From Bacteroidales bacterium (GTDB lineage: Bacteria > Bacteroidota > Bacteroidia > Bacteroidales > DTGW01), in contig JAOAFU010000058.1 in the NCBI GenBank assembly GCA_026416115.1, forward strand, positions 18,850 through 82,849: DNA of 64,000 nucleotides, given 5' to 3'. Positions 1-64,000 of this stretch are shown piece after piece (the stretch's first letter is position 1; each line of letters starts with the position of its first letter). Below the pieces are notes generated by a model. That model was not told where the DNA came from, ran no database searches, and was given only the letters and a program-made list of their open reading frames with translations. The translations under genes were made by a program, and so were the position numbers.

Positions 1-186
1 GCCTTTTAAGATAGTAAACACATCTTGTTTAACCCCGCTGCTGTTGTACCATACGTAACCCGATGCTTCCATTTGAGTTACCCAGCTAACATCGGCCCCT
101 TTTACCTGTGCCTGCAAAGGGCGAATCGACAATAGCCCCGCGGCAACGAAAGCAAGCACAAAAAACAAAATTTGTAGCTTTTTCAT
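1..186 (-). CDS. Arabinogalactan endo-beta-1,4-galactanase (GH53), first 62 codons only; the gene runs off the left edge
   Basis: Not in the ORF track because it is partial. My reverse-complement translation from the ATG at 186-184 gives MKKLQILFFVLAFVAAGLLSIRPLQAQVKGADVSWVTQMEASGYVWYNSSGVKQDVFTILKG. This is a signal peptide followed by a GADVSW..E..G..YN..G...D.F..LK opening. It parallels the GNDLSYVNQMEDCGAVY opening of the GH53 ORF at 3209-5266. Confidence 0.55.
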   Translation of the reverse strand, partial: MKKLQILFFVLAFVAAGLLSIRPLQAQVKGADVSWVTQMEASGYVWYNSSGVKQDVFTILKG

Positions 187-272
187 AGTTTTCGGTTTTT
201 AATTGGTTAGTAAATCCAATATAAAGTTAAGGTTTGCTGATAGTACTAAGCACGTGTTTTTTAGACATTTAC

Positions 273-650
273 CTATGGTTTTTTGGACAATTTGCAAGCC
301 TTTCGGTAATTTGCTGGTGCCATACCAACTATTCGTTTAAATATTTTCGAAAAATGAAGCGGGTCGTTATATCCGACTATAAAAGCTATTTCGGATATTG
401 ACAAGTCGGCTTGCTGTAAAAGTTTCATGGCGTGCTTAATTTTAATCATGGTTTTTAACTCGATTAAGCTTAAACCAGTATGTGCCTTGACTTTCCTCAG
501 CAAATTTCGTTGGCTTGTGTTTGCCACTTTAGCCATATCGCCTACAGCAAAGTCAGGTTTTTCAAGATTTTTTTCTATCTCTTCAATTATCCGCAATAGG
601 GTTAGATAGTCGCGATTGTTTTCCACCGTTAATAGGTTTTTGGGATACAA
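273..650 (-). CDS. AraC/XylS-family HTH-domain-only protein (125 aa); possibly a remnant of a longer regulator
   Basis: The C-terminal SISEIAFIVGYNDPLHFSKIFKRIVGMAPANYR is the canonical second HTH of the AraC family. The first codon (650-648) is TTG. There is an in-frame stop just upstream at 711-713, and the first in-frame ATG is codon 39. No ligand-binding or dimerisation domain is present. Confidence 0.6.
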   Translation of the reverse strand: MYPKNLLTVENNRDYLTLLRIIEEIEKNLEKPDFAVGDMAKVANTSQRNLLRKVKAHTGLSLIELKTMIKIKHAMKLLQQADLSISEIAFIVGYNDPLHFSKIFKRIVGMAPANYRKACKLSKKP

Positions 651-689
651 TTTAGTATTTGCGTCGGCGGCGACTGGGTTAGTCTTGGG

Positions 690-728
690 AATATAAAGGG
701 TTGCCCGAGGTTAATCCTCCGGCAACCC
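690..728 (-). terminator. Rho-independent terminator after the GH35 gene
   Basis: On the minus strand, GGGUUGCCGGAGG-AUUAA-CCUCGGGCAACCC forms a 13-bp stem with one mismatch. It is followed by UUUAUAUU and starts 7 nt after the GH35 stop. Confidence 0.7.
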
Positions 729-734
729 AGCTAA

Positions 735-3176
735 CTAAAAACTCACATTAACTCTATACTCGGGAGCAATGTTTACCGAATTAAGCTTTAAAAACGTTTT
801 GTTATTTTTGAAATCGGGTATAGCTGATGAAGGAAGATCTTGCAAATACTTAGCATCAGAGTATATAGGACGGAAATATAAAACCATTTCCTTTGCCGAG
901 CGGTCGATAAATTTTTTGAGGCCTATGGTCCAAGGCTGTCCATAATAAAAGTCGTCGGCTACAAGTTTCCCATCGATAAAAGCCATGGCGACATCTGCCA
1001 CATAATCGACGGTAAGATAGTAGTCGGATACATAAGGTTTCAGTTCATATAAAAATTTCAGGTTTACTTTATTATCGGAAATTTTTTCGATTTGTACATT
1101 GGAAGAAACAGTAGGTAAAGTAATATGGTAACTCTCAAATACTGATCTATGGGATATATTTACGACTGTGCCAAAATTGGATTTTGGAACATAGTTTCGT
1201 TTGGGAAAAATATCGAACGCTATCTGATTCTCACCTTTTTGGATCAACTGGATGTTATTGTCAGCATCAAGCACCAGAGCTTTAGAGATGATTAGCCGTG
1301 GGGTGTTTTTACTTCCAATAACCCAGCTGTTTTCTGCCATTTGTCGATTGATAATTAATAATTGTATTTTTTCATTCTTTAAATTAATTAATACAGGTAT
1401 TGATCCAGCATCGACAGTAACCAGCCTATTACCTTCTAATTCCATCACCTTTGCTCCTTCTGAGGTGGCAAAAGTAGATTTAGTATCAATCAACAATTCA
1501 GGTGTTATACCGTCGACAGCAAAAAAGACATAGTAGGTAGTATCGTTGTTTGTGAAACGAGTAAGTGGCTGAACAGTAGCATACAATAAGCGCGAATTGC
1601 CCAATAATTGATTAATTGGTAGGATTACATTTTCGTTACTTTTAAGGGTAAATGGTTTTTGAGGTAAAACTAATGACTGTCCGGCTATGTTGATTTTAAA
1701 CTGAACATTTGGTATATCTTTCGATTGGATATGATCCTGAAAATTTAGCATAAACAGAAAGGCCGATTTACCATCAGTGCGGATAGCATACCTTAGTTGT
1801 TGGAGGTTATCGGGTTTTATTTTTCCTTCGAAACCAGTTGGAAAATAAGACATAGGAGCCAATTCATTGCCAAAAGCATGAATGAAATGATGCAGGACTT
1901 TAAGACGCAGGTATGAATTACGAATCTGGCCGAACTCTCCGATAGGAGCTTGAAAATCGTATGAAATTTTAGGATATCCATAAGCTTCATCGGAATAAAA
2001 GGCATACTTGCCCATTGGGGAAGAACCCCCATGATACATATAATAACCGATTCCATTTGAGCCACTTCCAAGAAAGCGGTTGATCACTGCATCGAGACTT
2101 TGAGGAGGTACAGTAGGACGTCGTTCATATCTGACCATGATGCCCCCGCCTATTTCGGCTGTTAAATTAGGATAATCTTCGGGAACATATCGTACGGGTG
2201 AATAATCGGGTTCGCGGTGAAGATCTTTGTAGAGGAAAAAAGGAGAGAGACTAAGCGGTGCCCAGGTTGGATAAGGATAAGCTCCTGTAACGGGTATCGT
2301 TTCTTTTTCGATAACAGCAGCATACCCCCAGCCAGTGGCTGTAAATAGGGGAGCATCGAGACCTGCTTGTTGAGCCAGCTGTTTTAATAAGCGCATGTGT
2401 CGGTCGCCATACTCATTAAAGCTATTTTCTCGTGCCGAAGCAACCCCAACGCCGGCTTGGGTAATGCTACGATCCTGCTCGGCAGCGGTCCAATCGTCGG
2501 GTTGACCCGGATAAGTGAGTCCCCATGGCGAAGCTGAATGTTGATACTCGTTTTCGAGCTGGATACCGATTATAGGACCTCCATCACGGAAAAGCAAACC
2601 CTCCACTTGTTTAGCAATTTGTTTATACCAGCGTTCAACATACCACAGATAAAGGCTATCGTTAGAACGAATGGTTAATGGACGACCAAGCAGCCAGTCG
2701 GGTAGTCCACCATTCCGAATTTCGCCATGACAGAAAGGTCCGATACGAATAATCAGCTTCATATTATTGGCTGCACACAGCTCTACAAAGTGTCTTAAAT
2801 CCTTGTCTCCATTCCAGTCAAAGATACCCTCTTCCTCCTCGTGCATAATCCAAAATATATAGGTAGCAATAATATCTACCCCTCCAGCCTTAATTTTTTT
2901 TATCGACTCATCCCAATATTTTGCAGGATAACGAGAGAAATGAAATTCGCCCATGACTGGAATATACGGTTTTCCATTCTGAACTAAATAAAAATTATTG
3001 GCCGATAACGACTCTCCCTTATAGTTCTCGCCCCCAAGTTTTAAATGATCGCTCTTAATCTTTTTTTCGACCGAAGGAATAGTAATGGAATATAAATTTT
3101 TAGTCGTTCTTTGTGCCCACAGCACGCAACCTATTGCTTGTAATACGGCAAAAGCAATCAAATGTGATGTCTTCAT
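735..3176 (-). CDS. Beta-galactosidase, glycoside hydrolase family 35
   Basis: 813 aa with a signal peptide. The block GEFHFSRYPAKYWDESIKKIKAGGVDIIATYIFWIMHEEEEGIFDWNGDKDLRHFVELC...RIGPFCHGEIRNGGLPDWL matches the conserved GH35 N-terminal catalytic-domain pattern. It sits within the galactan PUL. Confidence 0.85.
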   Translation of the reverse strand: MKTSHLIAFAVLQAIGCVLWAQRTTKNLYSITIPSVEKKIKSDHLKLGGENYKGESLSANNFYLVQNGKPYIPVMGEFHFSRYPAKYWDESIKKIKAGGVDIIATYIFWIMHEEEEGIFDWNGDKDLRHFVELCAANNMKLIIRIGPFCHGEIRNGGLPDWLLGRPLTIRSNDSLYLWYVERWYKQIAKQVEGLLFRDGGPIIGIQLENEYQHSASPWGLTYPGQPDDWTAAEQDRSITQAGVGVASARENSFNEYGDRHMRLLKQLAQQAGLDAPLFTATGWGYAAVIEKETIPVTGAYPYPTWAPLSLSPFFLYKDLHREPDYSPVRYVPEDYPNLTAEIGGGIMVRYERRPTVPPQSLDAVINRFLGSGSNGIGYYMYHGGSSPMGKYAFYSDEAYGYPKISYDFQAPIGEFGQIRNSYLRLKVLHHFIHAFGNELAPMSYFPTGFEGKIKPDNLQQLRYAIRTDGKSAFLFMLNFQDHIQSKDIPNVQFKINIAGQSLVLPQKPFTLKSNENVILPINQLLGNSRLLYATVQPLTRFTNNDTTYYVFFAVDGITPELLIDTKSTFATSEGAKVMELEGNRLVTVDAGSIPVLINLKNEKIQLLIINRQMAENSWVIGSKNTPRLIISKALVLDADNNIQLIQKGENQIAFDIFPKRNYVPKSNFGTVVNISHRSVFESYHITLPTVSSNVQIEKISDNKVNLKFLYELKPYVSDYYLTVDYVADVAMAFIDGKLVADDFYYGQPWTIGLKKFIDRSAKEMVLYFRPIYSDAKYLQDLPSSAIPDFKNNKTFLKLNSVNIAPEYRVNVSF

Positions 3177-3208
3177 AATTTCAGCTTTTTATTAATTCCT
3201 CAAACTTT

Positions 3209-5266
3209 TCAGCTTTTTGTCAATAGTATTTTTCTAAAAAAAATCCCTTGACGTGTACTAATTTTAATCAAATAAACCTGCGAAGGCAGGTCGGAAATAT
3301 CAAGTTCATAGATATTCGGTTCAAATTCTTTGATTTTTTTTCCTAATAATGAAAAAATTTCAACACTGCAGATATTAAATGAAGTATTGTTTGATTTTAA
3401 AACAAATTTGCCATTTGAGGGATTTGGGATCACTTCCCACTGGGTAGTACGTAAATTGTGTACTTGGGTTCGAACTGAGTCGCACGAACCAAATACATGT
3501 TTTATAATGGTATCGTTGTCCGGAACAATCAGCTGTCTGTCGGTCCCCCATGCTTTTGCACAAGCAGAGGGTACTTTTTCCCGATAGTTTTGATAATTAG
3601 TCCAACTGTTGTTCCGAATAAAATAGTAAACAATTGTATCGCCTATATGAAGATTTGCAGTATAGGAATATATCATATTGGATTCGGGTGTCATTCTAGA
3701 AAAAACCCAGTTGTTGAGCGTGCCTGTTATAAACACACCGCGAGTTACATCTTGTCCCGTCATATCGACTTTAAAAGTAACTTTCGATTTTGTTTTTGGA
3801 ACGATTGGACGACACGACCCAAAGGGGAAAAAAAGTATAGTATCTTTAGCTTCAACAATATATTGTCGGATATTATACCCGCACGAATCGATCAAACTTT
3901 CTTTTGCAACAAAAGAAGAGTCCGACAGAAAAGTATATCGAATGGTATCGCCTTGTTTTAGCCAGGTAGCATAGCTAAAAGTCGAGTTTCCATGCGCTAT
4001 CATAGGAACAATTTTCTCGGCTCCTAACATTGAGATCCATAGATAAGATTTCGAGGTCGATATATTATAGGAAACTTTGAAGGTTGTTTTGAATGAAGAA
4101 TCGATATTTTGATAAAAAATAGGTTCTGTCCATCTTCCGCCGCCATTTTCCATAAAATTAGTGTTAACTGGGTCGAAAAAGGCAAGATGATCGTGCGAAC
4201 TTCCGATACCCCAAGGGGTTCGGCATGGAGTCGAAACCCAAGCAGGTTCCCAAAATATGACTCCAATGCCTCCAGCTTTCATAACTGCACGGGTATAATC
4301 GACCATATACTCGAGTTGCTTTTCGGGACAAACAGGTAAGTACTGTGGATCGGGAGTTGTAATAATGTTGGGCATTGCGTCGAAATTTGCGGTTGTCCAT
4401 ATATAACCGGTTTCGACCGCCATTACCTGATACTGAGGGAATTTTTTCCGAAGATTACGCACCGCATCACCTAGCGCTTTTATGCTATAGCCATGCCATG
4501 CATAATAATAAGAAAAACCTATAATATCAAAATCGGTTATGCCATAGTTTATGACATTCTGATACCAATCGGGAAGATTTTTAAGCCCAGCATAGTGCAG
4601 GCAAATTTTAGGATTGATGTATGATTGATTACCCACCTCTCGTATAGCCCTAAAAGCTGCATTGAAAAGTTTGGATTGTCGTGTCCAGCTATAATTAATA
4701 AGTCCACCTGCCGAGTAATCGTTGTTAAGTGTGGTATGAATCATCATACCCGGATTCGACTCGTTGCCCACTTTGACAATTTCGGGCATGAGCGTGTCGT
4801 TTCTAAGCCGTATAAGAATTTGCTTAACAAACTGATAAACCGAATCGGCCAGAAGCGAATCATTTCTGGCGACCGAAAGCCAGCTCTTTGGTACTACCTG
4901 ATGAGAAGGATCGGCCCAGAAATCTGAGAGATGTATGTCGAGCATTACCTGCATACCGTTTTGTTTGGCACGCCTAATAGTTTTTCGAACATCATCGAAG
5001 TCGTTGTAATGTTTTTTCACACCTTCGGGCTGCTTCAACGAATCCTGCCACCACGACGGGTCGTTCCATAGTCGAACCCTAACCAGATTGGTTCCATGAT
5101 CGGCAAAAATCCGAAACGGATCTTTTGGTTGCATTTTTTCTTTATACACAGCACCACAATCTTCCATTTGATTCACATACGAAAGATCATTACCAAAATA
5201 GAACTGCTGTGTCTGTGCCGACACACATAGCAATGCCAACCCGATTAATGTTGTGATTTTTTGCAT
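3209..5266 (-). CDS. Endo-beta-1,4-galactanase (GH53) with two C-terminal CBM-like modules and a T9SS C-terminal sorting domain
   Basis: 685 aa. The N-terminal TIM-barrel part (DLSYVNQMEDCGAVY...GTNLVRVRLWNDP...VKVGNE...) is GH53-like. It is followed by two ~100-aa modules (TFKVSYN...FGSC and VTFKVDMTG...FGSC). The protein ends with IPNPSNGKFVL...YLIKISTRQGIFFRKILLTKS, a Por_Secre_tail-type domain. Confidence 0.8.
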   Translation of the reverse strand: MQKITTLIGLALLCVSAQTQQFYFGNDLSYVNQMEDCGAVYKEKMQPKDPFRIFADHGTNLVRVRLWNDPSWWQDSLKQPEGVKKHYNDFDDVRKTIRRAKQNGMQVMLDIHLSDFWADPSHQVVPKSWLSVARNDSLLADSVYQFVKQILIRLRNDTLMPEIVKVGNESNPGMMIHTTLNNDYSAGGLINYSWTRQSKLFNAAFRAIREVGNQSYINPKICLHYAGLKNLPDWYQNVINYGITDFDIIGFSYYYAWHGYSIKALGDAVRNLRKKFPQYQVMAVETGYIWTTANFDAMPNIITTPDPQYLPVCPEKQLEYMVDYTRAVMKAGGIGVIFWEPAWVSTPCRTPWGIGSSHDHLAFFDPVNTNFMENGGGRWTEPIFYQNIDSSFKTTFKVSYNISTSKSYLWISMLGAEKIVPMIAHGNSTFSYATWLKQGDTIRYTFLSDSSFVAKESLIDSCGYNIRQYIVEAKDTILFFPFGSCRPIVPKTKSKVTFKVDMTGQDVTRGVFITGTLNNWVFSRMTPESNMIYSYTANLHIGDTIVYYFIRNNSWTNYQNYREKVPSACAKAWGTDRQLIVPDNDTIIKHVFGSCDSVRTQVHNLRTTQWEVIPNPSNGKFVLKSNNTSFNICSVEIFSLLGKKIKEFEPNIYELDISDLPSQVYLIKISTRQGIFFRKILLTKS

Positions 5267-5395
5267 ACCCTAGGTTATTAGATTTACTTATATGAATAAG
5301 TAATTGACTGGAAGTGGATTTTGAAATTTACTTCAAAAAAATGTGAGATAAAAACCTTCCCGACAAAAAGCCGGGAAGGGAAAGAAAACACCTAA

Positions 5396-6088
5396 CTATT
5401 CAACCATAATCTTACGGAGGTAAGTTTGTTTGCCACTGGTGGCCTTAATAATATACATACTCGAGGGGAGACCGTTTAGATTGATGTTTAGTGCTTTTTC
5501 ATTAGTCAATAAACTTTTAATTCGCTTGCCGGTAAGATCGAAAATTTCAATTTTCGAGCTGTTGGATGGGAGCAATACCGTAATTCTATCCTTTGCAGGA
5601 TTGGGGAATACGTCGAATGTAGAAGCAATAGTATTAGAAACAGCAGTTCCACTTATGCTGCCACAAAGGCCCCATTGCACATAGATGAGAGTATCTTTGC
5701 TTGGGACTACCATCCAGCGATCGCCTTTCCATTTTGCCCAGCTTGGGTTACAAATTACATCGGCTGTATCGGGATATTCGCGATAACGCTTATAATAGTT
5801 CCAATCCTGATTACCAGCACTATCCCAGCTATTAACAAGGATAAAATAGAAACTCAAGGTATCGCCCACATGGAGAGTAGTGTCGAAAATGTAGATGTGA
5901 TCGCCTAGATCTTCCATAGGACGAAATTTCCAGCTGGTTACATCACCTACCAAATAAACACCTTCAGTAGTGTCGACAGCAACACCATCGACATTAATGG
6001 CTTTGAGCTTAAAGCTCACGTTAACATTTTGTGCTATAGCGCCTAAACCAAGGCAAAGCACGAAAAGCAAGGCAGTAATTTTTCTCAT
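5396..6088 (-). CDS. Secreted CBM-like protein with a T9SS C-terminal domain, in the position usually held by SusE/F-type glycan-binding proteins
   Basis: 230 aa with a signal peptide. One module (VSFKLKA...GDTLSFYFILVNSW...YREYP...DRWMVVPSKDTLIYVQWGLC) is homologous to the two GH53 C-terminal modules. The protein ends FPNPAKDRITV...YIIKATSGKQTYLRKIMVE. It lies immediately downstream of susD. Confidence 0.6.
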   Translation of the reverse strand: MRKITALLFVLCLGLGAIAQNVNVSFKLKAINVDGVAVDTTEGVYLVGDVTSWKFRPMEDLGDHIYIFDTTLHVGDTLSFYFILVNSWDSAGNQDWNYYKRYREYPDTADVICNPSWAKWKGDRWMVVPSKDTLIYVQWGLCGSISGTAVSNTIASTFDVFPNPAKDRITVLLPSNSSKIEIFDLTGKRIKSLLTNEKALNINLNGLPSSMYIIKATSGKQTYLRKIMVE

Positions 6089-6122
6089 AGTTGTAAAATT
6101 TTAGTAATTAAAAGTTAGGTAA

Positions 6123-7694
6123 TTAGTATCCTTCGTTTTGTTGAAGTTGCCCCTGACTGTTGATAATAGCATAATCGGGTATGGGCCATAACGCAGGCCC
6201 TACATTTTTACCATATGCACTCATGTATGCATTGTTCCATTTACCCATACGTACAAGATCGAATTTTCGCAGTCCTTCGAAAAAAAGTTCATGTCCACGT
6301 TCGACAAATATGGCCTCGCGGAATGCGTCTTTAGAAGCAGTTTGAGCAGAGCTCAAAGCTGGCAAACCTGCACGGGCTCGAACTTGATTTACTAAATCGA
6401 TAGCTTCGGTTGTAGGACCAGAATTTTCGTTGATAGCTTCGGCTAAGGTTAATAATACTTCGGCATATCGAGCTATAACTATATCGTTGCCCTGAAGCGA
6501 ATTGGCGGCACCCTCATCGGGATATTTGCGAATTACGGCACCTCTTAGCTTTGTGCTATCTTTTACCGTTTTTTTATCGGTATTTGAAATGTATGAGGTA
6601 ACAAACAGATTTCGGCGAACATCTGCAGTATCGAACGACCTATAGAACTTCCACGAAGCACTCATGGCTCCTCCTGCTTGGTCACCCCAACCACCACCAG
6701 TAATCTTTATACCATCCATGTCGGTGGGATAACAATAATATGCCAGTGCATTAAAGTTTTGACCCGTTTCCTTTCCGCCAATACACGAAATAGCCCAAAT
6801 AGTTTCATTGTTTACTTCAGTTGCTTCGCGAAAAAGACTTGCATAATCGTTTACAAGCTTATATTTATTCATAGCCACTATTTCACGAGCTATTTTTTCG
6901 GCATTAACAAAATCTTTTTCGTTTAAATATAATCGCATGAGCACAACCAAAGCAATACCTTTGTTGAAACGCCCATAGTTAGCAGGCGTAACTGGCAAAT
7001 TGTTGGCTGCATAGGTTAAATCGTCAATAATGTACTGCAAAAAAGTGCTGCGATTGGGGCGTGTTAGGTCGGCTTCAGCATCGGTTCCAATTTTAGCAGG
7101 ATCGATAATAACCGGGAGGGGACCATATATGTGTAGGAGATAAAAGAGGGTCCACCCTCTGGCCATACGCGCCTCAGCAAGTAACAGTTTTTTCATATTT
7201 TCGGTAAGAACGGTAGCTTTCTCCAAATCGTCGATTATTTTAGTAAACCGAGTAATAAACCTTAATTTCTCGATATGGTGTCGCATGGCATCCATCGACC
7301 GCATAGCGGCAAAATTACCAGAACTTACGGCCTGCCAATGACCTCCCCAAAGGGTAAAAGTGGGCATAATATCAGTCGACATATCGAAAATCTCGATGTG
7401 CCCAAGTTCGGGCGAGAAAAAACCATATTCCCAACCCTGAGGATTTGATGAGGGATAACCCCACTTTCCTTCGAAAGGTACATATACTTCCATAGTATAA
7501 AGCTCATATTCCGAAGGTGTTGAAGGGAAAGTAGCAGGAGATAGAACTCCGTAAAATTCGGGGTCAAAATCTTTGGTACAACCCATGAGTCCAACCATAC
7601 CCATCAGCATCCATTTTGCCAAGCATTGAATCAATCCATTTTTTCTGATGTTATTGGCTTCGACACGATTTGTATATTTCAGAATATTTTTCAT
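6123..7694 (-). CDS. susD: SusD/RagB-family nutrient-binding outer-membrane lipoprotein
   Basis: 523 aa. It has a lipoprotein-type N-terminus (LMGC) and TPR-like helical content, is of typical length, and sits directly downstream of a SusC-type receptor. Confidence 0.85.
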   Translation of the reverse strand: MKNILKYTNRVEANNIRKNGLIQCLAKWMLMGMVGLMGCTKDFDPEFYGVLSPATFPSTPSEYELYTMEVYVPFEGKWGYPSSNPQGWEYGFFSPELGHIEIFDMSTDIMPTFTLWGGHWQAVSSGNFAAMRSMDAMRHHIEKLRFITRFTKIIDDLEKATVLTENMKKLLLAEARMARGWTLFYLLHIYGPLPVIIDPAKIGTDAEADLTRPNRSTFLQYIIDDLTYAANNLPVTPANYGRFNKGIALVVLMRLYLNEKDFVNAEKIAREIVAMNKYKLVNDYASLFREATEVNNETIWAISCIGGKETGQNFNALAYYCYPTDMDGIKITGGGWGDQAGGAMSASWKFYRSFDTADVRRNLFVTSYISNTDKKTVKDSTKLRGAVIRKYPDEGAANSLQGNDIVIARYAEVLLTLAEAINENSGPTTEAIDLVNQVRARAGLPALSSAQTASKDAFREAIFVERGHELFFEGLRKFDLVRMGKWNNAYMSAYGKNVGPALWPIPDYAIINSQGQLQQNEGY

Positions 7695-7720
7695 GGTGCT
7701 AAACTTTATTAGTTATGTGA

Positions 7721-10700
7721 TTAAAAATTTACCGTTAGGCCCAACGAATAGGTACGGGCCATTGGATAGGGTGCCGAGCCCCCCTTGACAGAGATATACT
7801 GAATTTCGGGATCGATAATTTTGAAATCGGTTATGATAAAAGGATTTTGAACATCGGCATAAACCCTGATGCTGGAAATATATTTTTTCACCGAAGGTTT
7901 GTAGGTATATCCCAAAGTGATATTTCGGCAGCGGATGAAATCTTTACTCTGAACGAAAACATCGCTTCGGGCAGTCATCCCCATCGATTCCTCATCGAAT
8001 GATGCACCTGGTAAAGTTCCATTGGGGTTATCGATTCTCCAAGCATCTTTAATGGCAGCAGTTGTACCATTTAGGTTTCCACTGCCAAAGTTCTTGGCAT
8101 TAGCCCATGCATATGCATTATTAAAATCTTTTGCTCCAAACTGGCTGTAAAAGAATATCCCTAAATCGAAGTTTTTGTATCGGAAGTTACTTCCAAGACC
8201 GACAATCAGATCAGGATCGGTATTGTACATAACTACATCGGCATTGTTAATAGTATCGTCGCCGTTGCGGTCGACAAAAATCGGACATCCGGGTTTAGCA
8301 GCCAATCCATTTCCAATAGTGTATTGCGAAGCTGGTATTGAATCGCCAATTTTGATGATCCCCTTAGTTGGATAAACATAGATAGCATTAACTGGATCTT
8401 TCTCGCCCACGTATGATTGCAATCCCATGTTCGAATATCTCTCTTCCCAACGGAATAAGTAGTGCGATACGTTGAAAATCATATCCCACTGAAAGTTCTT
8501 AGAGCTTATGTTTACCGTTTTAATTGAAAGCTCCCAACCCTGACGTATTTGCTGTCCGCCATTGGCATAAATAGTTGTTAGCATCGAAAGCTGTGGCGTT
8601 GTCTTACTATTGAGAAGGTTGGTGATCCGATCACGGAAAAGGTCAAAAGAACCAGAGATTCGATTTCGGAAAAAGCCAAAATCAATTCCTATATTTGTAT
8701 TGAGGGTTTTCTGCCACTCGAGATTTGGCAAGTCAATTGATGTAAGATAATAAGGAGTATATACAGTATTTCCATTGTCGAAATATACTTGATCGCGAAT
8801 GCCGGGACTGAATACCCCATAGGCTGCATTAATAACATTCGATGCATCGCCAGTTATACCAATACTTGCTCTAAGCTTGAGCAAATCGATAAAAGTAAAA
8901 TTCTGCATGAACGACTCTTTCGATATTTTCCAACCCAAAGCAGCTGAAGGGAACGATGCATATTTGTTATCGGGGAAAAATTTATCAATCCCATCGTATC
9001 GGTAAGTTAAGGTTATCAGATAACGGTCGAGCACGTTGATATTTGCACGAGTAAAATACGAACGTTTTTTATTTACCGATTTTGAAGAAGAGAGCTGATC
9101 GCGGTTAGGAGCTGCTCCCATATTGTAGTTGGCCATTGCATCGAGCATGCCCGAAGCCGATAGACCATTGGAAAGATACTCGGTTGTATTTTGCTCGTAT
9201 CCAGCAAGAATATCGGCCTGAATATTATCTCCCAGCTTAGGGGTAAATGTAGTGGTAGCCGAAAGGGTCTGACTCTGGCGCTGACTGTTATCTATAGCAC
9301 CACGTGCCTGGAAAAGCTGATGATAGAAAACCGTTGAGGGAACAAAAAAGTCGCGAACTGCGGTTTCGTAATTATTCCCATACAATAATCGAGCAGAGAG
9401 TGTTTTAGGTATAATTTCTACATCGAGCGAAGTATTAATAAAGAGTGTCGATTGCTGGGTTTTATCTTTAATTGTTAGCAGCGAAACAGGGTTTCCTATC
9501 AGCTGAAAACGGGTATAATTTCCGTCGGCATCTTTAACTGGCAAAAGCGTTGGGTAGGCAATTGCTGCCTGCAGCGCTCCATAACCTTGTGATCCGGAGC
9601 CAGCTAATTGATATCCCGACATACCATTGGTATAATTCGACCGACTGGCATTCATAGCAGCATTAAATTTTATCGCTTTAGACAGATAAAGCGTAAGATC
9701 GAGCTTACCAAGGTAACGGGTTAAATCGGAGTTTTGGATGGTCCCTACCTGATGAAAATAGTTCCCTGAAGCATAATATACTATGCGTTCGTTTCCTCCC
9801 GAAACATTGATATTGTGATTATCGACACTTCCCTGACGTAAGACCATACCCAACCAGTCGGTAGCCTGGGGAGGATTAGCAATAGCCGAGTCGGTATAGA
9901 GAAAAATACTTTTGGGCACACGTGGCTCGAGGCTTCCAAATGGCTTCATATTGCGGCTTGCCCAGTAAAATTCTTTATTAAATTGATTGTATAACGACAT
10001 ATATTCTGAAGGGGAGAGCGGTTCGAGATAAGGCATGTTTTCTACCAGCGAACGGCTTCCGTCGTATGTTACATTTACCGAACCCGCTTTACCCTTTTTT
10101 GTAGTAATAAGTATCACCCCATTGGCAGCCCCAATACCATAAATTGATGCACTAGCATCTTTTAATATTTCGATCGACTCTATGTCTTCGGGGTTGATAT
10201 TTGTAATACCACCTCGATTAACATTATTGAGCGAAACTACGCCACTCGAAGGATTAAGCTCGTCGGCAGGATAAGCGACACCATCGATAATTACAAGCGG
10301 ATTGCCACGACCGCGGATCGACAGGTCGATTCGACCACCAGGTTCGGCACTTTGTTGGGTGGTTTTTAACCCGGCAGCTCGACCAAAAAGCAACTGATTA
10401 ACACTATTGTTCGCCGCTTTTGGAACTTCATCGGTTTTCACTTTTGCTACCGACGTAGTAATGTTTTGGCGCGTAACTGTACCATAACCTATTACTACTA
10501 CTTCGTCGAGCGATTTTACTTCGGGTTCGAGCACAAAGTCGATTTGCGTGCGTCCCGATACCGTCTGACGCTGAGTACCGTATCCTACAAATGAACATAC
10601 CAGAACAGCATCCGACTTATCGACTCGTAAACTAAATTTACCATCGGCATCGGATATTACTCCTGTCGAGGTATTTTCGATAACGATACTGGCACCAACC

Positions 10701-10816
10701 ACAGGCTCGCCCGTTGATGCATCGGTTACCCGACCTGTAACGGTAAGCGTTTGTGCACTTAATTTTAAAATACTTCCTAACAGAAGACTCAAAATCAAAA
10801 TTTTTTTCATTGCCAA
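7721..10816 (-). CDS. susC: SusC/RagA-family TonB-dependent receptor
   Basis: 1031 aa. It has a signal peptide, a carboxypeptidase-regulatory-like domain (LTVTGRVTDASTGEPVVGASIVIENT) and the plug motif EVVVIGYGT. It ends with the terminal aromatic LGLTVNF. The start may be the MKK at 10810. Confidence 0.9.
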   Translation of the reverse strand: MAMKKILILSLLLGSILKLSAQTLTVTGRVTDASTGEPVVGASIVIENTSTGVISDADGKFSLRVDKSDAVLVCSFVGYGTQRQTVSGRTQIDFVLEPEVKSLDEVVVIGYGTVTRQNITTSVAKVKTDEVPKAANNSVNQLLFGRAAGLKTTQQSAEPGGRIDLSIRGRGNPLVIIDGVAYPADELNPSSGVVSLNNVNRGGITNINPEDIESIEILKDASASIYGIGAANGVILITTKKGKAGSVNVTYDGSRSLVENMPYLEPLSPSEYMSLYNQFNKEFYWASRNMKPFGSLEPRVPKSIFLYTDSAIANPPQATDWLGMVLRQGSVDNHNINVSGGNERIVYYASGNYFHQVGTIQNSDLTRYLGKLDLTLYLSKAIKFNAAMNASRSNYTNGMSGYQLAGSGSQGYGALQAAIAYPTLLPVKDADGNYTRFQLIGNPVSLLTIKDKTQQSTLFINTSLDVEIIPKTLSARLLYGNNYETAVRDFFVPSTVFYHQLFQARGAIDNSQRQSQTLSATTTFTPKLGDNIQADILAGYEQNTTEYLSNGLSASGMLDAMANYNMGAAPNRDQLSSSKSVNKKRSYFTRANINVLDRYLITLTYRYDGIDKFFPDNKYASFPSAALGWKISKESFMQNFTFIDLLKLRASIGITGDASNVINAAYGVFSPGIRDQVYFDNGNTVYTPYYLTSIDLPNLEWQKTLNTNIGIDFGFFRNRISGSFDLFRDRITNLLNSKTTPQLSMLTTIYANGGQQIRQGWELSIKTVNISSKNFQWDMIFNVSHYLFRWEERYSNMGLQSYVGEKDPVNAIYVYPTKGIIKIGDSIPASQYTIGNGLAAKPGCPIFVDRNGDDTINNADVVMYNTDPDLIVGLGSNFRYKNFDLGIFFYSQFGAKDFNNAYAWANAKNFGSGNLNGTTAAIKDAWRIDNPNGTLPGASFDEESMGMTARSDVFVQSKDFIRCRNITLGYTYKPSVKKYISSIRVYADVQNPFIITDFKIIDPEIQYISVKGGSAPYPMARTYSLGLTVNF

Positions 10817-10853
10817 ATTGGTTTTTTGGTTAGTATTAGCTAGTTGATAAATT

Positions 10854-10985
10854 CTATATATCTCTTATCAGAAGCAGTAAAATACCCATTATAACTATTA
10901 CAATCGTAATACTAAGTAATAGCTCTCTTCGATGACTTATCATAATATTCCAAACCCGCTTCTGCAATTTTTCTTTCGGCAACAT
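10854..10985 (-). CDS. Possible 43-aa single-pass membrane peptide upstream of susC
   Basis: Below the ORF-track size cutoff. My translation is MLPKEKLQKRVWNIMISHRRELLLSITIVIVIMGILLLLIRDI. It has a basic N-terminus and one clean hydrophobic helix. The ATG is at 10985-10983, the stop at 10856-10854, and the ORF ends 37 nt before the susC start. Confidence 0.3.
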   Translation of the reverse strand: MLPKEKLQKRVWNIMISHRRELLLSITIVIVIMGILLLLIRDI

Positions 10986-11009
10986 AACTTTATAGCTTTC
11001 GTTTTTATC

Positions 11010-11017
11010 CAAATGTA
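11010..11017 (-). promoter_or_regulatory. Candidate Bacteroidota -7 promoter box (TACATTTG) for the small ORF/susC transcript
   Basis: The plus-strand CAAATGTA reads TACATTTG on the minus strand and matches TAnnTTTG. It lies 24 nt upstream of the small-ORF ATG. I saw no clear -33 TTTG. Confidence 0.3.
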
Positions 11018-11046
11018 AATACACCCCTATCCTAGCCTGTAACTCA

Positions 11047-11117
11047 TTTCTTACAGAGTAGGATACGAATCTTACATTTTGGCAACAAATCTTACATGAA
11101 AAAGCAATAAATCTTAC
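11047..11117. promoter_or_regulatory. Four phased direct repeats ((A/T)(A/T)TCTTAC) upstream of the susC promoter region; candidate activator operator
   Basis: TTTCTTAC is at 11047-11054. AATCTTAC is at 11068-11075, 11088-11095 and 11110-11117. The CTTAC cores are spaced 21, 20 and 22 bp apart, about two helical turns. Confidence 0.45.
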
Positions 11118-11269
11118 CTCAAATTCCGAGGATAATGAATGAAAGGGCTGGTTATGCTACTAATTAGGAGAATGTCAAGAGGGTGAAAAAAAAAAACTAT
11201 ATTAGTTTATAACCTCTTCATGACGAATCTAAAAAAATTTATGAACATAATTATGACAAAACTTCTCTA

Positions 11270-12322
11270 TTAAAGACTTTGATACAAGCTAAGATACTCC
11301 TGAAAATGTTTTTCATACGAAAATGTAGCAGCATAGCGCTTTAAATTTTCGGCAACAGAAATGTTGGAATGAAAATAATTTAGCTTTTCTTTGACAACCT
11401 GCACCATGTGTTCGGTGTCGAAAGTATCCCAGTAAAATGCTTTGTCGCTTCCTATTTCGGGCAAACTGGTATGTCTCGATAGAAAAACAGGTTTTCCATA
11501 ATGCATTGCCTCTATTACTGGAAGCCCAAACCCCTCGAGTAGTGAAGGAAACAGAAAAGCATGGCAATTTTTATATAACCACGATTTATCAATGTCGGAG
11601 ATTTGACCAAGCAGGCTGATATTATTTAAATTTTCTAACAATATTCTTTTTTCCAACTCTCGGGCATAATAGTTCGAGGAACTACCAGCTATATAAAGCC
11701 GAAAATCGGGCATATGCTTCATAAAATCTAAAAGCACATGAAAATTTTTCCTTTTTTTTACCTCCCCAAGCGTAAAGAAAAATTTTTCTTTTGGATTCTT
11801 AATAAATGATGGCACATAATGAGGTGGAGGATCGGCAGGAACAGCAACTCCATTATAAATTACTCGTACTTCCTTTCTAATTCCAGATAGGTTGTTCAAA
11901 ATTTGATATTTAGTAAAATGCGAAATAGCAATAACCACATCAGCCTTCTCAATCAAATTTTTCAACTTCATAAGACCTTTCTCACAGGATATATCATCAT
12001 CCTCATACAGAAAATTTAAATCGTGAATGGTAAGGATTATTTTCGTTTTCTTACAAAAAGGAAAAAGTTTAATTCGTTGATGAATCGCATGCCAAATATC
12101 AAATTTAGGTAATAAAAAGGGTAAATATTGATAAAATTTCTTGATGGAAATATAACGAACATTTTGACCAAACCTTCCTACAAAAGCATCGGGAACCAAA
12201 AGACTAACTTCCATATCGTCGAAACGTTTACTCCCGAAAAAATGTCCGTAATTGAGAGAGATTTGTCCAAATCCGCTATTGATATATTTTAGAGCCGATA
12301 AATCTATCAATATCTTCTTCAT
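11270..12322 (-). CDS. Glycosyltransferase family 4 (GT-B fold)
   Basis: 350 aa. The C-terminal motif LFPSLLEGFGLPVIEAMHYGKPV is typical of GT4/GT1 retaining transferases. Confidence 0.8.
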   Translation of the reverse strand: MKKILIDLSALKYINSGFGQISLNYGHFFGSKRFDDMEVSLLVPDAFVGRFGQNVRYISIKKFYQYLPFLLPKFDIWHAIHQRIKLFPFCKKTKIILTIHDLNFLYEDDDISCEKGLMKLKNLIEKADVVIAISHFTKYQILNNLSGIRKEVRVIYNGVAVPADPPPHYVPSFIKNPKEKFFFTLGEVKKRKNFHVLLDFMKHMPDFRLYIAGSSSNYYARELEKRILLENLNNISLLGQISDIDKSWLYKNCHAFLFPSLLEGFGLPVIEAMHYGKPVFLSRHTSLPEIGSDKAFYWDTFDTEHMVQVVKEKLNYFHSNISVAENLKRYAATFSYEKHFQEYLSLYQSL

Positions 12323-12428
12323 TTGTTATAAAATTTTTCGTTTTCAGAATGGTCTTTGCACTCCTATGATACACACCGACGGAAAATTCGGGAGCAAAAT
12401 ATGGCTAAAACTTTTTTGAAGGGTAGAA

Positions 12429-14126
12429 TTATATTTCGTACTTCGATAACTTTTCCTTCAGAGTCTTGATTTCCTTCTGCAGGGCTGCCTCGCGTCGTTC
12501 GGCTTCGTCTTGTGCAGCTTTAAGCTCTTCTATTGTTTGTCGAAGTGCAGCATCCTGGCTGAGCATTTCTTCGGCCTGTCGGCGTGACTGTTCAAGAAGT
12601 CGTGTAGTCTGAATGTTAATTTGAACTATCGAAATCGTCGAGGCAATGCTCGAGGCTATGCGTTCTACAAATTCGATCTGATAGGGCTCAAACACGTGAA
12701 ACGAAGCGAGCTCTATCACTCCATAAACAATATCGTTGTGCATCAGAGGTACTATTAACAGGCATGTTGGAGTAGCCTCACCCATCCCCGATGTAATTTT
12801 GATATAATCTTTAGGAATATCCGTTAAAAAAATTGTTTGTCTTTCGAGGTAGCACCTACCAATCAATCCCTCGCCAGGTTTGAATTCTTTTTCTAAAAAC
12901 TTTTTTCGATCATAGGCATAACAGGCCGTTAATTGTAAATTTACTTCGCCTCTATCTTCTTCTTTGATAAAAATACCCCCCTGGTTTGCTCCTAAGTAAT
13001 TTACAAGGTTACTGATAATATTCGACGAAAGTTCGCCCAAGTCGTTATTGTTCTGACGCAAAATTTCGGAAAATTTGGCAATGCCTTGGGTTGCCCAATT
13101 GCGCTGCTCATCCTCTCTTTTTCTTTTTTCTTCTTCAATAACGGCATTTCTTAGCTCTTCGCGCATTTTAATAAGCGAATTACCTAAAATATCTTCTTCG
13201 CTTAGGGGTTGAAAGGGCCAATTAAAATTGCCCTTTCCAATTTCGATTGAAAAGTTGGAAATTTCTTTTAATCCTTTTACAAGCGAATTAACCGCTGCAG
13301 CTATTTCTCCAAGTTCGTCGTTACGCTCTTTGAGCCTTTCGTTAGGAAAAACTCCTTTACCCAATTGTTTAAGCACCCTTTTAATATAATTCAGGGGTAC
13401 AATTTGAACCCTTATGGTAATAAAAGCAATAATTATTGCCAGAAAAATTAATAAAACCGATAGCGTAATAAGAAAAGATCGAGCTTTGTCAATGGAACTA
13501 TTCATAACTGCTTGGGTAGTAAGGAGCCGCTCCTGTTGCATGTTGACCAATATGGCAAGTTTGCTTTCAATTTTATTTGCCAACCACATTAACTGCCCCG
13601 ACTCAGACATAAGTTCATTTATACTGTTCAGTTGAACAGGATCGTCATAGACTTCGGGTTTATCAAGCGTATTAGCTATTTCCTTGCACAAAACAATCAA
13701 ACTATCGTTGATTAGCTCCTCTGCCCTTTTGTATATAATTTGTTCTCCTTGTGGCCATTGATGATATAACTTTTGTATGTTTTGTTGAAGATATGGTATT
13801 TCGAGATCGGTTATCTCGAGGAGCTTGAGTTTATCGGGAGTGATGGATTTTTTTTCGACAAATACCCAATTTTTTAATAATAAACGGGTTTGTGTAACAT
13901 AAGCCTGCAGTTTTTCGATATTACGTAACGACGGGATTTGAACCTCGAGCAAAGCAATATGCTCTTTTTGACTCTTTTGGAGTGTTTGATATATAACAAA
14001 TAGGTTGATAACATAAAGTAGCGTTAATGTACCGAACCCGATTGCAATCTTTGCTGTTACAGATAACCTAACCTTCATGGAAAAATTTTTTTTATCTTTC
14101 TGTATCCAATTGTAAACTTTTATCAA
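12429..14126 (-). CDS. Membrane sensor: extracytoplasmic helical domain, HAMP, GAF and a C-terminal coiled coil, with no catalytic output domain
   Basis: 565 aa with two TM segments flanking a ~170-aa helical region. The HAMP-like stretch is NDELGEIAAAVNSLVKGLKE. The GAF-like region is GGIFIKEED...GEGLIGRCYLERQTIFLTDIP...VPLMHNDIVYGVIELASF. The tail (EELKAAQDEAERREAALQKEIKTLKEKL) is coiled coil. The start may be the internal MKVRL at 14078. Confidence 0.65.
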   Translation of the reverse strand: MIKVYNWIQKDKKNFSMKVRLSVTAKIAIGFGTLTLLYVINLFVIYQTLQKSQKEHIALLEVQIPSLRNIEKLQAYVTQTRLLLKNWVFVEKKSITPDKLKLLEITDLEIPYLQQNIQKLYHQWPQGEQIIYKRAEELINDSLIVLCKEIANTLDKPEVYDDPVQLNSINELMSESGQLMWLANKIESKLAILVNMQQERLLTTQAVMNSSIDKARSFLITLSVLLIFLAIIIAFITIRVQIVPLNYIKRVLKQLGKGVFPNERLKERNDELGEIAAAVNSLVKGLKEISNFSIEIGKGNFNWPFQPLSEEDILGNSLIKMREELRNAVIEEEKRKREDEQRNWATQGIAKFSEILRQNNNDLGELSSNIISNLVNYLGANQGGIFIKEEDRGEVNLQLTACYAYDRKKFLEKEFKPGEGLIGRCYLERQTIFLTDIPKDYIKITSGMGEATPTCLLIVPLMHNDIVYGVIELASFHVFEPYQIEFVERIASSIASTISIVQINIQTTRLLEQSRRQAEEMLSQDAALRQTIEELKAAQDEAERREAALQKEIKTLKEKLSKYEI

Positions 14127-14441
14127 TTATTACTTCAAAAAATGAATACAGGTTATTTACTAAATGCAAAACCATTTGTAAAAATAAGAAATAATTCTTA
14201 CTTTGAAATAATTACTTTTCAGTTGCTCCGATAAATAGAAATTAAATTATATAAATTAAGTTTTACCAATAGGGTTTAAAAAGTAAAAATCGTATTAATA
14301 TTTGAATATACATACTGAAACAAAAAATTTCGACCATTTGGTAACATTTTTAGATTAGATATTGCTCTTTCTTTCATACTTTAGCAGTTGAATTGTCAAA
14401 TAATTCAATACTCAAGGAAAACTATAAAATACTTTAAGTTA

Positions 14442-15623
14442 ATGAAAAAGTCATTGTTTGCAATCTTAATTGTTTTTTTAGCGATGGGTTTTGGCGATGT
14501 AGTAGGTCCCATGGTAAGCCTTGCCAAAGAAAGTTTTGGCTTGTCGAATACTGCAGCTCAGTTGCTTCCTTTTGTTGGATTTATGATGTTTGGAATACTG
14601 TCGGTACCCATCGGTGTTTTTCAAGATAGAAAAGGGAAACGTTTTACTTTAATTCTGGGTTTAGTAATAGCTTTTGTGGGATTATTGTTGCCTATGGCAG
14701 GAGGAATGTATGGACGATTATCGGTCGATAATACTTCTTACTGGCAATTTATAGTCATATTAGCCGCTATACTTCTTTTGGGAGCCGGTGCCACCATTCT
14801 GCAAGTATCTGGTAATCCCATCATGCGCGATGTTTCAGACGAAGGACAATATTCCCGTAACCTAACATTAGGACAAACTATCAAGGCTGTAGGCTCTTCG
14901 ATGGGATTTTTGGTACCCCCGATCCTGGCCCAAATAGCAGGTCTCGATTGGACCATTCTCTTCCCCATATATTCTTTTATACTCCTTATAGCTCTCGTGC
15001 TTGTTGGTACCACAAAAATTACTGAACGTAAAACAGGGAATGAAACTCCAGTTACGCTGGTCTCATGCTTGAAGTTACTTTATAGTAACCACTATGTTTT
15101 AATAATGGTGCTTGGTATTTTCTTTTATGTAGGTGCCGAAGTGTCTATGAGTTCAGGTATACCCTTGCTTATGAAAGAAACTTACGGAATACAAAATATA
15201 GGGCTTATTATTAGCTGGTTACTATTTTTCCTTCCTATCCTCATCGGACGATTTACTGGTTCGATTGTGCTTAAATGGATTTCGGCCACTAAATTTTTAA
15301 TCCTTGCAGTCGGGATAGCTTTTACTGGCATTATTTTGCTGCTCTTCGGAAATATGACATTTGCTTTCATCGGCATAATATTAGTAGGCCTAGGTTTTGC
15401 CAATATTTTTCCTCTGATATTCTCAATAGCTATCGATCGTATGCCCGAACGTACCAACGAGCTCTCGGGACTCATGATCACAGCTATTCTTGGGGGGGCA
15501 ATTATTCCCCTAATTATGGGATTTGTACAGGATAAATTTGGCTCCGTGCTGGCAGGGTTTGTAGTACCACTAGCTTGTATTCTTTATATAGGTTTTGTGG
15601 CACTTAAAAATGCAAGGCAATAG
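14442..15623 (+). CDS. MFS sugar transporter (FucP/glucose-galactose transporter-like)
   Basis: About 12 predicted TM helices. The N-terminal pattern GFGDVVGPMVSLAKESFGLSNTAAQLLPFVGFMMFGILSVPIGVFQDRKGKR resembles the FucP/GluP family. I moved the start from the track's TTG at 14388 to ATG 14442 (MKKSLFAIL). Confidence 0.65.
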   Translation: MKKSLFAILIVFLAMGFGDVVGPMVSLAKESFGLSNTAAQLLPFVGFMMFGILSVPIGVFQDRKGKRFTLILGLVIAFVGLLLPMAGGMYGRLSVDNTSYWQFIVILAAILLLGAGATILQVSGNPIMRDVSDEGQYSRNLTLGQTIKAVGSSMGFLVPPILAQIAGLDWTILFPIYSFILLIALVLVGTTKITERKTGNETPVTLVSCLKLLYSNHYVLIMVLGIFFYVGAEVSMSSGIPLLMKETYGIQNIGLIISWLLFFLPILIGRFTGSIVLKWISATKFLILAVGIAFTGIILLLFGNMTFAFIGIILVGLGFANIFPLIFSIAIDRMPERTNELSGLMITAILGGAIIPLIMGFVQDKFGSVLAGFVVPLACILYIGFVALKNARQ

Positions 15624-15629
15624 AAAAGC

Positions 15630-16352
15630 TTATTTTTTTATTTCTTCTACAAACTCTGGTTCGACAAGGGGCTCTCCTCGAAACCGCAGGAAGAGCTGCA
15701 TTAGCGTAAGTACATCACTCCTGCAATAGGTTTCAATACGTGGAAGGTCATGATCTTCCCAATAAACCTTACTAACCATACTGCCATCCATATCGTTTTT
15801 AGGAGAAGTAATGCCAAATAAATAAGCGAGCAGATCGAGCGAAGTGTAGTGTTTATAGTCGCCAAACTTCCATAACTCTAAAGTGTCGAGAAAGGGAGTT
15901 TCCCATGGCTTAAAACCACTGACATTAAGGATAGTTGGTAACTGGATATTGTTGATGAGCAAACGTCGGGCAAGAAAAGGAAAGTCGAATTCTTTTCCGT
16001 TGTGAGCGCAAAGATAATACCCTTCAGCCGAATAATGTCGTTCAAGCATCGCAGCAAATTCAACCAGCAATGCACGTTCGTCATCGCCCGAAATCGACTT
16101 TATTCTGATAGTTCTTTTCCCTTCTTTTTCGACGAAAATACCAAATGCAATACATACTATTTTGCCAAATTCGGCATATATTCCTGCTCTTTCATATACT
16201 TCTGCAGGTAATTGGTCATCCTTAACCAAAAAGCGGGACTTTTTATCCCAAAATTTTTGCATTGTGGAGCTTAACTGCTCATAAGACGGAGCAATGGGAA
16301 CCGTTTCAATATCGAGAAACAATATTTTCTCTAATCTTATTCTCTGCCACAT
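15630..16352 (-). CDS. RNase H-fold 3'-5' exonuclease-like protein (PolB exonuclease-domain family)
   Basis: 240 aa. FLDIETVP is an ExoI-like motif, and HNGKEFDFPFL and CRSDV fit ExoII/III-like motifs. Confidence 0.55.
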   Translation of the reverse strand: MWQRIRLEKILFLDIETVPIAPSYEQLSSTMQKFWDKKSRFLVKDDQLPAEVYERAGIYAEFGKIVCIAFGIFVEKEGKRTIRIKSISGDDERALLVEFAAMLERHYSAEGYYLCAHNGKEFDFPFLARRLLINNIQLPTILNVSGFKPWETPFLDTLELWKFGDYKHYTSLDLLAYLFGITSPKNDMDGSMVSKVYWEDHDLPRIETYCRSDVLTLMQLFLRFRGEPLVEPEFVEEIKK

Positions 16353-17643
16353 AGGGATAAGTAAAATTTATCGTATGCAAAATTTCTTCGAACTGAGACT
16401 TAAGATCACGCAATTGCTTTTTATACCAAAATTGTTTCCATTCGCAGAACCCCTGTCTGAAAAAGTCGGTTAAGTGAAACCCCAATAACGTATATGAAAC
16501 AAAAAACAGGGTAGTTAATAATGCTATAGCAAAGTTTCTAAAAACCAAAAGAGTAATTAGAAAAACAAAACCATGCCAGAGAGGCTGCAAAGACAATAAA
16601 ACAAAACGAACAGAACTATGAAATTGTCGATCGTCGATTCGGCTATTAATAACATGAGATAAAAGAAAAAATGGGGAAAGATATAATGTTCCTAATAGAA
16701 AAAATGGACTTAAGACAAGACGAATTGTGAAATGAAATAGAAATCGGTTTAAAGAAAAGTCGTTCCAAAGGCAACGTGCAGATATACCTAACTTTTGAAT
16801 CTGACGATCAAATTCATCAAACTTTTTTTCGGCCAATTGCATGACCTCGGGTTGAACTTTCGCTAAGTTATTGCAATGATTAACATACTGCTTCAAAACA
16901 CTTTGATAGTTAACATGGAACTTTTCCAACGCAAAAGGAGCAAAGCGAACAATAAATGTATAATAATTATTTTCTACATGAGGGACTATCTGTTTCATTG
17001 CGATTTCGACGGTGTTTTTCAGCTCAGATATGCCACGCGCCTTGTTCATTTTCCATAGTCCATAAGTACTTAATACATTTATTGGTTTTCCAAATTTTAA
17101 ATACAAAGTAGTCCCCCAACGTGTATACGAAGAATAATGTATAAAAACCGGTACTACATAAACAGGTTCGCGGGGTACGGAAGCCTGTGTTTCGAGAGCT
17201 AACCTAAAAAGACCCTTACTTAAAGGACGAAGTTGCCAGATCCCCTCATGTCCTCCTTCAGGGAAAATACACACCGACCCACCAGATAATAACCATTTAC
17301 GGGCCTTGGACATCGTTGCGTAGTTGTGTGTGAGGTTATGAAAACCTTCCACCCTGCGATAGGCGGGATAAATTCTTAAAAATCTAAAGAAAGCGGCTAT
17401 CCATCGATTTTTAAAAAAATCACCCCTTGCCATAAAAAAAATAGGCTTCTTTACCGCACACAGCACTGCGAGTGCATCCATTATTGCATTTTGATGATTG
17501 GGTGAGAAAATAACCTTTCCTTCAGGTATGTTTTCGATTCCTTCAATTATTATCCTTCGGTAATATATCTTATGTAATAAGGATACCCATGCAAACAATA
17601 ACCTGTATCCAATACTCCTAACCATTAAATTTATAGGTTTCAT
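16306..17643 (-). CDS. PlsC-family acyltransferase with a ~200-aa C-terminal polytopic membrane extension
   Basis: 445 aa. The HX4D motif is NHQNAIMD and the FPEGG motif is CIFPEGGHEG. The C-terminal half has several hydrophobic helices with no domain I recognise. The 3' end overlaps the next gene by 47 nt. Confidence 0.7.
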   Translation of the reverse strand: MKPINLMVRSIGYRLLFAWVSLLHKIYYRRIIIEGIENIPEGKVIFSPNHQNAIMDALAVLCAVKKPIFFMARGDFFKNRWIAAFFRFLRIYPAYRRVEGFHNLTHNYATMSKARKWLLSGGSVCIFPEGGHEGIWQLRPLSKGLFRLALETQASVPREPVYVVPVFIHYSSYTRWGTTLYLKFGKPINVLSTYGLWKMNKARGISELKNTVEIAMKQIVPHVENNYYTFIVRFAPFALEKFHVNYQSVLKQYVNHCNNLAKVQPEVMQLAEKKFDEFDRQIQKLGISARCLWNDFSLNRFLFHFTIRLVLSPFFLLGTLYLSPFFLLSHVINSRIDDRQFHSSVRFVLLSLQPLWHGFVFLITLLVFRNFAIALLTTLFFVSYTLLGFHLTDFFRQGFCEWKQFWYKKQLRDLKSQFEEILHTINFTYPYVAENKIRENIVSRY

Positions 17644-18045
17644 AAGCTTTGAACATCGTGTAGAAAAAACAATTATGCTGTAAAAATAAGCAACGGCATA
17701 TTATGTTGGCAATTTACAAACAAAAATTGAATTGAAATATCATAATTTGTGATTAATATTCGAAAATTTATTTACTGAATTAGGCTACAAAAATAACCTG
17801 GCTATCATTCGCTAATAACTATTTAAAATTCAATTAACTGTTATCCCTACACGAATAAATAGAATTTTCGCTTTATCGATACAGAAGCTATTCAGAAATC
17901 GTACTAGTTTTATATGCATAGTTGGTGAATAAAGTATCGAAATATGTTTTAAAAAAAAATATTAAAAAAGGTAGGGTTTTTTCGTTTGGCACGTATTAGG
18001 GTAAAACATCCGAAAATAATTTTTAAATTTAAAAAATTAAGAGCC

Positions 18046-18894
18046 ATGAAAAAACATTTTTATTACAGTTTAGGTGTTGCACTAATGCTTGCAGTATTAA
18101 GTCTAAGCTCGTGCAAAAAAGATGACAACTCACCAACCGACAACACAACCACTTTGGCATATACCAAAGAAGATGACCAGGTTGACAGCTATTTTGATGA
18201 AATTAGCAGTGAAGCTGACGAAATTGCATTTACAGCGACCAGCAAATCTATGGGGAAAGATTCGTCGATAGATCAAGGTAGTAAAGGCAGAAGGATCCGA
18301 ATAACTCAAAAAACCGAGAACGGCAGAATTGACACCATTATTTACGAGAATTACGTTAATGGCCGTTCGCAGTTCAAGCGAGTTAAAAACGGAAAAATTA
18401 TAATCGTACAAACGGGAGGTCCTCTTCAGAACACTTTTAATAGAACAATCCATTTTCAGAATTTTACCATTAATGGTAATTTGATTGAGGGCACAAAAAC
18501 CATTACAAAAACAGCAACATACACTTACACAATAACCCTCGAAAATGGTAAAATTACCTTTAAAGATGGGACTACTGACACACGAACCTTTACGCGCACC
18601 CGCACATGGACGGCAGGCTACGATACCCCCTTCAATATATGGGACGACGAATATACAATCGAAGGTACAGCCGAAGGCACTAATCGCCACGGATTAAAAT
18701 ACACTCATAGAATTACATCACCCTTACTTATTAAGATATCATGCCCCTATATTGTAGCTGGTAGTATCGAACTTGTAGTCGGAGCTAATACCATAACCAT
18801 TAACTATGGAGACGAAAATAGCACATGCGATGGTAAAGTCACAGTAACCATCAATGGTATATCAAACCAGATACAACTTAATGCAGAAGAATAA
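18046..18894 (+). CDS. Hypothetical lipoprotein
   Basis: MKKHFYYSLGVALMLAVLSLSSCKKDD is a lipobox signal peptide. The rest is Thr/Asn-rich and looks beta-rich, with no family recognised. I moved the start from 17986 to ATG 18046. Confidence 0.6.
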   Translation: MKKHFYYSLGVALMLAVLSLSSCKKDDNSPTDNTTTLAYTKEDDQVDSYFDEISSEADEIAFTATSKSMGKDSSIDQGSKGRRIRITQKTENGRIDTIIYENYVNGRSQFKRVKNGKIIIVQTGGPLQNTFNRTIHFQNFTINGNLIEGTKTITKTATYTYTITLENGKITFKDGTTDTRTFTRTRTWTAGYDTPFNIWDDEYTIEGTAEGTNRHGLKYTHRITSPLLIKISCPYIVAGSIELVVGANTITINYGDENSTCDGKVTVTINGISNQIQLNAEE

Positions 18895-18915
18895 ACAATA
18901 AATTTTGTAAAAATA

Positions 18916-18950
18916 ACGGGGAAGCTATAAAGAAGCTTTCCCGTTTAAAA
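18916..18950 (+). terminator. Probable terminator after the lipoprotein gene
   Basis: ACGGGGAAGCT pairs with AGCTTTCCCGT (11-bp stem including one G-U). It is followed by TTTAAAATATT, a weak U-tract. Confidence 0.45.
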
Positions 18951-18993
18951 TATTAAAAAATGCTTACATTTGAGACTCCTTTTCAACGGCTCA

Positions 18994-19524
18994 ATGAACG
19001 TAGGAAGCAATGCCCATAATGCTGAGGTTCTAACATGGTTCAAAGAAATATTTGACACCTACTACGATAGTATTCGCAACTACGCATGGTACAAAACAGG
19101 TAGCACTGCCCTTGCCGACGATATTGTTCAAGAAGTCTTTTTAAAATTATGGCAGATGCGGAGCAAGATTGAACCAGCCACGATAAAGCCTCTGCTTTAT
19201 ACAATTGCTACAAACCTTATCAAAAGTCACTACCGACATTTGAAGGTAGTTTATCGATTCGAAAGAAGAAGCAAAGAAGAGGATATAGGTATTATTCTAA
19301 ACTCAGCCGACGAAGCGTTAAGAATTGAAGAATTTCAGTCTCAGCTCGAAACACTTCTCTCGCAAATGCCTGCTGGAGCCAGAGAAACACTACTTATGAG
19401 TCGTCTCGAAAATTTGACTTACGAAGAAATAGCAAAACGTCTAGGCATAAGTATTAAGGCTGTTGAGAAACGTATGAGCATAGCATTGAAATTTTTGCGC
19501 GATAAAATTGACTATAAAATATGA
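18994..19524 (+). CDS. ECF-type RNA polymerase sigma-70 factor
   Basis: A region 2 pattern (ADDIVQEVFLKLW) and a region 4 HTH (LTYEEIAKRLGISIKAVEKRMSIALKFLR) are present. I placed the start at ATG 18994 rather than the track's TTG at 18970. A 4-nt overlap links it to the downstream FecR gene. Confidence 0.85.
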   Translation: MNVGSNAHNAEVLTWFKEIFDTYYDSIRNYAWYKTGSTALADDIVQEVFLKLWQMRSKIEPATIKPLLYTIATNLIKSHYRHLKVVYRFERRSKEEDIGIILNSADEALRIEEFQSQLETLLSQMPAGARETLLMSRLENLTYEEIAKRLGISIKAVEKRMSIALKFLRDKIDYKI

Positions 19525-20405
19525 ACGGGAACACGAATAAACAAAATAAAGCTGAAACTGATTTTTCGGCACTAGTCGATATGGTGCTGGACTCGGTTCG
19601 TGTCCCTTCTTCTTCACGCAGTAAAGAAGAAGCTTGGTTGCTTCTTGTTCAGAACATATCAAAACAATCTAATGAAATTGAAGAAAAAAAATCGAAAAAC
19701 CTGGGGTGGAAAATAAGTGTAGTTGCAGCATCAATATTACTAATCTTGACTTTTTCATACTTAAAATATTCTACAGTCTCTTTAAACACTTCACGTGGTC
19801 AATTTTTATCCTATTCATTACCCGATGGTTCAGAGGTTTTACTAAACGCTTGCTCCAAAATCAATTTCTCTCGCTACTGGTTTCTTAACCCTAGGGAAAT
19901 TATACTTGAAGGTGAAGCATTTTTCAGAGTGAAGAAAGGTAAAACTTTTATCGTAAAAGGACATGCGGGACATCGAGTTGAAGTTGTAGGAACTCAGTTC
20001 AATGTAAACTCGCGCGACAGTATTTTCAGTGTAACCTGTTTTGAAGGAACTGTAAAAGTAACTCATCGGTTAGGGAAATCTATTATGCTCATTAAAGGTG
20101 AAACTTCTACTATTAAAGGAACTGAATTTACATTTAAAAAATTAAATCAGATATCTAGTATACCTGCCTGGACTAATGGAGAATTTTATTTCGAATCTAT
20201 TCCCCTTCGAGATGTTTTTGATGAGCTAATGCGCCAATATAATATTAGCATCATTTCTCGTAATTTTAACCCTTCCGAACGATTTTATACAGGCTACTTT
20301 ACCAATAAAAACCTAAGGCAAGCGCTCGACTGGATTACAATGCCCATGAGTCTTCAATACTCATTTATTAACGACACTACCATACAGATTTTCCCTGCGG
20401 AATAA
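19521..20405 (+). CDS. FecR-family anti-sigma factor / transmembrane sensor
   Basis: 294 aa with one TM (WKISVVAASILLILTF). The FecR core is LPDGSEVLLNACSKINF...EGEAFFRV...VEVVGTQFNV. Confidence 0.85.
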   Translation: MNGNTNKQNKAETDFSALVDMVLDSVRVPSSSRSKEEAWLLLVQNISKQSNEIEEKKSKNLGWKISVVAASILLILTFSYLKYSTVSLNTSRGQFLSYSLPDGSEVLLNACSKINFSRYWFLNPREIILEGEAFFRVKKGKTFIVKGHAGHRVEVVGTQFNVNSRDSIFSVTCFEGTVKVTHRLGKSIMLIKGETSTIKGTEFTFKKLNQISSIPAWTNGEFYFESIPLRDVFDELMRQYNISIISRNFNPSERFYTGYFTNKNLRQALDWITMPMSLQYSFINDTTIQIFPAE

Positions 20406-20416
20406 TACTGCCGGTC

Positions 20417-23032
20417 ATGAATAATACTTGTCGAAAGATATTACCAATCTGGCTTATTTTAATCATCCCCCTTTTAACCCTTCATGCACAGGTAAAAATT
20501 AATGAAAAATTCGACCACGTCCTTCTTGAAGATGTCCTTAAAAAAATCAATCAAAAGTATGGCATTAAGTTCGCTTTCGACGACCAGTTAGTTCAAAACG
20601 TATATATTACTGTTAACATAAAATCCGAACCACTACCCAAAGCTCTTGAAAAAATATTGTCTGAAACAAATTTGGAAGCAATCCCAGTCAATGAGGTTTG
20701 GATCCTCAGAAAACGCACTTTTCAAAAGGATAAACGAATAGGACGAAACCGGATGGCTTTAGTTAACGATAAACTGTCGGGCGAATCGGTTCCTTATGCT
20801 CGTATTTCTATCGATAATAAGCCTATTACTACAGATAACAGGGGAATTTTCGTCTTACCTCCGTTACTTAAGGATACCGTAACAATTAGGGTTACTTCTC
20901 CAGGATACAACACACAGACGTTAATAGTAGCTCGAACCGATTTACAAAATCAGTATGTTATTGTAGAACTCAGCCCCGAGACGTTTTTTGATTCCATCAC
21001 GCTATCTACTATATATGAAGTTGGAGATAAAATGGGTGAAATCATTGTTAATGCAAGAAATGTAAATTGGTTACCTCAGCTTCATACACTCGACGCTCTT
21101 GCTCCGCTATTGCTCGTACCGGGCATTGATGCAACTTTCGAAAACACCGATCGTCTTATTGTACGTCATCAAGGCTCGGACAAAAATTTAATTACCCTCG
21201 ATGGATTTAATATCTACCAAACCGAGCACTTCTTTGGGGCAATCTCCGCATTTAACATCAACGCTGTTAAAGATATTCGCATACGACGTGGTGGATTAGA
21301 TATTTCACAAGGAGGGCGGACTTCATCGATGATTGAACTTACCGGAAAAACTGGAAATAATAAAAGGACATCGGCTTCGGCTGGTGCAGATATGCTACTA
21401 GCACATGCAACTTTGGAAGGACCAGTTGGTAAGGATTTTACCTATTTTATCTCAGCTCGACATTCGCTTACAAATTATTACCTATCGCCTTTGTATTTTC
21501 AATTACTGAAAAATATTCTTTCCGAAGATATATCATTTCGCCAAAAATTGACTGTATTCGCAACAGATACCGCTCCATCCTCTCTACAATTTTACGACAT
21601 AAATGCTAAAATATCTTTCCATCCGTCAAAATTCGATCTCATTACATTAAGTGGCTACCTTTCGAACGATTTGCTTGATTTTAAACTTAATGGCGTAAAT
21701 AAACACATTACAGAAAATGCTACATGGGGAAATAAGGGTATAGGTTGGCAATGGTCGCGACAATGGAACGAAGTAGTAAGTCATCGATTTAGTATTGGAT
21801 ATTCTTCGTATAATCTCGAATATTTTCATCACGACACTACCCTTCGTCGCAGATTTAGACAGCGCGATACTATTTTAAAAAACTACGATATCGAGAATCA
21901 ATTACGTGATATAAACCTTAACTTTTCTTCAACTTTGAAAATATCCGAACATCACACAATTGAAAGTGGCTTTAATTACAACAAAATCGACATTAATACC
22001 AACGAATCGTACTTGCAAACCAATAATCAGCTTAACATTATAGATACATCCAGGATTTATCAATTTAATCCGGCTATAAGCTCGGCTTGGATACAGTATA
22101 CAGCAAGCTACGGCATACTACGTGCTTTAAGTTTTGCTTTTCGAGCCGAATATCCCTCTATTGTCGGTAAAGTATACTTAAATCCAAGATTCGAAGGATA
22201 TTTAAATCTATCCCCTTCATTAACTTTAAAAGCTTCGGCAGGTACCTACCGTCAGTATGTATCTAAAATCCTACAGGTGGGCAGTAGCTATCGAAACTTA
22301 TGGATTGCTGCCGATGGAAAAAATTTTCCGGTTATCAGATCCGACAAAGCTTCGGCAGGAATTACCTGGCGCAATAACCAAAATTACTACTTCGATCTCG
22401 AGGCTTACTTGCAAAAAACATCAGGTATAGTATACATGCAAAGAAATATTCGACGAACAAGTAACCAATTAAAGGCAAGCTACAAAATCTATCAGCTCGT
22501 TAACCATTCGTCTGGTATAGACATAATGGCTGGAAAAAAGTGGAATTTTCTCGAAACATGGGTTTCCTATAACTTTAGTCAATCAACAAATCAATCCGAT
22601 CTTTTGAATAACGGAAAACCCTATCCATCAATCGACGATCACCTGCACGAGCTTAAAATTGGAACCGTATATTGGTGGAGAAAATGGTCGCTTGCAGCAA
22701 CGTGGATATACGGTTCGGCAAGGCCATGGGACGAAATTAAGTTTACTTCCTCATTACAACTTAGTCCCGACTATAATAAAAATGCTTCCCGACTACCCTC
22801 CTATCATCGCCTCGACGCTTCACTAGGTTATTCGATTCACATTAAAAAATCGAAACTCGATTGTGGCATAAAAGTCTTTAATTTGTACAATCAAACTAAT
22901 ATACTATCACGAATTTTTACCCTCACCGAAACTCCTCTGCTAGACTATATACAGGGTAAACCCTTTTACACTTATCAGGAGAATCAAGGAATGAGCCTCG
23001 CATTTAATCTATACGTTAATTGGTCGTTTTAA
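20417..23032 (+). CDS. TonB-dependent receptor with an N-terminal STN signalling domain (FecA-like transducer); no SusD partner
   Basis: 871 aa. The STN-like N-terminus is LEDVLKKINQKYGIKFAFDDQL...LEKILSETNLEA. A CarboxypepD_reg-like segment and plug motifs (LVPGID, ITLDGFNIYQ) follow. The protein ends with the terminal aromatic YVNWSF. Confidence 0.8.
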   Translation: MNNTCRKILPIWLILIIPLLTLHAQVKINEKFDHVLLEDVLKKINQKYGIKFAFDDQLVQNVYITVNIKSEPLPKALEKILSETNLEAIPVNEVWILRKRTFQKDKRIGRNRMALVNDKLSGESVPYARISIDNKPITTDNRGIFVLPPLLKDTVTIRVTSPGYNTQTLIVARTDLQNQYVIVELSPETFFDSITLSTIYEVGDKMGEIIVNARNVNWLPQLHTLDALAPLLLVPGIDATFENTDRLIVRHQGSDKNLITLDGFNIYQTEHFFGAISAFNINAVKDIRIRRGGLDISQGGRTSSMIELTGKTGNNKRTSASAGADMLLAHATLEGPVGKDFTYFISARHSLTNYYLSPLYFQLLKNILSEDISFRQKLTVFATDTAPSSLQFYDINAKISFHPSKFDLITLSGYLSNDLLDFKLNGVNKHITENATWGNKGIGWQWSRQWNEVVSHRFSIGYSSYNLEYFHHDTTLRRRFRQRDTILKNYDIENQLRDINLNFSSTLKISEHHTIESGFNYNKIDINTNESYLQTNNQLNIIDTSRIYQFNPAISSAWIQYTASYGILRALSFAFRAEYPSIVGKVYLNPRFEGYLNLSPSLTLKASAGTYRQYVSKILQVGSSYRNLWIAADGKNFPVIRSDKASAGITWRNNQNYYFDLEAYLQKTSGIVYMQRNIRRTSNQLKASYKIYQLVNHSSGIDIMAGKKWNFLETWVSYNFSQSTNQSDLLNNGKPYPSIDDHLHELKIGTVYWWRKWSLAATWIYGSARPWDEIKFTSSLQLSPDYNKNASRLPSYHRLDASLGYSIHIKKSKLDCGIKVFNLYNQTNILSRIFTLTETPLLDYIQGKPFYTYQENQGMSLAFNLYVNWSF

Positions 23033-23190
23033 TTTGTTTTAAAACAAAAGCATGACTGTTGATCAAGATTTATCTCTCGAGCAAGGATACCACCTTCAAA
23101 GGATATTTACTATACACTCTTAGTAAAACGAGTCTCAACACCTATCATAGGTAAAAATACGTAGGTAAAAATTCTAAGTTAAGAAAAGCA

Positions 23191-23217
23191 TTATTACCCA
23201 GACAAAACGGGTAATAA
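23191..23217. promoter_or_regulatory. Perfect 9-bp inverted repeat (TTATTACCC-N9-GGGTAATAA) upstream of the Hdr-like operon
   Basis: Read directly from the sequence. It lies 54 nt upstream of the first ATG (23271) and about 30 nt upstream of the candidate -7 box. Confidence 0.4.
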
Positions 23218-23245
23218 GTGGGTTTTAACAAAACAGATAAAGGTC

Positions 23246-23253
23246 TATTTTTG
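23246..23253 (+). promoter_or_regulatory. Candidate -7 promoter box TATTTTTG for the Hdr-like operon
   Basis: Matches TAnnTTTG and ends 17 nt before ATG 23271. Confidence 0.35.
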
Positions 23254-23270
23254 ATAAAAATAACCAATAA

Positions 23271-23981
23271 ATGGGCAATCTGGCGGATCGGCTTAAAGCG
23301 GATCTACACTATCGCGAAGGAATGCGTGCATGTATTAACTGTGGCACTTGCACAGCAATATGTCCAGCTGCCGAGCACTACGATTACGACCCACGTAGCA
23401 TTGTTGAGCTGGTTCAACGTGGCGACGAAGAGGAGCTTGAAACCCTTCTTAAAAGCGATGCTATATGGTACTGTGGCGAATGTATGAGCTGCCGCACTCG
23501 TTGTCCTCGAAATAACACGCCTGGACTAATTATTATGGCTTTACGAGCTCTGGCGCAGGAAACAGGATTTTTTACCGAATCGGAAAAAGGGCGCCAACAA
23601 ATATACCTTAAGCGTACTATAGGACACGATATCTTAAAAACAGGCTATTGCGTGTATGCCGAAGGTTTGGGTACCGACACCCATCCCGAGCAAGGCCCCA
23701 TATGGGACTGGCGACAAAATAACTGGAAAGCTATCATGGAGCGTTTAGGAGCAAATTATCAGAAACCCGGACCTGGAGCGATGCGCCAAATACCCGAAGA
23801 AGCTCTTAACGAATTACACAAAATATTTGAAGTTACTGGAGCTTTCGAACGCTTCGAAAAAATCGAACAATTCTCCGAGAAAAAAGCCAAACAACTCGGT
23901 CTTCAATGGGACGATTCGCTTAATAATGAATACATTAAGCAACTATACAATGGAAACTCAAACGAAAATTCTAATAACTGA
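23271..23981 (+). CDS. HdrC-like 4Fe-4S dicluster protein
   Basis: 236 aa with two ferredoxin-type motifs, CINCGTCTAICP and CGECMSCRTRCP, in the spacing typical of heterodisulfide reductase subunit C. Confidence 0.75.
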   Translation: MGNLADRLKADLHYREGMRACINCGTCTAICPAAEHYDYDPRSIVELVQRGDEEELETLLKSDAIWYCGECMSCRTRCPRNNTPGLIIMALRALAQETGFFTESEKGRQQIYLKRTIGHDILKTGYCVYAEGLGTDTHPEQGPIWDWRQNNWKAIMERLGANYQKPGPGAMRQIPEEALNELHKIFEVTGAFERFEKIEQFSEKKAKQLGLQWDDSLNNEYIKQLYNGNSNENSNN

Positions 23982-23983
23982 CC

Positions 23984-25054
23984 ATGAAAAACAGGGGGAA
24001 ACAGCTCATATGGCAAAATTATCAGAAAGATATAGCTGACGATCATTTTTTTTACGTTCGAAGTTGTATACGTCAAAATTTTTTCCCCGGCGCCGAAACA
24101 ACCTTCCTACGCATTCTGAAAGATGTATTAAATAAGGATGTGTACGACGATCCTTCACATACCACCTGCACCGGTATTGGCTATCATACCGATATAGTGC
24201 CATTAGAAACTACCATGACAGTTGTTGCACGTCAGTTTGCCCTGATGACCGAAAAAGGTTATAAAAATTTTATCCCCTCGTGTGTTACCTCATTTGGCCT
24301 TTATCTCGAAATACTCGAAACCTGGCATAATTATCCCGAAGTACTCGAAAAAACGCGCAGTAACCTGATGCTGGCTACAGGACGTTCGTTCGTACTACCC
24401 GAAAATATAGTGCACGCCAGCGATGTTATTTATAAGTTCAGATCCGAAATAGCTAAAAAAGCTAAATACAGGCTTGTTAATATCCATACAGGAAAGCCCC
24501 TGAAGGTTGTTGAACATATTGGCTGCCATTACGCTAAAATGTTCCCCGACAAATCTGTCGGAGGTGCCGAATTTCCCCGCGTACTATCGGGAATTATTGA
24601 AGAATGGGGAGGCGAGGTTATCGATTATCCCGAACGTCGACATTGCTGCGGTTTCGGCTTCAGACAATACTTTATAAAGGCTAACAGAGGTTATACTTTT
24701 TCGAGCGTGAAAAAAAAATTCGATTCAATGTCACCTTACGAACCCGACCTAATTGTTACTAACTGCCCGGGTTGTAATGTCTTTCTCGACAAAGGCCAAT
24801 ACGTTATCAGCGAACAGGAAGGAATAGTTTACAGCCGCGATGGATATGGTATTCCTGTTCTTACATTCGAGGAGCTCACAGGTGTTGTGCTTGGTTTCGA
24901 TCCCTGGGATATTGGCCTTCAGGTTCATCAGGTAAGCGTCGAACCTTTACTCGACAAAATAGGGGTTAAATACGATATCCAAAAAAAATATACCGATAAA
25001 AATAATAGACTATTGGGTAAACCAGTTAAACCAACCTTATTAAAAACATTATAG
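23984..25054 (+). CDS. HdrB-like CCG-domain protein
   Basis: 356 aa with cysteine-rich CCG-type motifs (HTTCTGIGY, IPSCVTSFG, RRHCCGFGF, TNCPGCNVF). It starts 2 nt after the HdrC-like stop. Confidence 0.75.
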   Translation: MKNRGKQLIWQNYQKDIADDHFFYVRSCIRQNFFPGAETTFLRILKDVLNKDVYDDPSHTTCTGIGYHTDIVPLETTMTVVARQFALMTEKGYKNFIPSCVTSFGLYLEILETWHNYPEVLEKTRSNLMLATGRSFVLPENIVHASDVIYKFRSEIAKKAKYRLVNIHTGKPLKVVEHIGCHYAKMFPDKSVGGAEFPRVLSGIIEEWGGEVIDYPERRHCCGFGFRQYFIKANRGYTFSSVKKKFDSMSPYEPDLIVTNCPGCNVFLDKGQYVISEQEGIVYSRDGYGIPVLTFEELTGVVLGFDPWDIGLQVHQVSVEPLLDKIGVKYDIQKKYTDKNNRLLGKPVKPTLLKTL

Positions 25055-25060
25055 AAAATT

Positions 25061-26080
25061 ATGCCACGAATAGCTGTTATAGGTGGAGGTGTAGCGGGAA
25101 TGGAAGTAGCCTTCCGACTCTCCCAACTGAGCTTCGAGGTCGATATAATCGAAAAGTCATTTATTTTGGGGGGACATGTGCACAAGTGGCAAAAGCTTTT
25201 CCCCGATTTCACCCCTGCGCATCAAATTGTTGACCAGCTTAAAAATCAGTTGCGAGATAAAGTCAATATTCTGTTCGGAAACGAAGTAATAAAGGCCGAA
25301 CAAGAAAATACCAAGCATATCCTATACCTTTCCGACGGTACAACTCAAGTTTACGACGCCATTGTTATAACTACGGGCTTTAAGCTTTTTAATGCGAATC
25401 GAAAAGAAGAATACGGATATTCGGTATATCCAAATGTAATAACCTCGTCGGAACTGGAGGAATATTTTCAAAATGATAAACCAATTATAACAAAAGAAAA
25501 CAGAATAGTCGAAAGGATAGCTTTTATTCACTGTGTAGGATCGCGCGATGAAAAGGTAGGTAATCGACACTGTTCAAAAGTTTGCTGTATAACTGCTGTA
25601 AAACAGGCCATCGAGGTAGCGCAACGCAATCCCGATGCTGAAATTTACCTGTTTTATATGGATTTGCGTATGTTTGACCGAAAATTTGAAGATTTATACC
25701 TTCAAGCTCAAACCGAATATGGAATTAAATTCGTAAGAGGACGTTTATCGGAGGTTTCGGAAAAAGCGGACTCGCGCTTATTTCTTAAGCTCGAAGACAC
25801 CCTCCTGGGTAAGCCCCTTCGATTAACCGTCGATCTTGTAGTACTAATGGTTGGCATGGAAACAGCAGAAAACTCCATCCAATTAGCAAACGCTTTAGGT
25901 ATCCCAGTTGGGCAGGATAATTTTATGCTACCTGTAAATTGCCATTCGCAAAAAAATATCACCGGCAATCGAGGCATTTTTGTAGCTGGTTGCGCCAGTG
26001 GACCAAAGTCGATCGGAGAAACATTAGCCGATGCGCGATCGGCTGCTCTCGAGGTATATAGTTATTTAAATTGTAATTGA
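25061..26080 (+). CDS. HdrA-like FAD oxidoreductase (short form lacking ferredoxin domains)
   Basis: 339 aa. The dinucleotide fold is IAVIGGGVAGMEVA. CVGSRDEKVGNRHCSKVCC fits the HdrA/QmoA CxGxRDx(6-8)CSxxCC signature. Confidence 0.75.
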   Translation: MPRIAVIGGGVAGMEVAFRLSQLSFEVDIIEKSFILGGHVHKWQKLFPDFTPAHQIVDQLKNQLRDKVNILFGNEVIKAEQENTKHILYLSDGTTQVYDAIVITTGFKLFNANRKEEYGYSVYPNVITSSELEEYFQNDKPIITKENRIVERIAFIHCVGSRDEKVGNRHCSKVCCITAVKQAIEVAQRNPDAEIYLFYMDLRMFDRKFEDLYLQAQTEYGIKFVRGRLSEVSEKADSRLFLKLEDTLLGKPLRLTVDLVVLMVGMETAENSIQLANALGIPVGQDNFMLPVNCHSQKNITGNRGIFVAGCASGPKSIGETLADARSAALEVYSYLNCN

Positions 26081-26086
26081 TAAAAC

Positions 26087-26422
26087 ATGCCAAACTTTGG
26101 TTTTTCGATACATAGCCCAACACATATCGATCTCGATAAAAATTATCGAACCATATTCAATTATGTTAAGGTTAAAGAACCTTCCATTCAAAAATGTATT
26201 TTTTGTGGATCTTGCTCTGCAACCTGTACAGCTTCGAACTATTCGGCTATGAGTTTGCGAAAAGTCAATTTACTCCTCCATAGAGGAATGGTTCAAGAGG
26301 TTAGAAGCTTAACTGAACAATGCTTGCTCTGTGGCAAATGTTATCTTGTTTGTCCACGCAATGTGAATACGCGCAGAATTATCCTGCTGATTCATGAAGC
26401 TCTTAAAATGCCGTTATCATGA
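26087..26422 (+). CDS. Small 4Fe-4S dicluster ferredoxin-like protein
   Basis: 111 aa with CIFCGSCSATC and CLLCGKCYLVCP. Confidence 0.7.
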   Translation: MPNFGFSIHSPTHIDLDKNYRTIFNYVKVKEPSIQKCIFCGSCSATCTASNYSAMSLRKVNLLLHRGMVQEVRSLTEQCLLCGKCYLVCPRNVNTRRIILLIHEALKMPLS

Positions 26423-28230
26423 AGTTCGACTGGTTTGTTTTACCTTTTCTTAGTGGCCTTTCATTTGTTACCGTATACACCTCTGTAAAGTTTTACAGGT
26501 GGATAAATAAGCTTTCGAGAGGTGAAAAAGCTCTGTTAAAAAAATATATCTTTAGTCGCTCAATCTGGACTTCTATCAAAGAGATATTTTCTGAATCCTT
26601 GTTTCATCTTAAAATATTTAAAACCCACCCTCTTTTAGGATATATGCACGCAAGCCTCGCTTTTGGATGGTTTTTGCTTATTGTCCTCGGAAATATAGAG
26701 GTAAAATTTTACTCAGAGTACTCGATCAACCCTCCCTACGTTCCGATATTTTTAAATTTTTTTGAACCAACAACAGCCCCCAATTTTTTTGGCCGTGGGT
26801 TTCGTTTTATTATGGATTTTCTCCTGCTAATAATTTTAAGTGGAGTGGCATTAGCTTTTTTCAAACGCTTTGTGCCCTCGAAATTTGGCATGAAACAAAA
26901 CATGCGACACCGTTGGTTCGACCGAATAGCCATATTTTCGCTTTGGTTTATATTTCCAGCTCGCCTTGTGGCCGAGAGTTTATCCGCTTCTATATACCAC
27001 AACGGAAGCTTTTTAACTAATACACTGGGCAAAATGATGTCCTTCCTTCCTGCCGAAACTTTACTTTACCCATCGTGGTGGGCTTATTCTATAATTTTGG
27101 GTATTTTCTTTTTTGCATTACCGTTTTCGCGATACATGCACATTCCAACAGAAGTATTGCTTATACTTATGCGTAACGCAGGCATACGTTCAAGGTATTT
27201 TTCACATCCTTACCAAGAAGTAGAAACTGAAGCCTGCTCGAGGTGTGGTATTTGCATCGACTCGTGCCAGCTTACATCAATTGGTTACGCAATTCAACCC
27301 TCATATTATCTCCGAACGATTCGCTACAACGAATTACACCGCGAAATTACAGACAACTGTTTATTGTGCGGTCGATGTGTCGAAGCTTGCCCGGTAGGTA
27401 TTTTTTCAACCGACATCCGCAGACACGAACGTACCCTTCAACACGAAATGCGAACGGTTAAATTCAAGTTTAATCAAAATAAATTTTCAAACACTTATAC
27501 CGAAGTACTTTACTTTGCTGGGTGCATGACACATCTCACCCCTGGAATTAAAAAGGCAATGACCACTATTCTCGAACACTCAGGTTATTCGTGGCAAATA
27601 CTCGACGAGGATGAGAATATCTGCTGTGGTCGCCCTCTGCTCCTGGCTGGACAAATATCGGCCGCTAACCAGGTGATTATACATACCCGAACCCAGATCG
27701 AGAAAACCAGAGCCAAAATTTTGGTAACCTCTTGCCCTATATGCTACAAAACATTTAAAGAAAATTACCGACTCAACATGCTTATTATGCATCATAGCCA
27801 GTTTATTGATCATCTATATACCCACAATAGAATCGCTACCCAATATCGCAATGTAAATGTAAAGTATCACGATCCTTGCGAACTTGGTCGGGGAGCAAAT
27901 ATTTATGTTGAACCAAGAAGGGTAATAGAACAAATAGCCAACTTACTCCCTTCGTCAAGCGAGAAAAATAAAGCACCATGCTGTGGAGGAAGTTTGGGTA
28001 ACACTATGTTGCAAGCCGAAGAAAAAAAACTAATCGCTAAAAGAGCCTTATCAGAGATGAACCTAACTTCGGCCGACTTACTGGTAACAGCGTGTCCTTT
28101 ATGCCTTAAAACCTTTTCGGCAGTTTCTTCGGTATCGGTTAAAGACCTTTCTCAACTAGTAGCCGAAAATATATGCGAAAAAATACCCAATAACGCTCAA
28201 AAAATACACAAGGCCGTAGAAACCCTTTGA
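26419..28230 (+). CDS. Membrane-anchored Fe-S oxidoreductase: NarI/HdrE/DsrM-like TM domain fused to an HdrD/DsrK-like 4Fe-4S + double CCG domain
   Basis: 603 aa with about 5 N-terminal TM helices carrying His in YMHASLAFGW and RYMHIP. The Fe-S motifs CSRCGICIDSC and CLLCGRCVEACP follow. Two CCG modules come next (NICCGRPL/TSCPICYKTF and APCCGGSLG/TACPLCLKTF). A 4-nt ATGA overlap joins it to the upstream ORF. Confidence 0.75.
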   Translation: MKFDWFVLPFLSGLSFVTVYTSVKFYRWINKLSRGEKALLKKYIFSRSIWTSIKEIFSESLFHLKIFKTHPLLGYMHASLAFGWFLLIVLGNIEVKFYSEYSINPPYVPIFLNFFEPTTAPNFFGRGFRFIMDFLLLIILSGVALAFFKRFVPSKFGMKQNMRHRWFDRIAIFSLWFIFPARLVAESLSASIYHNGSFLTNTLGKMMSFLPAETLLYPSWWAYSIILGIFFFALPFSRYMHIPTEVLLILMRNAGIRSRYFSHPYQEVETEACSRCGICIDSCQLTSIGYAIQPSYYLRTIRYNELHREITDNCLLCGRCVEACPVGIFSTDIRRHERTLQHEMRTVKFKFNQNKFSNTYTEVLYFAGCMTHLTPGIKKAMTTILEHSGYSWQILDEDENICCGRPLLLAGQISAANQVIIHTRTQIEKTRAKILVTSCPICYKTFKENYRLNMLIMHHSQFIDHLYTHNRIATQYRNVNVKYHDPCELGRGANIYVEPRRVIEQIANLLPSSSEKNKAPCCGGSLGNTMLQAEEKKLIAKRALSEMNLTSADLLVTACPLCLKTFSAVSSVSVKDLSQLVAENICEKIPNNAQKIHKAVETL

Positions 28231-28279
28231 AGCTATAAATAATTTTTTCGAAGTACTTTTGCCTTGAAAATCAAAAAAC

Positions 28280-29044
28280 ATGTTTCGATACTTTCTTTAC
28301 TTGAGCTTTAAAGGTACTCAATATTGTGGATGGCAAAAACAAATAAATGCCTCCACTGTACAACAAAGCTTAGAAGAAGCGCTTTCGCAAATTTTACGCA
28401 CTTCTACCGAAGTAACTGGTGCTGGTCGTACCGATACAGGTGTTCATGCAAAATACTATGTAGCTCATTTCGATTCCGAAAATCCAATTTTAAGTGAAAA
28501 TGATTTTATTCGACGCTTGAACGCTGTATTACCACCCGATATTGCTGTATTCAAGCTCAGACAAGTTCGTAACGATGCCCATGCTCGTTTTAGTGCTATT
28601 GCCCGAACATACCAGTATTACATCGAAACACAAAAAAACCCCTTCACCACAGAGTTCTCCTGGCAAATTCATTATAAGCTCGATTTTGAATTGATGAGCA
28701 AAGCAGCTGGTTTTTTAACTCAGGTTGAAGATTTTACTGCTTTTGCAAAATTACATAGCAACAACACCACCAATATTTGTAAAATTATTAGGGCCGATTG
28801 GGATATCCGGGGCTACGAATGGATTTTTACCATCACAGCCAATCGCTTTCTGAGGAATATGGTACGCGCAATCGTGGGAAACATGATCGATGTAGGAAGA
28901 AAAAAAATTTCTTTAGATGAATTCGAAGCGAAAGTTTTAACCTGCGACCGGTCGCTTGCATCAGTATCCGCTCCGGCTAAAGGACTTTTTTTTATTCATG
29001 TCGATTATCCCGAAAACATCTTCCACTTAGATGTGGAAAACTAA
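28280..29044 (+). CDS. truA: tRNA pseudouridine(38-40) synthase
   Basis: 254 aa. GAGRTDTGVHA is the catalytic Asp motif, and the length and RFLRNMVR motif are typical of TruA. Confidence 0.9.
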   Translation: MFRYFLYLSFKGTQYCGWQKQINASTVQQSLEEALSQILRTSTEVTGAGRTDTGVHAKYYVAHFDSENPILSENDFIRRLNAVLPPDIAVFKLRQVRNDAHARFSAIARTYQYYIETQKNPFTTEFSWQIHYKLDFELMSKAAGFLTQVEDFTAFAKLHSNNTTNICKIIRADWDIRGYEWIFTITANRFLRNMVRAIVGNMIDVGRKKISLDEFEAKVLTCDRSLASVSAPAKGLFFIHVDYPENIFHLDVEN

Positions 29045-29112
29045 TAAATAGTTGTTTATATCTGAAATATCGATAGATTTTTTTTACCATAAAAAAACAT
29101 TACCTTTGGGGC

Positions 29113-30564
29113 ATGGGATTCGAATTTGATAACGATTTTTCATTCACCGACGAGCCTGAACTTCAGGAGGTTGTGGAGCGTTATCGACTGATGATGCGCA
29201 GCAATACGCCCTTGTATTTCGACTCTCACGAGTTTTTGTTGTTAATTGATTATCACCTGCATAATCGCGAATATACCGAATCCTTAAAGATTGCCGATTT
29301 TGGAATCAATCAGCACCCCTCATCCTTCGACCTTAAGTTAAAAAAGGCAGAAGTATTATTTCGGCTTAAAGATTTTACCACAGCTCTTCTTCTAATCAAA
29401 GAGCTCGAAAATATTGAGGGAAGCAATTCATACCTCTCTTTTTTCAGAGGATTGCTGCATAGCCATTTAAAACAAAAACGCGAAGCTGGTTATTACTTCC
29501 ATAAAGCCGTCCTTCAGGCACAAGACACCGACGAAGCTATCGATATTCTTTTTCAAATAGCCGAACATTATCAAGAAAGCAACGACCTTAAAACTGCAAA
29601 TTACTATTTACTCGAAGCATATAAAATCGATCCCAACGATAGTGAGATCATCATTGAACTGGCTCAAAATTTCGAAACCTATAACCTTGAGCAAGCTGTT
29701 CATTACTATAATCTTTACCTCAACCATCACCCATTTCATTCATCGGCCTGGTTTGATATTGGAGTTGTATACTCAAGGCTCGAGAATTTTGAAAAAGCCC
29801 TGGAAGCATTCGAATTTGCTATTGCACTCTACGATCGTTATATAGAAGCATACTTTAACAAAGGTAACGCTCTGGCAAATCTCGGACGTTATCACGAAGC
29901 AATAGAGGCCTTTGAAGAATATACTCGACTGCTTCGCGAAGACAACAATGGTGACGAACCCGAACCAGCCGATATGCTTGATGTATTTTGCAGTATTGGC
30001 GAATGTCACGAACGTTTAGGTGATCTTATCAACGCAGCTACATACTACAACAAAGCGCTTGCAATCGATCCGCATTATCCCGATGCAATTTACGGAATTG
30101 GAATCATCTACTCGCTCTGTAATAACCTATCCGAAAGCCTTAAATATATCCGACAGGCAATCGATCTCGATCCCTTTAACTCAGAGTATCATTTTTCACT
30201 TGGTAATGTTTATCGACGAATAGGTAAAATCGAAAAAGCGCTTGAGGCTTATCGCACAGCCACTAATATCGACCCAAAGGATTACGAATCGTGGCTAAAC
30301 ATAGCTCAGCTTTATTTCGAGAAAAATCTTTTGACTAAGGCCATTCGCACTCTCGAAGAAGCCTACGAACACAATCCAAAAGTAGCCATCGTGGAGTATA
30401 GGCTTGCTGCATATTATTTTTTAAAGAAAAACGAAACCGAAGGATTCAATTTCCTTCGTCGAGCTTTAATGCATGACAATAGTAAATACCTTGAATTTTT
30501 GAAAATATATCCCGAAGGAGCCGATAATGAGGCAATTAAAAATATAATTGCAAAATTTCGATAA
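29113..30564 (+). CDS. Tetratricopeptide repeat protein
   Basis: 483 aa with many 34-aa A/Y/L-patterned repeats, for example AYFNKGNALANLGRYHEAIEAFEEY and YHFSLGNVYRRIGKIEKALEAYRTA. Confidence 0.8.
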   Translation: MGFEFDNDFSFTDEPELQEVVERYRLMMRSNTPLYFDSHEFLLLIDYHLHNREYTESLKIADFGINQHPSSFDLKLKKAEVLFRLKDFTTALLLIKELENIEGSNSYLSFFRGLLHSHLKQKREAGYYFHKAVLQAQDTDEAIDILFQIAEHYQESNDLKTANYYLLEAYKIDPNDSEIIIELAQNFETYNLEQAVHYYNLYLNHHPFHSSAWFDIGVVYSRLENFEKALEAFEFAIALYDRYIEAYFNKGNALANLGRYHEAIEAFEEYTRLLREDNNGDEPEPADMLDVFCSIGECHERLGDLINAATYYNKALAIDPHYPDAIYGIGIIYSLCNNLSESLKYIRQAIDLDPFNSEYHFSLGNVYRRIGKIEKALEAYRTATNIDPKDYESWLNIAQLYFEKNLLTKAIRTLEEAYEHNPKVAIVEYRLAAYYFLKKNETEGFNFLRRALMHDNSKYLEFLKIYPEGADNEAIKNIIAKFR

Positions 30565-30575
30565 TATTTCATCCT

Positions 30576-31370
30576 ATGAACTTTCATCTGCCATTTATTC
30601 CTTCCCGAAGCAGTAAACCACGAAAAAGTGGTTTAACTATGGTTATGGACAAGGGACTAAGCGTTAGAGAAACCGAAGATTTTATTTCTTCTGCTGGCGA
30701 ATTTGTCGATTTTGTTAAATTTGGATTTGGCACCAGCTTGATTACCAAAAACCTCGAAGAAAAAATTAAGCTCTACAACGATGCAAACATTCGCCCATAC
30801 TTCGGTGGCACGTTATTCGAAATGTTTCTTGTTCGAGGAATGTACGATGAGTTTCGCAGGTTTATCGATCGATATCGTCTGGACTTGATTGAAATATCCG
30901 ATGGATCTATCTCCTTACCCCATGAAGAAAAACTGAAATATATCCGAGAGCTTTCCACTCAGGCTACAGTTATTTCGGAAGTTGGCAGTAAAGTAGCGGG
31001 TATTGTTATCTCGCACGATAAATGGGTGGAAATGATGAAGCTTGAGCTCGAAGCCGGTTCATACAAAGTAATTGCCGAAGCTCGCGAGAGCGGTAATATT
31101 GGTATATATAATCCCGACGGTACCGCAAATAAAGAGCTTATAAACGATATTATCGAACATGTCGATACCGACAATATTATCTGGGAAGCACCAAATAAAT
31201 CGCAACAAGTTTGGTTTATCAAATTACTGGGCTGCAATGTCAACTTAGGCAATATTGCTCCTAATGAAATTATTGCCTTAGAAACTTTACGTTTAGGCCT
31301 TCGTGGCGACACCTTCTTCCAATTCTTACCCGAAGAAATCACTCGCCAATACATCATGAAACATAGCTAA
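30576..31370 (+). CDS. comA: Phosphosulfolactate synthase (ComA family)
   Basis: 264 aa. KPRKSGLTMVMDKGL...VDFVKFGFGTS...IRPYFGGTLFE...DLIEISDGSI matches the (2R)-phospho-3-sulfolactate synthase family pattern from memory. Confidence 0.7.
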   Translation: MNFHLPFIPSRSSKPRKSGLTMVMDKGLSVRETEDFISSAGEFVDFVKFGFGTSLITKNLEEKIKLYNDANIRPYFGGTLFEMFLVRGMYDEFRRFIDRYRLDLIEISDGSISLPHEEKLKYIRELSTQATVISEVGSKVAGIVISHDKWVEMMKLELEAGSYKVIAEARESGNIGIYNPDGTANKELINDIIEHVDTDNIIWEAPNKSQQVWFIKLLGCNVNLGNIAPNEIIALETLRLGLRGDTFFQFLPEEITRQYIMKHS

Positions 31371-31383
31371 TCGAATCGTCAGA

Positions 31384-32142
31384 ATGCGTACTTTTGGTCT
31401 TATTGGCTACCCACTTGAGCATTCTTTCTCTGCTCGGTACTTTTCAGATAAGTTTAAAAAAATGGGGATTACAGATGCTCAATATTTAAATTTTCCGCTT
31501 GAATCTATTCATTTATTCCCTACAATCTTTGAAAAAGGCTACAATATTCAAGGTTTAAATGTTACGATCCCCTACAAACAGGCAATTATAAACTTTCTCG
31601 ACGGTTTATCGGAAATTGCCCAAGCAATAGGTGCTGTAAACACAATTAAGATTTCGAAGGATCCAGCAGGTAAACTTATTTTAAAAGGTTATAACACCGA
31701 CGAATTTGGGTTTAGACAATCCTTAATCGAGCATCTCAAGCCGTATCATACCCATGCGTTGATATTAGGTACAGGAGGCGCATCCAAAGCAGTTGAATAT
31801 GTTCTGAAAACAATAGGAATAAATTATTTACAAGTTTCGCGCCAACCACGGTTGCCTGGACAAATTGCCTACGATGCCCTGAGTAAAGAAATTATGCAAT
31901 CGCATTTGCTTATTATCAACACTACACCACTGGGTATGTACCCAAACATACACGAAGCTCCACCAATACCTTACGATTATCTTACCTCGAAACATCTTTT
32001 GTACGACCTGATTTACAATCCCGAAATGACCACCTTTCTGTCGGAAGGAGCAAAAAGAGGCTCTAGTATCATAAATGGTCTACAAATGCTTATTTTACAA
32101 GCCGAAAAAGCCTGGGAGATATGGAATACTAACGAATTATAA
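31384..32142 (+). CDS. aroE: Shikimate dehydrogenase
   Basis: 252 aa. Motifs seen are GLIGYPLEHSFS, GLNVTIPYK, NTDEFG and LGTGGASKA. Confidence 0.85.
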   Translation: MRTFGLIGYPLEHSFSARYFSDKFKKMGITDAQYLNFPLESIHLFPTIFEKGYNIQGLNVTIPYKQAIINFLDGLSEIAQAIGAVNTIKISKDPAGKLILKGYNTDEFGFRQSLIEHLKPYHTHALILGTGGASKAVEYVLKTIGINYLQVSRQPRLPGQIAYDALSKEIMQSHLLIINTTPLGMYPNIHEAPPIPYDYLTSKHLLYDLIYNPEMTTFLSEGAKRGSSIINGLQMLILQAEKAWEIWNTNEL

Positions 32143-32180
32143 AAACAAATTTATCTTTATAAAGCTACAATAAATATATT

Positions 32181-32963
32181 TTAAAACTGCTTGTATTTTG
32201 CAAAATACGTATCAATTTCAGGATGAAGTTCAATCCCAACTTTTTCAAAAACTTCAAGTAACTGAACATAAGTTCCAGCACCACCGAGAAAATCCCAAAA
32301 TTCATCTGCAACTTTTAATTCATAATTCAAATCCAACATACCTCTCATAGTCCAACGATTATAAGGTTGTGGTTCGTATGGATTATAAGGTATAGCAATA
32401 AGAGAGTGTATTAGCACATTGGGGTTATCAGCAAGTACAGCAGCAACCCATTCTAACAAAGTCCTTTTGTACCCTTTAAACTCACCGATATTGGGTTTTG
32501 CAGTTTTCAAATCGATTAAAAAAATCGTGCCATCATGAGCTACAAGTTTTAAGTCAACTTTAGTTAACTTAACATTCTTCATTTCTCCAAGCCGACAAAC
32601 ATTTTTTAATTCAGCAATTTCAGTAAGTTTATTTGGATCCGTTTTGGCCGAACTTAATCTATCAATTATGGATTGGATAGAAATTTGAGCTTCAGAACTT
32701 ATCTTTTCCCCTGCAATTTGTTGAATTGAAACGGACCTAAAATTTACTTCGGCAATTGCTTTTGCTACTGGTTCAAATATACTAGTTCCAAAATTGGTAT
32801 TTAGCGAGTGAATGAAAGAAAATAATGCCATCCTGTCTTTACCTAACAATCTTGTGTGAAATGGCATTGATATAGATTCGGGCTTATAGTTTTGAAGTTT
32901 GTTAAGCAAGCTACTTTTGACAATATTTTCAATCTTGAGGATTTGTTGAGAAGTTAGGGACAT
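32181..32963 (-). CDS. Putative type II restriction endonuclease (resembles what I recall of the TdeIII family)
   Basis: 260 aa. Its start overlaps the methyltransferase stop by 1 nt (TAATG). The stretch MPFHTRLLGKDRMALFSFIHSLNTNFGTSIFEPVA resembles TdeIII-type REases from memory only. The compositional context is AT-rich. Confidence 0.5.
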   Translation of the reverse strand: MSLTSQQILKIENIVKSSLLNKLQNYKPESISMPFHTRLLGKDRMALFSFIHSLNTNFGTSIFEPVAKAIAEVNFRSVSIQQIAGEKISSEAQISIQSIIDRLSSAKTDPNKLTEIAELKNVCRLGEMKNVKLTKVDLKLVAHDGTIFLIDLKTAKPNIGEFKGYKRTLLEWVAAVLADNPNVLIHSLIAIPYNPYEPQPYNRWTMRGMLDLNYELKVADEFWDFLGGAGTYVQLLEVFEKVGIELHPEIDTYFAKYKQF

Positions 32964-34543
32964 TATTTTGCTTTTAAGTGAAAGATGATTTCAGCATATG
33001 CTCCTTTATCTTTTTCGGTCCGATTTAATACTGGTCGTTTAAATTGATTAACTATTTTCATACCAGCCATATCAGCAATTGTAGGGTACAAGTCGTACTT
33101 GTCATTAGCCACCAAAAAAACATCGTAATTCTCAACCAGAAATTTTTTCACATTATTCAAAACTTCGCTTACACCTTGTACATAACTTTGTCGAGCTTCT
33201 TTTCCCTGACCTTTATAAAGGGGGCCTATTTCCAACTCATCTTTTCTTTCAAAACCGAAAAGATCATATGCATATGCATGTTGTTCATGATAATCAATAA
33301 GCCCTACGTATGGTGGAGAAGAAAATATCCCTTTAATTTTTTGTTTTCTAACTAATTCCGCAAAATTTGGGTGTTTTTTTTCGAGTTCAGTAATAATATC
33401 TATAGTTCGACTATCTCCGGTTAAACAATACTGAAAAGTATTAGTTCTTAATTTCTCGAACTCAGCAATTCTTTTCACAGTATCTTTTGAGTAGGTTTCC
33501 CACCATTTAAGAATTGAAAATAAAGGCTTACAAATTTTCCCATGCTTTGAACAGTAGTAGGTAGAAGTAACTGGCTCGATTAAAGTTGCTAAATCGGAAT
33601 GAGTAGTGGCTCGACAACTACGCATTGTACGACTTAAAATAATACTGATAATTTTTTTTGTATTGTTGTTCTGGATTTTTTTAATTTCGCTAAAAACAAA
33701 TTCTATTTCATCACGAACATGCTGTGAATACCACTTATCGAGGAAAGTTTTATTGTTATTCTGTAATAGCTTAATACCATATTGTCCGACCAAGTTTGTA
33801 TATATGGGTAAAAATTCTTTCTCTTTTGCTTTGCCATATTCTTTTTCGTTAATCAAACCTTGCCGAACTTTATACTTGTATTCGGGAACAGGAAAATATT
33901 TATTATTAAATTCATTAAGCAGTTGTAGCAATTTTTCTTCAAACTCTATCGTATGACAATTTGAAAGAAAATTTTTTAATGCCAATGTTATTCTTTTTAT
34001 CTCTCTCTGAACATCATTTAAATCGTACCGATCTAACTTACAATTAGAAATAAGTGAATTAAAAGCAGAAATATCAACTCCTATAGCGTGCATTCCTAAT
34101 TCTGAAGCCTGTACCAACGTAGTGCCACTTCCTGCAAAAGGATCAAGAATAATATCGCCTTGTTTAAAATAAACTTCGGTTTTAAAACTATCCGTATGAT
34201 TATCAAGGAAATATTCGACCAATTGAGGAATAAATTTTCCTTTATATGGATGCAGCCTATGAACATGCTTTGTTGTTTCTGCTTCCTTATACTGATCAAA
34301 AGATAAGGCCCAGTTTAAGTCTTCACCCAATTGTTCTTTCCATTCAACTTCTCTTCTCCCGTTTAAGGACTTATAATACTTCACTAAGTCGTCCATTGAA
34401 ACTAAAGCAGAGCCATTGTCTCCAATTTTTCGGACACGACCATACTGGATTAAATAAGAAATATTGGATGTTGTAACTTTTTTGCCGGTATATTCAGATG
34501 CCCACTTGCTTGCCTCCTTAATGGTAAATAACCTATCTGGCAT
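32963..34543 (-). CDS. Site-specific DNA methyltransferase (amino-MTase, N6-adenine or N4-cytosine) with an N-terminal HTH-like segment
   Basis: 526 aa. The AdoMet motif I is ILDPFAGSGTT. About 260 aa later comes catalytic motif IV, FSSPPYVGLIDY. This motif I, long insert, motif IV order is an alpha-class-like arrangement. Confidence 0.8.
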   Translation of the reverse strand: MPDRLFTIKEASKWASEYTGKKVTTSNISYLIQYGRVRKIGDNGSALVSMDDLVKYYKSLNGRREVEWKEQLGEDLNWALSFDQYKEAETTKHVHRLHPYKGKFIPQLVEYFLDNHTDSFKTEVYFKQGDIILDPFAGSGTTLVQASELGMHAIGVDISAFNSLISNCKLDRYDLNDVQREIKRITLALKNFLSNCHTIEFEEKLLQLLNEFNNKYFPVPEYKYKVRQGLINEKEYGKAKEKEFLPIYTNLVGQYGIKLLQNNNKTFLDKWYSQHVRDEIEFVFSEIKKIQNNNTKKIISIILSRTMRSCRATTHSDLATLIEPVTSTYYCSKHGKICKPLFSILKWWETYSKDTVKRIAEFEKLRTNTFQYCLTGDSRTIDIITELEKKHPNFAELVRKQKIKGIFSSPPYVGLIDYHEQHAYAYDLFGFERKDELEIGPLYKGQGKEARQSYVQGVSEVLNNVKKFLVENYDVFLVANDKYDLYPTIADMAGMKIVNQFKRPVLNRTEKDKGAYAEIIFHLKAK

Positions 34544-34559
34544 TTTTTAACATTTTTGA

Positions 34560-34567
34560 CAAAATTA
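34560..34567 (-). promoter_or_regulatory. Candidate -7 box TAATTTTG for the R-M operon
   Basis: The plus-strand CAAAATTA reads TAATTTTG on the minus strand and lies 16 nt upstream of the MTase ATG at 34543. Confidence 0.35.
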
Positions 34568-34644
34568 ACAATTTTAAACTCTCAATCAAGGTCGTTTTAT
34601 CATTCTTTATCAACAAATTCTATCGAATTAATAAAATTTAAGTC

Positions 34645-34677
34645 ACAAAAAAAGGGGCGAATTCCTTAAATCGCCCC
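34645..34677 (-). terminator. Rho-independent terminator after the duplicated-module protein gene
   Basis: On the minus strand, GGGGCGA-N10-UCGCCCC is followed by a run of 7 U. It starts 24 nt after the stop. Confidence 0.75.
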
Positions 34678-34700
34678 TCAGTAATTTTTACATTAAACAA

Positions 34701-36194
34701 CTACCAGCTATAGGAAGTACGTTTCACCACCTTAGTTGTTGTTATTGCGCCGTTTTTGTAGTATGTAACCTTGATATATACGCCTGGACGGAAAGTAGAA
34801 AAATCGCCTTGAACTCTTACACCCGTCATGCTGTAATACTCAACTTTTTTAATAGCCCCTTCAGCTTTTGCTGTTACCGAAGGTAGTGCATCAATAATAG
34901 TATCGGACTTTTCGGTATACGAGAAACTTATATTTTTCAAATAGCTATACTGTATATCATAGTAATTTCCTTCAGGATCCTGATTATCGCTCCACCACGA
35001 TCCCGTTCCAAAGGCGAGAGTATCGGCAGTAGAAAGGAAAGAAAGCACATTGTTATAATCGGTCAAGGTTCCTGCAAGCGTAACATTGGTCGATGTATTA
35101 TCGTAAGCCAGAATACCATCGACAAATACAGCATATCCTTGGGCTGTGAACCGAATATGTACGTTTCGCCATTTGTTTCTTCCAAGAAAATCGTGATCTA
35201 TACCATAATTTTTCAGATTAGCATCAAACCAACCTCCTGTAGCATTATAACCCAAATACGATCCATTGGAAAAGTAGAGTCGGCCATTGTTTCCAACCGT
35301 GTAAACAGAGAACAGGGTACCCAAAACTTTTAAATCTCCATAATTGTACACATCAAAATTTATATCTGCAGTATCGATCGAACGACCTTTAAATGGATTA
35401 GAAATAGCTAATGCTGGAACATCGCGTTTTGATGTTAAGGTTGCCACGTCGAGAACCGTGAATGGTCCTTCAATAACAGTGGTAAGGGCTGTATCGATTT
35501 GCAAAATATCGAGTTGTTTTACTAAACTGTCGTTTTTTGTAAATCGGATATTTTTAATATAGCTGTACTGAATATCGTAATAATTTCCATTTGCATCCTG
35601 ATTATCGCTCCACCACGAACCCGTTCCAATAGCAACGATGGAAGCATTGGCAAAAAAACTCATCATTTCATTATAATCGGTAAGATTACCGTTAATAGTT
35701 ACATGAGTACTTCCCTGTTTAAAAGCTAAACTATCATTAACCCACACGGAATATCCAGACCTTGAGAAACGTAGCTTAACATTCTTCCAACTATTTCGTC
35801 CAAGATAATCATGATCGAGCGCATAATTTTTTAGATTAGCATCAAACCAGCCTCCTGTGGCGTTGTAACCCAGGTACGAACCATTGGTAAAGTACATTCG
35901 ACCCAATGAGGCATCGAATACCGAAATAAGTGTTCCCAAAACCTTGGGCGCGTCGTAGTTGTAAACTTCGAATGAAATTTCGATAGAGTCGAATGCTAAT
36001 CCCTTGAAAGGGTTAGTAATTGATAAGGCAGGACTTGCAATTTTCGAAGTACATGCTGCCACGTTGATCGCCCTTATTGCAAATTCCTTTTTAAAATTCT
36101 GATTTACATTCGATAAATCGAATGTAACTGTTTGGCCGCCCCACAAAGTAAAGGCATAAAACCCAAAAAGGGTAGCAAGTAAGATTTTTCTCAT
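34701..36194 (-). CDS. Secreted protein built from two tandem copies of an unassigned ~205-aa module (possibly a lectin/jelly-roll-type beta-sandwich)
   Basis: 497 aa with a signal peptide. The block PAL(S/A)I(T/S)NPFKG...(E/N)VYNY...KVLGTL(I/F)SV...YF(T/S)NGSYLGYNATGGWFDANLKNY...FLGRN.W.NV..RF...GY.V.V...LA......T...G.LTDYN...SF......A.GTGSWWSDNQD..GNYYDIQYSY.KNI.F occurs twice. The C-terminal ~50 aa only loosely resemble a sorting domain. Confidence 0.6.
   Translation of the reverse strand: MRKILLATLFGFYAFTLWGGQTVTFDLSNVNQNFKKEFAIRAINVAACTSKIASPALSITNPFKGLAFDSIEISFEVYNYDAPKVLGTLISVFDASLGRMYFTNGSYLGYNATGGWFDANLKNYALDHDYLGRNSWKNVKLRFSRSGYSVWVNDSLAFKQGSTHVTINGNLTDYNEMMSFFANASIVAIGTGSWWSDNQDANGNYYDIQYSYIKNIRFTKNDSLVKQLDILQIDTALTTVIEGPFTVLDVATLTSKRDVPALAISNPFKGRSIDTADINFDVYNYGDLKVLGTLFSVYTVGNNGRLYFSNGSYLGYNATGGWFDANLKNYGIDHDFLGRNKWRNVHIRFTAQGYAVFVDGILAYDNTSTNVTLAGTLTDYNNVLSFLSTADTLAFGTGSWWSDNQDPEGNYYDIQYSYLKNISFSYTEKSDTIIDALPSVTAKAEGAIKKVEYYSMTGVRVQGDFSTFRPGVYIKVTYYKNGAITTTKVVKRTSYSW
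34923..36032 (-). repeat. Intragenic tandem duplication (2 x about 618 nt)
   Basis: The YYDIQYSY anchors are exactly 206 codons apart. The DNA is also recognisably similar, for example cctgattatcgctccaccacga at about 34980 and about 35598. Confidence 0.8.
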
Positions 36195-36371
36195 AGTTTT
36201 TGAATTTTTGGTTAACTGTGGGTCAAATTAGAATGAAATTTTGTTTGAGATGGAGTATAAATGGGTAAAAGAGGTGAAAAAATGAGTAAGAATTTGTTAT
36301 TGATAAACGTGTATCTATAATTCTTTTTGACAATATGTTAAGCTGTTTCGTACTTCAAACCAAAAACATAA

Positions 36372-36398
36372 ATAAAAAAGGGGCAGTTATACTGCCCC
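36372..36398 (-). terminator. Rho-independent terminator after the GH81-like giant gene
   Basis: On the minus strand, GGGGCAGU-AUA-ACUGCCCC is followed by UUUUUUAUUU. It starts about 35 nt after the stop. Confidence 0.8.
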
Positions 36399-36432
36399 TG
36401 CTGTAATTAATTCGTCTGATATCTTACAAACA

Positions 36433-39400
36433 CTACTGCTTCAAGAATGGCAAAGTCAAAATATTTTCTTTATTTCGAAGCACTAAGATATATCGGCCAC
36501 TACGTAGTCCCGCAATGTTAATTTCTGCCTTAGTATCGTTGAACGAGAGAGTACATTTCCCTACAATTTTTCCCGATGCATCAACTATTATAGCATCAGT
36601 CCACTTACTGGGAGTATAATTCAAAAATATTTTTTCCTTGGCAGGATTGGGGAAAAGACTCTCTTGAATACCGGGAGAGGAAGTAGATGTAATAACCTCT
36701 GCTACCGACGACAACATTGTTCCATACACTTCGAATTCCCACAGCGAATAGCCCCAGCCAGTATTTCGTGTTGTGCAGTATAGCCGAAGATACCTTCCAT
36801 TGATACCTGAGAAATTATGAGTTTCATTTCCACCGGTGCTGTTGGTGATTGTTTTAACTGTTGTCCAGCTTATACCATTGCTCGATACATCGATAGTATA
36901 ATTTTTAGCCGAGGCGGTCTCCCACCGTAAAATAACCTGTGATATATTGTAATTGGCTTGCAGGTCGATAATAACCCACTGGGGATCTGACCATTCGCTT
37001 CCCCAGCGGGTATCGGTTTTGCCATCATTAATCAAATTTGCGCTTAACCCCGACTGCGTAGACGAAACTGTAACTGGTTTGTTGAGAGCAATATTTCCTG
37101 TTGGCAATGAATTTACAGGTGTGCCATATACCTCGAATTCCCACAGCGAATAACCCCAACCGGTATTACGAGCAGTTCCGTAAACACGAATATAACGCCC
37201 ACTCACCGCAGTGAAATTATGGGTTTCAGCTCCTCCAGTACTATTGGTTACTGTTTTTACATTCGTCCAGCTATTTCCATCGGCCGATACATCGATGGTA
37301 TAATTTTTAGCCGAAGCTGTTTCCCAACGAAGAATAACCTGTGCAATGTTAAAGTTACCCTGTAAATCAATCGTTATCCATTGCGGATCGGACCAATCGC
37401 TTCCCCAGCGGGTATCGGTTCTCCCATCGTTAACCCAAGCTGTGCTCAAACCCGTTTGTGTCGATGATGCCGTTACCGGCTTATTTAATGCAATATTACC
37501 TGTATTTGCGACAACCGTAACTTGAACCTCATCGGAGGCGCTGGCTCCTGCATTATCGGTAACTGTTATCCTAAATAGGTAGGTACCTGCCGATAGGTTT
37601 GAAAGTGAAAGGGTCGGACTATTTTGCCCAGCAAGCGTAGCATTTGATGGCCCACTAACTTGTGTCCACTGATAACCTGTAATATTACCGTCGACATCGG
37701 AAGCTGTGGCAGTTATTGTTAACGAGTTTACTGGTAAAGTAATGGTTCTATCCTCACCAGCATTAACAGTAGGAATAATATTGCCGTTTGTTCCAAGAGT
37801 TAACGTACATGTTGTAGTTGTAGAGGTTCCGTCGTTATCATACGCAACTACAGAAATAAGATGCAAACCTGTAGTCAGATTTGGTAATCTAACTGTATAG
37901 GGCGAAACCGTTGCAGTACCGAGTATAGTGCTGCCTTCACGAAATTCTACTCGGCTAATTGTACCATCATCATCGTGGGCATAGGCACATAGAGTTACAA
38001 CTGTTCCGGGTGCAAATAAGGTGTTATTTTCGGGATATAATATTGACAGGTAGGGGGGACGGTTAATACGTACTTTTGCTTCACCCATTACGTTACCCGC
38101 ACGAGCCGTCACCTTGTAGTTGCCATATACCTGTGAGGTATAATTGCCTGAGGTTGTAATGCTTCCCCTACTACATGTCCAGGTTGGATTTATAGCCATT
38201 TCTTCGCCCAGCTGATTATAACCCTTGGCAGTAAAGGTAATAGGCTGATTAAGTGCAACAACAGCCTGTTGTGGAGTTACTCTAATGCGGGTAAGTGAGG
38301 GAATAATAGATTGTCCATATACCTCAAACTCCCAAAGCGAATAACCATAGCCTGTATTCCGTTGTATGCCATACAAACGAATATAACGTGCTGTAGCATT
38401 AATATTAATTTCTTCTCTTCCTCCCATTCCGTTGGATGTAGAATAAACCGTCGTCCAATTTTGATAATCGTTCGAGGTTTCGATTCGATAGGCCTTAGCC
38501 GATGCAGCCTCCCATACCAAAACCACTTTCGATAAATTGTATTGTGCTTGTAAATCTATACTTATCCACTGAGGATCTACTCCTTGCACACTTTCCCAAC
38601 GAGTATCAGGTAATCCGTCGACGGCTTTATCGCCTTTGGATCCATCTCCAATACTCGAAGAAGTTTGCACGGGTTTTCGCCAGGCAAGATTTACTTCGCT
38701 CAGTGGCCTTATGCTTACATAGGCTGTATCGCGAACATTTCCCTTTCCGGCAAAAATCAAAAAATTCCCTGTTTGACTTGCCTTGAAAATCCCCGCAGCA
38801 GTAAAAGTACCACCACCCGTAGCAGTCCAAGTCACATCGCCTTTATAGTCGACTCCAAATTGGTCTTTACCTACAAAATCGAACACATATTCATGGCCAA
38901 GTGGTATAACTAAAGGATTTTGTTGCGTGGTAAGAGGTAAAATATCGATCTGCATCAAACGTTTTGCTTCTTCTACCACTACAGTAGCCTTGGCAACAAG
39001 TCCGTTGGCCTGTGCCACTACTGTAAATGAAGGTTCAAGATACATGCTTCCAGTAGTCGGTGTATAAACTCCGCTCGACGAAATACTACCTCTTCCAATC
39101 ACCGACCATTGCGGGTTTACACTCATCAGGTTTCCAAACTGATCATAGCCTTTTACTGTAAATTGTTGCTTCGAGGTATCCTTTACTATAGCAAAAGTGG
39201 GTTCGATTAAAATGGTAGTAAGTACAGAAGTTCCTGTTCGTTGAGGTGTACCAAAAACTTCAAACTCATAGATGGAATTTGCCCATCCGGTACCTCGTTT
39301 TTTAGCTAAAAGTCTTACATATCGACCAGTTGCAACAACGGGAATGACCTCGGTACCACCATATCCATTTGTCTGCGAATAAATAGTGGTAAAAGTGCTA

Positions 39401-42400
39401 TTATTCGACGAAACTTGAACGTCGTATATTTTGGTAAAAGCAGCTTCCCACTTAATGACAATCTTTTCGATATCGAAAGTATTTTGAAGATCAATGGTTA
39501 TCCATTCATTGTCGGTGGCAAAACTTTCCCAACGGGTAGTTTCGTCCCCATCGTTTACTTTTGCAGCCAAATTTGTAGGTTCTACCTGAGAAGATGCAGT
39601 TACTGGTTTACCAAGAGCAATGTTACATAAGGGATAAGATGTGTAGAAAGTATAGCTTCGGCTAACATTACCCGCCGATACTTTAAGTGTAAACGGACCC
39701 CCTGGTACAGTTGGAGTAAAAAGACCCGAAGCAGTAATTCCACCTCCTCCTGTAACCGACCATATTGGTACTATGGAAATCGAATCGCCGTATTGATCTT
39801 TTCCTTTTGCTCTAAGTTGATACGCTTGCCCTATTTCAAATCTGGATAAAATGGGGCTAACTTCCAAAGTAGAGAGAACCGGAGCATCTCCGACACGAAT
39901 GTTGTATGTTGCAACTAAATTGCCATTACGTGCTGTAATTGTGAAAATTCCATTAGTATTTCCAGCTGTAAATGTACCATTTGCATCAATGGTACCACCA
40001 CCCGATGTACCCCACGAAATTGCCGGATTTACTACTGCCCCATATTGATCGTAACAACGAGCGGCCAATTGAATTTTACCTCCGCGGACAACAGTTTTCG
40101 CAGGAGCTGAAATTTCGATTTTTGCCAAAGTACTATTTAACTTATGTGCAATCAATTTTCGGGGAGGAACAACAAATGAGGCATATTCAACTCCCTCACG
40201 GTAAACCCTGCAGAGTTTATCGGTATATTCAGGATTATAAACTACAACGGTAGTGGTATTTGTTCTAGAATTAAAATATACCGTACTCGAGGGTATATTT
40301 GTCCACTGATTCCACTGAATATCCCCTAAACTTCGATGTGAGTGAGTATACCAGTAACTAAAAGCATTATTGTCTGGCGCACGAGCAGTAGTTTTGTTAT
40401 TAAGCCACAGCCAGTCGAACACCGAAGCTGCACTATCGGGATCAAAAATTTGAAGATAAGAAAGGGCTATATTCCCAACTCCTGCTTCATTCCCTAAATT
40501 ACTTTCCCAACCGCCCAATGTTTTAGTGTTCCACATGGAGGTATAGTCCCATCGGGCAAAATTGAGGTCTTCGTACAAATATTTAAGAAGAGGGCTCATC
40601 GGCAGCCATTGTATTGCATGCATCCAGAACCAATCGCCCGAAAAATAGGTCCACCAACCTATCCCCTGTGTAACTAAGTTGCTGTTGTATGGGAATTTGT
40701 ACTTAGTATAATCATAGTTTCCAACACCCCCATTTGCAGGGATATGACTACGGTCGAACCAGTATTCGGCCACCGCCTGTGCTTCTTGGACATACCCAAA
40801 AATAGCCGCATTTCGCATGGCCGTGTCGTTTAATACAGTTCCTAAAAGAAACATGGCCCCCCAGGCTTGCATAGCTTCCGAAGAGGATTCTTGCCCATTT
40901 CCATTGAAATCGCCTAACCCTCCAGAAAAAGAATGCCCACACCAGGGATCCATGCTCCGAAACCATGGAAGCCGGGTGTAATTCCTGTCCCAGTTGGCAT
41001 AATCCAATACCAGCATTCTGGTAAAATCCTTGTATTTGTTCTTAAATTCCTCATCGTACATAAAAAGTATGGCAGCTGCATAAACATGATAGGCGTAACA
41101 AAATGCATGGTCCTGCAAAATATCGATGCCCGGATTTTCATTATCCCTTGTATTGAATCCCATAAATGAACCCCAACCCGGATACCATGCAAAATAATGA
41201 TAATTTTCGCCCGGTGTATAGGTGTACCAATCTTCTAATGCCTCTTTTAACTTCTTTTTAAATGCTTCAAAAGCCGACATATTACCCATCTGATGGGCTA
41301 ATTGCATATACCTTGCATAGTTCAAAATATCCTTACCTCCCCAATAGGTTTCGGTTCCATAACCGTTTTTTGTGGTATAGTTATTAATCATTTCGTTGAT
41401 CCAGTCTTTACGGAAAGGATTCTTTGCCACCGCTGTATCCTCGGGTACAGGATAAGCCGGAAGTAAACCGTTAAATGCATAAGTTATTGTAAACTTTCGT
41501 CCAACAGAACATTTCATTTTACCTCTCGGAGTCTGATATTCCCAAGAATTAAAAGTAAAGCTCCGAGTTGTCTTCTTGTAATGATGAGGTATCCAACCTT
41601 GTATTTGGTCGAGTAATGATTGGCCTCTTAAATTCTCATTTACAAGCTCCCAATAGATATCGATTTTAGCTGTATTCTCATTATATTTCCAGTTAATCTT
41701 ACTGTCGCGTGGTATCACAGGTGCATAAGTGTTAAACTGCGATAATACACTTCTCGAAGGCATAACCCCCACAACTACAAAACCATTGGAGGAAGGAAAT
41801 TTGATTTTAAGAATGTTGCCCGAAAGGGTAAATTGTGTATTAGCAGGAGTAAAAATTCCATAATGGTCGCCTTTAATTTCCACTCCAATATGATCGCCCG
41901 TATAAGGAAAAGTTATGGCGCTACCATTATCTCCAAAAAAATAGGCTGTAGCCGTATTAAGCGTATCAATTGTAATTACTGGTGAAATACCATTATACTC
42001 TGCCCAAACAAAAGGAATACCGTGTCCGAGCGTAACAGCCATCATCTTGTCGGGGTTTGTTTTATCTTTCATGACCCAATCGATAGTCCAGGCACCCCAA
42101 CGTCGTGCACGAGCACTTTCGGCACTAAAATTTTCTGCACTTATCATCAGCCGGGTACGTGAATACAAAAATCGGCCATCAGCTGTCCAGTACTTTGGAA
42201 ATTCGAGATAAAACCCATAATCCTCGGCATTAACCATAAGGGGATATGCCCAAAGATTGTCCGAATAACGTGTCGATACTAGAGTAGTCCACCAATCGGT
42301 TGAGGGTACAGCTCGGGTATTTGTATCGACAACAAAAATCTCCATATTGGGTAGTTTCTGCGACAAGTCGCCCCAACGATCGGTTCCAGTATAATAGGGC

Positions 42401-42549
42401 TTTTCGGCCTCGTGTAATGGCGGATATTCGGCATAACTGCCACCTCCAAGCTTCACGGCATTTTGCGATTGAAGATGAACGCAAAGCAATATCGTTCCGA
42501 TCATCCCAATCCATCTTTTAAATTCTAGTTTTTTCATGGCGAGTAACAT
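36433..42549 (-). CDS. Giant secreted multidomain glycoside hydrolase: GH81-like endo-beta-1,3-glucanase + Big_2 Ig-like domains + four F5/8 type C (discoidin/CBM32-like) domains + PKD-like domain + T9SS C-terminal domain
   Basis: 2038 aa. The N-terminal ~800 aa contain DILQDHAFCYAYHVYAAAILF and GNGQESSSEAMQAWGAMF. These resemble the GH81 DHHFHYGY and ESSSEA catalytic blocks, with the two Glu four residues apart. Four discoidin-type units each carry N(I/L)A(L/W).KPV..SS...D....TRW.S......W..IDLQ...GYSLWEFEVYG. Several Big_2-like units (for example GTFTAGNTNGIFTITA) are present. The PKD-like unit is NAGEDRTITLP...TVTDNAGASASDEVQVTV. The protein ends LFPNPAKEKIFL...RYILVLRNKENILTLPFLKQ. Confidence 0.7.
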   Translation of the reverse strand: MLLAMKKLEFKRWIGMIGTILLCVHLQSQNAVKLGGGSYAEYPPLHEAEKPYYTGTDRWGDLSQKLPNMEIFVVDTNTRAVPSTDWWTTLVSTRYSDNLWAYPLMVNAEDYGFYLEFPKYWTADGRFLYSRTRLMISAENFSAESARARRWGAWTIDWVMKDKTNPDKMMAVTLGHGIPFVWAEYNGISPVITIDTLNTATAYFFGDNGSAITFPYTGDHIGVEIKGDHYGIFTPANTQFTLSGNILKIKFPSSNGFVVVGVMPSRSVLSQFNTYAPVIPRDSKINWKYNENTAKIDIYWELVNENLRGQSLLDQIQGWIPHHYKKTTRSFTFNSWEYQTPRGKMKCSVGRKFTITYAFNGLLPAYPVPEDTAVAKNPFRKDWINEMINNYTTKNGYGTETYWGGKDILNYARYMQLAHQMGNMSAFEAFKKKLKEALEDWYTYTPGENYHYFAWYPGWGSFMGFNTRDNENPGIDILQDHAFCYAYHVYAAAILFMYDEEFKNKYKDFTRMLVLDYANWDRNYTRLPWFRSMDPWCGHSFSGGLGDFNGNGQESSSEAMQAWGAMFLLGTVLNDTAMRNAAIFGYVQEAQAVAEYWFDRSHIPANGGVGNYDYTKYKFPYNSNLVTQGIGWWTYFSGDWFWMHAIQWLPMSPLLKYLYEDLNFARWDYTSMWNTKTLGGWESNLGNEAGVGNIALSYLQIFDPDSAASVFDWLWLNNKTTARAPDNNAFSYWYTHSHRSLGDIQWNQWTNIPSSTVYFNSRTNTTTVVVYNPEYTDKLCRVYREGVEYASFVVPPRKLIAHKLNSTLAKIEISAPAKTVVRGGKIQLAARCYDQYGAVVNPAISWGTSGGGTIDANGTFTAGNTNGIFTITARNGNLVATYNIRVGDAPVLSTLEVSPILSRFEIGQAYQLRAKGKDQYGDSISIVPIWSVTGGGGITASGLFTPTVPGGPFTLKVSAGNVSRSYTFYTSYPLCNIALGKPVTASSQVEPTNLAAKVNDGDETTRWESFATDNEWITIDLQNTFDIEKIVIKWEAAFTKIYDVQVSSNNSTFTTIYSQTNGYGGTEVIPVVATGRYVRLLAKKRGTGWANSIYEFEVFGTPQRTGTSVLTTILIEPTFAIVKDTSKQQFTVKGYDQFGNLMSVNPQWSVIGRGSISSSGVYTPTTGSMYLEPSFTVVAQANGLVAKATVVVEEAKRLMQIDILPLTTQQNPLVIPLGHEYVFDFVGKDQFGVDYKGDVTWTATGGGTFTAAGIFKASQTGNFLIFAGKGNVRDTAYVSIRPLSEVNLAWRKPVQTSSSIGDGSKGDKAVDGLPDTRWESVQGVDPQWISIDLQAQYNLSKVVLVWEAASAKAYRIETSNDYQNWTTVYSTSNGMGGREEININATARYIRLYGIQRNTGYGYSLWEFEVYGQSIIPSLTRIRVTPQQAVVALNQPITFTAKGYNQLGEEMAINPTWTCSRGSITTSGNYTSQVYGNYKVTARAGNVMGEAKVRINRPPYLSILYPENNTLFAPGTVVTLCAYAHDDDGTISRVEFREGSTILGTATVSPYTVRLPNLTTGLHLISVVAYDNDGTSTTTTCTLTLGTNGNIIPTVNAGEDRTITLPVNSLTITATASDVDGNITGYQWTQVSGPSNATLAGQNSPTLSLSNLSAGTYLFRITVTDNAGASASDEVQVTVVANTGNIALNKPVTASSTQTGLSTAWVNDGRTDTRWGSDWSDPQWITIDLQGNFNIAQVILRWETASAKNYTIDVSADGNSWTNVKTVTNSTGGAETHNFTAVSGRYIRVYGTARNTGWGYSLWEFEVYGTPVNSLPTGNIALNKPVTVSSTQSGLSANLINDGKTDTRWGSEWSDPQWVIIDLQANYNISQVILRWETASAKNYTIDVSSNGISWTTVKTITNSTGGNETHNFSGINGRYLRLYCTTRNTGWGYSLWEFEVYGTMLSSVAEVITSTSSPGIQESLFPNPAKEKIFLNYTPSKWTDAIIVDASGKIVGKCTLSFNDTKAEINIAGLRSGRYILVLRNKENILTLPFLKQ
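36694..37497 (-). repeat. Tandem duplication of a 402-nt (134-codon) discoidin-domain unit
   Basis: The NIALNKPVT(A/V)SS anchors have their Asn codons at 37497 and 37095, exactly 402 nt apart. The two copies are clearly more similar to each other than to the two upstream discoidin units. Confidence 0.85.
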
Positions 42550-42803
42550 TTTGGTTAGCTCAACAAACTTACATTGGCAGACACGGTTTTACACCTTTCG
42601 AACCACTGCATATATTCTCAGAATTACTGCATTAATACTGCAGGTGGCCATCGAGACCTACTTATTTACTTAAATGACAGCATTTTGAATAAAAAATCAG
42701 CTAATTTGACACCTGTAAATACTGGAAAACTGTCATTATGGCATAAAATCAAGTTGGTATATAGTTTGCTAAAATATAGGGTGAAAACAAGAAACTAAAA
42801 AAG

Positions 42804-42812
42804 AAAGGAGGG
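42804..42812 (+). promoter_or_regulatory. Canonical Shine-Dalgarno (AAAGGAGGG) 8 nt upstream of the hsp20 ATG
   Basis: GGAGG is at 42807-42811 and the ATG at 42820. I did not see a comparable GGAGG at the other start sites I inspected in this window. Confidence 0.6.
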
Positions 42813-42819
42813 TTGAGCT

Positions 42820-43248
42820 ATGTTGGCACTGAGAAACATTAACACTCTACCAAGCCTGGTAGAAGAATTCTTCAACAACGACTTCCCCTTCTCTTGGTTA
42901 CGTACCTGGAGCACTTCGAGTGTTCCTGCAGTTAACATCGCTGAAAATAAAGACGAATACCGTATCGAAGTAGCGGCACCGGGTTTGGACAAGGATGATT
43001 TCAAAGTGAACATAGAAGATGACACCCTTACCATCTCGGCCAATAAGGAAGTTAAGAAAGAAGAAAAAGACGAAACCTACACTCGTCGCGAATTCTCATA
43101 TACTTCCTTTAGCCGCTCATTTAATTTACCCGATACGGTCGATAGCGAAAAAATTAAAGCTGAACACAAAAACGGAGTGCTTACTATTTACGTACCAAAG
43201 AAGGAAGAAGTAAAAAAGAAACTCTCGCGCGAAGTGAAAATTTCATAA
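42820..43248 (+). CDS. Small heat-shock protein, Hsp20/alpha-crystallin family
   Basis: 142 aa. The alpha-crystallin core is PAVNIAENKDEYRIEVAAPGLDKDDFKVNIEDDTLTISA...FSRSFNLPDTVDSEKIKAEHKNGVLTIYVPK. Confidence 0.9.
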   Translation: MLALRNINTLPSLVEEFFNNDFPFSWLRTWSTSSVPAVNIAENKDEYRIEVAAPGLDKDDFKVNIEDDTLTISANKEVKKEEKDETYTRREFSYTSFSRSFNLPDTVDSEKIKAEHKNGVLTIYVPKKEEVKKKLSREVKIS

Positions 43249-43272
43249 AGTATCGTGAGCATGCCTACGTAC

Positions 43273-43309
43273 AAAAGGCTCCCCAATCGGGAGCCTTTTG
43301 TGTTTTTTG
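43273..43309 (+). terminator. Rho-independent terminator after hsp20
   Basis: AAAAGGCUCCC-CAAUC-GGGAGCCUUUU is followed by GUGUUUUUU. Confidence 0.85.
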
Positions 43310-43433
43310 ATCATTTTGAGCAGTACTTTAAGCTTTAAGCACAATACTAGGAAATGTCTTTTCCAAAAACATTACTTTTACATCAACAAAAAACTTGTTG
43401 TTCCAAAATTAAATTGACAAACTACAAAAAGCT

Positions 43434-44195
43434 ATGGATTCGGTTTTTTTTGTCCTATCAAAGCTACTGTTTTTTGCACTCAGCCCCATGGTATGGATAG
43501 GGTTATTTTTGATACTTTCGTTTTGTATAAAGGACGATAAACTAAGTAAAAAACTGCGCATTATTGCATTATTGATATTTTTATTCTTTTCCAATTCAGC
43601 AATTCAGTCCACATTTATGCGATGGTGGGAGATCAATACTCCTCCTGCCGATTCTTTAAATCAAAAATATACCTATGCTGTGGTATTAGGTGGAATGGCC
43701 GATCGCGATCCCCACTCTGGCAAACTTATTATCGAACGTAGTATCGACCGAATAATTCAGGCAATCATTCTTTATAAAGCAGAAAAAGTAGACAAAATTG
43801 TTATAACAGGAGGATCGGGAGAGCTATTAAATCAGGACAAAAAGGAATCGATTGAATTAAAAAAATTTTGCGAACAGCTCGGTGTATCACCAAACGACAT
43901 CATAATAGAAGCAGCTTCGCGTAATACTTTCGAAAATGCGAAGTACACAAAAAATATAATCCCTTACAAAGAAGAGCGTATTCTGCTTATCACTTCCGCT
44001 TTCCATATGAGGCGTTCGAGTGCAATCTTTAAAAAAGCGGGTTATAACTTCGATATACTTAGTACCGACCCAATTGCTTCACGGCTCCGACTCGATGATT
44101 ATTTTTTACCAAAAGCCAAAGCCATTGATAACTGGATAGTTTTATTAAAAGAAGTGGCTGGATATTTGAGTTACAAGTTGGTAGGTTACTTGTAG
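43434..44195 (+). CDS. DUF218 / YdcF-ElyC-family membrane-associated protein
   Basis: 253 aa with N-terminal TM helices. YAVVLGG and LITSAFHMRRS are typical DUF218 motifs. Confidence 0.75.
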   Translation: MDSVFFVLSKLLFFALSPMVWIGLFLILSFCIKDDKLSKKLRIIALLIFLFFSNSAIQSTFMRWWEINTPPADSLNQKYTYAVVLGGMADRDPHSGKLIIERSIDRIIQAIILYKAEKVDKIVITGGSGELLNQDKKESIELKKFCEQLGVSPNDIIIEAASRNTFENAKYTKNIIPYKEERILLITSAFHMRRSSAIFKKAGYNFDILSTDPIASRLRLDDYFLPKAKAIDNWIVLLKEVAGYLSYKLVGYL

Positions 44196-44224
44196 AAAAA
44201 AATGAATTGAAAATAAAAAAATTG

Positions 44225-44232
44225 TACCTTTG
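44225..44232 (+). promoter_or_regulatory. Candidate -7 box TACCTTTG upstream of the carB leader
   Basis: Matches TAnnTTTG and lies 137 nt upstream of the carB ATG, after the DUF218 stop at 44195. Confidence 0.35.
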
Positions 44233-44314
44233 CAAAAATTAAGCAGAAGTGATTTTAACAATACAAAAATACAAGCTATCTGGATTTTACTTGGAGATTA
44301 AAATATTTTTTAAC

Positions 44315-44345
44315 AAGCCCCTTATTTTTTAAGGGGCTTTTTTTT
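44315..44345 (+). terminator. Intrinsic-terminator hairpin 23 nt upstream of the carB start; either the terminator of the upstream gene or a carB leader attenuator
   Basis: AAGCCCCUU-AUUUUUU-AAGGGGCUU is a perfect 9-bp stem. After the GGGGC core comes an 8-U run, the first two U of which complete the stem, giving a 6-U tail. Confidence 0.7.
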
Positions 44346-44368
44346 GGACTAAAATAAAAAAAGTAACT

Positions 44369-47300
44369 ATGGATAAAAGTATTAAAAAGGTTGTATTACT
44401 TGGTTCAGGAGCATTAAAAATAGGCGAAGCTGGAGAGTTCGACTACTCAGGATCACAAGCACTAAAAGCTTTACGTGAAGAAGGTATTTATACAGTACTG
44501 ATTAATCCCAACATTGCTACCGTCCAAACCTCGGAAGGGATGGCAGACAAAATATATTTTCTACCGGTAACCCCCTATTTTGTTGAAAAAGTTATTCAAA
44601 AAGAAAAACCCGATGGTATTTTGTTATCTTTTGGAGGACAAACCGCTCTAAACTGCGGGACCGAACTATATAAATCTGGCGTTCTCGAAAAATACGGCGT
44701 ACGAGTTTTAGGAACCCCTGTTCAGGCAATCATTGATACCGAAGATCGTGAACTTTTCGTTAATCGTCTCAACGAGATCGATGTAAAATCGTGTCGCAGC
44801 GAAGCCGTTACCAGTGTTGAAGATGCAATTGCAGCTGCCGAAAGACTGGGCTATCCTGTTATTGTCAGAGCTGCCTTTACTCTCGGAGGTCAAGGGTCGG
44901 GGTTTGCCGGTAATGCCGAAGAGCTTAGAAAAATCTCCGAAAAGGCGCTTTCCTATTCTCCACAAATCCTTATCGAAGAATCGCTTAAAGGTTGGAAAGA
45001 AGTTGAATATGAAGTGGTGCGCGATCAGTACGACAACTGTATTACCGTATGTAACATGGAAAATTTCGATCCCCTGGGTATACATACGGGCGAAAGTATT
45101 GTGGTGGCCCCATCTCAAACACTTACTAATAGCGAATACCATAAGCTTAGAGAAATATCCATCCGCGTTATCCGCCATATCGGTATTATAGGCGAATGCA
45201 ATATTCAGTATGCTCTTGATCCAAATTCCGAAGATTATCGTGTAATAGAAGTTAATGCCCGACTTTCCCGATCCTCAGCTCTGGCTTCGAAAGCTACTGG
45301 TTATCCCCTCGCTTTTGTAGCAGCAAAGCTTGCAATCGGCTACGGACTCTACGAACTCAAAAACTCTATTACTAAAACTACCCCTGCATTTTTCGAGCCT
45401 GCACTCGATTATATCGTTTGCAAAATACCCCGTTGGGACCTTAACAAATTTATCGGTGTTTCGCGTCAAATAGGTTCTTCGATGAAATCGGTTGGCGAAG
45501 TAATGGCCATTGGCCGAACTTTCGAAGAAGTCATTCAAAAAGGCCTTCGAATGATTGGCCAAGGTATGCACGGTTTTGTAGGTAACCGCGACATCGAAAT
45601 TGAAGATATCGAAAAAGAACTCAGTAACCCCACCGACATGAGAATTTTCGTTATCGAGAAAGCTTTCGAAAAGGGTTACACCGTCGACCAGATATACGAC
45701 CTTACCAAAATCGACAAATGGTTTCTACACCGATTAAAACACATTTATGACGTTAGCTTAAAATTAGAAAAATTCAACAATATAGAACAACTTCCCGATG
45801 AATTGCTAACAGAAGCCAAACAGGCAGGATTTTCCGACTTTCAAATTGCTCGTCTCATTCTAAAGCGCGAAAACCATGAAATGGAGCAAGCTTCGCTGGT
45901 GGTAAGAGAGCATCGTAAGAAAAAAGGAATACTTCCTGTAGTCAAACAAATCGACACACTGGGAGCCGAATATCCCGCACAAACCAACTATCTCTATTTA
46001 ACCTATCATGGCAAAGAGCACGATGTTTCTTTTATCCGCGATGATAAAACAGTTATTGTTTTAGGTTCTGGTGCCTACCGTATTGGTAGCTCCGTTGAGT
46101 TCGATTGGTGTGCAGTAAATGCTGTTCGTACAGCACACGAACAAGGTTATCGGGCTATGATGATCAACTATAATCCCGAGACTGTTAGTACCGACTACGA
46201 CATGTGCGACCGTTTGTATTTCGACGAACTCTCGTTCGAGCGCGTAATGGATATCATCGAACTCGAATCTCCCCATGGTGTTATTCTTTCGATGGGTGGA
46301 CAAATTCCCAATAATTTGGCTATGCGTCTACACCGTCAACAAGTACCCATATTAGGAACATCACCCGTTTCGATCGACCGTGCCGAAAATCGACACAAAT
46401 TTTCTGCTATGCTCGACCAACTGGGCATTGACCAACCTCGTTGGAAAGAGCTTACCAGCATCGAAGAAATAGAGTCGTTCATCCAAACTGTCGGATATCC
46501 CGTACTAGTCCGACCCTCATACGTGCTTTCGGGTGCTGCTATGAACGTATGCTCCAACGCCGAAGAACTCGAACTTTTCCTCAAACTTGCCTCAAAAGTC
46601 TCAAAACAATATCCCGTTGTAGTCTCTGAGTTTATCGAAAATGCTAAAGAAATAGAGATTGATGCCGTTGCAAAGGAAGGTGAAATACTCGCCTATGCGA
46701 TATCCGAACATATCGAGTTTGCAGGTGTTCACTCAGGCGATGCTACACTTGTTTTCCCAGCTCAAAAAATATATTTCGAAACCGTACGTCGGATTAAGAA
46801 AATTTCGAGAGAAATAGCCCGCGAACTCAATATTTCGGGTCCATTTAATATCCAGTTTTTGGCTAAAGACAACGATATTAAAGTTATTGAATGTAACCTT
46901 CGTGCATCACGTAGCTTCCCATTTGTTTCAAAAGTACTAAAAGCCAATTTTATCGACCTTGCTACAAAGGTTATGTTAGGATTGCCTGTGCAGAAACTCG
47001 ATAAGTCGTATTTCGAACTCGATTACATCGGAGTTAAAGCCAGCCAGTTCTCCTTTAGCCGTTTAGCAAAAGCCGACCCTGTACTGGGTGTCGATATGGC
47101 TTCGACAGGCGAGGTAGGCTGTCTGGGCGACGACTTTTACGAAGCTCTTCTCAAGGCAATGCTCTCGGTAGGATACCGTATCCCGAAAAAAAATATTATG
47201 CTTTCAACCGGCGAAATGCGCTCGAAAGTTGAATTGCTTAATCCCGCCCGAATGCTTATCGAGCGCGGTTATAAGCTTTTCGCTACAAGAGGTACAGCCC

Positions 47301-47590
47301 AGTTTCTCGCTCAAAATGGTATCGAAGCCACAGTGGTTGCCTGGCCCGACGAACCTACTAAACCCAATGTAATGGATTTCATCCGCAATCGCGAATTCGA
47401 TCTTGTAGTAAATATCCCCAAAAATCTCTCTAAAATTGAGCTCAACAACGACTACGAAATTCGCCGTGGAGCTATCGATTACAATATTCCGTTAATCACC
47501 AATGCCCGACTCGCAAGTGCTTTCATTCAAGCTTTCTGCCGCTATCAACCCGAAGATATTAAAATTGTAAGCTGGGACGAATACCGATAA
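44369..47590 (+). CDS. carB: Carbamoyl-phosphate synthase large subunit
   Basis: 1073 aa with a duplicated ATP-grasp architecture. The N-terminus [34 protein letters not shown] and a second [20 protein letters not shown] are present, plus an MGS-like C-terminus. Confidence 0.95.
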
Positions 47591-47630
47591 AAAAATAACC
47601 GAGCCCTTAATCATCATAGGACTCGGTTAT
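47589..47630 (-). terminator. Terminator hairpin between convergent carB and the flavodiiron gene (better U-tract on the minus strand)
   Basis: ATAACCGAG (47595-47603) pairs with CTCGGTTAT (47622-47630). The A7 run at 47589-47595 gives a U-tract for the minus-strand transcript. There are only 3 T on the plus side. Confidence 0.6.
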
Positions 47631-47649
47631 TTTCAAAATTTCTCTCTGT

Positions 47650-48873
47650 TTATTCGGCCAGCTGAGGCATCCCTTGTAGTTCGGCTGCAAACGCCTGCCC
47701 TAATTCAATAAACTTTTGACTCTTTTCGTCGTAAGGGAAAAATTTGGCTTTTACCCCTTCACAAAATATTTTGAATTTTAAATTTTTAAGATGATTCTCG
47801 ATTAATCCAGGTGCTTCCCCACTCCATCCATACGAACCAAAAGCAGCTGCCAACTTACCCCTATCGCGAATAGGATTGACTACCGAAAATAGCTTGTAAA
47901 TGGGTAGCAAGGTATTCTGATTAATCGTTGGAGAACCTACTAACAAAGCATCGCTTTTAGCAAGTTGCTCTTCCATCTCCCCAATCAGCATATGCTCAAT
48001 ATCGGCAACTTCCACCTCGAAATTACTCACCATACGAATTCCTTCGGCTATCATCTCAGCCATTTTGGCTGTATATCCATAAGCCGATACATAAGCAATA
48101 AATACCCTTTTAATCGGATGTTTTTCTGTTTCTTCGATGTATTGTTTCGAATACTGTTCCGAAAGTGCCACCTTCTCTTGCCAAGTACTACGTAATATGG
48201 GACCATGACCATTTGCAATTACCGATATCTCCAGCGGTTTGATTTTTTCGATCGCCCGAAGCATAAATTTGCTGAATGGCTTAAGTATTACATCAAAATA
48301 ATATTTGAACGCTTCGGAATAATCGCCCACTAAATCATCGTACATGGCAGGATGCGAGAAATGTGCACCAAACGAATCGCAGGTAAATAAAACTTTATCC
48401 TCTGCTAAGTAGGTATAAATTGTATCGGGCCAGTGTAAATTAGGTGCACCGATAAACTTCAGCGTTTTATTGCCAAGGCTAAGGGTATCGCCATCCATGA
48501 CCTTTAACGACTTAAATGGCTGACCTACAATTTCCGAAAGATAGTTTAGAGCCTGACCACTGCCTACAACTGTAGCATTTGGAGCAACCTTTAATAAATG
48601 TTTCAGCGCGCCTGAATGATCAGGCTCGGTGTGATTACAAACAATATACTCTATCTCTTCAGGATTACACAATTCTTTTATTTTGGCTATAAACTCATCT
48701 GTAAAGCCTTCCTTAACAGTTTCAACTATGGCTTTTTTTTCGGCGTTTATATAATAAGCATTATAGGTTGTCCCAAATTTGGTTTCCATCACAATGTCGA
48801 ATGTCACCAAATCGGGATCGAGAACGCCTATCCATTTAACATCTTGAGTAACATCTAGTATTTGACTCTTCAT
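47650..48873 (-). CDS. Flavodiiron protein (FprA / A-type flavoprotein; O2 or NO reductase)
   Basis: 407 aa. The metallo-beta-lactamase-like N-domain carries the diiron motif NHTEPDHSG. The C-terminal flavodoxin-like domain begins [17 protein letters not shown]. Confidence 0.85.
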
Positions 48874-49034
48874 ATAGCTTATTTTAAAGTTTAATTTGAT
48901 TTTTGCCTGTTCAATTTAAATGCCAAAAGTAGCTATTTTGTTCAATGAAATGCAAGAACAATACACTTATATGGCAAAATTGCGCTCGATTCTATATTAT
49001 CAATATTGTATTTTTGATAAAAATTATTCACACT

Positions 49035-51146
49035 ATGAAACAGTCATTAACATTTTTGTTTGCCTTGGCCCAGGTGCTGATGATAAACGCTGCTCCAAGT
49101 TGGTATGACGAAGCACCTAAACGTATAGACAGCTTGCGTAAAGCTAATTTCGTATTACAAATTTTGGATAGTACCGGCCAGCCGGTGACCGATTCAATTC
49201 GTGTCGATCTGGCAAAGCATAAATTTGTATTTGGTGTTGTAATGGACCCCGAAACATCTCCTGGCAGCTTGTCGTGGGACCGTGCCACCATGTACCGATA
49301 CTACAATGCCGCCGTATCGGGTAACGCTTTCAAATGGAGCGGAATTGAAGCACAAAAAGGTGTACTTACATACGAAGGTTTCGATGAAATGCTGCAATGG
49401 TGCGAACGTGTAGGATGGACCCTAAAAGGCCATTGCTTGCTCTGGAATGGACATGCAGGTAACTATCACGAAGTACCTCGTTGGGTGCAAGAACTCCCCA
49501 CTTCTGAAGAAGCTAAAGAAGCTTGTCGTAACAGAATAATTCGTGATATGACTCGCTATAAGGGCAGGGTTTTCGAGTACGACGTAATGAACGAACCTTC
49601 ACATACTTTTTTCCTTACTAATAAAATCGGAGACTCTATTAATTGGCTGTCGTTTAAATGGGCACGCCAGGCCGATAGTACAGCCGAACTTTATGTAAAC
49701 GACTATAACCTCATAGAGTGGGATGAGCATATCCCCTTTATCAACCTGGTTAGAAAAATGCTCGACAATGGTGCTCCTATCGACGGAATAGGTATTCAGG
49801 GACATTTCGGGGGTTCTATTAATACCAACGATGTAAAACGACGACTCGATGCACTGGCAACCCTCGGATTAAAAATGAGAATTACCGAATTCGATATGGA
49901 TGTTACTGCACAAAAAGTAACTCCAATTAATCAGGCAATGTATTACGCCCGCATGCTTCGCATCGCTTTTTCATATCCTCAAATAACAGGTTTTTACTTC
50001 TGGGGACTCATCGATGGAAAAGTATGGCGTGCTGGTTCAGGTATTTTCAATATCAACAAAGAGCCCAAACCCGCTGCCGACTCGGTATACAACCTCATTC
50101 ATAAGGAATGGAGCACCCACTTAAAAGGGGTTACCGCTCCCAATGGCCAATTCGCTTTTCGTGGTTTCCTCGGAAAGTATCATGTGTTTGCTAAAATAAA
50201 TGGACAATGGAAGGAATTTCGTATCGATCTCGATGAAAAAGTGAAAGATTCCGTTTTAGTTCTTCGCGAAAACGAAGGTATGGTTCCACGCCCTCGATTA
50301 GTTAAAGGGAAACTGATAGCTCCCCGTATCATCGAGCTTAAATTCGATAAAAAAATGGCCGACCCCTCAGCACAAAAAACCAATTTTGAGGTATACGGTA
50401 GAGTTAAAAATACCATCCTTAACGCTTCATTAAAAGAAGGAGACTCAACTACCATAGTGCTAAATCTAAAATACGACCTACTTTACAACTATTACGTGAC
50501 TGTAGCGTACATGAAAGGCGACCAAAAAGCTGCCGACGGCACATCGCTCGACATTTTTGGCGCTACCCCAATCGAAAATATGCTTCCAGGCATTAAATCG
50601 GCTTCTACTACTCCCGATGGTTCGCAGATTATTGTTCGACTTAATAAAAACATGAATGAACCTAACCAAAATACCGATACGATTAGTGTTATCGTAAATT
50701 CTATTCCTGTTTTAATCGACAAAATCGAATTTAAAGACGATAGTGCTTCTGTCCTGCTTATTACCCTTACAAACCCGGTTAAATTCAATGATTTAGTTTA
50801 CTTTAACTATAAACCCGGTACATGGTCGACAACCGAAGGAATTGCACTTCCTGCAACGGGTAACATTTTGGTCGAAAACAAAGTGCCTAACGCTATTGAT
50901 AACGCAAATAGCAGCCAAATTGAAGTTTATCCCAATCCCGTAAAAGATATACTCACTGTAAAATTTGCATACGGAAATTATCAGATTTCAATCTACGATA
51001 TGCTTGGTAAAGAAATTCTCAAAACAACATCTACGGGAGCGGAAATTAAATTAGATATGCGTAACTTGAATAAAGGTATTTATTTCCTGAAAATTAATAA
51101 TAGCCAAAATGGTCAAATTCAAAACTTTAAAATAAATAAACTATAA
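49035..51146 (+). CDS. GH10-family glycoside hydrolase (endo-1,4-beta-xylanase-like) with Ig-like spacer domains and a T9SS C-terminal domain
   Basis: GNAFKWSGIE, LKGHCLLW, YDVMNEP (acid/base Glu) and RITEFDM (nucleophile Glu) follow the GH10 pattern. The protein ends YPNPVKDILTV...GIYFLKINNSQNGQIQNFKINKL. I moved the start to ATG 49035 (MKQSLTFLFALAQ). Confidence 0.75.
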   Translation: MKQSLTFLFALAQVLMINAAPSWYDEAPKRIDSLRKANFVLQILDSTGQPVTDSIRVDLAKHKFVFGVVMDPETSPGSLSWDRATMYRYYNAAVSGNAFKWSGIEAQKGVLTYEGFDEMLQWCERVGWTLKGHCLLWNGHAGNYHEVPRWVQELPTSEEAKEACRNRIIRDMTRYKGRVFEYDVMNEPSHTFFLTNKIGDSINWLSFKWARQADSTAELYVNDYNLIEWDEHIPFINLVRKMLDNGAPIDGIGIQGHFGGSINTNDVKRRLDALATLGLKMRITEFDMDVTAQKVTPINQAMYYARMLRIAFSYPQITGFYFWGLIDGKVWRAGSGIFNINKEPKPAADSVYNLIHKEWSTHLKGVTAPNGQFAFRGFLGKYHVFAKINGQWKEFRIDLDEKVKDSVLVLRENEGMVPRPRLVKGKLIAPRIIELKFDKKMADPSAQKTNFEVYGRVKNTILNASLKEGDSTTIVLNLKYDLLYNYYVTVAYMKGDQKAADGTSLDIFGATPIENMLPGIKSASTTPDGSQIIVRLNKNMNEPNQNTDTISVIVNSIPVLIDKIEFKDDSASVLLITLTNPVKFNDLVYFNYKPGTWSTTEGIALPATGNILVENKVPNAIDNANSSQIEVYPNPVKDILTVKFAYGNYQISIYDMLGKEILKTTSTGAEIKLDMRNLNKGIYFLKINNSQNGQIQNFKINKL

Positions 51147-51216
51147 ATTATTGAATAATCCATAAAGTAATTTTGTACTTTTGTATTCATAGTTATTGAG
51201 TTTTTGGTTAAAAAGG

Positions 51217-51263
51217 AGTTGCTTTGCGTAGCCAACGGCTAACTTGCAAGGCAACTTTTTTTG
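51217..51263 (+). terminator. Rho-independent terminator after the GH10 gene
   Basis: AGUUGCUUUGC (51217-27) pairs with GCAAGGCAACU (51246-56), including one G-U. There is an inner GUAGCC/GGCUA extension, and the stem is followed by U7. Confidence 0.75.
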
Positions 51264-51363
51264 TAAGTAAAACCATACTATCTTTGGCGCATTATCGTTC
51301 TCTTTGTATCATTTCAAAAAAACAAGTGTGCTATAATTTTATCCCCTAAAAAATTTTTTCAAC

Positions 51364-52047
51364 ATGAGAGCTAAAACCTTTTTCTTTCTTTTCCAATTCG
51401 CATTTGGTACTTTATGGGCACAACAAGTTCGACAACTTGAAGTACCCTCGTTTAAATCTGTTGAAGTTTTAGGCAATTTCGAAGTCATTCTCGAAGAAAG
51501 TCAGCAAGAAGGTATATCGCTTATTGGTAATAACGAGGAGGCCTCGCGCGTAAAAGTTGCCGTAAAAAACGGAATCCTTCGTTTAAGTGATATTAAATCG
51601 CTTAACAAGCGCCCCGATGTGATGATTGTAGTTAAATATATACAGCTCGAAAAAATTCTTGCTACAGGTGGTTCGTTCGTATATAATAAAAATGATTGGC
51701 AGATATCAAATCTCGAAATTACTTGTAGCAGCGGTGCAAAAGTTGACCTCTCTCTAAAAGCCGATAAATTAAAGGTCGACGTCGACAAAGGTGGTACTGT
51801 TTCATTAAAAGGTAAAACCCCTACACTCGAAGCCGAAGCATCAACCGGCGGTATTTTCGATGCATTTGAATTAAGCACCAATGATGCTGTAGTTCGTGCT
51901 AATACTGGCGGTTTAGTAAAAGTATTTGCTAAAAACACCCTTGAAGCTAATGCTGGAGCAGGTGGTGAAATTATTTACCGGGGTAGTCCCAAAAAATTGA
52001 TGCCCAAAAAAGTGCTGGGTGGAAAAATTGAACAAATGATCGAATAG
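51364..52047 (+). CDS. DUF2807 / head GIN-domain (putative beta-helical) secreted protein
   Basis: 227 aa with a signal peptide. Repeated GG.(V/F/I) turns (ATGGSFVY, KGGTVSL, STGGIFD, NTGGLVK, GAGGEIIYRGSP) are typical of DUF2807. Confidence 0.65.
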   Translation: MRAKTFFFLFQFAFGTLWAQQVRQLEVPSFKSVEVLGNFEVILEESQQEGISLIGNNEEASRVKVAVKNGILRLSDIKSLNKRPDVMIVVKYIQLEKILATGGSFVYNKNDWQISNLEITCSSGAKVDLSLKADKLKVDVDKGGTVSLKGKTPTLEAEASTGGIFDAFELSTNDAVVRANTGGLVKVFAKNTLEANAGAGGEIIYRGSPKKLMPKKVLGGKIEQMIE

Positions 52048-52054
52048 TACAGCG

Positions 52055-52729
52055 CTATTTATTGAGCATTGGAAATAGCGCTTCGGCCACAGCCAAATCG
52101 GTTTGGGTAGTTATTTTAATATTCTCCCTGTTCCCTTCAACCAAGATAACTCGGTGACCAGCTCTTTCAAAAACGGTCGCATCATCGGTAAATTCGGCCG
52201 AAAATTCGATGCTATACGCTTGTTTTAGCTTGGATATATCGAACACCTGAGGGGTTTGAATAAGAACAAATTCATTTCTGTCGACAGGTATACTCTCATC
52301 AACCAAAAGTTTGCGTAGAGAGTCAACAGGAACTACAGTAGGTACCGCATTGCCCAAATGGGCTGCAGTTTCGAAACACCTCTGAAGGGTCGACTGGCTA
52401 ACCAAAGGTCTTACTGCATCATGAACTGCAACAAGCCCATCGCCCGCTATTGCATTAAGACCATTTTTAACCGAATGAAATCGGGTTTCGCCCCCTAATA
52501 CCTTCATATGGGGAATTTTGATTTTGTATTCTTGAATCAAACTCTCCCAAAACTCTAAATAATCTGAAGGTAGGGTTACAATAAGCTGAATTTTCTTATC
52601 AAACTCGTAAAAAGCATTTAAAGTATGATATAATACAGGTCGACCCCTGAGGGTAAGAAATTGCTTCGGTATCGAAGATCCAAAACGTTTTCCTGTACCC
52701 CCGGCGACAATAATTGCATATTTGCGCAT
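52055..52729 (-). CDS. ispD: 2-C-methyl-D-erythritol 4-phosphate cytidylyltransferase
   Basis: 224 aa. The N-terminus AIIVAGGTGKRFGSSIPKQF, HDAVRP and QTPQ fit the IspD pattern. Confidence 0.9.
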   Translation of the reverse strand: MRKYAIIVAGGTGKRFGSSIPKQFLTLRGRPVLYHTLNAFYEFDKKIQLIVTLPSDYLEFWESLIQEYKIKIPHMKVLGGETRFHSVKNGLNAIAGDGLVAVHDAVRPLVSQSTLQRCFETAAHLGNAVPTVVPVDSLRKLLVDESIPVDRNEFVLIQTPQVFDISKLKQAYSIEFSAEFTDDATVFERAGHRVILVEGNRENIKITTQTDLAVAEALFPMLNK

Positions 52730-52734
52730 AATTT

Positions 52735-53118
52735 TTAATCGAAAATAATCGGAGTAATTTTCAAACCCGTTTCAGCCTCAAATCCCTGTATTTCCATCAA
52801 CATATCGGGATCCTCTCGCTTATAATACCAGTTAACTTTGACTTGACCTCCATTGTCCTGGTAGCTTTTAAGCAAATCGAGTATTTCGAGAATAAAACGC
52901 GAAGATGCCGTATTGAAATAGGTTAGCTTTAGATTAAATTCAATGGGTTTTTTTTCCTGTATGTAATCCTTTAACCACCTGATAACAGGTTCGTAAAATT
53001 TGAAGGTTTCTTCCATATAACTTTCACCCACAATTTCACATACTCCAGAGTAATAATTAAAATTAACAAGAGGATAATACACAAGATCAGGATAGTTATT
53101 GATATACAAGCTTTCCAT
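52735..53118 (-). CDS. DUF1987 / SiaC-like partner-switching protein
   Basis: 127 aa. G.CEI.GESYMEETFKFYEPVIRWLKDY...IEFNLKLTYFNTASSRFILEIL matches my recollection of the DUF1987 (SiaC) pattern. It sits 19 nt after the SiaB-like gene and 5 nt before ispD. Confidence 0.65.
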   Translation of the reverse strand: MESLYINNYPDLVYYPLVNFNYYSGVCEIVGESYMEETFKFYEPVIRWLKDYIQEKKPIEFNLKLTYFNTASSRFILEILDLLKSYQDNGGQVKVNWYYKREDPDMLMEIQGFEAETGLKITPIIFD

Positions 53119-53137
53119 AGTTTTTTCTTTTAAAAAG

Positions 53138-53647
53138 TTAGGAAATTATGGAAGAAATGGTAAAATAAGTGTTATCGTTTTCTTTCGTAATGGAAACATC
53201 CAAAAGATTTTTAGAAAATAGTCGTATTGAGATGAGACCTATATGGGCCCCATTATCTTTGATCGACGACTCGCGACGAAGTTTTTCTTTAAGCTTTATT
53301 AGGTCGTTGGTAGTTGCTTCATTTATGCGTTGACAATAGTTAATCAGTATATCTCCATGTTCGGGTCGTATCCGGTTTTTGGTAGTACAAAAATACGATT
53401 TACCATCGGTCTCTATATGCACTTTGCCTACCCCAACGGTATTATCAAGCTCCTGCTTTACCCGGTCTTCAGAATACAGGGCAACATTCTGCGAAATCTC
53501 GATAAATACCCGATAAAGACTCATTCGTGTCTCGAACGAGGCATCGAGATATTCGGCCAGGTATTTTCCAAGGGAAGAAATAATCCGCATGTTAAACGGC
53601 CCCTCGTAGGAAAATACAATTTTTTTATCCGTTGCATTAGCATTCAT
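53138..53647 (-). CDS. SiaB-like (DUF6272) putative Ser/Thr kinase of the anti-sigma/GHKL-like fold
   Basis: 169 aa. IVFSYEGPFNMRIISSLGKYL...LYRVFIEISQNVALYS has the size and pattern of SiaB-family proteins. It is adjacent to the DUF1987 gene and a PP2C gene. Confidence 0.55.
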   Translation of the reverse strand: MNANATDKKIVFSYEGPFNMRIISSLGKYLAEYLDASFETRMSLYRVFIEISQNVALYSEDRVKQELDNTVGVGKVHIETDGKSYFCTTKNRIRPEHGDILINYCQRINEATTNDLIKLKEKLRRESSIKDNGAHIGLISIRLFSKNLLDVSITKENDNTYFTISSIIS

Positions 53648-53737
53648 GGAGAATAATTGTTTTATTATTAATCAACCACAGTACTTTTATTACAAACTTA
53701 ATAATATATTCTCTTATTACCAACCACAAATAGTGGT

Positions 53738-55474
53738 TTATTTTAAACCAATTGCCATCAGGGTAATATCGTCGCGCTGGGGCTCGTTCTGTTTAAAAGT
53801 TTCGAGCGAATTGTGCAAATATACCATAAAACTGTCGAGCGAACTAGTCAAACATTCATTGGCAATATTTATTAACCGCGGCGTACCAAATTTGCTTCGT
53901 TGAGGATTGGGTTGGTCGATAATCCCATCGGTGTACATCAATATGGTATCGCCTGCATGGAGCAAAAAATGTTTTTCGCTGTACGATTTCAAATTTTTTT
54001 GTCTCAGATTTCCTATCGAAATAATATCGCCTTCTATTGTCTTCGATTCCTTAATCTGTTGCTGAAAAATGATAATTGGCCTTTTAGCTCCCGCAAATAC
54101 TAACTCATACTGTTTTTCATCGACTTTCAAAATACGACACAAGGCTATATCCATTCCATCGATAGTATGGCTCGAGGGTTGATGCAATTCATTAATAAGC
54201 AAAAGATTGAGATGATATAAAATTTCAGACGGCTGAATTTTATTTCTAACCCCTATTATTTCATTCAAAAGCCTGTTGCCTATCATCGACATAAAGGCTC
54301 CTGGTACCCCATGCCCTGTACAATCGACAACCGCAAAAAAATGATAGGTCAGCTGATTGATTGTTACCCTATGATACCAGTAAAAATCTCCCGAAACAAT
54401 ATCTTTCGGCGAAAAAATCAACGCTGTATCAAAGTCGTTCTTTAATTGCGTTAAATCGGGCAGCATGGCATTCTGTATACGCTGGCCATAGAATATGCTG
54501 TCGGTAATATTTTTGTTTTTTATATTTAGTTCATTTCGCTGCATGAGAATTTCTTTTCTCTGACGTTCGATTCGCAAAAGCATTAAAGCCAAAACAATAA
54601 GAAAACCAACAACAATTATAAGACTTGCCGTAATTATACGACGTATATTTTTCTCGTATCTGAGTTGTAGCTCCTTCTGTTCGAGTTGAGCAGTTTTTTG
54701 TGCAATCTCCATTTGACGCTGCATCGCTATTTTTTCGGCAACAAATAACGAATCCTGCGTGAGCTTCAACTCGCCTTTCTTTATTTTTAGCTCAATTTCG
54801 GCCATCTGCCTAGCAAGTTGTGCCTTGTTGATTTCTTCGGTACTCATATTTTTGATGAGTTCCATTTCCTGTTGCTTTATTTTTTTATCGGTAGCCGAAT
54901 AAAGCTCGAAAAACTTGAAAGCATTTTTCGAGTCGCCCGACTTTTCATAACTCTCGGCTAACAGACTATAACATTTCGCTATGTTTTTCAGATTATTCTG
55001 TTCCAAAGCCATATTCAAAGCTTCTTTAGCATGCTGTATGGCCAAAGGATAGCTCTCCATGTCGATATCGACGTTCGCCAAATTTATCAAGGCATTGTAT
55101 ATCTCAGCTTGATTCTTCATAAGTCGCGCATAACGCAGCGCATTTAAAAATGCCTTTTCTGCTTTTTGTAATTTTTCAAGCTCCGAGTATATAAGCCCAA
55201 GATTATTGCTTAAGGTAATACAAGCTACTGCATTGTTAGCTTGTTCAAAAATTTCATATGCCTTCTCAAATGCAGATGCAGCCTTTTCTTTTTGTCCCTT
55301 ATTCCAATAAGCATATCCGGCTTTGTTGTAATATTCGGCCGCTTGCATCATCTTGCCCTGTTGACGATATCCATCGGCCAATATCTCAAAATCGCTAATT
55401 GGAGTCTGAAAACTTGTTAAGAAAATCCCTACAATTAAAAACCCTATAAATGTTAAACTTTTCATGTTTAGCAT
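53738..55474 (-). CDS. TPR-containing transmembrane PP2C (SpoIIE-type) protein phosphatase, SiaA-like
   Basis: 578 aa. It has a signal/TM segment, extracytoplasmic TPR repeats, a long coiled coil and a TM helix (IITASLIIVVGFLIVLALMLL). The PP2C domain follows (SGDFYWY...VVDCTGHGVPGAFMS...MDIALC...LMYTDGIID...QRDDITLMAI). Confidence 0.8.
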   Translation of the reverse strand: MLNMKSLTFIGFLIVGIFLTSFQTPISDFEILADGYRQQGKMMQAAEYYNKAGYAYWNKGQKEKAASAFEKAYEIFEQANNAVACITLSNNLGLIYSELEKLQKAEKAFLNALRYARLMKNQAEIYNALINLANVDIDMESYPLAIQHAKEALNMALEQNNLKNIAKCYSLLAESYEKSGDSKNAFKFFELYSATDKKIKQQEMELIKNMSTEEINKAQLARQMAEIELKIKKGELKLTQDSLFVAEKIAMQRQMEIAQKTAQLEQKELQLRYEKNIRRIITASLIIVVGFLIVLALMLLRIERQRKEILMQRNELNIKNKNITDSIFYGQRIQNAMLPDLTQLKNDFDTALIFSPKDIVSGDFYWYHRVTINQLTYHFFAVVDCTGHGVPGAFMSMIGNRLLNEIIGVRNKIQPSEILYHLNLLLINELHQPSSHTIDGMDIALCRILKVDEKQYELVFAGAKRPIIIFQQQIKESKTIEGDIISIGNLRQKNLKSYSEKHFLLHAGDTILMYTDGIIDQPNPQRSKFGTPRLINIANECLTSSLDSFMVYLHNSLETFKQNEPQRDDITLMAIGLK

Positions 55475-55817
55475 ATCGTTTCGTGTACGATAAATTTTTT
55501 TTATCTAAAAATTTTACGGGAAATTTTGAAATAAGTTCTAAAATATTCGTAAATATTGTAATCCTATAATTTAGTATATAAGAATTATACAAATTTTAAA
55601 TTTTACTAAAATTACTAAATTATTTATTACTAAAGCTCTAATAAAGAATCATTTATATTTGATGCAATTGAAATTTGATAAATCAAAATATCAAAAATCG
55701 GTTCGCTTAGCAATAAAAGCGCAACAATACTCGACCATCGAAAGGGATATACTAATACCGGGATGTAGTTCAATAAACCCTTCTCAAAATCGTCTAAGAA
55801 ATTCTAATTACAGTAAA

Positions 55818-55866
55818 ATTAAATTTGTTAAAATGTTTTGACTATAACGATTTTAACAAATTTAAT
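55818..55866. promoter_or_regulatory. Perfect 17-bp inverted repeat with a 15-nt spacer in a 575-bp AT-rich divergent intergenic region
   Basis: ATTAAATTTGTTAAAAT (55818-55834) and ATTTTAACAAATTTAAT (55850-55866) are exact reverse complements. Confidence 0.4.
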
Positions 55867-56049
55867 AGTAATTGCTTGCAATAATAATTGATGGCTAGTT
55901 AGAGACAAACAAAAAAAGATGTTGCATTAAAGTAAAAAGCCTGAAAAATTATACTTAAGAAGTAATCAGAAAAAATTTTGTTTTGCACTCTAATACTTTT
56001 GTTAAATTTTATAGTTAAATTTGAATAAAGCAGTTCTAATTTTTTCATT

Positions 56050-56292
56050 ATGAAAAAAATTTTAAAATCCTTATTTGGTTTATTCGTCCTAACGGCGATT
56101 ATCACACATATTTGGACTGTAATTATCGCTTTTAGCGAAGCGGGCTTCCTTGGGGGTGTAATTACCTTAATTCTCCCTTTTCTTGGAGAAATCTATTGGA
56201 TGATCAAAATGTTTGGCGAGAATGACACCTATGCTTATATAGCACTAATCCACTTAATATTAGCCATTCCTTTTTCTATGTTTAGACGTTAA
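56050..56292 (+). CDS. Small hypothetical membrane protein (about 3 TM)
   Basis: 80 aa, strongly hydrophobic (LFGLFVLTAIITHIWTVIIAF, GGVITLILPFLGEIYWMI, YIALIHLILAIPF). No family recognised. Confidence 0.45.
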   Translation: MKKILKSLFGLFVLTAIITHIWTVIIAFSEAGFLGGVITLILPFLGEIYWMIKMFGENDTYAYIALIHLILAIPFSMFRR

Positions 56293-56440
56293 GCTAGTTT
56301 GAGTATCACCACATAACGTACCTTTAACTATCCCTCAATGAGGGTCTACTAAATTAATCAAGTGCTTTGCTCCTCGCAAAAGAGAGTTACTTGACGTGGT
56401 ACATTGTCGTTATAAATTGCAAATTATTATCCTACATTTT

Positions 56441-57097
56441 ATGAAACTCCTGTATACAATAATGTTTTTGGCATACATAAATGTTTTGTTTGCTCAAAAG
56501 ATTGAAGTTTTCGGAGGTGCTTGTTATAATATTTTTCACGACTACAACAAAAACGAAGGTCACTATATGTCGTCCTACAAATCGGAATTTGGATATTCGT
56601 CAGGGTTTGGGATAGATAGTATAACGATTGATAAGATACCGTTTAGATTTACTTTACAACTCGACAAATATGGTGGCAAAATAGATGTAAGTGATGGTGG
56701 GTTAGGAGGAGGATATAAAACTGTTGCCACTGTAGATAAATTAATAATTTCGTTAGGTATTTTCCCTGTAAATTTGATGATTTTTAAAAAAATTGAAATT
56801 AACATAGGGTTAATAATTTCAAGATTAATCGATGAAACATTTATCGGCACATCAAGTGGCTGGATGTTAAATCAACCAAGTTGGAGCTATAATTTACATG
56901 ACATATATGATCGTTTCAGCTCATCAACTTACACTGGATTACAAGGACGGATAGCATGCGATTTCAAAGCATTTAAGTCGGTATGGATAACCCCCCAGTA
57001 TTTTTATTACTACGGTATATCGGACGAATTTACAAAACTAGATACCAAATCAAAGAGACATTATATTGGCATAGGAATTAAAAAAAGAATTAAATGA
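56441..57097 (+). CDS. Hypothetical secreted / outer-membrane beta-rich protein
   Basis: It has the signal peptide MKLLYTIMFLAYINVLFAQ and alternating Gly/aromatic beta-strand-like composition. I moved the start to ATG 56441. Confidence 0.4.
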   Translation: MKLLYTIMFLAYINVLFAQKIEVFGGACYNIFHDYNKNEGHYMSSYKSEFGYSSGFGIDSITIDKIPFRFTLQLDKYGGKIDVSDGGLGGGYKTVATVDKLIISLGIFPVNLMIFKKIEINIGLIISRLIDETFIGTSSGWMLNQPSWSYNLHDIYDRFSSSTYTGLQGRIACDFKAFKSVWITPQYFYYYGISDEFTKLDTKSKRHYIGIGIKKRIK

Positions 57098-57212
57098 AAT
57101 TTCGATAAAGTCTTACAACCTCTTACAAATTTTCTATTTAAACCAATAGGTTTCGACAAAAATAACGTTGATACAGAGTTTGCAAACATCTGTAATTAAG
57201 GTGGCCTAAAAA

Positions 57213-57533
57213 TTAACGAGGTGTCAATAGAATAATTAATGCTCCTATAATACAAATTATAGCTCCAATAATATCCCATTTATCGGCCGTAATGCCTTCG
57301 ACAAGGTAGAGCCATAGGAAGCTTGCTGCAATATAAATACCTCCGTAAACCGCATAGGCGCGTCCTGCAAACGATACATTTACTTTTGTTAATAAAAAAG
57401 CAAAAATAATTAACGAAACTACACCTGCCATTACCCACCAGAAGGACTTATGAAGTCGGAAGTAAAGCCAGAAAGCATAACAACCAAATATTTCGAAAAA
57501 GGCGGCAGAGATAAAAATCAAAACATCTCTCAC
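57213..57533 (-). CDS. ynfA: YnfA-family (UPF0060) small membrane protein
   Basis: 106 aa with 4 TM. AAFFEIFGCYAFWLY...GRAYAVYGGIYIAASFLWLYLVEG matches the YnfA pattern. Confidence 0.75.
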   Translation of the reverse strand: MRDVLIFISAAFFEIFGCYAFWLYFRLHKSFWWVMAGVVSLIIFAFLLTKVNVSFAGRAYAVYGGIYIAASFLWLYLVEGITADKWDIIGAIICIIGALIILLTPR

Positions 57534-57543
57534 AGTTCAAGAA

Positions 57544-58524
57544 TTAGATGTCTATCACCTTCAAATTCATTTTATCTGCATAAGGTTGCTTTACGCCAAG
57601 CAAATTAAGAAGCCGTATATCGTTATTTTCGGAAGGATTTGGAGCAGTAAGCAATTTATCGCCAACAAAAATAGCATTGGCCCCGGCCATAAAGCAAAGC
57701 GCCTGCGCCTCATCGTTGAGCTGAATACGCCCTGCAGCCAGTTCAATATGCGTAGTTGGCATAACCACTCTAACTGTTGCTATTACTCGCACCAATTCCC
57801 ATGTCGATACGGGTTTATTTTGTTCCAACGGAGTTCCCTCGATAGGCATTAAGGCATTAATGGGTATAGTAAAGGGATGTTTTGGCAGAGTGGCCAAAGT
57901 ATGTATCATGCTAATCCGATCCTTTTCGCTTTCGCCTAAACCAATTATACCCCCACAGCAATGGGGAATACCCGCTTCGATCAGCCGATAAATTGTCTCA
58001 AGTCGACTTTTAAAGGTACGTGTTGTAATAATTTTGGGATAGAAATTTTCGGAGGTATCGATATTATGATTGTAGGCCGTAATACCTACCTCAGCCAGTT
58101 GCTTTGCCTGATCGGCCGATATTTTACCCATGGTAAGGCATACCTTCATTCCCATATTTTTGATAATCCTTATTACCTCCAAAATTTCGTCGAATTTATT
58201 GGGTGGCAGCTGACGCCAAGCAGCACTCAGACAAACTCGAGGTATTCCTTTCGATTTAAGTTCTTTTGCTCGAGCAATTATCTCCTCTTTTGACATTTCC
58301 TGAGGTTCATCTACATGGGTTGCATATCGAGCCGATTGTGCACAATATGCACAATCTTCTGGACAACCTCCCGTTTTGATCGAAATCAATGTACTGAGCT
58401 CTATTTCTCTATAACTATGATAACGTCTATGGATATTAGCCGCATAAGCAATTAGCTCTAAAAGTGGTGTATGATATATAGTCCCAATTTCTTCTATTGT
58501 CCAATCATTTCTAATCATATCCAT
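57544..58524 (-). CDS. bioB: Biotin synthase (radical SAM)
   Basis: The radical-SAM motif is GGCPEDCAYCAQS, and the TIM-barrel length is typical. I shortened the start from 58554 to the internal ATG at 58524 (MDMIRNDW) to remove a 23-nt overlap with the upstream OMP gene. Confidence 0.9.
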   Translation of the reverse strand: MDMIRNDWTIEEIGTIYHTPLLELIAYAANIHRRYHSYREIELSTLISIKTGGCPEDCAYCAQSARYATHVDEPQEMSKEEIIARAKELKSKGIPRVCLSAAWRQLPPNKFDEILEVIRIIKNMGMKVCLTMGKISADQAKQLAEVGITAYNHNIDTSENFYPKIITTRTFKSRLETIYRLIEAGIPHCCGGIIGLGESEKDRISMIHTLATLPKHPFTIPINALMPIEGTPLEQNKPVSTWELVRVIATVRVVMPTTHIELAAGRIQLNDEAQALCFMAGANAIFVGDKLLTAPNPSENNDIRLLNLLGVKQPYADKMNLKVIDI

Positions 58525-58531
58525 CGGGGTT

Positions 58532-59137
58532 CTATTTAAATTTGTAATAAACACAAAGCGAAATCACATTGTTGTATTGTCCGTAGGTACTCCAAATTGT
58601 AAGATTTCCGGGTAGCTGACTCACCGGAAAAAGGGAATACGAAAAACGTAAATTGAGCTCAAAATTTTTGTTTAGCGGATATATAAGCCCCACCAGCGCA
58701 TTTGTTTCTATTTTATTCATGGGTTGAAGGGCATCGGTAACCCCATTACCAATGTTTACCGTAGCTCTTGCTAAGTATGCAATAGAAAAACCGGCTTCAG
58801 CCATTAGATTTTCGGATAAAGCATAACTTACAACTAAAGGTAATTCGACATAATAAAGGGTTTTACGGTAGTAAGGATAATTTTCGGTGGCTTTATTGCT
58901 TGCTGCCCCCTTCATGGTATATTTAAGCTCGGCACGGTAATTCCACTTTTGGCCAACATTGCGTCCTACCCAAACTCCAGCTGTCAACCCCAGCTTATTA
59001 TATCCTCCTAGCATATCCCCATCCATTTGCGAAGCAGTTAACCCCGCAAGAGGTCCGCCTTCGAAATTTTGAGCAGGTACTTTATTTGAAAAAAAATGAA
59101 AGATAAAGATGAGATATATCGCAAAAATCTTTCTCAT
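58532..59137 (-). CDS. Outer-membrane beta-barrel protein (OMP_b-brl_2 / porin-family-like)
   Basis: 201 aa with a signal peptide ending in AQ. It has alternating aromatic/Gly strands and the terminal ...LCVYYKFK. A 4-nt overlap joins it to the upstream Sir2 gene. Confidence 0.65.
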   Translation of the reverse strand: MRKIFAIYLIFIFHFFSNKVPAQNFEGGPLAGLTASQMDGDMLGGYNKLGLTAGVWVGRNVGQKWNYRAELKYTMKGAASNKATENYPYYRKTLYYVELPLVVSYALSENLMAEAGFSIAYLARATVNIGNGVTDALQPMNKIETNALVGLIYPLNKNFELNLRFSYSLFPVSQLPGNLTIWSTYGQYNNVISLCVYYKFK

Positions 59138-59838
59138 TCGATGGATAATTGATAGCGCTCCATAAGCTTAGTTTTGAGTATCTCCATACCCTTACTAGCT
59201 ACATCTTGAATAAAAACAATGTTTTTGGAATTTCTAATGGGAAGAGGTTTGGGATCGATGACATAAATAGCAGCATCATCACGGACATAATCGATAAGTC
59301 CTGCCGCAGGGTAAACTACCAAAGAAGTACCTATCACGACAAATATATCGGCCGAACTGGCAATAGCAACCGCTTCGGTAAATGCAGGAACCGATTCGCC
59401 GAACCATACAATATTGGGGCGCAGCTGACCTCCTTTTGGACACAAATCTCCCAGTTTTATATCTTTATAACCGATGTCTATAACATAATTTGGATCTTTA
59501 GTACTTCGGGCTTTTGTTAGTTCGCCATGCAGGTGCAAAATATGCTTGCTACCCGCCTTCTCATGTAGATCGTCGACATTTTGAGTGATAATACTTACCT
59601 TAAAATATTTCTCTAGTTCGACCAATCCCAAATGCGCCGCATTGGGTTTTGCTTCGCGCAGCTGCCGGCGTCGCTGATTGTAAAACTCGAGAACTAATTG
59701 CTTATTTTTTAACCATCCCTCATAGCTTGCTACCTCCATGACATTATAGTTCTCCCACATGCCGTCGTTGTCCCGAAAAGTTTTTAACCCGCTTTCTGCA
59801 CTTATCCCAGCTCCCGTCAGTGCTACCAGATGTTTCAT
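59134..59838 (-). CDS. cobB: NAD-dependent protein deacylase, Sir2 family
   Basis: 234 aa. Motifs seen are GAGISAESGLKTFRD, QNVDDLHEKAG and HLHGEL. Confidence 0.85.
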   Translation of the reverse strand: MKHLVALTGAGISAESGLKTFRDNDGMWENYNVMEVASYEGWLKNKQLVLEFYNQRRRQLREAKPNAAHLGLVELEKYFKVSIITQNVDDLHEKAGSKHILHLHGELTKARSTKDPNYVIDIGYKDIKLGDLCPKGGQLRPNIVWFGESVPAFTEAVAIASSADIFVVIGTSLVVYPAAGLIDYVRDDAAIYVIDPKPLPIRNSKNIVFIQDVASKGMEILKTKLMERYQLSIE

Positions 59839-60247
59839 AAATTTCTATTGCTCCTGTGTTTATAATTTTTGATCTCGTAAAAAAGTAATTGGTTCAATAT
59901 CCCTTTGCTTTGCTGTAAAATTATTTCAGGTATCATTCTATCAAAAATATTATATTATTTAAATTTTAATGCAATTTCGACATAAAAAATAACCTAAATT
60001 TTTAGTAAATAAAAATTGAAGCGTCCCTAAACAAAATACAATCGTTCTAAAAATTAATTCTTTGAAAAAAATAATGTTGCCTTTAAACCAACAAGCAATA
60101 ATTAGCTAAACCCATACTGACTTCTAAAAAACTTTGTCCTGAATTAAAGGAATAATCATTATTTTTGAAATGTCTATATAACTTAAGTAGCTCCAATTTA
60201 AAAGTGATATGAAACAATATTGTAGATTTTTTATTCTAATTTAAAAA

Positions 60248-60634
60248 ATGGAACCTATTCTTATGATTAACCTTAAACAACTAATTCTTTTGATTGTTAC
60301 AGGATTAGTGGCAGGTTTTGTGTCGGGTACATTGGGTGTAGGCGGTGCTATTATTATTGTGCCATTTTTAGTTTATCTGCTTGGCATGCATCAACACGAA
60401 GCTCAAGGGACAAGCTTACTTGTATTAGTTTTACCCGTTGGTATTTTCGCTTTGCTAAATTATGCTAAAAGTGGATATGTCAACTATAAATTTGCCTTTG
60501 TTCTTGTTATAATGTTTGTCATTGGCAGCTATTTTGGCTCAAAGTTTGCTATTTCTTTGCCCGAAAAAACTTTGCAAAAAATTTTTGCATTGTTACTTTT
60601 GGCTGTAGCTATCAAAATATTAACCGGAAAATAA
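60248..60634 (+). CDS. Half-size TauE/SafE (TSUP) family membrane protein (4 TM)
   Basis: 128 aa. GLVAGFVSGTLGVGGAIIIVPFLVYLLG and AQGTSL are TSUP signatures. Typical family members are about twice as long. Confidence 0.6.
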   Translation: MEPILMINLKQLILLIVTGLVAGFVSGTLGVGGAIIIVPFLVYLLGMHQHEAQGTSLLVLVLPVGIFALLNYAKSGYVNYKFAFVLVIMFVIGSYFGSKFAISLPEKTLQKIFALLLLAVAIKILTGK

Positions 60635-60641
60635 ATTTTTT

Positions 60642-60947
60642 ATGGTCAAACACATTGTATCCTGGCAGCTGAAATCTACATTCTCAGAAAGCGAGAAACA
60701 GGAAAAACTTTTGCTCATGAAAAATTCGCTGGAAGAATTACCTAAAAAAATTTCCTTTATTCGCACCCTCGAAGTCGGAATTAACGATCCTCAGATCGAT
60801 CCAAATAATCACGATATCTGTCTGATAGTAACTTTTGAGTCAGCTCACGACCTAGAGAAGTATCAAAATCACCCGGAACATTTGAAAGTTAAAGAATTAG
60901 TGAAATCGTTAGCTCAATCTCGAGCCTGCGTGGATTACAATTTTTAA
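60642..60947 (+). CDS. Dabb (stress-responsive A/B barrel) domain protein
   Basis: 101 aa. It begins MVKHIVSW and contains FESAHDLEKYQNHPEHLKV. Confidence 0.75.
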   Translation: MVKHIVSWQLKSTFSESEKQEKLLLMKNSLEELPKKISFIRTLEVGINDPQIDPNNHDICLIVTFESAHDLEKYQNHPEHLKVKELVKSLAQSRACVDYNF

Positions 60948-61009
60948 TAAATTTTTATACGAATATGGGTAACCTTTTTTTGATAAAGTATATTCGCTAA
61001 ATATTTGTT

Positions 61010-61675
61010 ATGCATCCACTTATAGTTTCCATTCTAGTTGCTACCTTATGTTTTTCAATCTATTTTTTTCTTTTTTATGAAAACCACATATGGGGCCGTT
61101 GGTTAGGAGCCGATTCTTCGGGTTACGGACGAATTATACTCATGCGTTTGGCTGGTTTTTTTATTTTTTTAATTCCCTACCTCTTCTCAACCGATTACTT
61201 GCATAAACCTCTACAGCAAATTAATTTTTCCACCCTATTTATTTTATGCTTTATTTGCGCTATTTTACTGATAGTCATTAATTATTTTGCAGCTCGTACC
61301 CCCTCAAATCTTGCTCATTATCCTCAAATACGCAAAACAAAATGGAATTTCACAGATATTATCATTAGTTCAACTACATGGATACTCTATCTAATAGGAT
61401 ACGAATTTTTGTTCAGAGGGTACTTGTTTTTCAGTACGCTCCAGCATTTCGATTTAGTTTCGTCGGTAGGTTTAAACGTTGCCATCTATATGTTAGTACA
61501 TATTCCAAAAGGGTACAAAGAAACATTTGGTTCAATTCCTATGGGAATTGTTTTATGCTACATTACATACTACAGCGGTAGTGTCTGGCCTGCAGTAATA
61601 ATCCATAGCATGTTGGCTCTTTCAAACGAATGGTTTTCTATCTACTATTTAACTCGACAATCAAAAAAAGTATGA
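61010..61675 (+). CDS. CPBP-family intramembrane glutamic endopeptidase (CAAX protease-like)
   Basis: 221 aa and polytopic. Motif 1 is GYEFLFRGYLF, and His motifs occur in LVHIPKG and IIHSMLALSNE. Confidence 0.7.
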   Translation: MHPLIVSILVATLCFSIYFFLFYENHIWGRWLGADSSGYGRIILMRLAGFFIFLIPYLFSTDYLHKPLQQINFSTLFILCFICAILLIVINYFAARTPSNLAHYPQIRKTKWNFTDIIISSTTWILYLIGYEFLFRGYLFFSTLQHFDLVSSVGLNVAIYMLVHIPKGYKETFGSIPMGIVLCYITYYSGSVWPAVIIHSMLALSNEWFSIYYLTRQSKKV

Positions 61676-62661
61676 AGGTATTTGTAACCGGAGGTACAGG
61701 CTTTATCGGTGAAAAATTAATCCGACATTTATTGAATAAAGGTTTTGAAGTTAATGCGCTTTATCGTTCAGAAAAAAAGAAAAATCAACTCGGACTGGTA
61801 CAAGTAAACTGGATTCAAGGCGATATTACCGACGAATCGTGCTTAAATAGAGGTATGGAGGGTTGTGATGCTGTTTTTCATGTTGCAGCTTATGCTGTTG
61901 CATGGGAAGAGCACCCAGGAGATTTCAGAAAATATAATGTCCAGGGTACGGTAAACGTAATGAATGCTGCTCTCAATAATAAAATAAAAAAAGTTGTTTT
62001 CACCTCAACCGCCGGAATTTTTGGACCCTCTTTTCATGGAACAATAAACGAAAAAAGCGTTTCCCCTATCCCCCATTTCACAGGTTACGAACGTTCTAAA
62101 GCCGAAGCTGAATATGTAATTATTAACGAATACATTAAAAAAAAGGGGTTAAACGTGGTAATTGTTAACCCTACCCGAGTTTTTGGACCTGGCGCTTTAA
62201 ATCAAAGCAATTCAACAACCTTGATGATTAAAAAATATATCGAAGGTAAATGGCATTTTTTGCCTGGTGATGGTCGGGCTATTGGCAATTACGCTTTTAT
62301 CGACGATGTAGTGGAAGGTCATTTACAAGCTTTGGAAAAAGGCAGAACTGGCGAAAACTATATCCTGGGGGGCGAAAACATTTCTTATCAAAAGTTTTTT
62401 GATATTGTTAGTCAAGTATCGAACAAGAAATACAGGTTAATACCTATACCTGTCACTTTAATGCTTGGAGTAGCCTATTGTTTTGTTGGGCTAAATAAAA
62501 TATATTCTCGTTTTCTTCCCCCGATTACCCCGGCTCACGTGAGTAAATTTAGCTATAACTGGGAAACATCCTGTAATAAGGCCATTAACGAGCTTGGATA
62601 TAAAATCACCCCTTTTGAACAAGCCGTGAAGAAAACTGTTTTATATTTTAAACAAATTTAA
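61672..62661 (+). CDS. NAD-dependent epimerase/dehydratase-family (extended SDR) protein
   Basis: MKVFVTGGTGFIGEKLIRHLL is a Rossmann fold and YERSKAEAE is the YxxxK motif. I placed the start at ATG 61672, which overlaps the CPBP stop (ATGA). Confidence 0.8.
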   Translation: MKVFVTGGTGFIGEKLIRHLLNKGFEVNALYRSEKKKNQLGLVQVNWIQGDITDESCLNRGMEGCDAVFHVAAYAVAWEEHPGDFRKYNVQGTVNVMNAALNNKIKKVVFTSTAGIFGPSFHGTINEKSVSPIPHFTGYERSKAEAEYVIINEYIKKKGLNVVIVNPTRVFGPGALNQSNSTTLMIKKYIEGKWHFLPGDGRAIGNYAFIDDVVEGHLQALEKGRTGENYILGGENISYQKFFDIVSQVSNKKYRLIPIPVTLMLGVAYCFVGLNKIYSRFLPPITPAHVSKFSYNWETSCNKAINELGYKITPFEQAVKKTVLYFKQI

Positions 62662-62828
62662 TGACCCATTTAATTGATTTCTTATTTCAAATTAGCTGGT
62701 TACCTGTTGTAATTATAACCATCTTCTCACTTGTATTAGATGCTCTTTGGCATTCTTCTATTTTCTTTGGTAAAATAGGGTTAAATGAAATTGATTGTTC
62801 ATCGAATAGGCAACCCCAAAATTTATAG
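62661..62828 (+). CDS. Possible 55-aa ORF resembling the N-terminus of DUF1761 membrane proteins (may be truncated)
   Basis: Below the ORF-track cutoff. My translation is MTHLIDFLFQISWLPVVIITIFSLVLDALWHSSIFFGKIGLNEIDCSSNRQPQNL. The ATG overlaps the epimerase stop (TAATG), and the ORF ends 2 nt before the DoxX ATG. Confidence 0.35.
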   Translation: MTHLIDFLFQISWLPVVIITIFSLVLDALWHSSIFFGKIGLNEIDCSSNRQPQNL

Positions 62829-62830
62829 TT

Positions 62831-63208
62831 ATGAAACAAAAAATTCTTTTCGTTATTAGCTTGCTCGTAGGTTTACTTTTTATTAATGCAGGTTTGAACA
62901 AAATTTTTAATTATATACCTCCTCCATCAAACCTTCCCGAAAAACTTCAAAATCTTAACAACGCCATGGAACAAATAGGATGGCTTATCCCCATGGTGGC
63001 ATCGGCCGAAATTGTAGGTGGTTTACTTTTTATTTTCAAACGTTCGCGAGCAATAGGGGCTATTGTCCTATTTCCGGTTATTATCGGTATTTTGCTTACT
63101 CATTTAACGGCCGAACCTTCGGGATTACCTCTTGCATTATTTCTCTTAGCCATTAATTCATGGGTAATTATTGAAAACAGAAAAAAATTTTTAAATCTTC
63201 TACAGTAA
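62831..63208 (+). CDS. DoxX-family membrane protein
   Basis: 125 aa with 4 TM. FINAGLNKIF and AEIVGGLLFIF are typical of DoxX. Confidence 0.7.
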   Translation: MKQKILFVISLLVGLLFINAGLNKIFNYIPPPSNLPEKLQNLNNAMEQIGWLIPMVASAEIVGGLLFIFKRSRAIGAIVLFPVIIGILLTHLTAEPSGLPLALFLLAINSWVIIENRKKFLNLLQ

Positions 63209-63356
63209 AATTGCACTATTTGATCTTTTTACATCTACATTGAAAGTTTAGCTAATTATTTTATAATTTTTGTTGGAAATAAAAAATATTCTAACTATTT
63301 CTTACTTTTTTCATTAATTAAATAACGTCGAGTTTACGATTTAACTAATTACCTTT

Positions 63357-63917
63357 ATGAAAAAAACCATCATTGCTTTAGCGCTATTAATACTAACTTT
63401 CTCCATTTTCAATTTTTACGAGAAAAATTCTTTTAACATTTACATTAAAAAAACTAATAAAGAGAAAATTATGAATATTCCAATCAACAAAGATGCTCCT
63501 GTAAAATCCAAGAATCAAATTGAAATAAAAGCACCAATTAAAACTGTTTGGAAAGTGCTAACTGACATTAAGAGATGGCCTAAATGGCAAAAAGCTGTTA
63601 CTAAAACTGAAATTATTGGTAATATTGAAGAAGGTAAAGCTTTCTATTGGAAGGCTGACGGCTTATCTTTTAGATCAAAAATTCATACAATAAAACCTTA
63701 TTTAGCGTTTGGTTGGACTGGTACGACTATCGGTGCAAGTGCTATACACAATTGGACTTTTATTGAAAAAGACAATCAAACAATTGTGGTTGTCGAAGAA
63801 AGTCTTCAGGGAATTTTCCCCCAATTATTTAAAAAATATTTTCAGAAAAACCTAGATAATGGTGTTTTGAAAAATTTACAGGAACTTAAAGAATATTGCG
63901 AATCAAATATGAATTAA
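63357..63917 (+). CDS. SRPBCC-superfamily (polyketide cyclase/START-like) protein with a signal/anchor
   Basis: 186 aa. The pattern I.AP...VW.VLTDIKRWPKWQKAV fits the SRPBCC N-terminal strand-helix signature. Confidence 0.6.
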   Translation: MKKTIIALALLILTFSIFNFYEKNSFNIYIKKTNKEKIMNIPINKDAPVKSKNQIEIKAPIKTVWKVLTDIKRWPKWQKAVTKTEIIGNIEEGKAFYWKADGLSFRSKIHTIKPYLAFGWTGTTIGASAIHNWTFIEKDNQTIVVVEESLQGIFPQLFKKYFQKNLDNGVLKNLQELKEYCESNMN

Positions 63918-64000
63918 CATCTTTAAATTTGAAACATCTGTTGCATGAAATCCGGTGATTTGGGTTTATTTTCAAAGTCATATATAATTAATAATTTATT

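Follow-up and report, generated by a model that had tools for sequence, protein, structure and literature searches.

We identified a five-gene cluster in Bacteroidia that encodes the parts of an Hdr-like, membrane-anchored flavo-Fe-S complex, which, judged by its sequences, is the evolutionary sister of the sHdr system and appears to be wired straight to the membrane quinone pool. Our tentative first choice, held at somewhat less than even confidence, is that it represents a third, membrane-anchored sHdr-like complex that would link a cytoplasmic thiol/sulfane-sulfur reaction to menaquinone. The initial annotation, which proposed a probably quinone-linked complex of this kind with no substrate pathway nearby, was supported in its core.

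Conserved arrangement of the five genes

The cluster occupies positions 23271-28230 of the 64,000-nt stretch of DNA analyzed here (the window) and consists of five co-directional genes in the order C-B-A-F-D (Table 1). The tight packing described in the initial annotation was borne out, with spacings of 2, 6 and 6 nt at C/B, B/A and A/F and an ATGA overlap at F/D, read directly as ...tatcATGAagt.... All of the motifs quoted there were found in the proteins (CINCGTCTAICP, CGECMSCRTRCP, RRHCCGFGF, TNCPGCNVF and CVGSRDx7CSKVCC), and Pfam profiles confirmed Fer4 in C and F, CCG in B, Pyr_redox_2 in A and two CCG plus Fer4 in D.

Table 1. Features of the cluster and its upstream region (positions in the window)
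Feature	Position	Strand	Basis
Possible operator, GGTAAAAATAC-GTA-GGTAAAAAT	23150..23172	+	Diverged form of an element kept 5' of the operon in relatives
Inverted repeat, 10-bp stem, TTATTACCC...GGGTAATAA	23191..23217	.	Terminator-like scan and direct read
Bacteroidetes-type -7 promoter box, TATTTTTG	23246..23253	+	18 nt 5' of the hdrC-like start codon
C: HdrC/sHdrC1-like, 236 aa, 2x[4Fe-4S]	23271..23981	+	Fer4_8 and related Pfam families
B: HdrB-type, sHdrB1 kind, 356 aa	23984..25054	+	Pfam CCG in one stretch, residues 177-268
A: minimal HdrA, 339 aa, FAD-binding thioredoxin-reductase fold	25061..26080	+	Pfam Pyr_redox_2
F: 2x[4Fe-4S] ferredoxin, 111 aa	26087..26422	+	Pfam Fer4 families
D: 603-aa fusion, 5-helix HdrE/NarI-like domain, 2x[4Fe-4S] and two CCG sites	26419..28230	+	Pfam

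Conservation was examined in 85 sources, comprising 84 related loci and the window. The complete C-B-A-F-D order was present in 57 of the 85, and the remaining 28 contained same-order subsets that were cut by contig ends or by the simple ORF caller; median intergenic gaps were ≤4 nt. In 72 loci D came directly after F, the two genes overlapping or nearly abutting, and five metagenome loci carried the same five genes in the permuted order C-F-D-B-A. The neighborhood survey showed that the order is kept across related loci within otherwise unrelated flanks, those of distant genomes being unrelated to each other. The five-gene arrangement is far beyond chance. The conserved order, the permuted variant with all five genes and an operon-specific promoter element (described below) support the view that the five genes are one operon unit.

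Distribution and genomic context

The complex is confined to the class Bacteroidia: at least 596 species have a relative, and all the named ones belong to this class. Menaquinone is in general use among Bacteroidia and is presumably the quinone of the carriers too. Judged by record titles, the carriers come from oxygen-free and often sulfide-bearing settings that include fens, aquifers, digesters and sulfidic springs. A Pfam scan of the window ORFs of ≥150 aa detected polysaccharide-utilization genes, T9SS cargo, CarB, a flavodiiron protein, BioB and an RM system, and none of dsr, apr, sat or mcr, in agreement with the saccharolytic context assigned at the outset. A ComA gene lies 2.3 kb downstream of the cluster and is not a conserved neighbor.

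Relationship to characterized families

No subunit reached any curated cut-off of the NCBIfam models for Hdr, Qmo, DsrK, Lut, Glc, Glp and Tfr. The scores (bits/cut-off) were 91/350 for HdrC, 148/450 for HdrB, 247/1100 for HdrA2, 49/300 for QmoC, 53/400 for DsrK, 66/278 for GlpC, 25/333 for GlcF and 22/445 for LutB, and the proteins thus fall outside LutABC, GlcDEF, Qmo and the other characterized orthologous groups, as the initial annotation had supposed.

The complex shares with methanogen HdrABC/HdrDE the CxGSRDx7CSxxCC motif in A, the 2x[4Fe-4S] in C, the non-cubane CCG sites, the E356/K409 pair in the core of A and, in D, an HdrD-like double CCG with an HdrE-like cytochrome. It differs from the methanogen enzymes in equivalog scores about 4-5 fold under cut-off, in lacking three of the five HdrA domains, in the single canonical site of B and in having D as one polypeptide; mcr and CoM/CoB genes are absent. 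QmoABC likewise pairs HdrA-like flavoprotein(s) and an HdrC-like Fe-S module with a menaquinol-interacting cytochrome b in the membrane, but the Bacteroidia complex has one HdrA-like subunit instead of two, contains CCG domains, scores far under the QmoC cut-off and has no aprAB or sat nearby.

The C-B-A module resembles sHdr

Although the Hdr-like kinship stood, the specific sHdr likeness of the C-B-A module had been overlooked. In an NJ tree with few outgroups and with methanogen sequences rebuilt from printed alignments, B branched as sister to sHdrB1 of types I and II (bootstrap 88/100). The motifs common to B and sHdrB1, TCT / (T/S)C(T/S), CxTSFG / CxTS(F/Y)G and CCGFGFR, were counted as derived, and DNA coding CCGFGFR(Q/H) recovered only the Bacteroidia complex family and sHdr clusters. 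B had correctly been called a CCG-type HdrB, with the presence of a single canonical site missed: the C-terminal site is complete (C181, C221, C222, C261 and C264), whereas the N-terminal site is degenerate and has three Cys (C28, C62 and C100). None of these eight Cys varies among 72 homologues.

C scored 79 bits against sHdrC1 over nearly its full length and 54 bits against methanogen HdrC over residues 17-119 only (phmmer), scores that place it closer to sHdrC1; its eight cluster Cys and C127 are invariant in 69 homologues. A lacks the N-terminal, inserted and C-terminal ferredoxin domains and retains ligands for a single [4Fe-4S] (C158, C171, C175 and C176). It aligned end to end with the sHdrA structure 6TJR (E 6e-55), whereas against methanogen HdrA the core alone aligned (residues 100-332 with 323-561, ~200 bits). 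E133 and K181 of A, the counterparts of E356 and K409 in M. thermolithotrophicus HdrA, showed no variation among 121 homologues. F resembles the ferredoxin half of HdrC/sHdrC2, and its eight Cys are all kept in 72 homologues; BLAST matches were confined to the Fer4 part of sHdrC2 and sHdrC1 and included no sHdrH, and F was rejected as an sHdrH homologue.

Two sHdr types are described, shdrC1B1AHC2B2 (type I) and shdrC1B1AHB3-etfAB-emo (type II), the latter being proposed to feed menaquinone via EtfAB and EMO (PMC11094781). The Bacteroidia cluster has the same C-B-A order, its A has the architecture of sHdrA, and the soluble half of D is the counterpart of C2 and B2 together, or of B3. We count the CCGFGFR(Q/H) retrieval, the clade and motifs of B, the scores of C and the architecture of A toward sHdr kinship. 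The differences are that sHdrH is missing, with the 111-aa ferredoxin in its place, that C2B2 or B3/EtfAB/EMO is replaced by one membrane fusion protein, that identity is only 25-28%, and that B keeps the canonical C-terminal CxxC and lacks the CGQC of sHdrB1 (SC(I/V)RQ versus SCGQC, and NCPGC versus DTGC).

A genuine sulfur-oxidizing sHdr system, which would convert protein-bound sulfane sulfur to sulfite with its LbpA, lipoate-assembly and sulfur-transferase genes encoded elsewhere, would account for the B1-type clade common only to sHdr, for the shared gene order and for the C2 plus B2 character of D, type II already having a fused B3 and a membrane EMO (PMC11094781). We nevertheless consider it highly unlikely. 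The absence of a lipoate-binding-protein or sulfurtransferase gene from the window, noted initially, was upheld for LbpA, DsrE and TusA by phmmer, which gave no match to them, and sHdrH, LbpA, DsrE3 and TusA were absent from the 84 loci (~1.5 Mb of flanks) as well as from the window. According to the sHdr literature, LbpA and sulfur transferases (DsrE proteins, TusA, rhodaneses) are constant companions of sHdr, and the sHdr loci that the motif scan brought up alongside the Bacteroidia loci had accessory genes of these types adjoining, unlike the Bacteroidia loci themselves. No Sulf_transp homologue was found within ~10 kb in the 84 loci, and no Sox or Dsr gene in any locus seen. The carriers are saccharolytic, fermentative anaerobes rather than known sulfur oxidizers, and B departs from sHdrB1 at the two Cys motifs.

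D has the architecture of HdrF/EMO/EtfD membrane anchors

The initial reading of D as a TM domain fused to an HdrD-like module was correct and overlooked its membership of the HdrF/EMO/EtfD architectural class, the known members of which are quinone-reducing anchors. Like M. smegmatis EtfD (9ojn) and S. aciditrophicus EMO, D has five TM helices, 2x[4Fe-4S] and two CCG domains. EtfD was the best PDB match by sequence (E 4e-14), the alignment pairing H77 with H78 and R150 with R137. It also ranked top in Foldseek (E 9e-17), ahead of LutA and HdrB. The AF2 model of D showed five TM helices at pLDDT 76 and was poor in the ferredoxin domain (pLDDT <50, residues 275-350). The heme of EtfD is ligated by His78 and His241, with Arg137 as propionate partner (PMC13083937), and these proximal ligands and the propionate-binding Arg are kept in D as the invariant H77, H241 and R150. 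H63, H77, H241 and all 18 Cys were 100% conserved in 82 homologues, which upholds the TM histidines as heme-ligand candidates. At the position of the EMO distal-heme His, D has an invariant Tyr, and only one heme b seems assignable to it.

D is otherwise distant from EMO/EtfD, with an identity of ~17-30%, good alignment outside the heme region in the CCG part only, and HdrCBA plus ferredoxin instead of EtfAB as partner. It forms a discrete family, in which full-length matches ran from 592 down to 334 bits and were followed by matches of ~160 bits to EMO-like proteins, confined to the CCG part. That D is merely an ETF:menaquinone oxidoreductase (EMO/EtfD) of beta-oxidation, its adjacency to hdrCBA being functionally meaningless, would fit the top sequence and structural match and the etfAB and acyl-CoA dehydrogenase genes adjoining the cluster in one locus (L004), but is barely credible given this score gap. 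Moreover, L004 and L013 possess a separate EMO-like paralogue of 693-727 aa, etfAB is not recurrent beside the cluster, and D is tied to F in the 72 loci and to the other four genes even in the permuted order.

HdrF-type proteins are encoded next to flavoproteins that provide electrons (PMC2702500), and (methyl)menaquinone is the electron acceptor of EMO and EtfD (PMC13083937; preprint 10.64898/2026.08.18.745454). The menaquinone role of EMO and EtfD and the one proposed for type II sHdr, the position of EtfD as nearest relative in sequence and fold, and the H77/H241/R150 correspondence argue for a membrane/quinone link. The distal CCG site of EMO/EtfD is degenerate and acts as a wire only, whereas both CCG sites of D are complete and canonical; D may therefore act catalytically as a disulfide reductase in its own right, with electron flow reversed.

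Proposed electron path

We propose that C, the sHdrB1-type B and the minimal HdrA A with its FAD would form a soluble module acting on a cytoplasmic sulfur substrate, a thiol, persulfide or disulfide, bound at the non-cubane [4Fe-4S] site of B. Electrons would pass from B through C to the FAD and [4Fe-4S] of A and on to F, and from F through the four Fe-S clusters of D and one heme b to menaquinone; the contact from A to F to D is one that we purely infer. F and the single HdrE-HdrD fusion would thus replace the sHdr output branch. By analogy with EMO, EtfD, HdrF and type II sHdr, the direction is most likely from substrate to menaquinone. The missing linked sHdr accessory genes, the canonical CCG sites of D and its single heme count against this scheme.

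A rather unlikely alternative is a confurcating disulfide reductase, like Qmo or a reversed HdrABC, in which menaquinol via the heme b of D and a low-potential ferredoxin or flavodoxin via F would merge electrons at the FAD of A, and a cytoplasmic disulfide or polysulfide would be reduced at B or at the double CCG of D, serving thiol homeostasis or as an electron sink. Menaquinol (~-74 mV) is by itself too weak for ordinary disulfides (~-200 to -250 mV), so a second, low-potential donor would make sense, and the anoxic, often sulfidic habitats of the carriers fit such chemistry. The E356/K409-type flavin pair is held to mark bifurcating HdrA (PMC12054007); A retains both residues, the second of which is replaced by Asn in type I sHdrA, and the flavin of A may therefore bifurcate or confurcate electrons with a low-potential partner in the preferred scheme as well. 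The non-cubane sites of D are both complete, as in catalytic HdrB, HdrD and sHdrB2 but not in EMO/EtfD (PMC13083937). Confurcation is, however, disfavored by the absence of a linked hydrogenase, formate dehydrogenase, Flx, MvhD or ferredoxin-generating partner at the cluster loci, by the lack in A of the ferredoxin domains through which the low-potential branch of HdrA runs, and by the quinone-reducing role of known proteins with the D architecture. In addition, the F/D translational overlap suggests that F and D act in series, as in the path to menaquinone that we favor, and not as two separate inputs.

Upstream elements

The element upstream of the operon is 38 nt long in the family consensus, nTAaGTATaAATACcccnnnnAAAatgGntTTaA. 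Its PWM, at a cut-off of ≥14 bits in 1.51 Mb scanned, gave 52 matches, 51 of which were directly 5' of the cluster. The window copy, with a putative operator core GTA[AT]4TAC at 23151-23160, scored <14 bits and is common only to one related locus (L005), and the operator assignment in the window is therefore tentative. The inverted repeat stands between this element and the promoter and is partly kept in L005. The consensus of the Bacteroidetes -7 promoter box is TAnnTTTG, and an equivalent box (e.g., TACTTTTG) was found 3' of the conserved element in ~45 related loci.

Organization of the five-gene cluster and its surroundings

The ORF list and a reading of the sequence confirmed the layout described in the initial annotation: five co-directional genes, here termed C (HdrC-like), B (HdrB-like), A (short HdrA-like), F (ferredoxin) and D (membrane fusion), with spacings of 2, 6 and 6 nt and an ATGA overlap of F and D. 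All of the motifs quoted in that annotation were found in the five proteins. Pfam assigned C and F to 4Fe-4S dicluster families and A to Pyr_redox_2, and detected a single CCG stretch in B (residues 177-268) and two CCG stretches plus Fer4 families in D. The base composition of the cluster was unremarkable (GC 0.40-0.41 vs. ~0.38 for the window). A Bacteroidetes-type -7 box, TATTTTTG, lies 18 nt 5' of C, and truA, the next gene downstream, has its own TACTTTTG box; judging from these two boxes, C-B-A-F-D look like one transcription unit. A terminator scan found none for the five-gene unit.

A Pfam scan of the window (ORFs of at least 150 aa) bore out the saccharolytic-anaerobe setting and, in line with the initial annotation, detected no dsr, apr, sat or mcr. 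It recovered SusC/SusD, glycoside hydrolases of families GH35, GH53, GH81 and GH10, several of them T9SS-tailed, CarB, a flavodiiron protein, BioB, a TdeIII restriction-modification pair and, just 5' of the cluster, an ECF-sigma/FecR/TonB-receptor trio. The receptor of this trio has STN and FecR_C-like N-terminal domains, and other loci do not keep the trio beside the cluster. The GH81 protein, 2038 aa long and secreted, also has PKD/Ig domains, four domains of the F5/8 type C family and a T9SS sorting tail. The flavodiiron protein combines an ODP beta-lactamase fold with a flavodoxin domain, and its presence is in keeping with a host that lives as an oxygen-sensitive anaerobe. The TdeIII-type endonuclease and its N6/N4 DNA methylase, at the GC minimum of the neighbourhood (0.326), likely constitute a mobile restriction-modification cassette where synteny with relatives stops.

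Features of the cluster and the window
Feature	Position	Strand	Description
GH53	3209-5266		T9SS-tailed glycoside hydrolase
ECF sigma/FecR/TonB trio	18970-23032		sigma factor, anti-sigma factor, TonB-dependent receptor
Upstream element	23150-23172		diverged copy
Inverted repeat	23191-23217		perfect, 9-10-bp stem
-7 box of C	23246-23253		TATTTTTG
C	23271-23981	+	236 aa, HdrC-like
B	23984-25054	+	356 aa, HdrB-like
A	25061-26080	+	339 aa, minimal HdrA
F	26087-26422	+	111 aa, ferredoxin
D	26419-28230	+	603 aa, membrane fusion
Box of truA	28254-28261		TACTTTTG
ComA	30576-31370		phosphosulfolactate synthase family
TdeIII pair	32181-34543	-	restriction endonuclease and DNA methylase
GH81 protein	36433-42549		secreted, T9SS-tailed
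Flavodiiron protein	47650-48873		
GH10	48945-51146		T9SS-tailed glycoside hydrolase

The cluster is a conserved unit of Bacteroidia

When D was used as a protein query, thousands of full-length matches of ~600 aa with 44-70% identity were obtained, the named ones being "(Fe-S)-binding protein" entries from Bacteroidales. Three contigs of 3.8-4.5 Mb, whose D is 47-56% identical to that of the window, contained all five genes, likewise arranged C-B-A-F-D, between entirely different flanks. Scanning one genome per GTDB species detected a relative in at least 596 species-level Bacteroidia genomes, and the best 80 of these were all Bacteroidales/Bacteroidia MAGs, originating from fens, groundwater, sediments, digesters and sulfidic springs. 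Among 85 sources (84 related genome loci and the window), C-B-A-F-D were complete in 57 according to our own ORF calling, done with a simple caller, and phmmer; the remaining 28 contained same-order subsets, resulting from contig ends or ORF-calling misses. The median intergenic gaps were 2, 4, 0 and -11 nt.

To determine the boundaries of the D family, 1.84 billion representatives were searched exhaustively. The family is compact and discrete, with ~27 full-length clusters at 50% identity scoring from 592 down to 334 bits, followed by a gap to ~160 bits, where matches were limited to the CCG part and were EMO-like (640-730 aa; EMO, ETF:menaquinone oxidoreductase) or HdrD/GlpC-like (370-410 aa). 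The ten most divergent full-length representatives were looked up, and every named one belonged to Bacteroidia, the carriers being a Rikenellaceae MAG, Breznakibacter sp. and the isolate Marinilabiliaceae bacterium JC017, a cultured organism that makes the system experimentally tractable. Among the ~27 full-length clusters, with the ten most divergent checked, no D relative outside Bacteroidia provided an informative foreign context. The five-gene cluster is a conserved, self-contained unit restricted to Bacteroidia.

Some metagenome contigs (L163, L168, L177, L182 and, partially, L126) contained the permuted order C-F-D-B-A, with a shorter C of ~201 aa, and C, F-D and B-A appear to be the modules of the cluster. 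Since the permuted order retains the same five genes, it argues independently for their belonging together; they travel together. The literature searched contained no published description of the cluster, and an earlier mention may exist. Database labels of its proteins read "(Fe-S)-binding protein" or "heterodisulfide reductase-related", and HdrA-like proteins retrieved by the sHdrA search were labelled "CoB--CoM heterodisulfide reductase subunit A family". The cluster is widespread in fens, aquifers, sediments and digesters and, in the literature searched, undescribed.

The proteins score below the cut-offs of curated families

Comparison with NCBIfam curated models yielded scores that were all several-fold under the curated cut-off, which places the cluster outside characterised orthologous groups, in agreement with its initial reading as an uncharacterised module.

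Scores of the cluster proteins against NCBIfam curated models
Model	Score (bits)	Cut-off (bits)
HdrC	91	350
HdrB	148	450
HdrA2	247	1100
QmoC	48.6	300
TfrB	113	385
LdhH	90	800
GlpC	66	278
DsrK	53	400
GlcF	25	333
LutB	22	445

The scores stayed under the equivalog cut-offs of methanogen HdrA, HdrB and HdrC and under those for LutABC, GlcDEF, GlpABC, DsrMK and TfrAB. The cluster differs from QmoABC not only in its QmoC score but also in having a single HdrA-like gene, with no apr or sat in the window. By these sequence comparisons, the cluster is a member of no defined family.

Subunit B resembles the B1 subunit of sHdr systems

The C-terminal CCG motif of B is complete (C181, C221, C222, C261 and C264). 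The N-terminal half contains only C28, C62 and C100, arranged as C-x33-C(T)-x37-C(xTS), with TCT where CC is expected and CVTSFG where CxxC is expected. Methanogen HdrB, in contrast, possesses two complete CCG motifs for two non-cubane clusters, and B completes the C-terminal one only. For comparison with the sulfur-oxidising heterodisulfide-reductase-like (sHdr) system, a type I locus (L085) was fetched through the 6TJR sequence of sHdrA; its order is DsrE3-C1-B1-A-H-C2-B2-orf156-LbpA, with TusA and SoxYZ nearby. The sHdrB1 of this locus has the same N-terminal peculiarities as B, and the CCGFGFR motif is common to both. By its degenerate N-terminal CCG and its CCGFGFR, B is of the B1 type; it differs from sHdrB1 in having SC(I/V)RQ for SCGQC and NCPGC for DTGC.

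A metagenome scan for DNA encoding CCGFGFR(Q/H) yielded 120 loci, which, apart from a few without a recognisable match, comprised two families only, the Bacteroidia C-B-A-F-D cluster and sHdr of types I and II. The type II loci contained TusA, DsrE3, LbpA, H, B3, EtfAB and EMO, true examples being L098, L155, L171 and L190. In a neighbor-joining tree of 38 HdrB-type sequences (338 columns, 100 bootstraps; few outgroups, with methanogen sequences rebuilt from printed alignments), the Bacteroidia B proteins were monophyletic (100), as were the sHdrB1 proteins of types I and II together (100), and the two groups were joined (88) to the exclusion of methanogen HdrB, sHdrB2 and the CCG domain of D.

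The syntenic core of sHdr type I is shdrC1-B1-A-H-C2-B2, and type II is defined by shdrC1B1AHB3 and etfAB in one syntenic cluster (PMC11094781). Our cluster contains the C1-, B1- and A-like genes of type I in the same order but lacks sHdrH and has F and D in place of C2 and B2. Compared with type II, it is without H, without the ~430-aa B3 and without recurrent etfAB.

Subunits A, C and F

A aligned end to end with 6TJR, the crystal structure of the 349-aa sHdrA of Hyphomicrobium denitrificans (residues 3-334 vs. 3-338, E 6e-55). Only its core, residues 100-332, aligned with methanogen HdrA (residues 323-561, ~200 bits), indicating that A is without the N-terminal, inserted and C-terminal ferredoxin domains. 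On the basis of scores and marker residues, A is, like sHdrA, a minimal HdrA consisting of a thioredoxin-reductase fold and one [4Fe-4S] cluster, the cysteines of which (C158, C171, C175 and C176) are invariant. Bifurcating and non-bifurcating enzymes have been told apart by two residues, E356 and K409 in M. thermolithotrophicus HdrA (PMC12054007). Their counterparts in A, E133 and K181, were invariant in 121 family members; the second position is Lys in type II sHdrA as well, whereas it is Asn in type I sHdrA. The flavin residues of A are compatible with bifurcation, short of proof.

C has eight invariant cluster cysteines. Its match to sHdrC1 covers almost the entire protein and scores 79 bits, whereas that to methanogen HdrC is limited to residues 17-119 and scores 54 bits. 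F, also with eight invariant cysteines, matched only the ferredoxin half of HdrC/sHdrC2, and its comparison with sHdrH (282 aa, without a Pfam domain) gave no match.

The membrane fusion D is related to EtfD and EMO

Pfam, AF2 and Foldseek showed that D has the same one-chain layout as EMO and EtfD, a transmembrane cytochrome b followed by 2x[4Fe-4S] and two CCG modules. In the AF2 model (pLDDT 76) transmembrane helices span residues 5-30, 71-98, 123-151, 166-193 and 212-236; the model is good for topology only, its ferredoxin domain being of low confidence and its Foldseek global TM-score being 0.35 despite a strong E-value. The top PDB match was M. smegmatis EtfD, 9ojn (sequence E 4e-14, fold E 9e-17), and the next matches of the CCG part were LutA and HdrB.

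The single heme b of EtfD has His78 and His241 as ligands and Arg137 as the partner of a propionate (PMC13083937). The phmmer alignment paired H77 of D with His78 and R150 with Arg137. H63, H77, H241, R150 and all 18 cluster cysteines were invariant in 82 sequences; the two transmembrane histidines at which the initial annotation had suggested docking heme b, here H77 and H241, therefore hold across the homologues. The EMO of S. aciditrophicus contains a further, distal "twin heme" on His233, 18 residues before His251 (preprint 10.64898/2026.08.18.745454). In D, the residue at the same offset from H241, and equated with His233 on that basis, is an invariant Tyr223, and H63 is on the cytoplasmic side in the AF2 model. 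The HdrE cytochrome b has ligands for a proximal as well as a distal heme; the H77/H241 pair of D is the proximal one. We would assign to D one proximal heme only. The single-heme state has been associated with quinone reduction uncoupled from the proton gradient (preprint 10.64898/2026.08.18.745454).

The likeness to EMO raises the alternative that D acts as a stand-alone EMO, which is unlikely. The distal non-cubane site of EMO and EtfD is degenerate and serves as a wire, whereas D has two canonical CCG motifs, like HdrB, HdrD and sHdrB2; HdrDE likewise combines 2x[4Fe-4S] with two complete CCG motifs. D scored 55 bits to EtfD, and a gap from 334 to 160 bits delimits its own family; by these measures D is not orthologous to EtfD, and etfAB is not recurrent beside D. 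Moreover, two loci encode a separate EMO/Efd-like protein of 693-727 aa (TM, Fer4 and CCG; 53-55 bits to D; L004:1202-3283 and L013:798-2981), which argues that D is not simply the EMO of the cell. These genes are a few kb from the cluster, and in L004 etfAB and acyl-CoA dehydrogenase genes are on the opposite side of the cluster from the EMO-like gene.

Neighbouring and accessory genes

All flanking ORFs of the 84 loci were clustered. A 184-aa lipoprotein with no Pfam match occurred in 46 of the 84 loci, 3' of D on the same strand at a median distance of 159 nt (e.g., L035:2499-3053), and PurL was found near the cluster in 40, convergent and after the lipoprotein. Further recurrent neighbours were membrane proteins, an M1 peptidase and DUF3788. 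As functional partners these genes were rejected because they resemble clade-level synteny, which is probably what the lipoprotein/PurL neighbourhood represents. The window cluster is without the lipoprotein. Thioredoxin-fold/AhpC-TSA genes adjoin the cluster in L001 and L003 and were not recurrent.

The window contains ComA 2.3 kb downstream of the cluster (Pfam E 2e-89; NCBIfam 262 bits vs. a cut-off of 280). ComA is phosphosulfolactate synthase, which starts coenzyme M synthesis. We rejected it as a pointer to a coenzyme M-like thiol: the TruA-TPR-ComA-AroE block is common to the closest relatives, L005 and L173, only, and, as the other loci are without it, we regard the proximity as coincidental. 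The neighbours point to no substrate.

Searches with LbpA, DsrE3, TusA, sHdrH and Sulf_transp queries from L085 gave zero phmmer matches at E <= 1e-3 when every ORF of 55 aa or more from the window and the 84 loci was compared. The cluster hence differs from sHdr of any type in having no linked LbpA, TusA or DsrE3 within the flanks of ~10 kb on each side that were searched. As a minor rival reading, the cluster may be a true sHdr whose accessory genes are encoded elsewhere in the genome, but the published definitions of sHdr do not fit it. Permissive calling of sHdr accepts shdrA with any shdrB and any shdrC (PMC13500833). Under such rules the cluster would be scored as sulfur oxidation despite its lack of the defining accessory genes.

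Proposed function and direction of electron flow

The invariant ligands account for an FAD and one [4Fe-4S] cluster in A, two [4Fe-4S] clusters each in C, F and D, one canonical non-cubane site and a 3-Cys site in B, and two canonical non-cubane sites and a bis-His heme in D. We infer that the five proteins form one complex, in which an Fe-S chain would join the catalytic site of B, via the flavin, to the membrane quinone. We favour electron flow from the substrate to menaquinone on three grounds, the precedent of the D architecture, the endpoint of type II sHdr and downhill potentials. Thiol and persulfide donors have established midpoint potentials well below menaquinone, so that flow in this direction would be downhill. 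The characterised proteins with the architecture of D, such as EtfD and EMO, all reduce quinone with electrons from a flavoprotein (PMC13083937; preprint 10.64898/2026.08.18.745454), and the same quinone-reducing role was proposed for HdrF beside GlpAB or EtfAB (PMC2702500). For type II sHdr, the proposed endpoint is menaquinone, reached through EtfAB and EMO (PMC11094781).

The main rival is reversed flow, in which electrons from menaquinol and from a low-potential donor would be confurcated at the flavin and a disulfide or polysulfide would be reduced. The bifurcation-type flavin residues of A and the intact double-CCG site of D agree with such a reaction; however, no low-potential donor is linked to the cluster, and A is without the ferredoxin domains of HdrA.

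With flow toward menaquinone, the cluster would be a compacted third type of sHdr-like system, in which F and D replace H, C2B2 or B3, EtfAB and EMO, and it would work like type II sHdr or an HdrDE-like quinone-linked enzyme. The full reading, which we put forward tentatively and regard as rather improbable as a whole, is that of an unrecognised respiratory-type 'type III' sHdr-like enzyme of anaerobic Bacteroidia, which would oxidise thiol or sulfane sulfur without oxygen or the LbpA machinery and pass electrons directly to menaquinone via its own heme b; flavin bifurcation to a low-potential carrier might occur too. If true, this 'type III' reading would reveal a hidden sulfur-cycling role for abundant polysaccharide-degrading heterotrophs of sulfidic sediments and provide a minimal model of the role of B1-type non-cubane sites. 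The cluster is also a natural experiment in Hdr modularity, combining a B1-type subunit, a bifurcation-type flavin site and an HdrDE/EMO-type anchor. This combination allows three Hdr questions to be tested: the catalysis at the B1 site, bifurcation by a minimal HdrA, and whether the double CCG of membrane fusions are catalysts or wires.

A conserved element upstream of C

A 38-nt element with the consensus nTAaGTATaAATACcccnnnnAAAatgGntTTaA was found 5' of the C start in 47 loci with C called and in four without; the element named after GTATAAATAC is this same upstream operon element. It lies ~50-180 nt upstream of C in L009-L084, ~40-60 nt upstream of the TAnnTTTG box, and its core is a 10-bp palindrome, GTAT(A/T)(A/T)ATAC. 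When its position weight matrix was run over 1.51 Mb at a threshold of at least 14 bits, 51 of 52 matches were in front of the C-B-A-F-D operon. Other regulon members were sought with the matrix, and no further target emerged in 1.5 Mb. The window contains a diverged copy of the element, in common with L005. The element points to a dedicated regulator. Its half-site TACCCC presumably resembles NarL heptamers.

In 7-9 loci, a HisKA_3 kinase with about four TM helices and no periplasmic domain and a LuxR/GerE regulator were located immediately 5' of the operon on the same strand (e.g., L004:5014-6595, L012:4531-5478 and L058:5024-5671). In these lineages, the kinase-regulator pair is a candidate for control of the operon. 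The window also contains a perfect inverted repeat, TTATTACCC-N9-GGGTAATAA, located 3' of the upstream element and 5' of the -7 box, followed by GTGGGTTTT and partly kept in L005; it could terminate transcription of the TonB-receptor gene upstream or act as a regulatory hairpin.

Follow-up and report, generated by a model that had tools for sequence, protein, structure and literature searches.

A SiaABC-type partner-switching cassette directly upstream of ispD in a Bacteroidales genome without detectable c-di-GMP genes

Four genes lie in series on the minus strand of the 64,000-nucleotide window (the whole stretch of DNA that we analyzed), which comes from an uncultured Bacteroidales bacterium (Table 1). 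In order of transcription, they encode a SiaA-like sensor phosphatase, a SiaB-family putative kinase, a SiaC-family phosphoprotein, and IspD, and are separated by 90, 19, and 5 nt. The open reading frame (ORF) coordinates thus agree with the gene order, strand, and spacing given in a preliminary description of this DNA, and our HMM searches matched all three of the families it had proposed to check, DUF1987, DUF6272, and SpoIIE.

Table 1. Features of the siaABC-ispD locus, in order of transcription (positions are those of the window)
Feature	Position	Strand	Size or residues	Assignment
siaA-like sensor phosphatase	53738..55474	-	578 aa	N-terminal anchor/signal, TPR region, charged helical linker, second TM segment, PP2C/SpoIIE domain
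SiaA hydrophobic segment 1	55403..55459	-	residues ~6-24	signal/anchor; Kyte-Doolittle 19-residue window ≥1.6
SiaA TPR sensor region	54842..55390	-	residues ~29-211	TPR family matches; predicted periplasmic
SiaA TM segment 2	54572..54637	-	residues ~280-301	Kyte-Doolittle maximum 2.98
SiaA PP2C/SpoIIE catalytic domain	53747..54340	-	residues 379-576	PF07228 and motifs
Candidate internal promoter, siaA-siaB spacer	53692..53723	-		TTG-N20-TAAGTTTG; Bacteroidetes-type box; putative promoter function
siaB-family putative Ser/Thr kinase	53138..53647	-	169 aa	DUF6272, GHKL-like fold
siaC-family phosphoprotein	52735..53118	-	127 aa	DUF1987, PF09345
SiaC Thr70 codon	52909..52911	-		aligns with phosphorylated Thr68 of P. 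aeruginosa SiaC
ispD (2-C-methyl-D-erythritol 4-phosphate cytidylyltransferase)	52055..52729	-	224 aa	3' end of operon, putative passenger

The first protein had been read as a TPR, transmembrane, and PP2C protein, and its matches bear this out. A Pfam search identified PF07228 (SpoIIE; E = 5.8e-25; 88.8 bits, cutoff 25), and the PP2C motifs, with their metal-binding Asp residues, are present (GDF362, DCTGHG384, TDG515, and DDIT568). Matches to TPR_12, TPR_8, TPR_2, and TPR_1 span residues 46 to 191, and a SNAP-like match covers residues 29 to 211. This region is bracketed by the two hydrophobic segments, a topology that fits a periplasmic sensor joined to a cytoplasmic PP2C domain; no HAMP domain was detected in SiaA. 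Its score against the NCBIfam equivalog NF038263 (139.3 bits) is below the cutoff of 700, and only residues 305 to 575 align, to model positions 393 to 655. Residues 35 to 309 also match the FimS-like model NF053520 (E = 3.7e-6), far under the family cutoff: in its N-terminal anchor, putative periplasmic TPR region, and TM segment, SiaA resembles the FimS type of TPR sensor histidine kinase found in Porphyromonas and other Bacteroidales, but for output it has a PP2C phosphatase in place of the histidine kinase.

The second protein, as had been proposed, is SiaB-like: it matched DUF6272 (PF19788; E = 2.1e-21; 76.4 bits, cutoff 26.6) and passed the subfamily cutoff of the NCBIfam model SiaB_fam_kinase (NF038262; 105.7 versus 85 bits), while scoring 53.1 bits against the equivalog NF038264, below its cutoff of 225. 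Pseudomonas aeruginosa SiaB (PDB 6KKO_A) was matched by sequence (E = 1.7e-8) and was the top Foldseek match of the AF2 model (pLDDT 89.7; E = 5.7e-8; TM 0.71); the next fold matches were the anti-σ kinases SpoIIAB and the SigF anti-σ factor (TM 0.50 to 0.65). Across 26 aligned SiaB proteins, N-box residues E50 and N54 and residue G137 never vary, and G133 almost never does. The ATP lid reads GAHIGL and is invariant across orthologous Bacteroidales cassettes; P. aeruginosa SiaB and three of this genome's own SiaB paralogs instead have GxGxGL. By analogy with P. aeruginosa, and with the N-box and lid glycines conserved, SiaB would phosphorylate its cognate SiaC on threonine, using a lid of the GAHIGL rather than the GxGxGL form.

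Assignment of the third protein to DUF1987/SiaC also held (PF09345; E = 1.7e-36; 124.9 bits, gathering cutoff 24.5). It scored 80.1 bits against the equivalog NF038265, below the cutoff of 150, and matched the structures of P. aeruginosa SiaC (PDB 6KKO_C/6K4F; E = 3.4e-14). As the phospho-site we took a phosphorylatable Thr at the position of P. aeruginosa T68, at the start of helix α2, whose role has been described (PMC8457831, PMC7647112). The HMMER alignment places YFNT70AS of SiaC opposite YLNT68SS of the P. aeruginosa protein. This position is T or S in 12 of 12 SiaC paralogs of the genome, which are strongly diverged (phmmer E values of 5e-38 to 7e-5 against the cassette SiaC).

The siaABC cassette is under purifying selection. 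Synonymous sites are saturated in comparison with the congener (pS ∼0.8), all frames are intact, and pN is far below pS in siaA, siaB, and siaC. Of the four proteins, SiaC is under the strongest constraint (98.4% amino acid identity; pN 0.016, pS 0.84), followed by SiaB (pN 0.060), SiaA (80% identity; pN 0.116), and IspD (75% identity; pN 0.170). The siaA-siaB spacer contains a 21-nt block, AGAATATATTATTAAGTTTGT (53712-53692), that is identical at the congener locus (L045) despite this saturation, and within it, on the minus strand, a match to TAnnTTTG (53700-53693). The block is conserved within this genus only, and the spacer measures 0 to 60 nt in other genera versus 90 nt here. Across the window, such boxes number 96 against 81 expected, which is not a significant enrichment.

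The preliminary description's suggestion that ispD is cotranscribed with the Sia genes is plausible: the siaC-ispD gap is 5 nt here and 11 nt in the congener, and neither a promoter box nor a conserved nucleotide block was found inside siaC. Third-codon-position identity is low in the 3' part of siaC, and so no embedded ispD promoter is visible there. Judging from these features, ispD is probably cotranscribed with siaBC.

IspD itself is unremarkable. It passes the equivalog NF001186 (289.9 bits versus a cutoff of 253), with residues 1 to 219 on model positions 3 to 222 of 224; this alignment shows a canonical length and no docking extension at either terminus. Its gene is single copy in the genome. 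Among 24 relatives with an ispD match, Sia genes lie upstream of it in one, a genome of the same genus; conversely, ispD lies downstream of siaC in 1 of 80 related SiaC loci. In five other genera of the family, the orthologous cassette ends at SiaC beside unrelated genes, with ispD elsewhere, and the nearest cassette outside the genus on the tree (L046) also lacks ispD. SiaA, SiaB, and SiaC are found together at ∼20 more distant orthologous loci, whose neighbors vary (a convergent frd/sdh operon, aminopeptidase P, a T9SS protein, or ADH), again with ispD elsewhere. The cassette is therefore a stand-alone unit without a conserved downstream gene. The preliminary description had raised a possible envelope-signal input into isoprenoid/undecaprenyl supply, and had itself counted a lack of conserved adjacency against that idea; because the adjacency is confined to one genus, a functional input into IspD or isoprenoid supply is unsupported, and ispD appears to be an operon passenger outside the switch. 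Another SiaC paralog precedes ligA just as tightly, in two genera only, which suggests that such junctions arise readily.

The absence of a GGDEF gene, noted earlier for the locus, extends well beyond it: we found no GGDEF (PF00990), EAL, or PilZ domain in the genome (92% complete) or in the congener (98% complete), which argues that the output of the switch is not c-di-GMP. The strict form of a SiaD-stalk-like motif is absent from the proteome, and two relaxed forms occurred once and three times, below the means for shuffled sequences. Across the order, SiaC is present in 59 of 121 genomes and GGDEF in 8 of 121, with both in only 2. The genome carries 12 SiaC, 6 SiaB, and 11 PP2C sensor phosphatase genes; 7 of the 11 phosphatase genes adjoin no SiaC, and half of the SiaC genes (6 of 12) have no adjacent kinase or phosphatase. 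Two STAS genes and one clear RsbW-like (HATPase_c_2) gene are also present, all away from the cassette.

The closest characterized system is P. aeruginosa SiaABCD (PA0172-PA0169; PDB 6K4E, 6K4F, 6KKO, and 7E6G), which shares the membrane PP2C, DUF6272 kinase, and DUF1987 phosphoprotein in the same gene order; the cassette SiaC keeps the N-T phospho-site, and the SiaB model superposes on its P. aeruginosa counterpart. The two differ in that the Bacteroidales genome has no SiaD or other c-di-GMP machinery and has an expanded gene set, the putative SiaA input is a periplasmic TPR region (only the PP2C part matches the SiaA model), all three proteins fall under the NCBIfam equivalog cutoffs, and the housekeeping gene ispD occupies the position of SiaD. 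The Firmicutes switches RsbU/RsbV/RsbW and SpoIIE/SpoIIAA/SpoIIAB likewise combine a PP2C, a GHKL Ser/Thr kinase, and a small phosphoprotein that chooses partners by phosphorylation, and SpoIIAB structures are the second-best fold matches of the SiaB model. However, SiaC matches PF09345 only and SiaB PF19788 only, so that by sequence the phosphoprotein is not STAS, the kinase is not HATPase_c_2, and the pair is not of the RsbV/RsbW type; nor does the cassette have a known or adjacent σ factor partner. Paralogous, uncharacterized cassettes in Bacteroidota, including a copy on a contig of this genome (C81), have the same three families in the same order. In contrast to the cassette studied here, they end with a conserved ∼1,030-aa protein (TerB, ABC, and ABC2_membrane domains; 49 of 80 loci), an obvious candidate effector.

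We favor, with a probability of roughly 0.62, a complete and functional SiaABC-type partner switch that is independent of c-di-GMP. The SiaA TPR domain would detect a periplasmic signal, upon which the cytoplasmic PP2C domain would dephosphorylate SiaC-P; SiaB, a GHKL-fold kinase, would phosphorylate SiaC at Thr70. Unphosphorylated SiaC would then bind and modulate the product of an unlinked gene, one other than a diguanylate cyclase. The direction of signaling and the role of SiaC as the output-bearing partner are carried over from the P. aeruginosa system, and we infer them on that basis; offered for SiaC in this role are the excess of SiaC over SiaB genes (12 versus 6), the T or S kept in every copy, and the strength of the constraint on SiaC. 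As for ispD, a rearrangement in the ancestor of the genus may have placed the cassette directly upstream of it, with loss of its own upstream region; it would most likely be transcribed with siaB-siaC from a promoter particular to this genus that lies in the widened siaA-siaB spacer, with added read-through from siaA.

IspD could instead be the direct client of SiaC, with the TPR signal tuning the MEP pathway and undecaprenyl supply through SiaC binding or coupled transcription. DUF1987 proteins have been suggested to modulate adjacent proteins (PMC8457831), the short gap implies cotranscription, and the TerB-ABC exporter that follows SiaC in the paralogous cassettes indicates that a downstream position can mark a client. 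Retention of the tight 5- and 11-nt junctions in two species is compatible with functional coupling to IspD and does not require it. We nonetheless consider this very unlikely: only one genus shows the adjacency, orthologous cassettes of the five sister genera and ∼20 further genomes lack ispD, the equally tight siaC-ligA junction is found in only two genera, IspD has diverged by 25% where SiaC has hardly changed, and neither terminus of IspD carries an added segment like the SiaD stalk or the TerB domain of the exporter. Still less credible is that the cassette is a decaying, nonfunctional remnant kept only as carrier of the ispD promoter. The unusual SiaB lid might be read in that way, but it is invariant across orthologous cassettes, the frames are intact, and the pattern of substitution in all three genes, above all the near identity of SiaC despite saturated synonymous sites, points the other way.

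Two further explanations, both unlikely, place the output elsewhere. Because the SiaB fold resembles the anti-σ kinases SpoIIAB and UsfX, SiaB could itself carry the output, sequestering a σ factor or other regulator and releasing it when unphosphorylated SiaC binds SiaB; no effector adjoins the cassette, and SiaABC has been described as a partner switch with an anti-σ-like kinase (PMC7647112). In P. aeruginosa, however, the effector is bound by SiaC, not SiaB (PMC7278518). SiaC genes outnumber SiaB genes, six SiaC genes stand apart from any kinase or phosphatase gene, and SiaC is under stronger constraint than SiaB. To our knowledge, no group 3 σ factor partner is known in Bacteroidales, which also counts against output through SiaB. 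Slightly harder to sustain is that the cassette lacks a target of its own and feeds a many-to-many network of PP2Cs, SiaBs, and SiaC paralogs whose outputs lie beside other paralogs, such as the TerB-ABC exporter. The seven phosphatase genes that adjoin no SiaC, the abundance of SiaB and SiaC genes relative to STAS and RsbW-like genes, and the phospho-site kept in all SiaC paralogs would suit such a network, but many genera keep the three cassette genes side by side, a sign of cognate specificity, and the SiaC paralogs are highly diverged.

More speculatively, SiaB and SiaC may have replaced STAS and RsbW as the main Ser/Thr partner switch in environmental Bacteroidales without c-di-GMP, with each SiaC paralog serving a different noncyclase client as its phospho-gated adaptor (the TerB-ABC exporter, and perhaps enzymes beside orphan SiaCs). 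The near-invariant SiaC of this cassette would then control a conserved client, which in this genus could include IspD; we regard this wider proposal as doubtful.

For annotation, the locus serves as a warning that a tight junction conserved only within a genus is poor ground for a functional link. The one role hitherto known for SiaABC is to regulate a diguanylate cyclase in Pseudomonas. Since the switch is intact, constrained, and multiplied in bacteria without c-di-GMP signaling, the SiaC family must have other clients. SiaC occurs in about half of the Bacteroidales genomes sampled, and identifying its clients would open an unstudied layer of signaling in a major phylum.

The siaA, siaB, siaC and ispD ORFs are separated by 90 (siaA/siaB), 19 (siaB/siaC) and 5 (siaC/ispD) nt on the minus strand, exactly as claimed in the preliminary description, whose proposed SpoIIE, DUF6272 and DUF1987 memberships were all matched in profile searches. 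None of the three signalling proteins scored high enough to pass as an equivalog in the P. aeruginosa SiaA, SiaB and SiaC models, and the SiaA-model match was confined to the PP2C half of the 578-aa protein. The siaA-siaB-siaC cassette represents the SiaB and SiaC families, yet differs from the Pseudomonas system at the equivalog level and is without that system's defining effector, the diguanylate cyclase SiaD. A look-up of the exact SiaC sequence found no record in public assemblies, and an Rfam scan of 51000-57000 found no RNA family at E up to 0.1.

Genes of the siaA-siaB-siaC-ispD cluster, with family matches and divergence from the second genome of the genus (pN, non-synonymous divergence)
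Protein	Length (aa)	Position	Strand	Family match	pN	Amino acid identity
SiaA-like	578	53738-55474	minus	TPR repeats + SpoIIE/PP2C PF07228, 5.8e-25 (profile search)	0.116	80%
SiaB-like	169	53138-53647	minus	DUF6272; NCBIfam 'SiaB family protein kinase', 105.7 bits (cut-off 85)	0.060	90%
SiaC-like	127	52735-53118	minus	Pfam SiaC/DUF1987, 1.7e-36	0.016	98.4%
IspD	224	52055-52729	minus	equivalog NF001186, 289.9 bits (cut-off 253)	0.170	75%

Two hydrophobic segments of SiaA (~6-24 and 280-301) flank the TPR region and a charged helical linker, and four PP2C signature motifs (GDF362, DCTGHG384, TDG515, and DDIT568) lie C-terminal of the linker. Because the PP2C domain must reach cytoplasmic SiaC, we infer that the TPR region is periplasmic; in profile searches this sensor part weakly resembled TPR histidine kinases of the FimS type. 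SiaC aligned with P. aeruginosa SiaC (PDB 6KKO/6K4F) at 3.4e-14, its YFNT70AS motif superimposed on YLNT68SS; in P. aeruginosa, SiaB adds a phosphate to T68 and SiaA removes it, and SiaC cannot bind its effector while T68 is phosphorylated (PMC8457831, PMC7647112, PMC7278518). SiaB aligned with its P. aeruginosa counterpart at 1.7e-8, and an AlphaFold model built from 26 relatives (pLDDT 89.7) had that same protein as its top PDB match (TM 0.71), followed by anti-σ kinases (SpoIIAB and the SigF anti-σ factor). Residues E50, N54, and G137 are invariant among 26 aligned SiaB proteins, and the ATP-lid sequence GAHIGL is clade-specific in SiaB of Bacteroidales cassettes.

Comparison of the two species of the genus shows clearly that the SiaA-SiaB-SiaC cassette is functional. 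Of the four proteins, SiaC is under much the strongest constraint (see table), as would be expected if so small a protein has to accommodate a phosphatase, a kinase, and at least one client.

The preliminary description raised the possibility that the switch feeds an envelope signal into isoprenoid/undecaprenyl supply, or acts on another effector; a link to IspD is weakened by the distribution of the four-gene arrangement. Among 24 relatives with an ispD match, SiaC, SiaB and SiaA lay upstream of ispD only in the same-genus genome (G001, cassette locus L045); ispD in the order is usually preceded by an orthologue of a 349-aa gene, which in our genome is on another contig, and a divergent upstream region of its own precedes ispD in sister genera. 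We approached the question from the cassette side by comparing 80 related SiaC loci, only one of which has ispD after SiaC. In a SiaB+SiaC tree, our cassette and that of its congener sit next to L046, within a 95%-supported clade of Bacteroidales cassettes whose members are all TPR-PP2C/SiaB/SiaC, some with an extra receiver-PP2C gene upstream. The gene after SiaC in this clade is variable and often convergent (frd/sdh operon, aminopeptidase P, T9SS protein, or alcohol dehydrogenase), and orthologous cassettes in five other genera of the family, with SiaC 54-66% identical, end at SiaC and have unrelated neighbours. IspD itself aligns with its family model over the whole length and carries no added segment that might act as a docking module. 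Given a genus-only adjacency and no docking segment, IspD is very unlikely to be a client of the switch. A different family of the order has a SiaC paralogue two genes from ispD (L032, genome G016), the two being convergent and separated by a DUF2807 gene; this proximity is probably coincidental.

A control junction elsewhere in our genome bears on the same point: on contig C26 (L012:5701-8147; L148-L150), a SiaC paralogue lies 14 nt upstream of ligA, encoding NAD-dependent DNA ligase. This junction was found in 4 of 30 loci, covering each of the genus's three genomes plus a single sister genus, and was absent in the 26 other relatives. Since it is limited to two genera, such tight SiaC-housekeeping gene junctions seem to arise readily and, judged from these genome comparisons, look like shallow, lineage-specific events. 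The rarity of SiaC-ligA also speaks against SiaC paralogues as general markers of a functionally linked downstream enzyme.

As for expression, the ~650 nt preceding ispD, which take in siaC and the 3′ half of siaB, hold no Bacteroidetes-type −7 box (TAnnTTTG) on the minus strand. Between the two species, identity at third codon positions falls to its lowest in the 3′ part of siaC; a search of that part for conserved nucleotides found none, and no sign of an ispD promoter embedded there was seen. The 90-nt siaA-siaB spacer holds TTG-N20-TAAGTTTG, with its TAnnTTTG match at 53700-53693, and a 21-nt block of it, AGAATATATTATTAAGTTTGT, is identical in the congener despite saturated synonymous sites (pS about 0.8); in other genera this spacer is just 0-60 nt. 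We infer that the genus acquired or retained a putative internal promoter driving siaB-siaC-ispD, which would guarantee expression of ispD, a presumably essential gene of the MEP pathway. A scan for σ70-type promoters yielded sites no commoner than in shuffled sequence, and terminator-like matches fall within coding sequence. Upstream of siaA, a 575-nt AT-rich region contains a perfect 17-nt inverted repeat, ATTAAATTTGTTAAAAT (55818-55866, 15 nt between arms), which carries TAnnTTTG boxes on both strands; the corresponding upstream region of the congener, compared by eye without alignment, appears unrelated.

Our genome encodes 12 SiaC-family proteins, all 12 with T or S at the phospho-site, along with six SiaB-family genes (one a tandem double), 11 sensor PP2C phosphatases with TPR, Reg_prop/Y_Y_Y or receiver inputs, but only two STAS genes and one clear RsbW-like gene. 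The 11 SiaC paralogues outside our cassette, each of which keeps the phospho-site T or S, lie on C89, C81, C201, C26, C227, C156, C23, C126, C182, and C64 (L009-L018). Four have an adjacent SiaB (C201, C81, C23, and C89a), and that on C227 lies 3′ of a TPR-PP2C-receiver fusion. Six have no neighbouring kinase or phosphatase; four of these orphans adjoin housekeeping or transport genes, such as ligA, guaA/S41 peptidase, hypD, and an MFS gene. A paralogous cassette on C81 (L013:3182-6250) and in L069-L124 consists of SiaA (~873 aa), SiaB and SiaC, then a TerB-ABC protein. This ~1030-aa TerB + ABC_tran + ABC2_membrane protein follows SiaC in 49 of the 80 related loci, ranging across Bacteroidales and Chitinophaga, and we regard this exporter as a strong candidate for the client of the SiaC paralogue in question.

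Several other arrangements were seen. A receiver-domain PP2C gene, a second PP2C, lies directly 5′ of the TPR-PP2C gene in orthologous cassettes L046, L050, L051, and L053; on C201 (L009:3732-6831) the receiver-PP2C version forms a separate cassette (RR, RR-PP2C, SiaB, SiaC, RidA), and the two types occur together in sister genera. In one sister genus (L128, genome G006), the orthologous SiaA-SiaB-SiaC adjoins orthologues of the two genes flanking the orphan SiaC on C156 (923-2596), which hints at relocation or decay of a cassette at that site. L146 (C64:11656-12744) encodes a 362-aa protein with two tandem DUF6272 (SiaB-like) halves and has no adjacent SiaC or PP2C gene. A related SiaB-SiaC pair also occurs in a cultured bacterium, Thermoflexibacter ruber DSM 9560 (L060). 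The C182 SiaC paralogue lies 5′ of a weak NTP_transferase-like gene adjoining a SusC gene; we judged the resulting "nucleotidyltransferase theme" too weak.

We predict that a periplasmic signal at the TPR domain would set SiaA phosphatase activity, SiaB would phosphorylate T70 of SiaC, and unphosphorylated SiaC would bind a client encoded at an unlinked site. P. aeruginosa SiaABC has the same working logic; RsbU/V/W is a more distant likeness. SiaB may itself have an anti-σ-like role, as the SpoIIAB-like fold of its model suggests, but we favour SiaC, rather than SiaB, as output carrier because SiaC and SiaB genes stand at 12:6, six SiaC genes are orphans, and SiaC is under extreme constraint. 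Residues V78, I81, S82, D83, Y85, Q86, and M88 are the SiaD-stalk contact residues (PMC8457831); a docking motif search built on them found no strict match among 2,869 proteins, and its relaxed patterns found 1 and 3, fewer than the shuffled means.

The claim that no diguanylate cyclase accompanies the cassette holds genome-wide: GGDEF, EAL and PilZ domains are all absent from our genome (92% complete) and the congener (98% complete). A search of the available literature found no description of DUF1987/SiaC in Bacteroidota. Of 121 genomes from the order, 59 carry SiaC (1-22 copies each), eight carry GGDEF, and only two carry both; the SiaC family of this order therefore operates independently of diguanylate cyclases.
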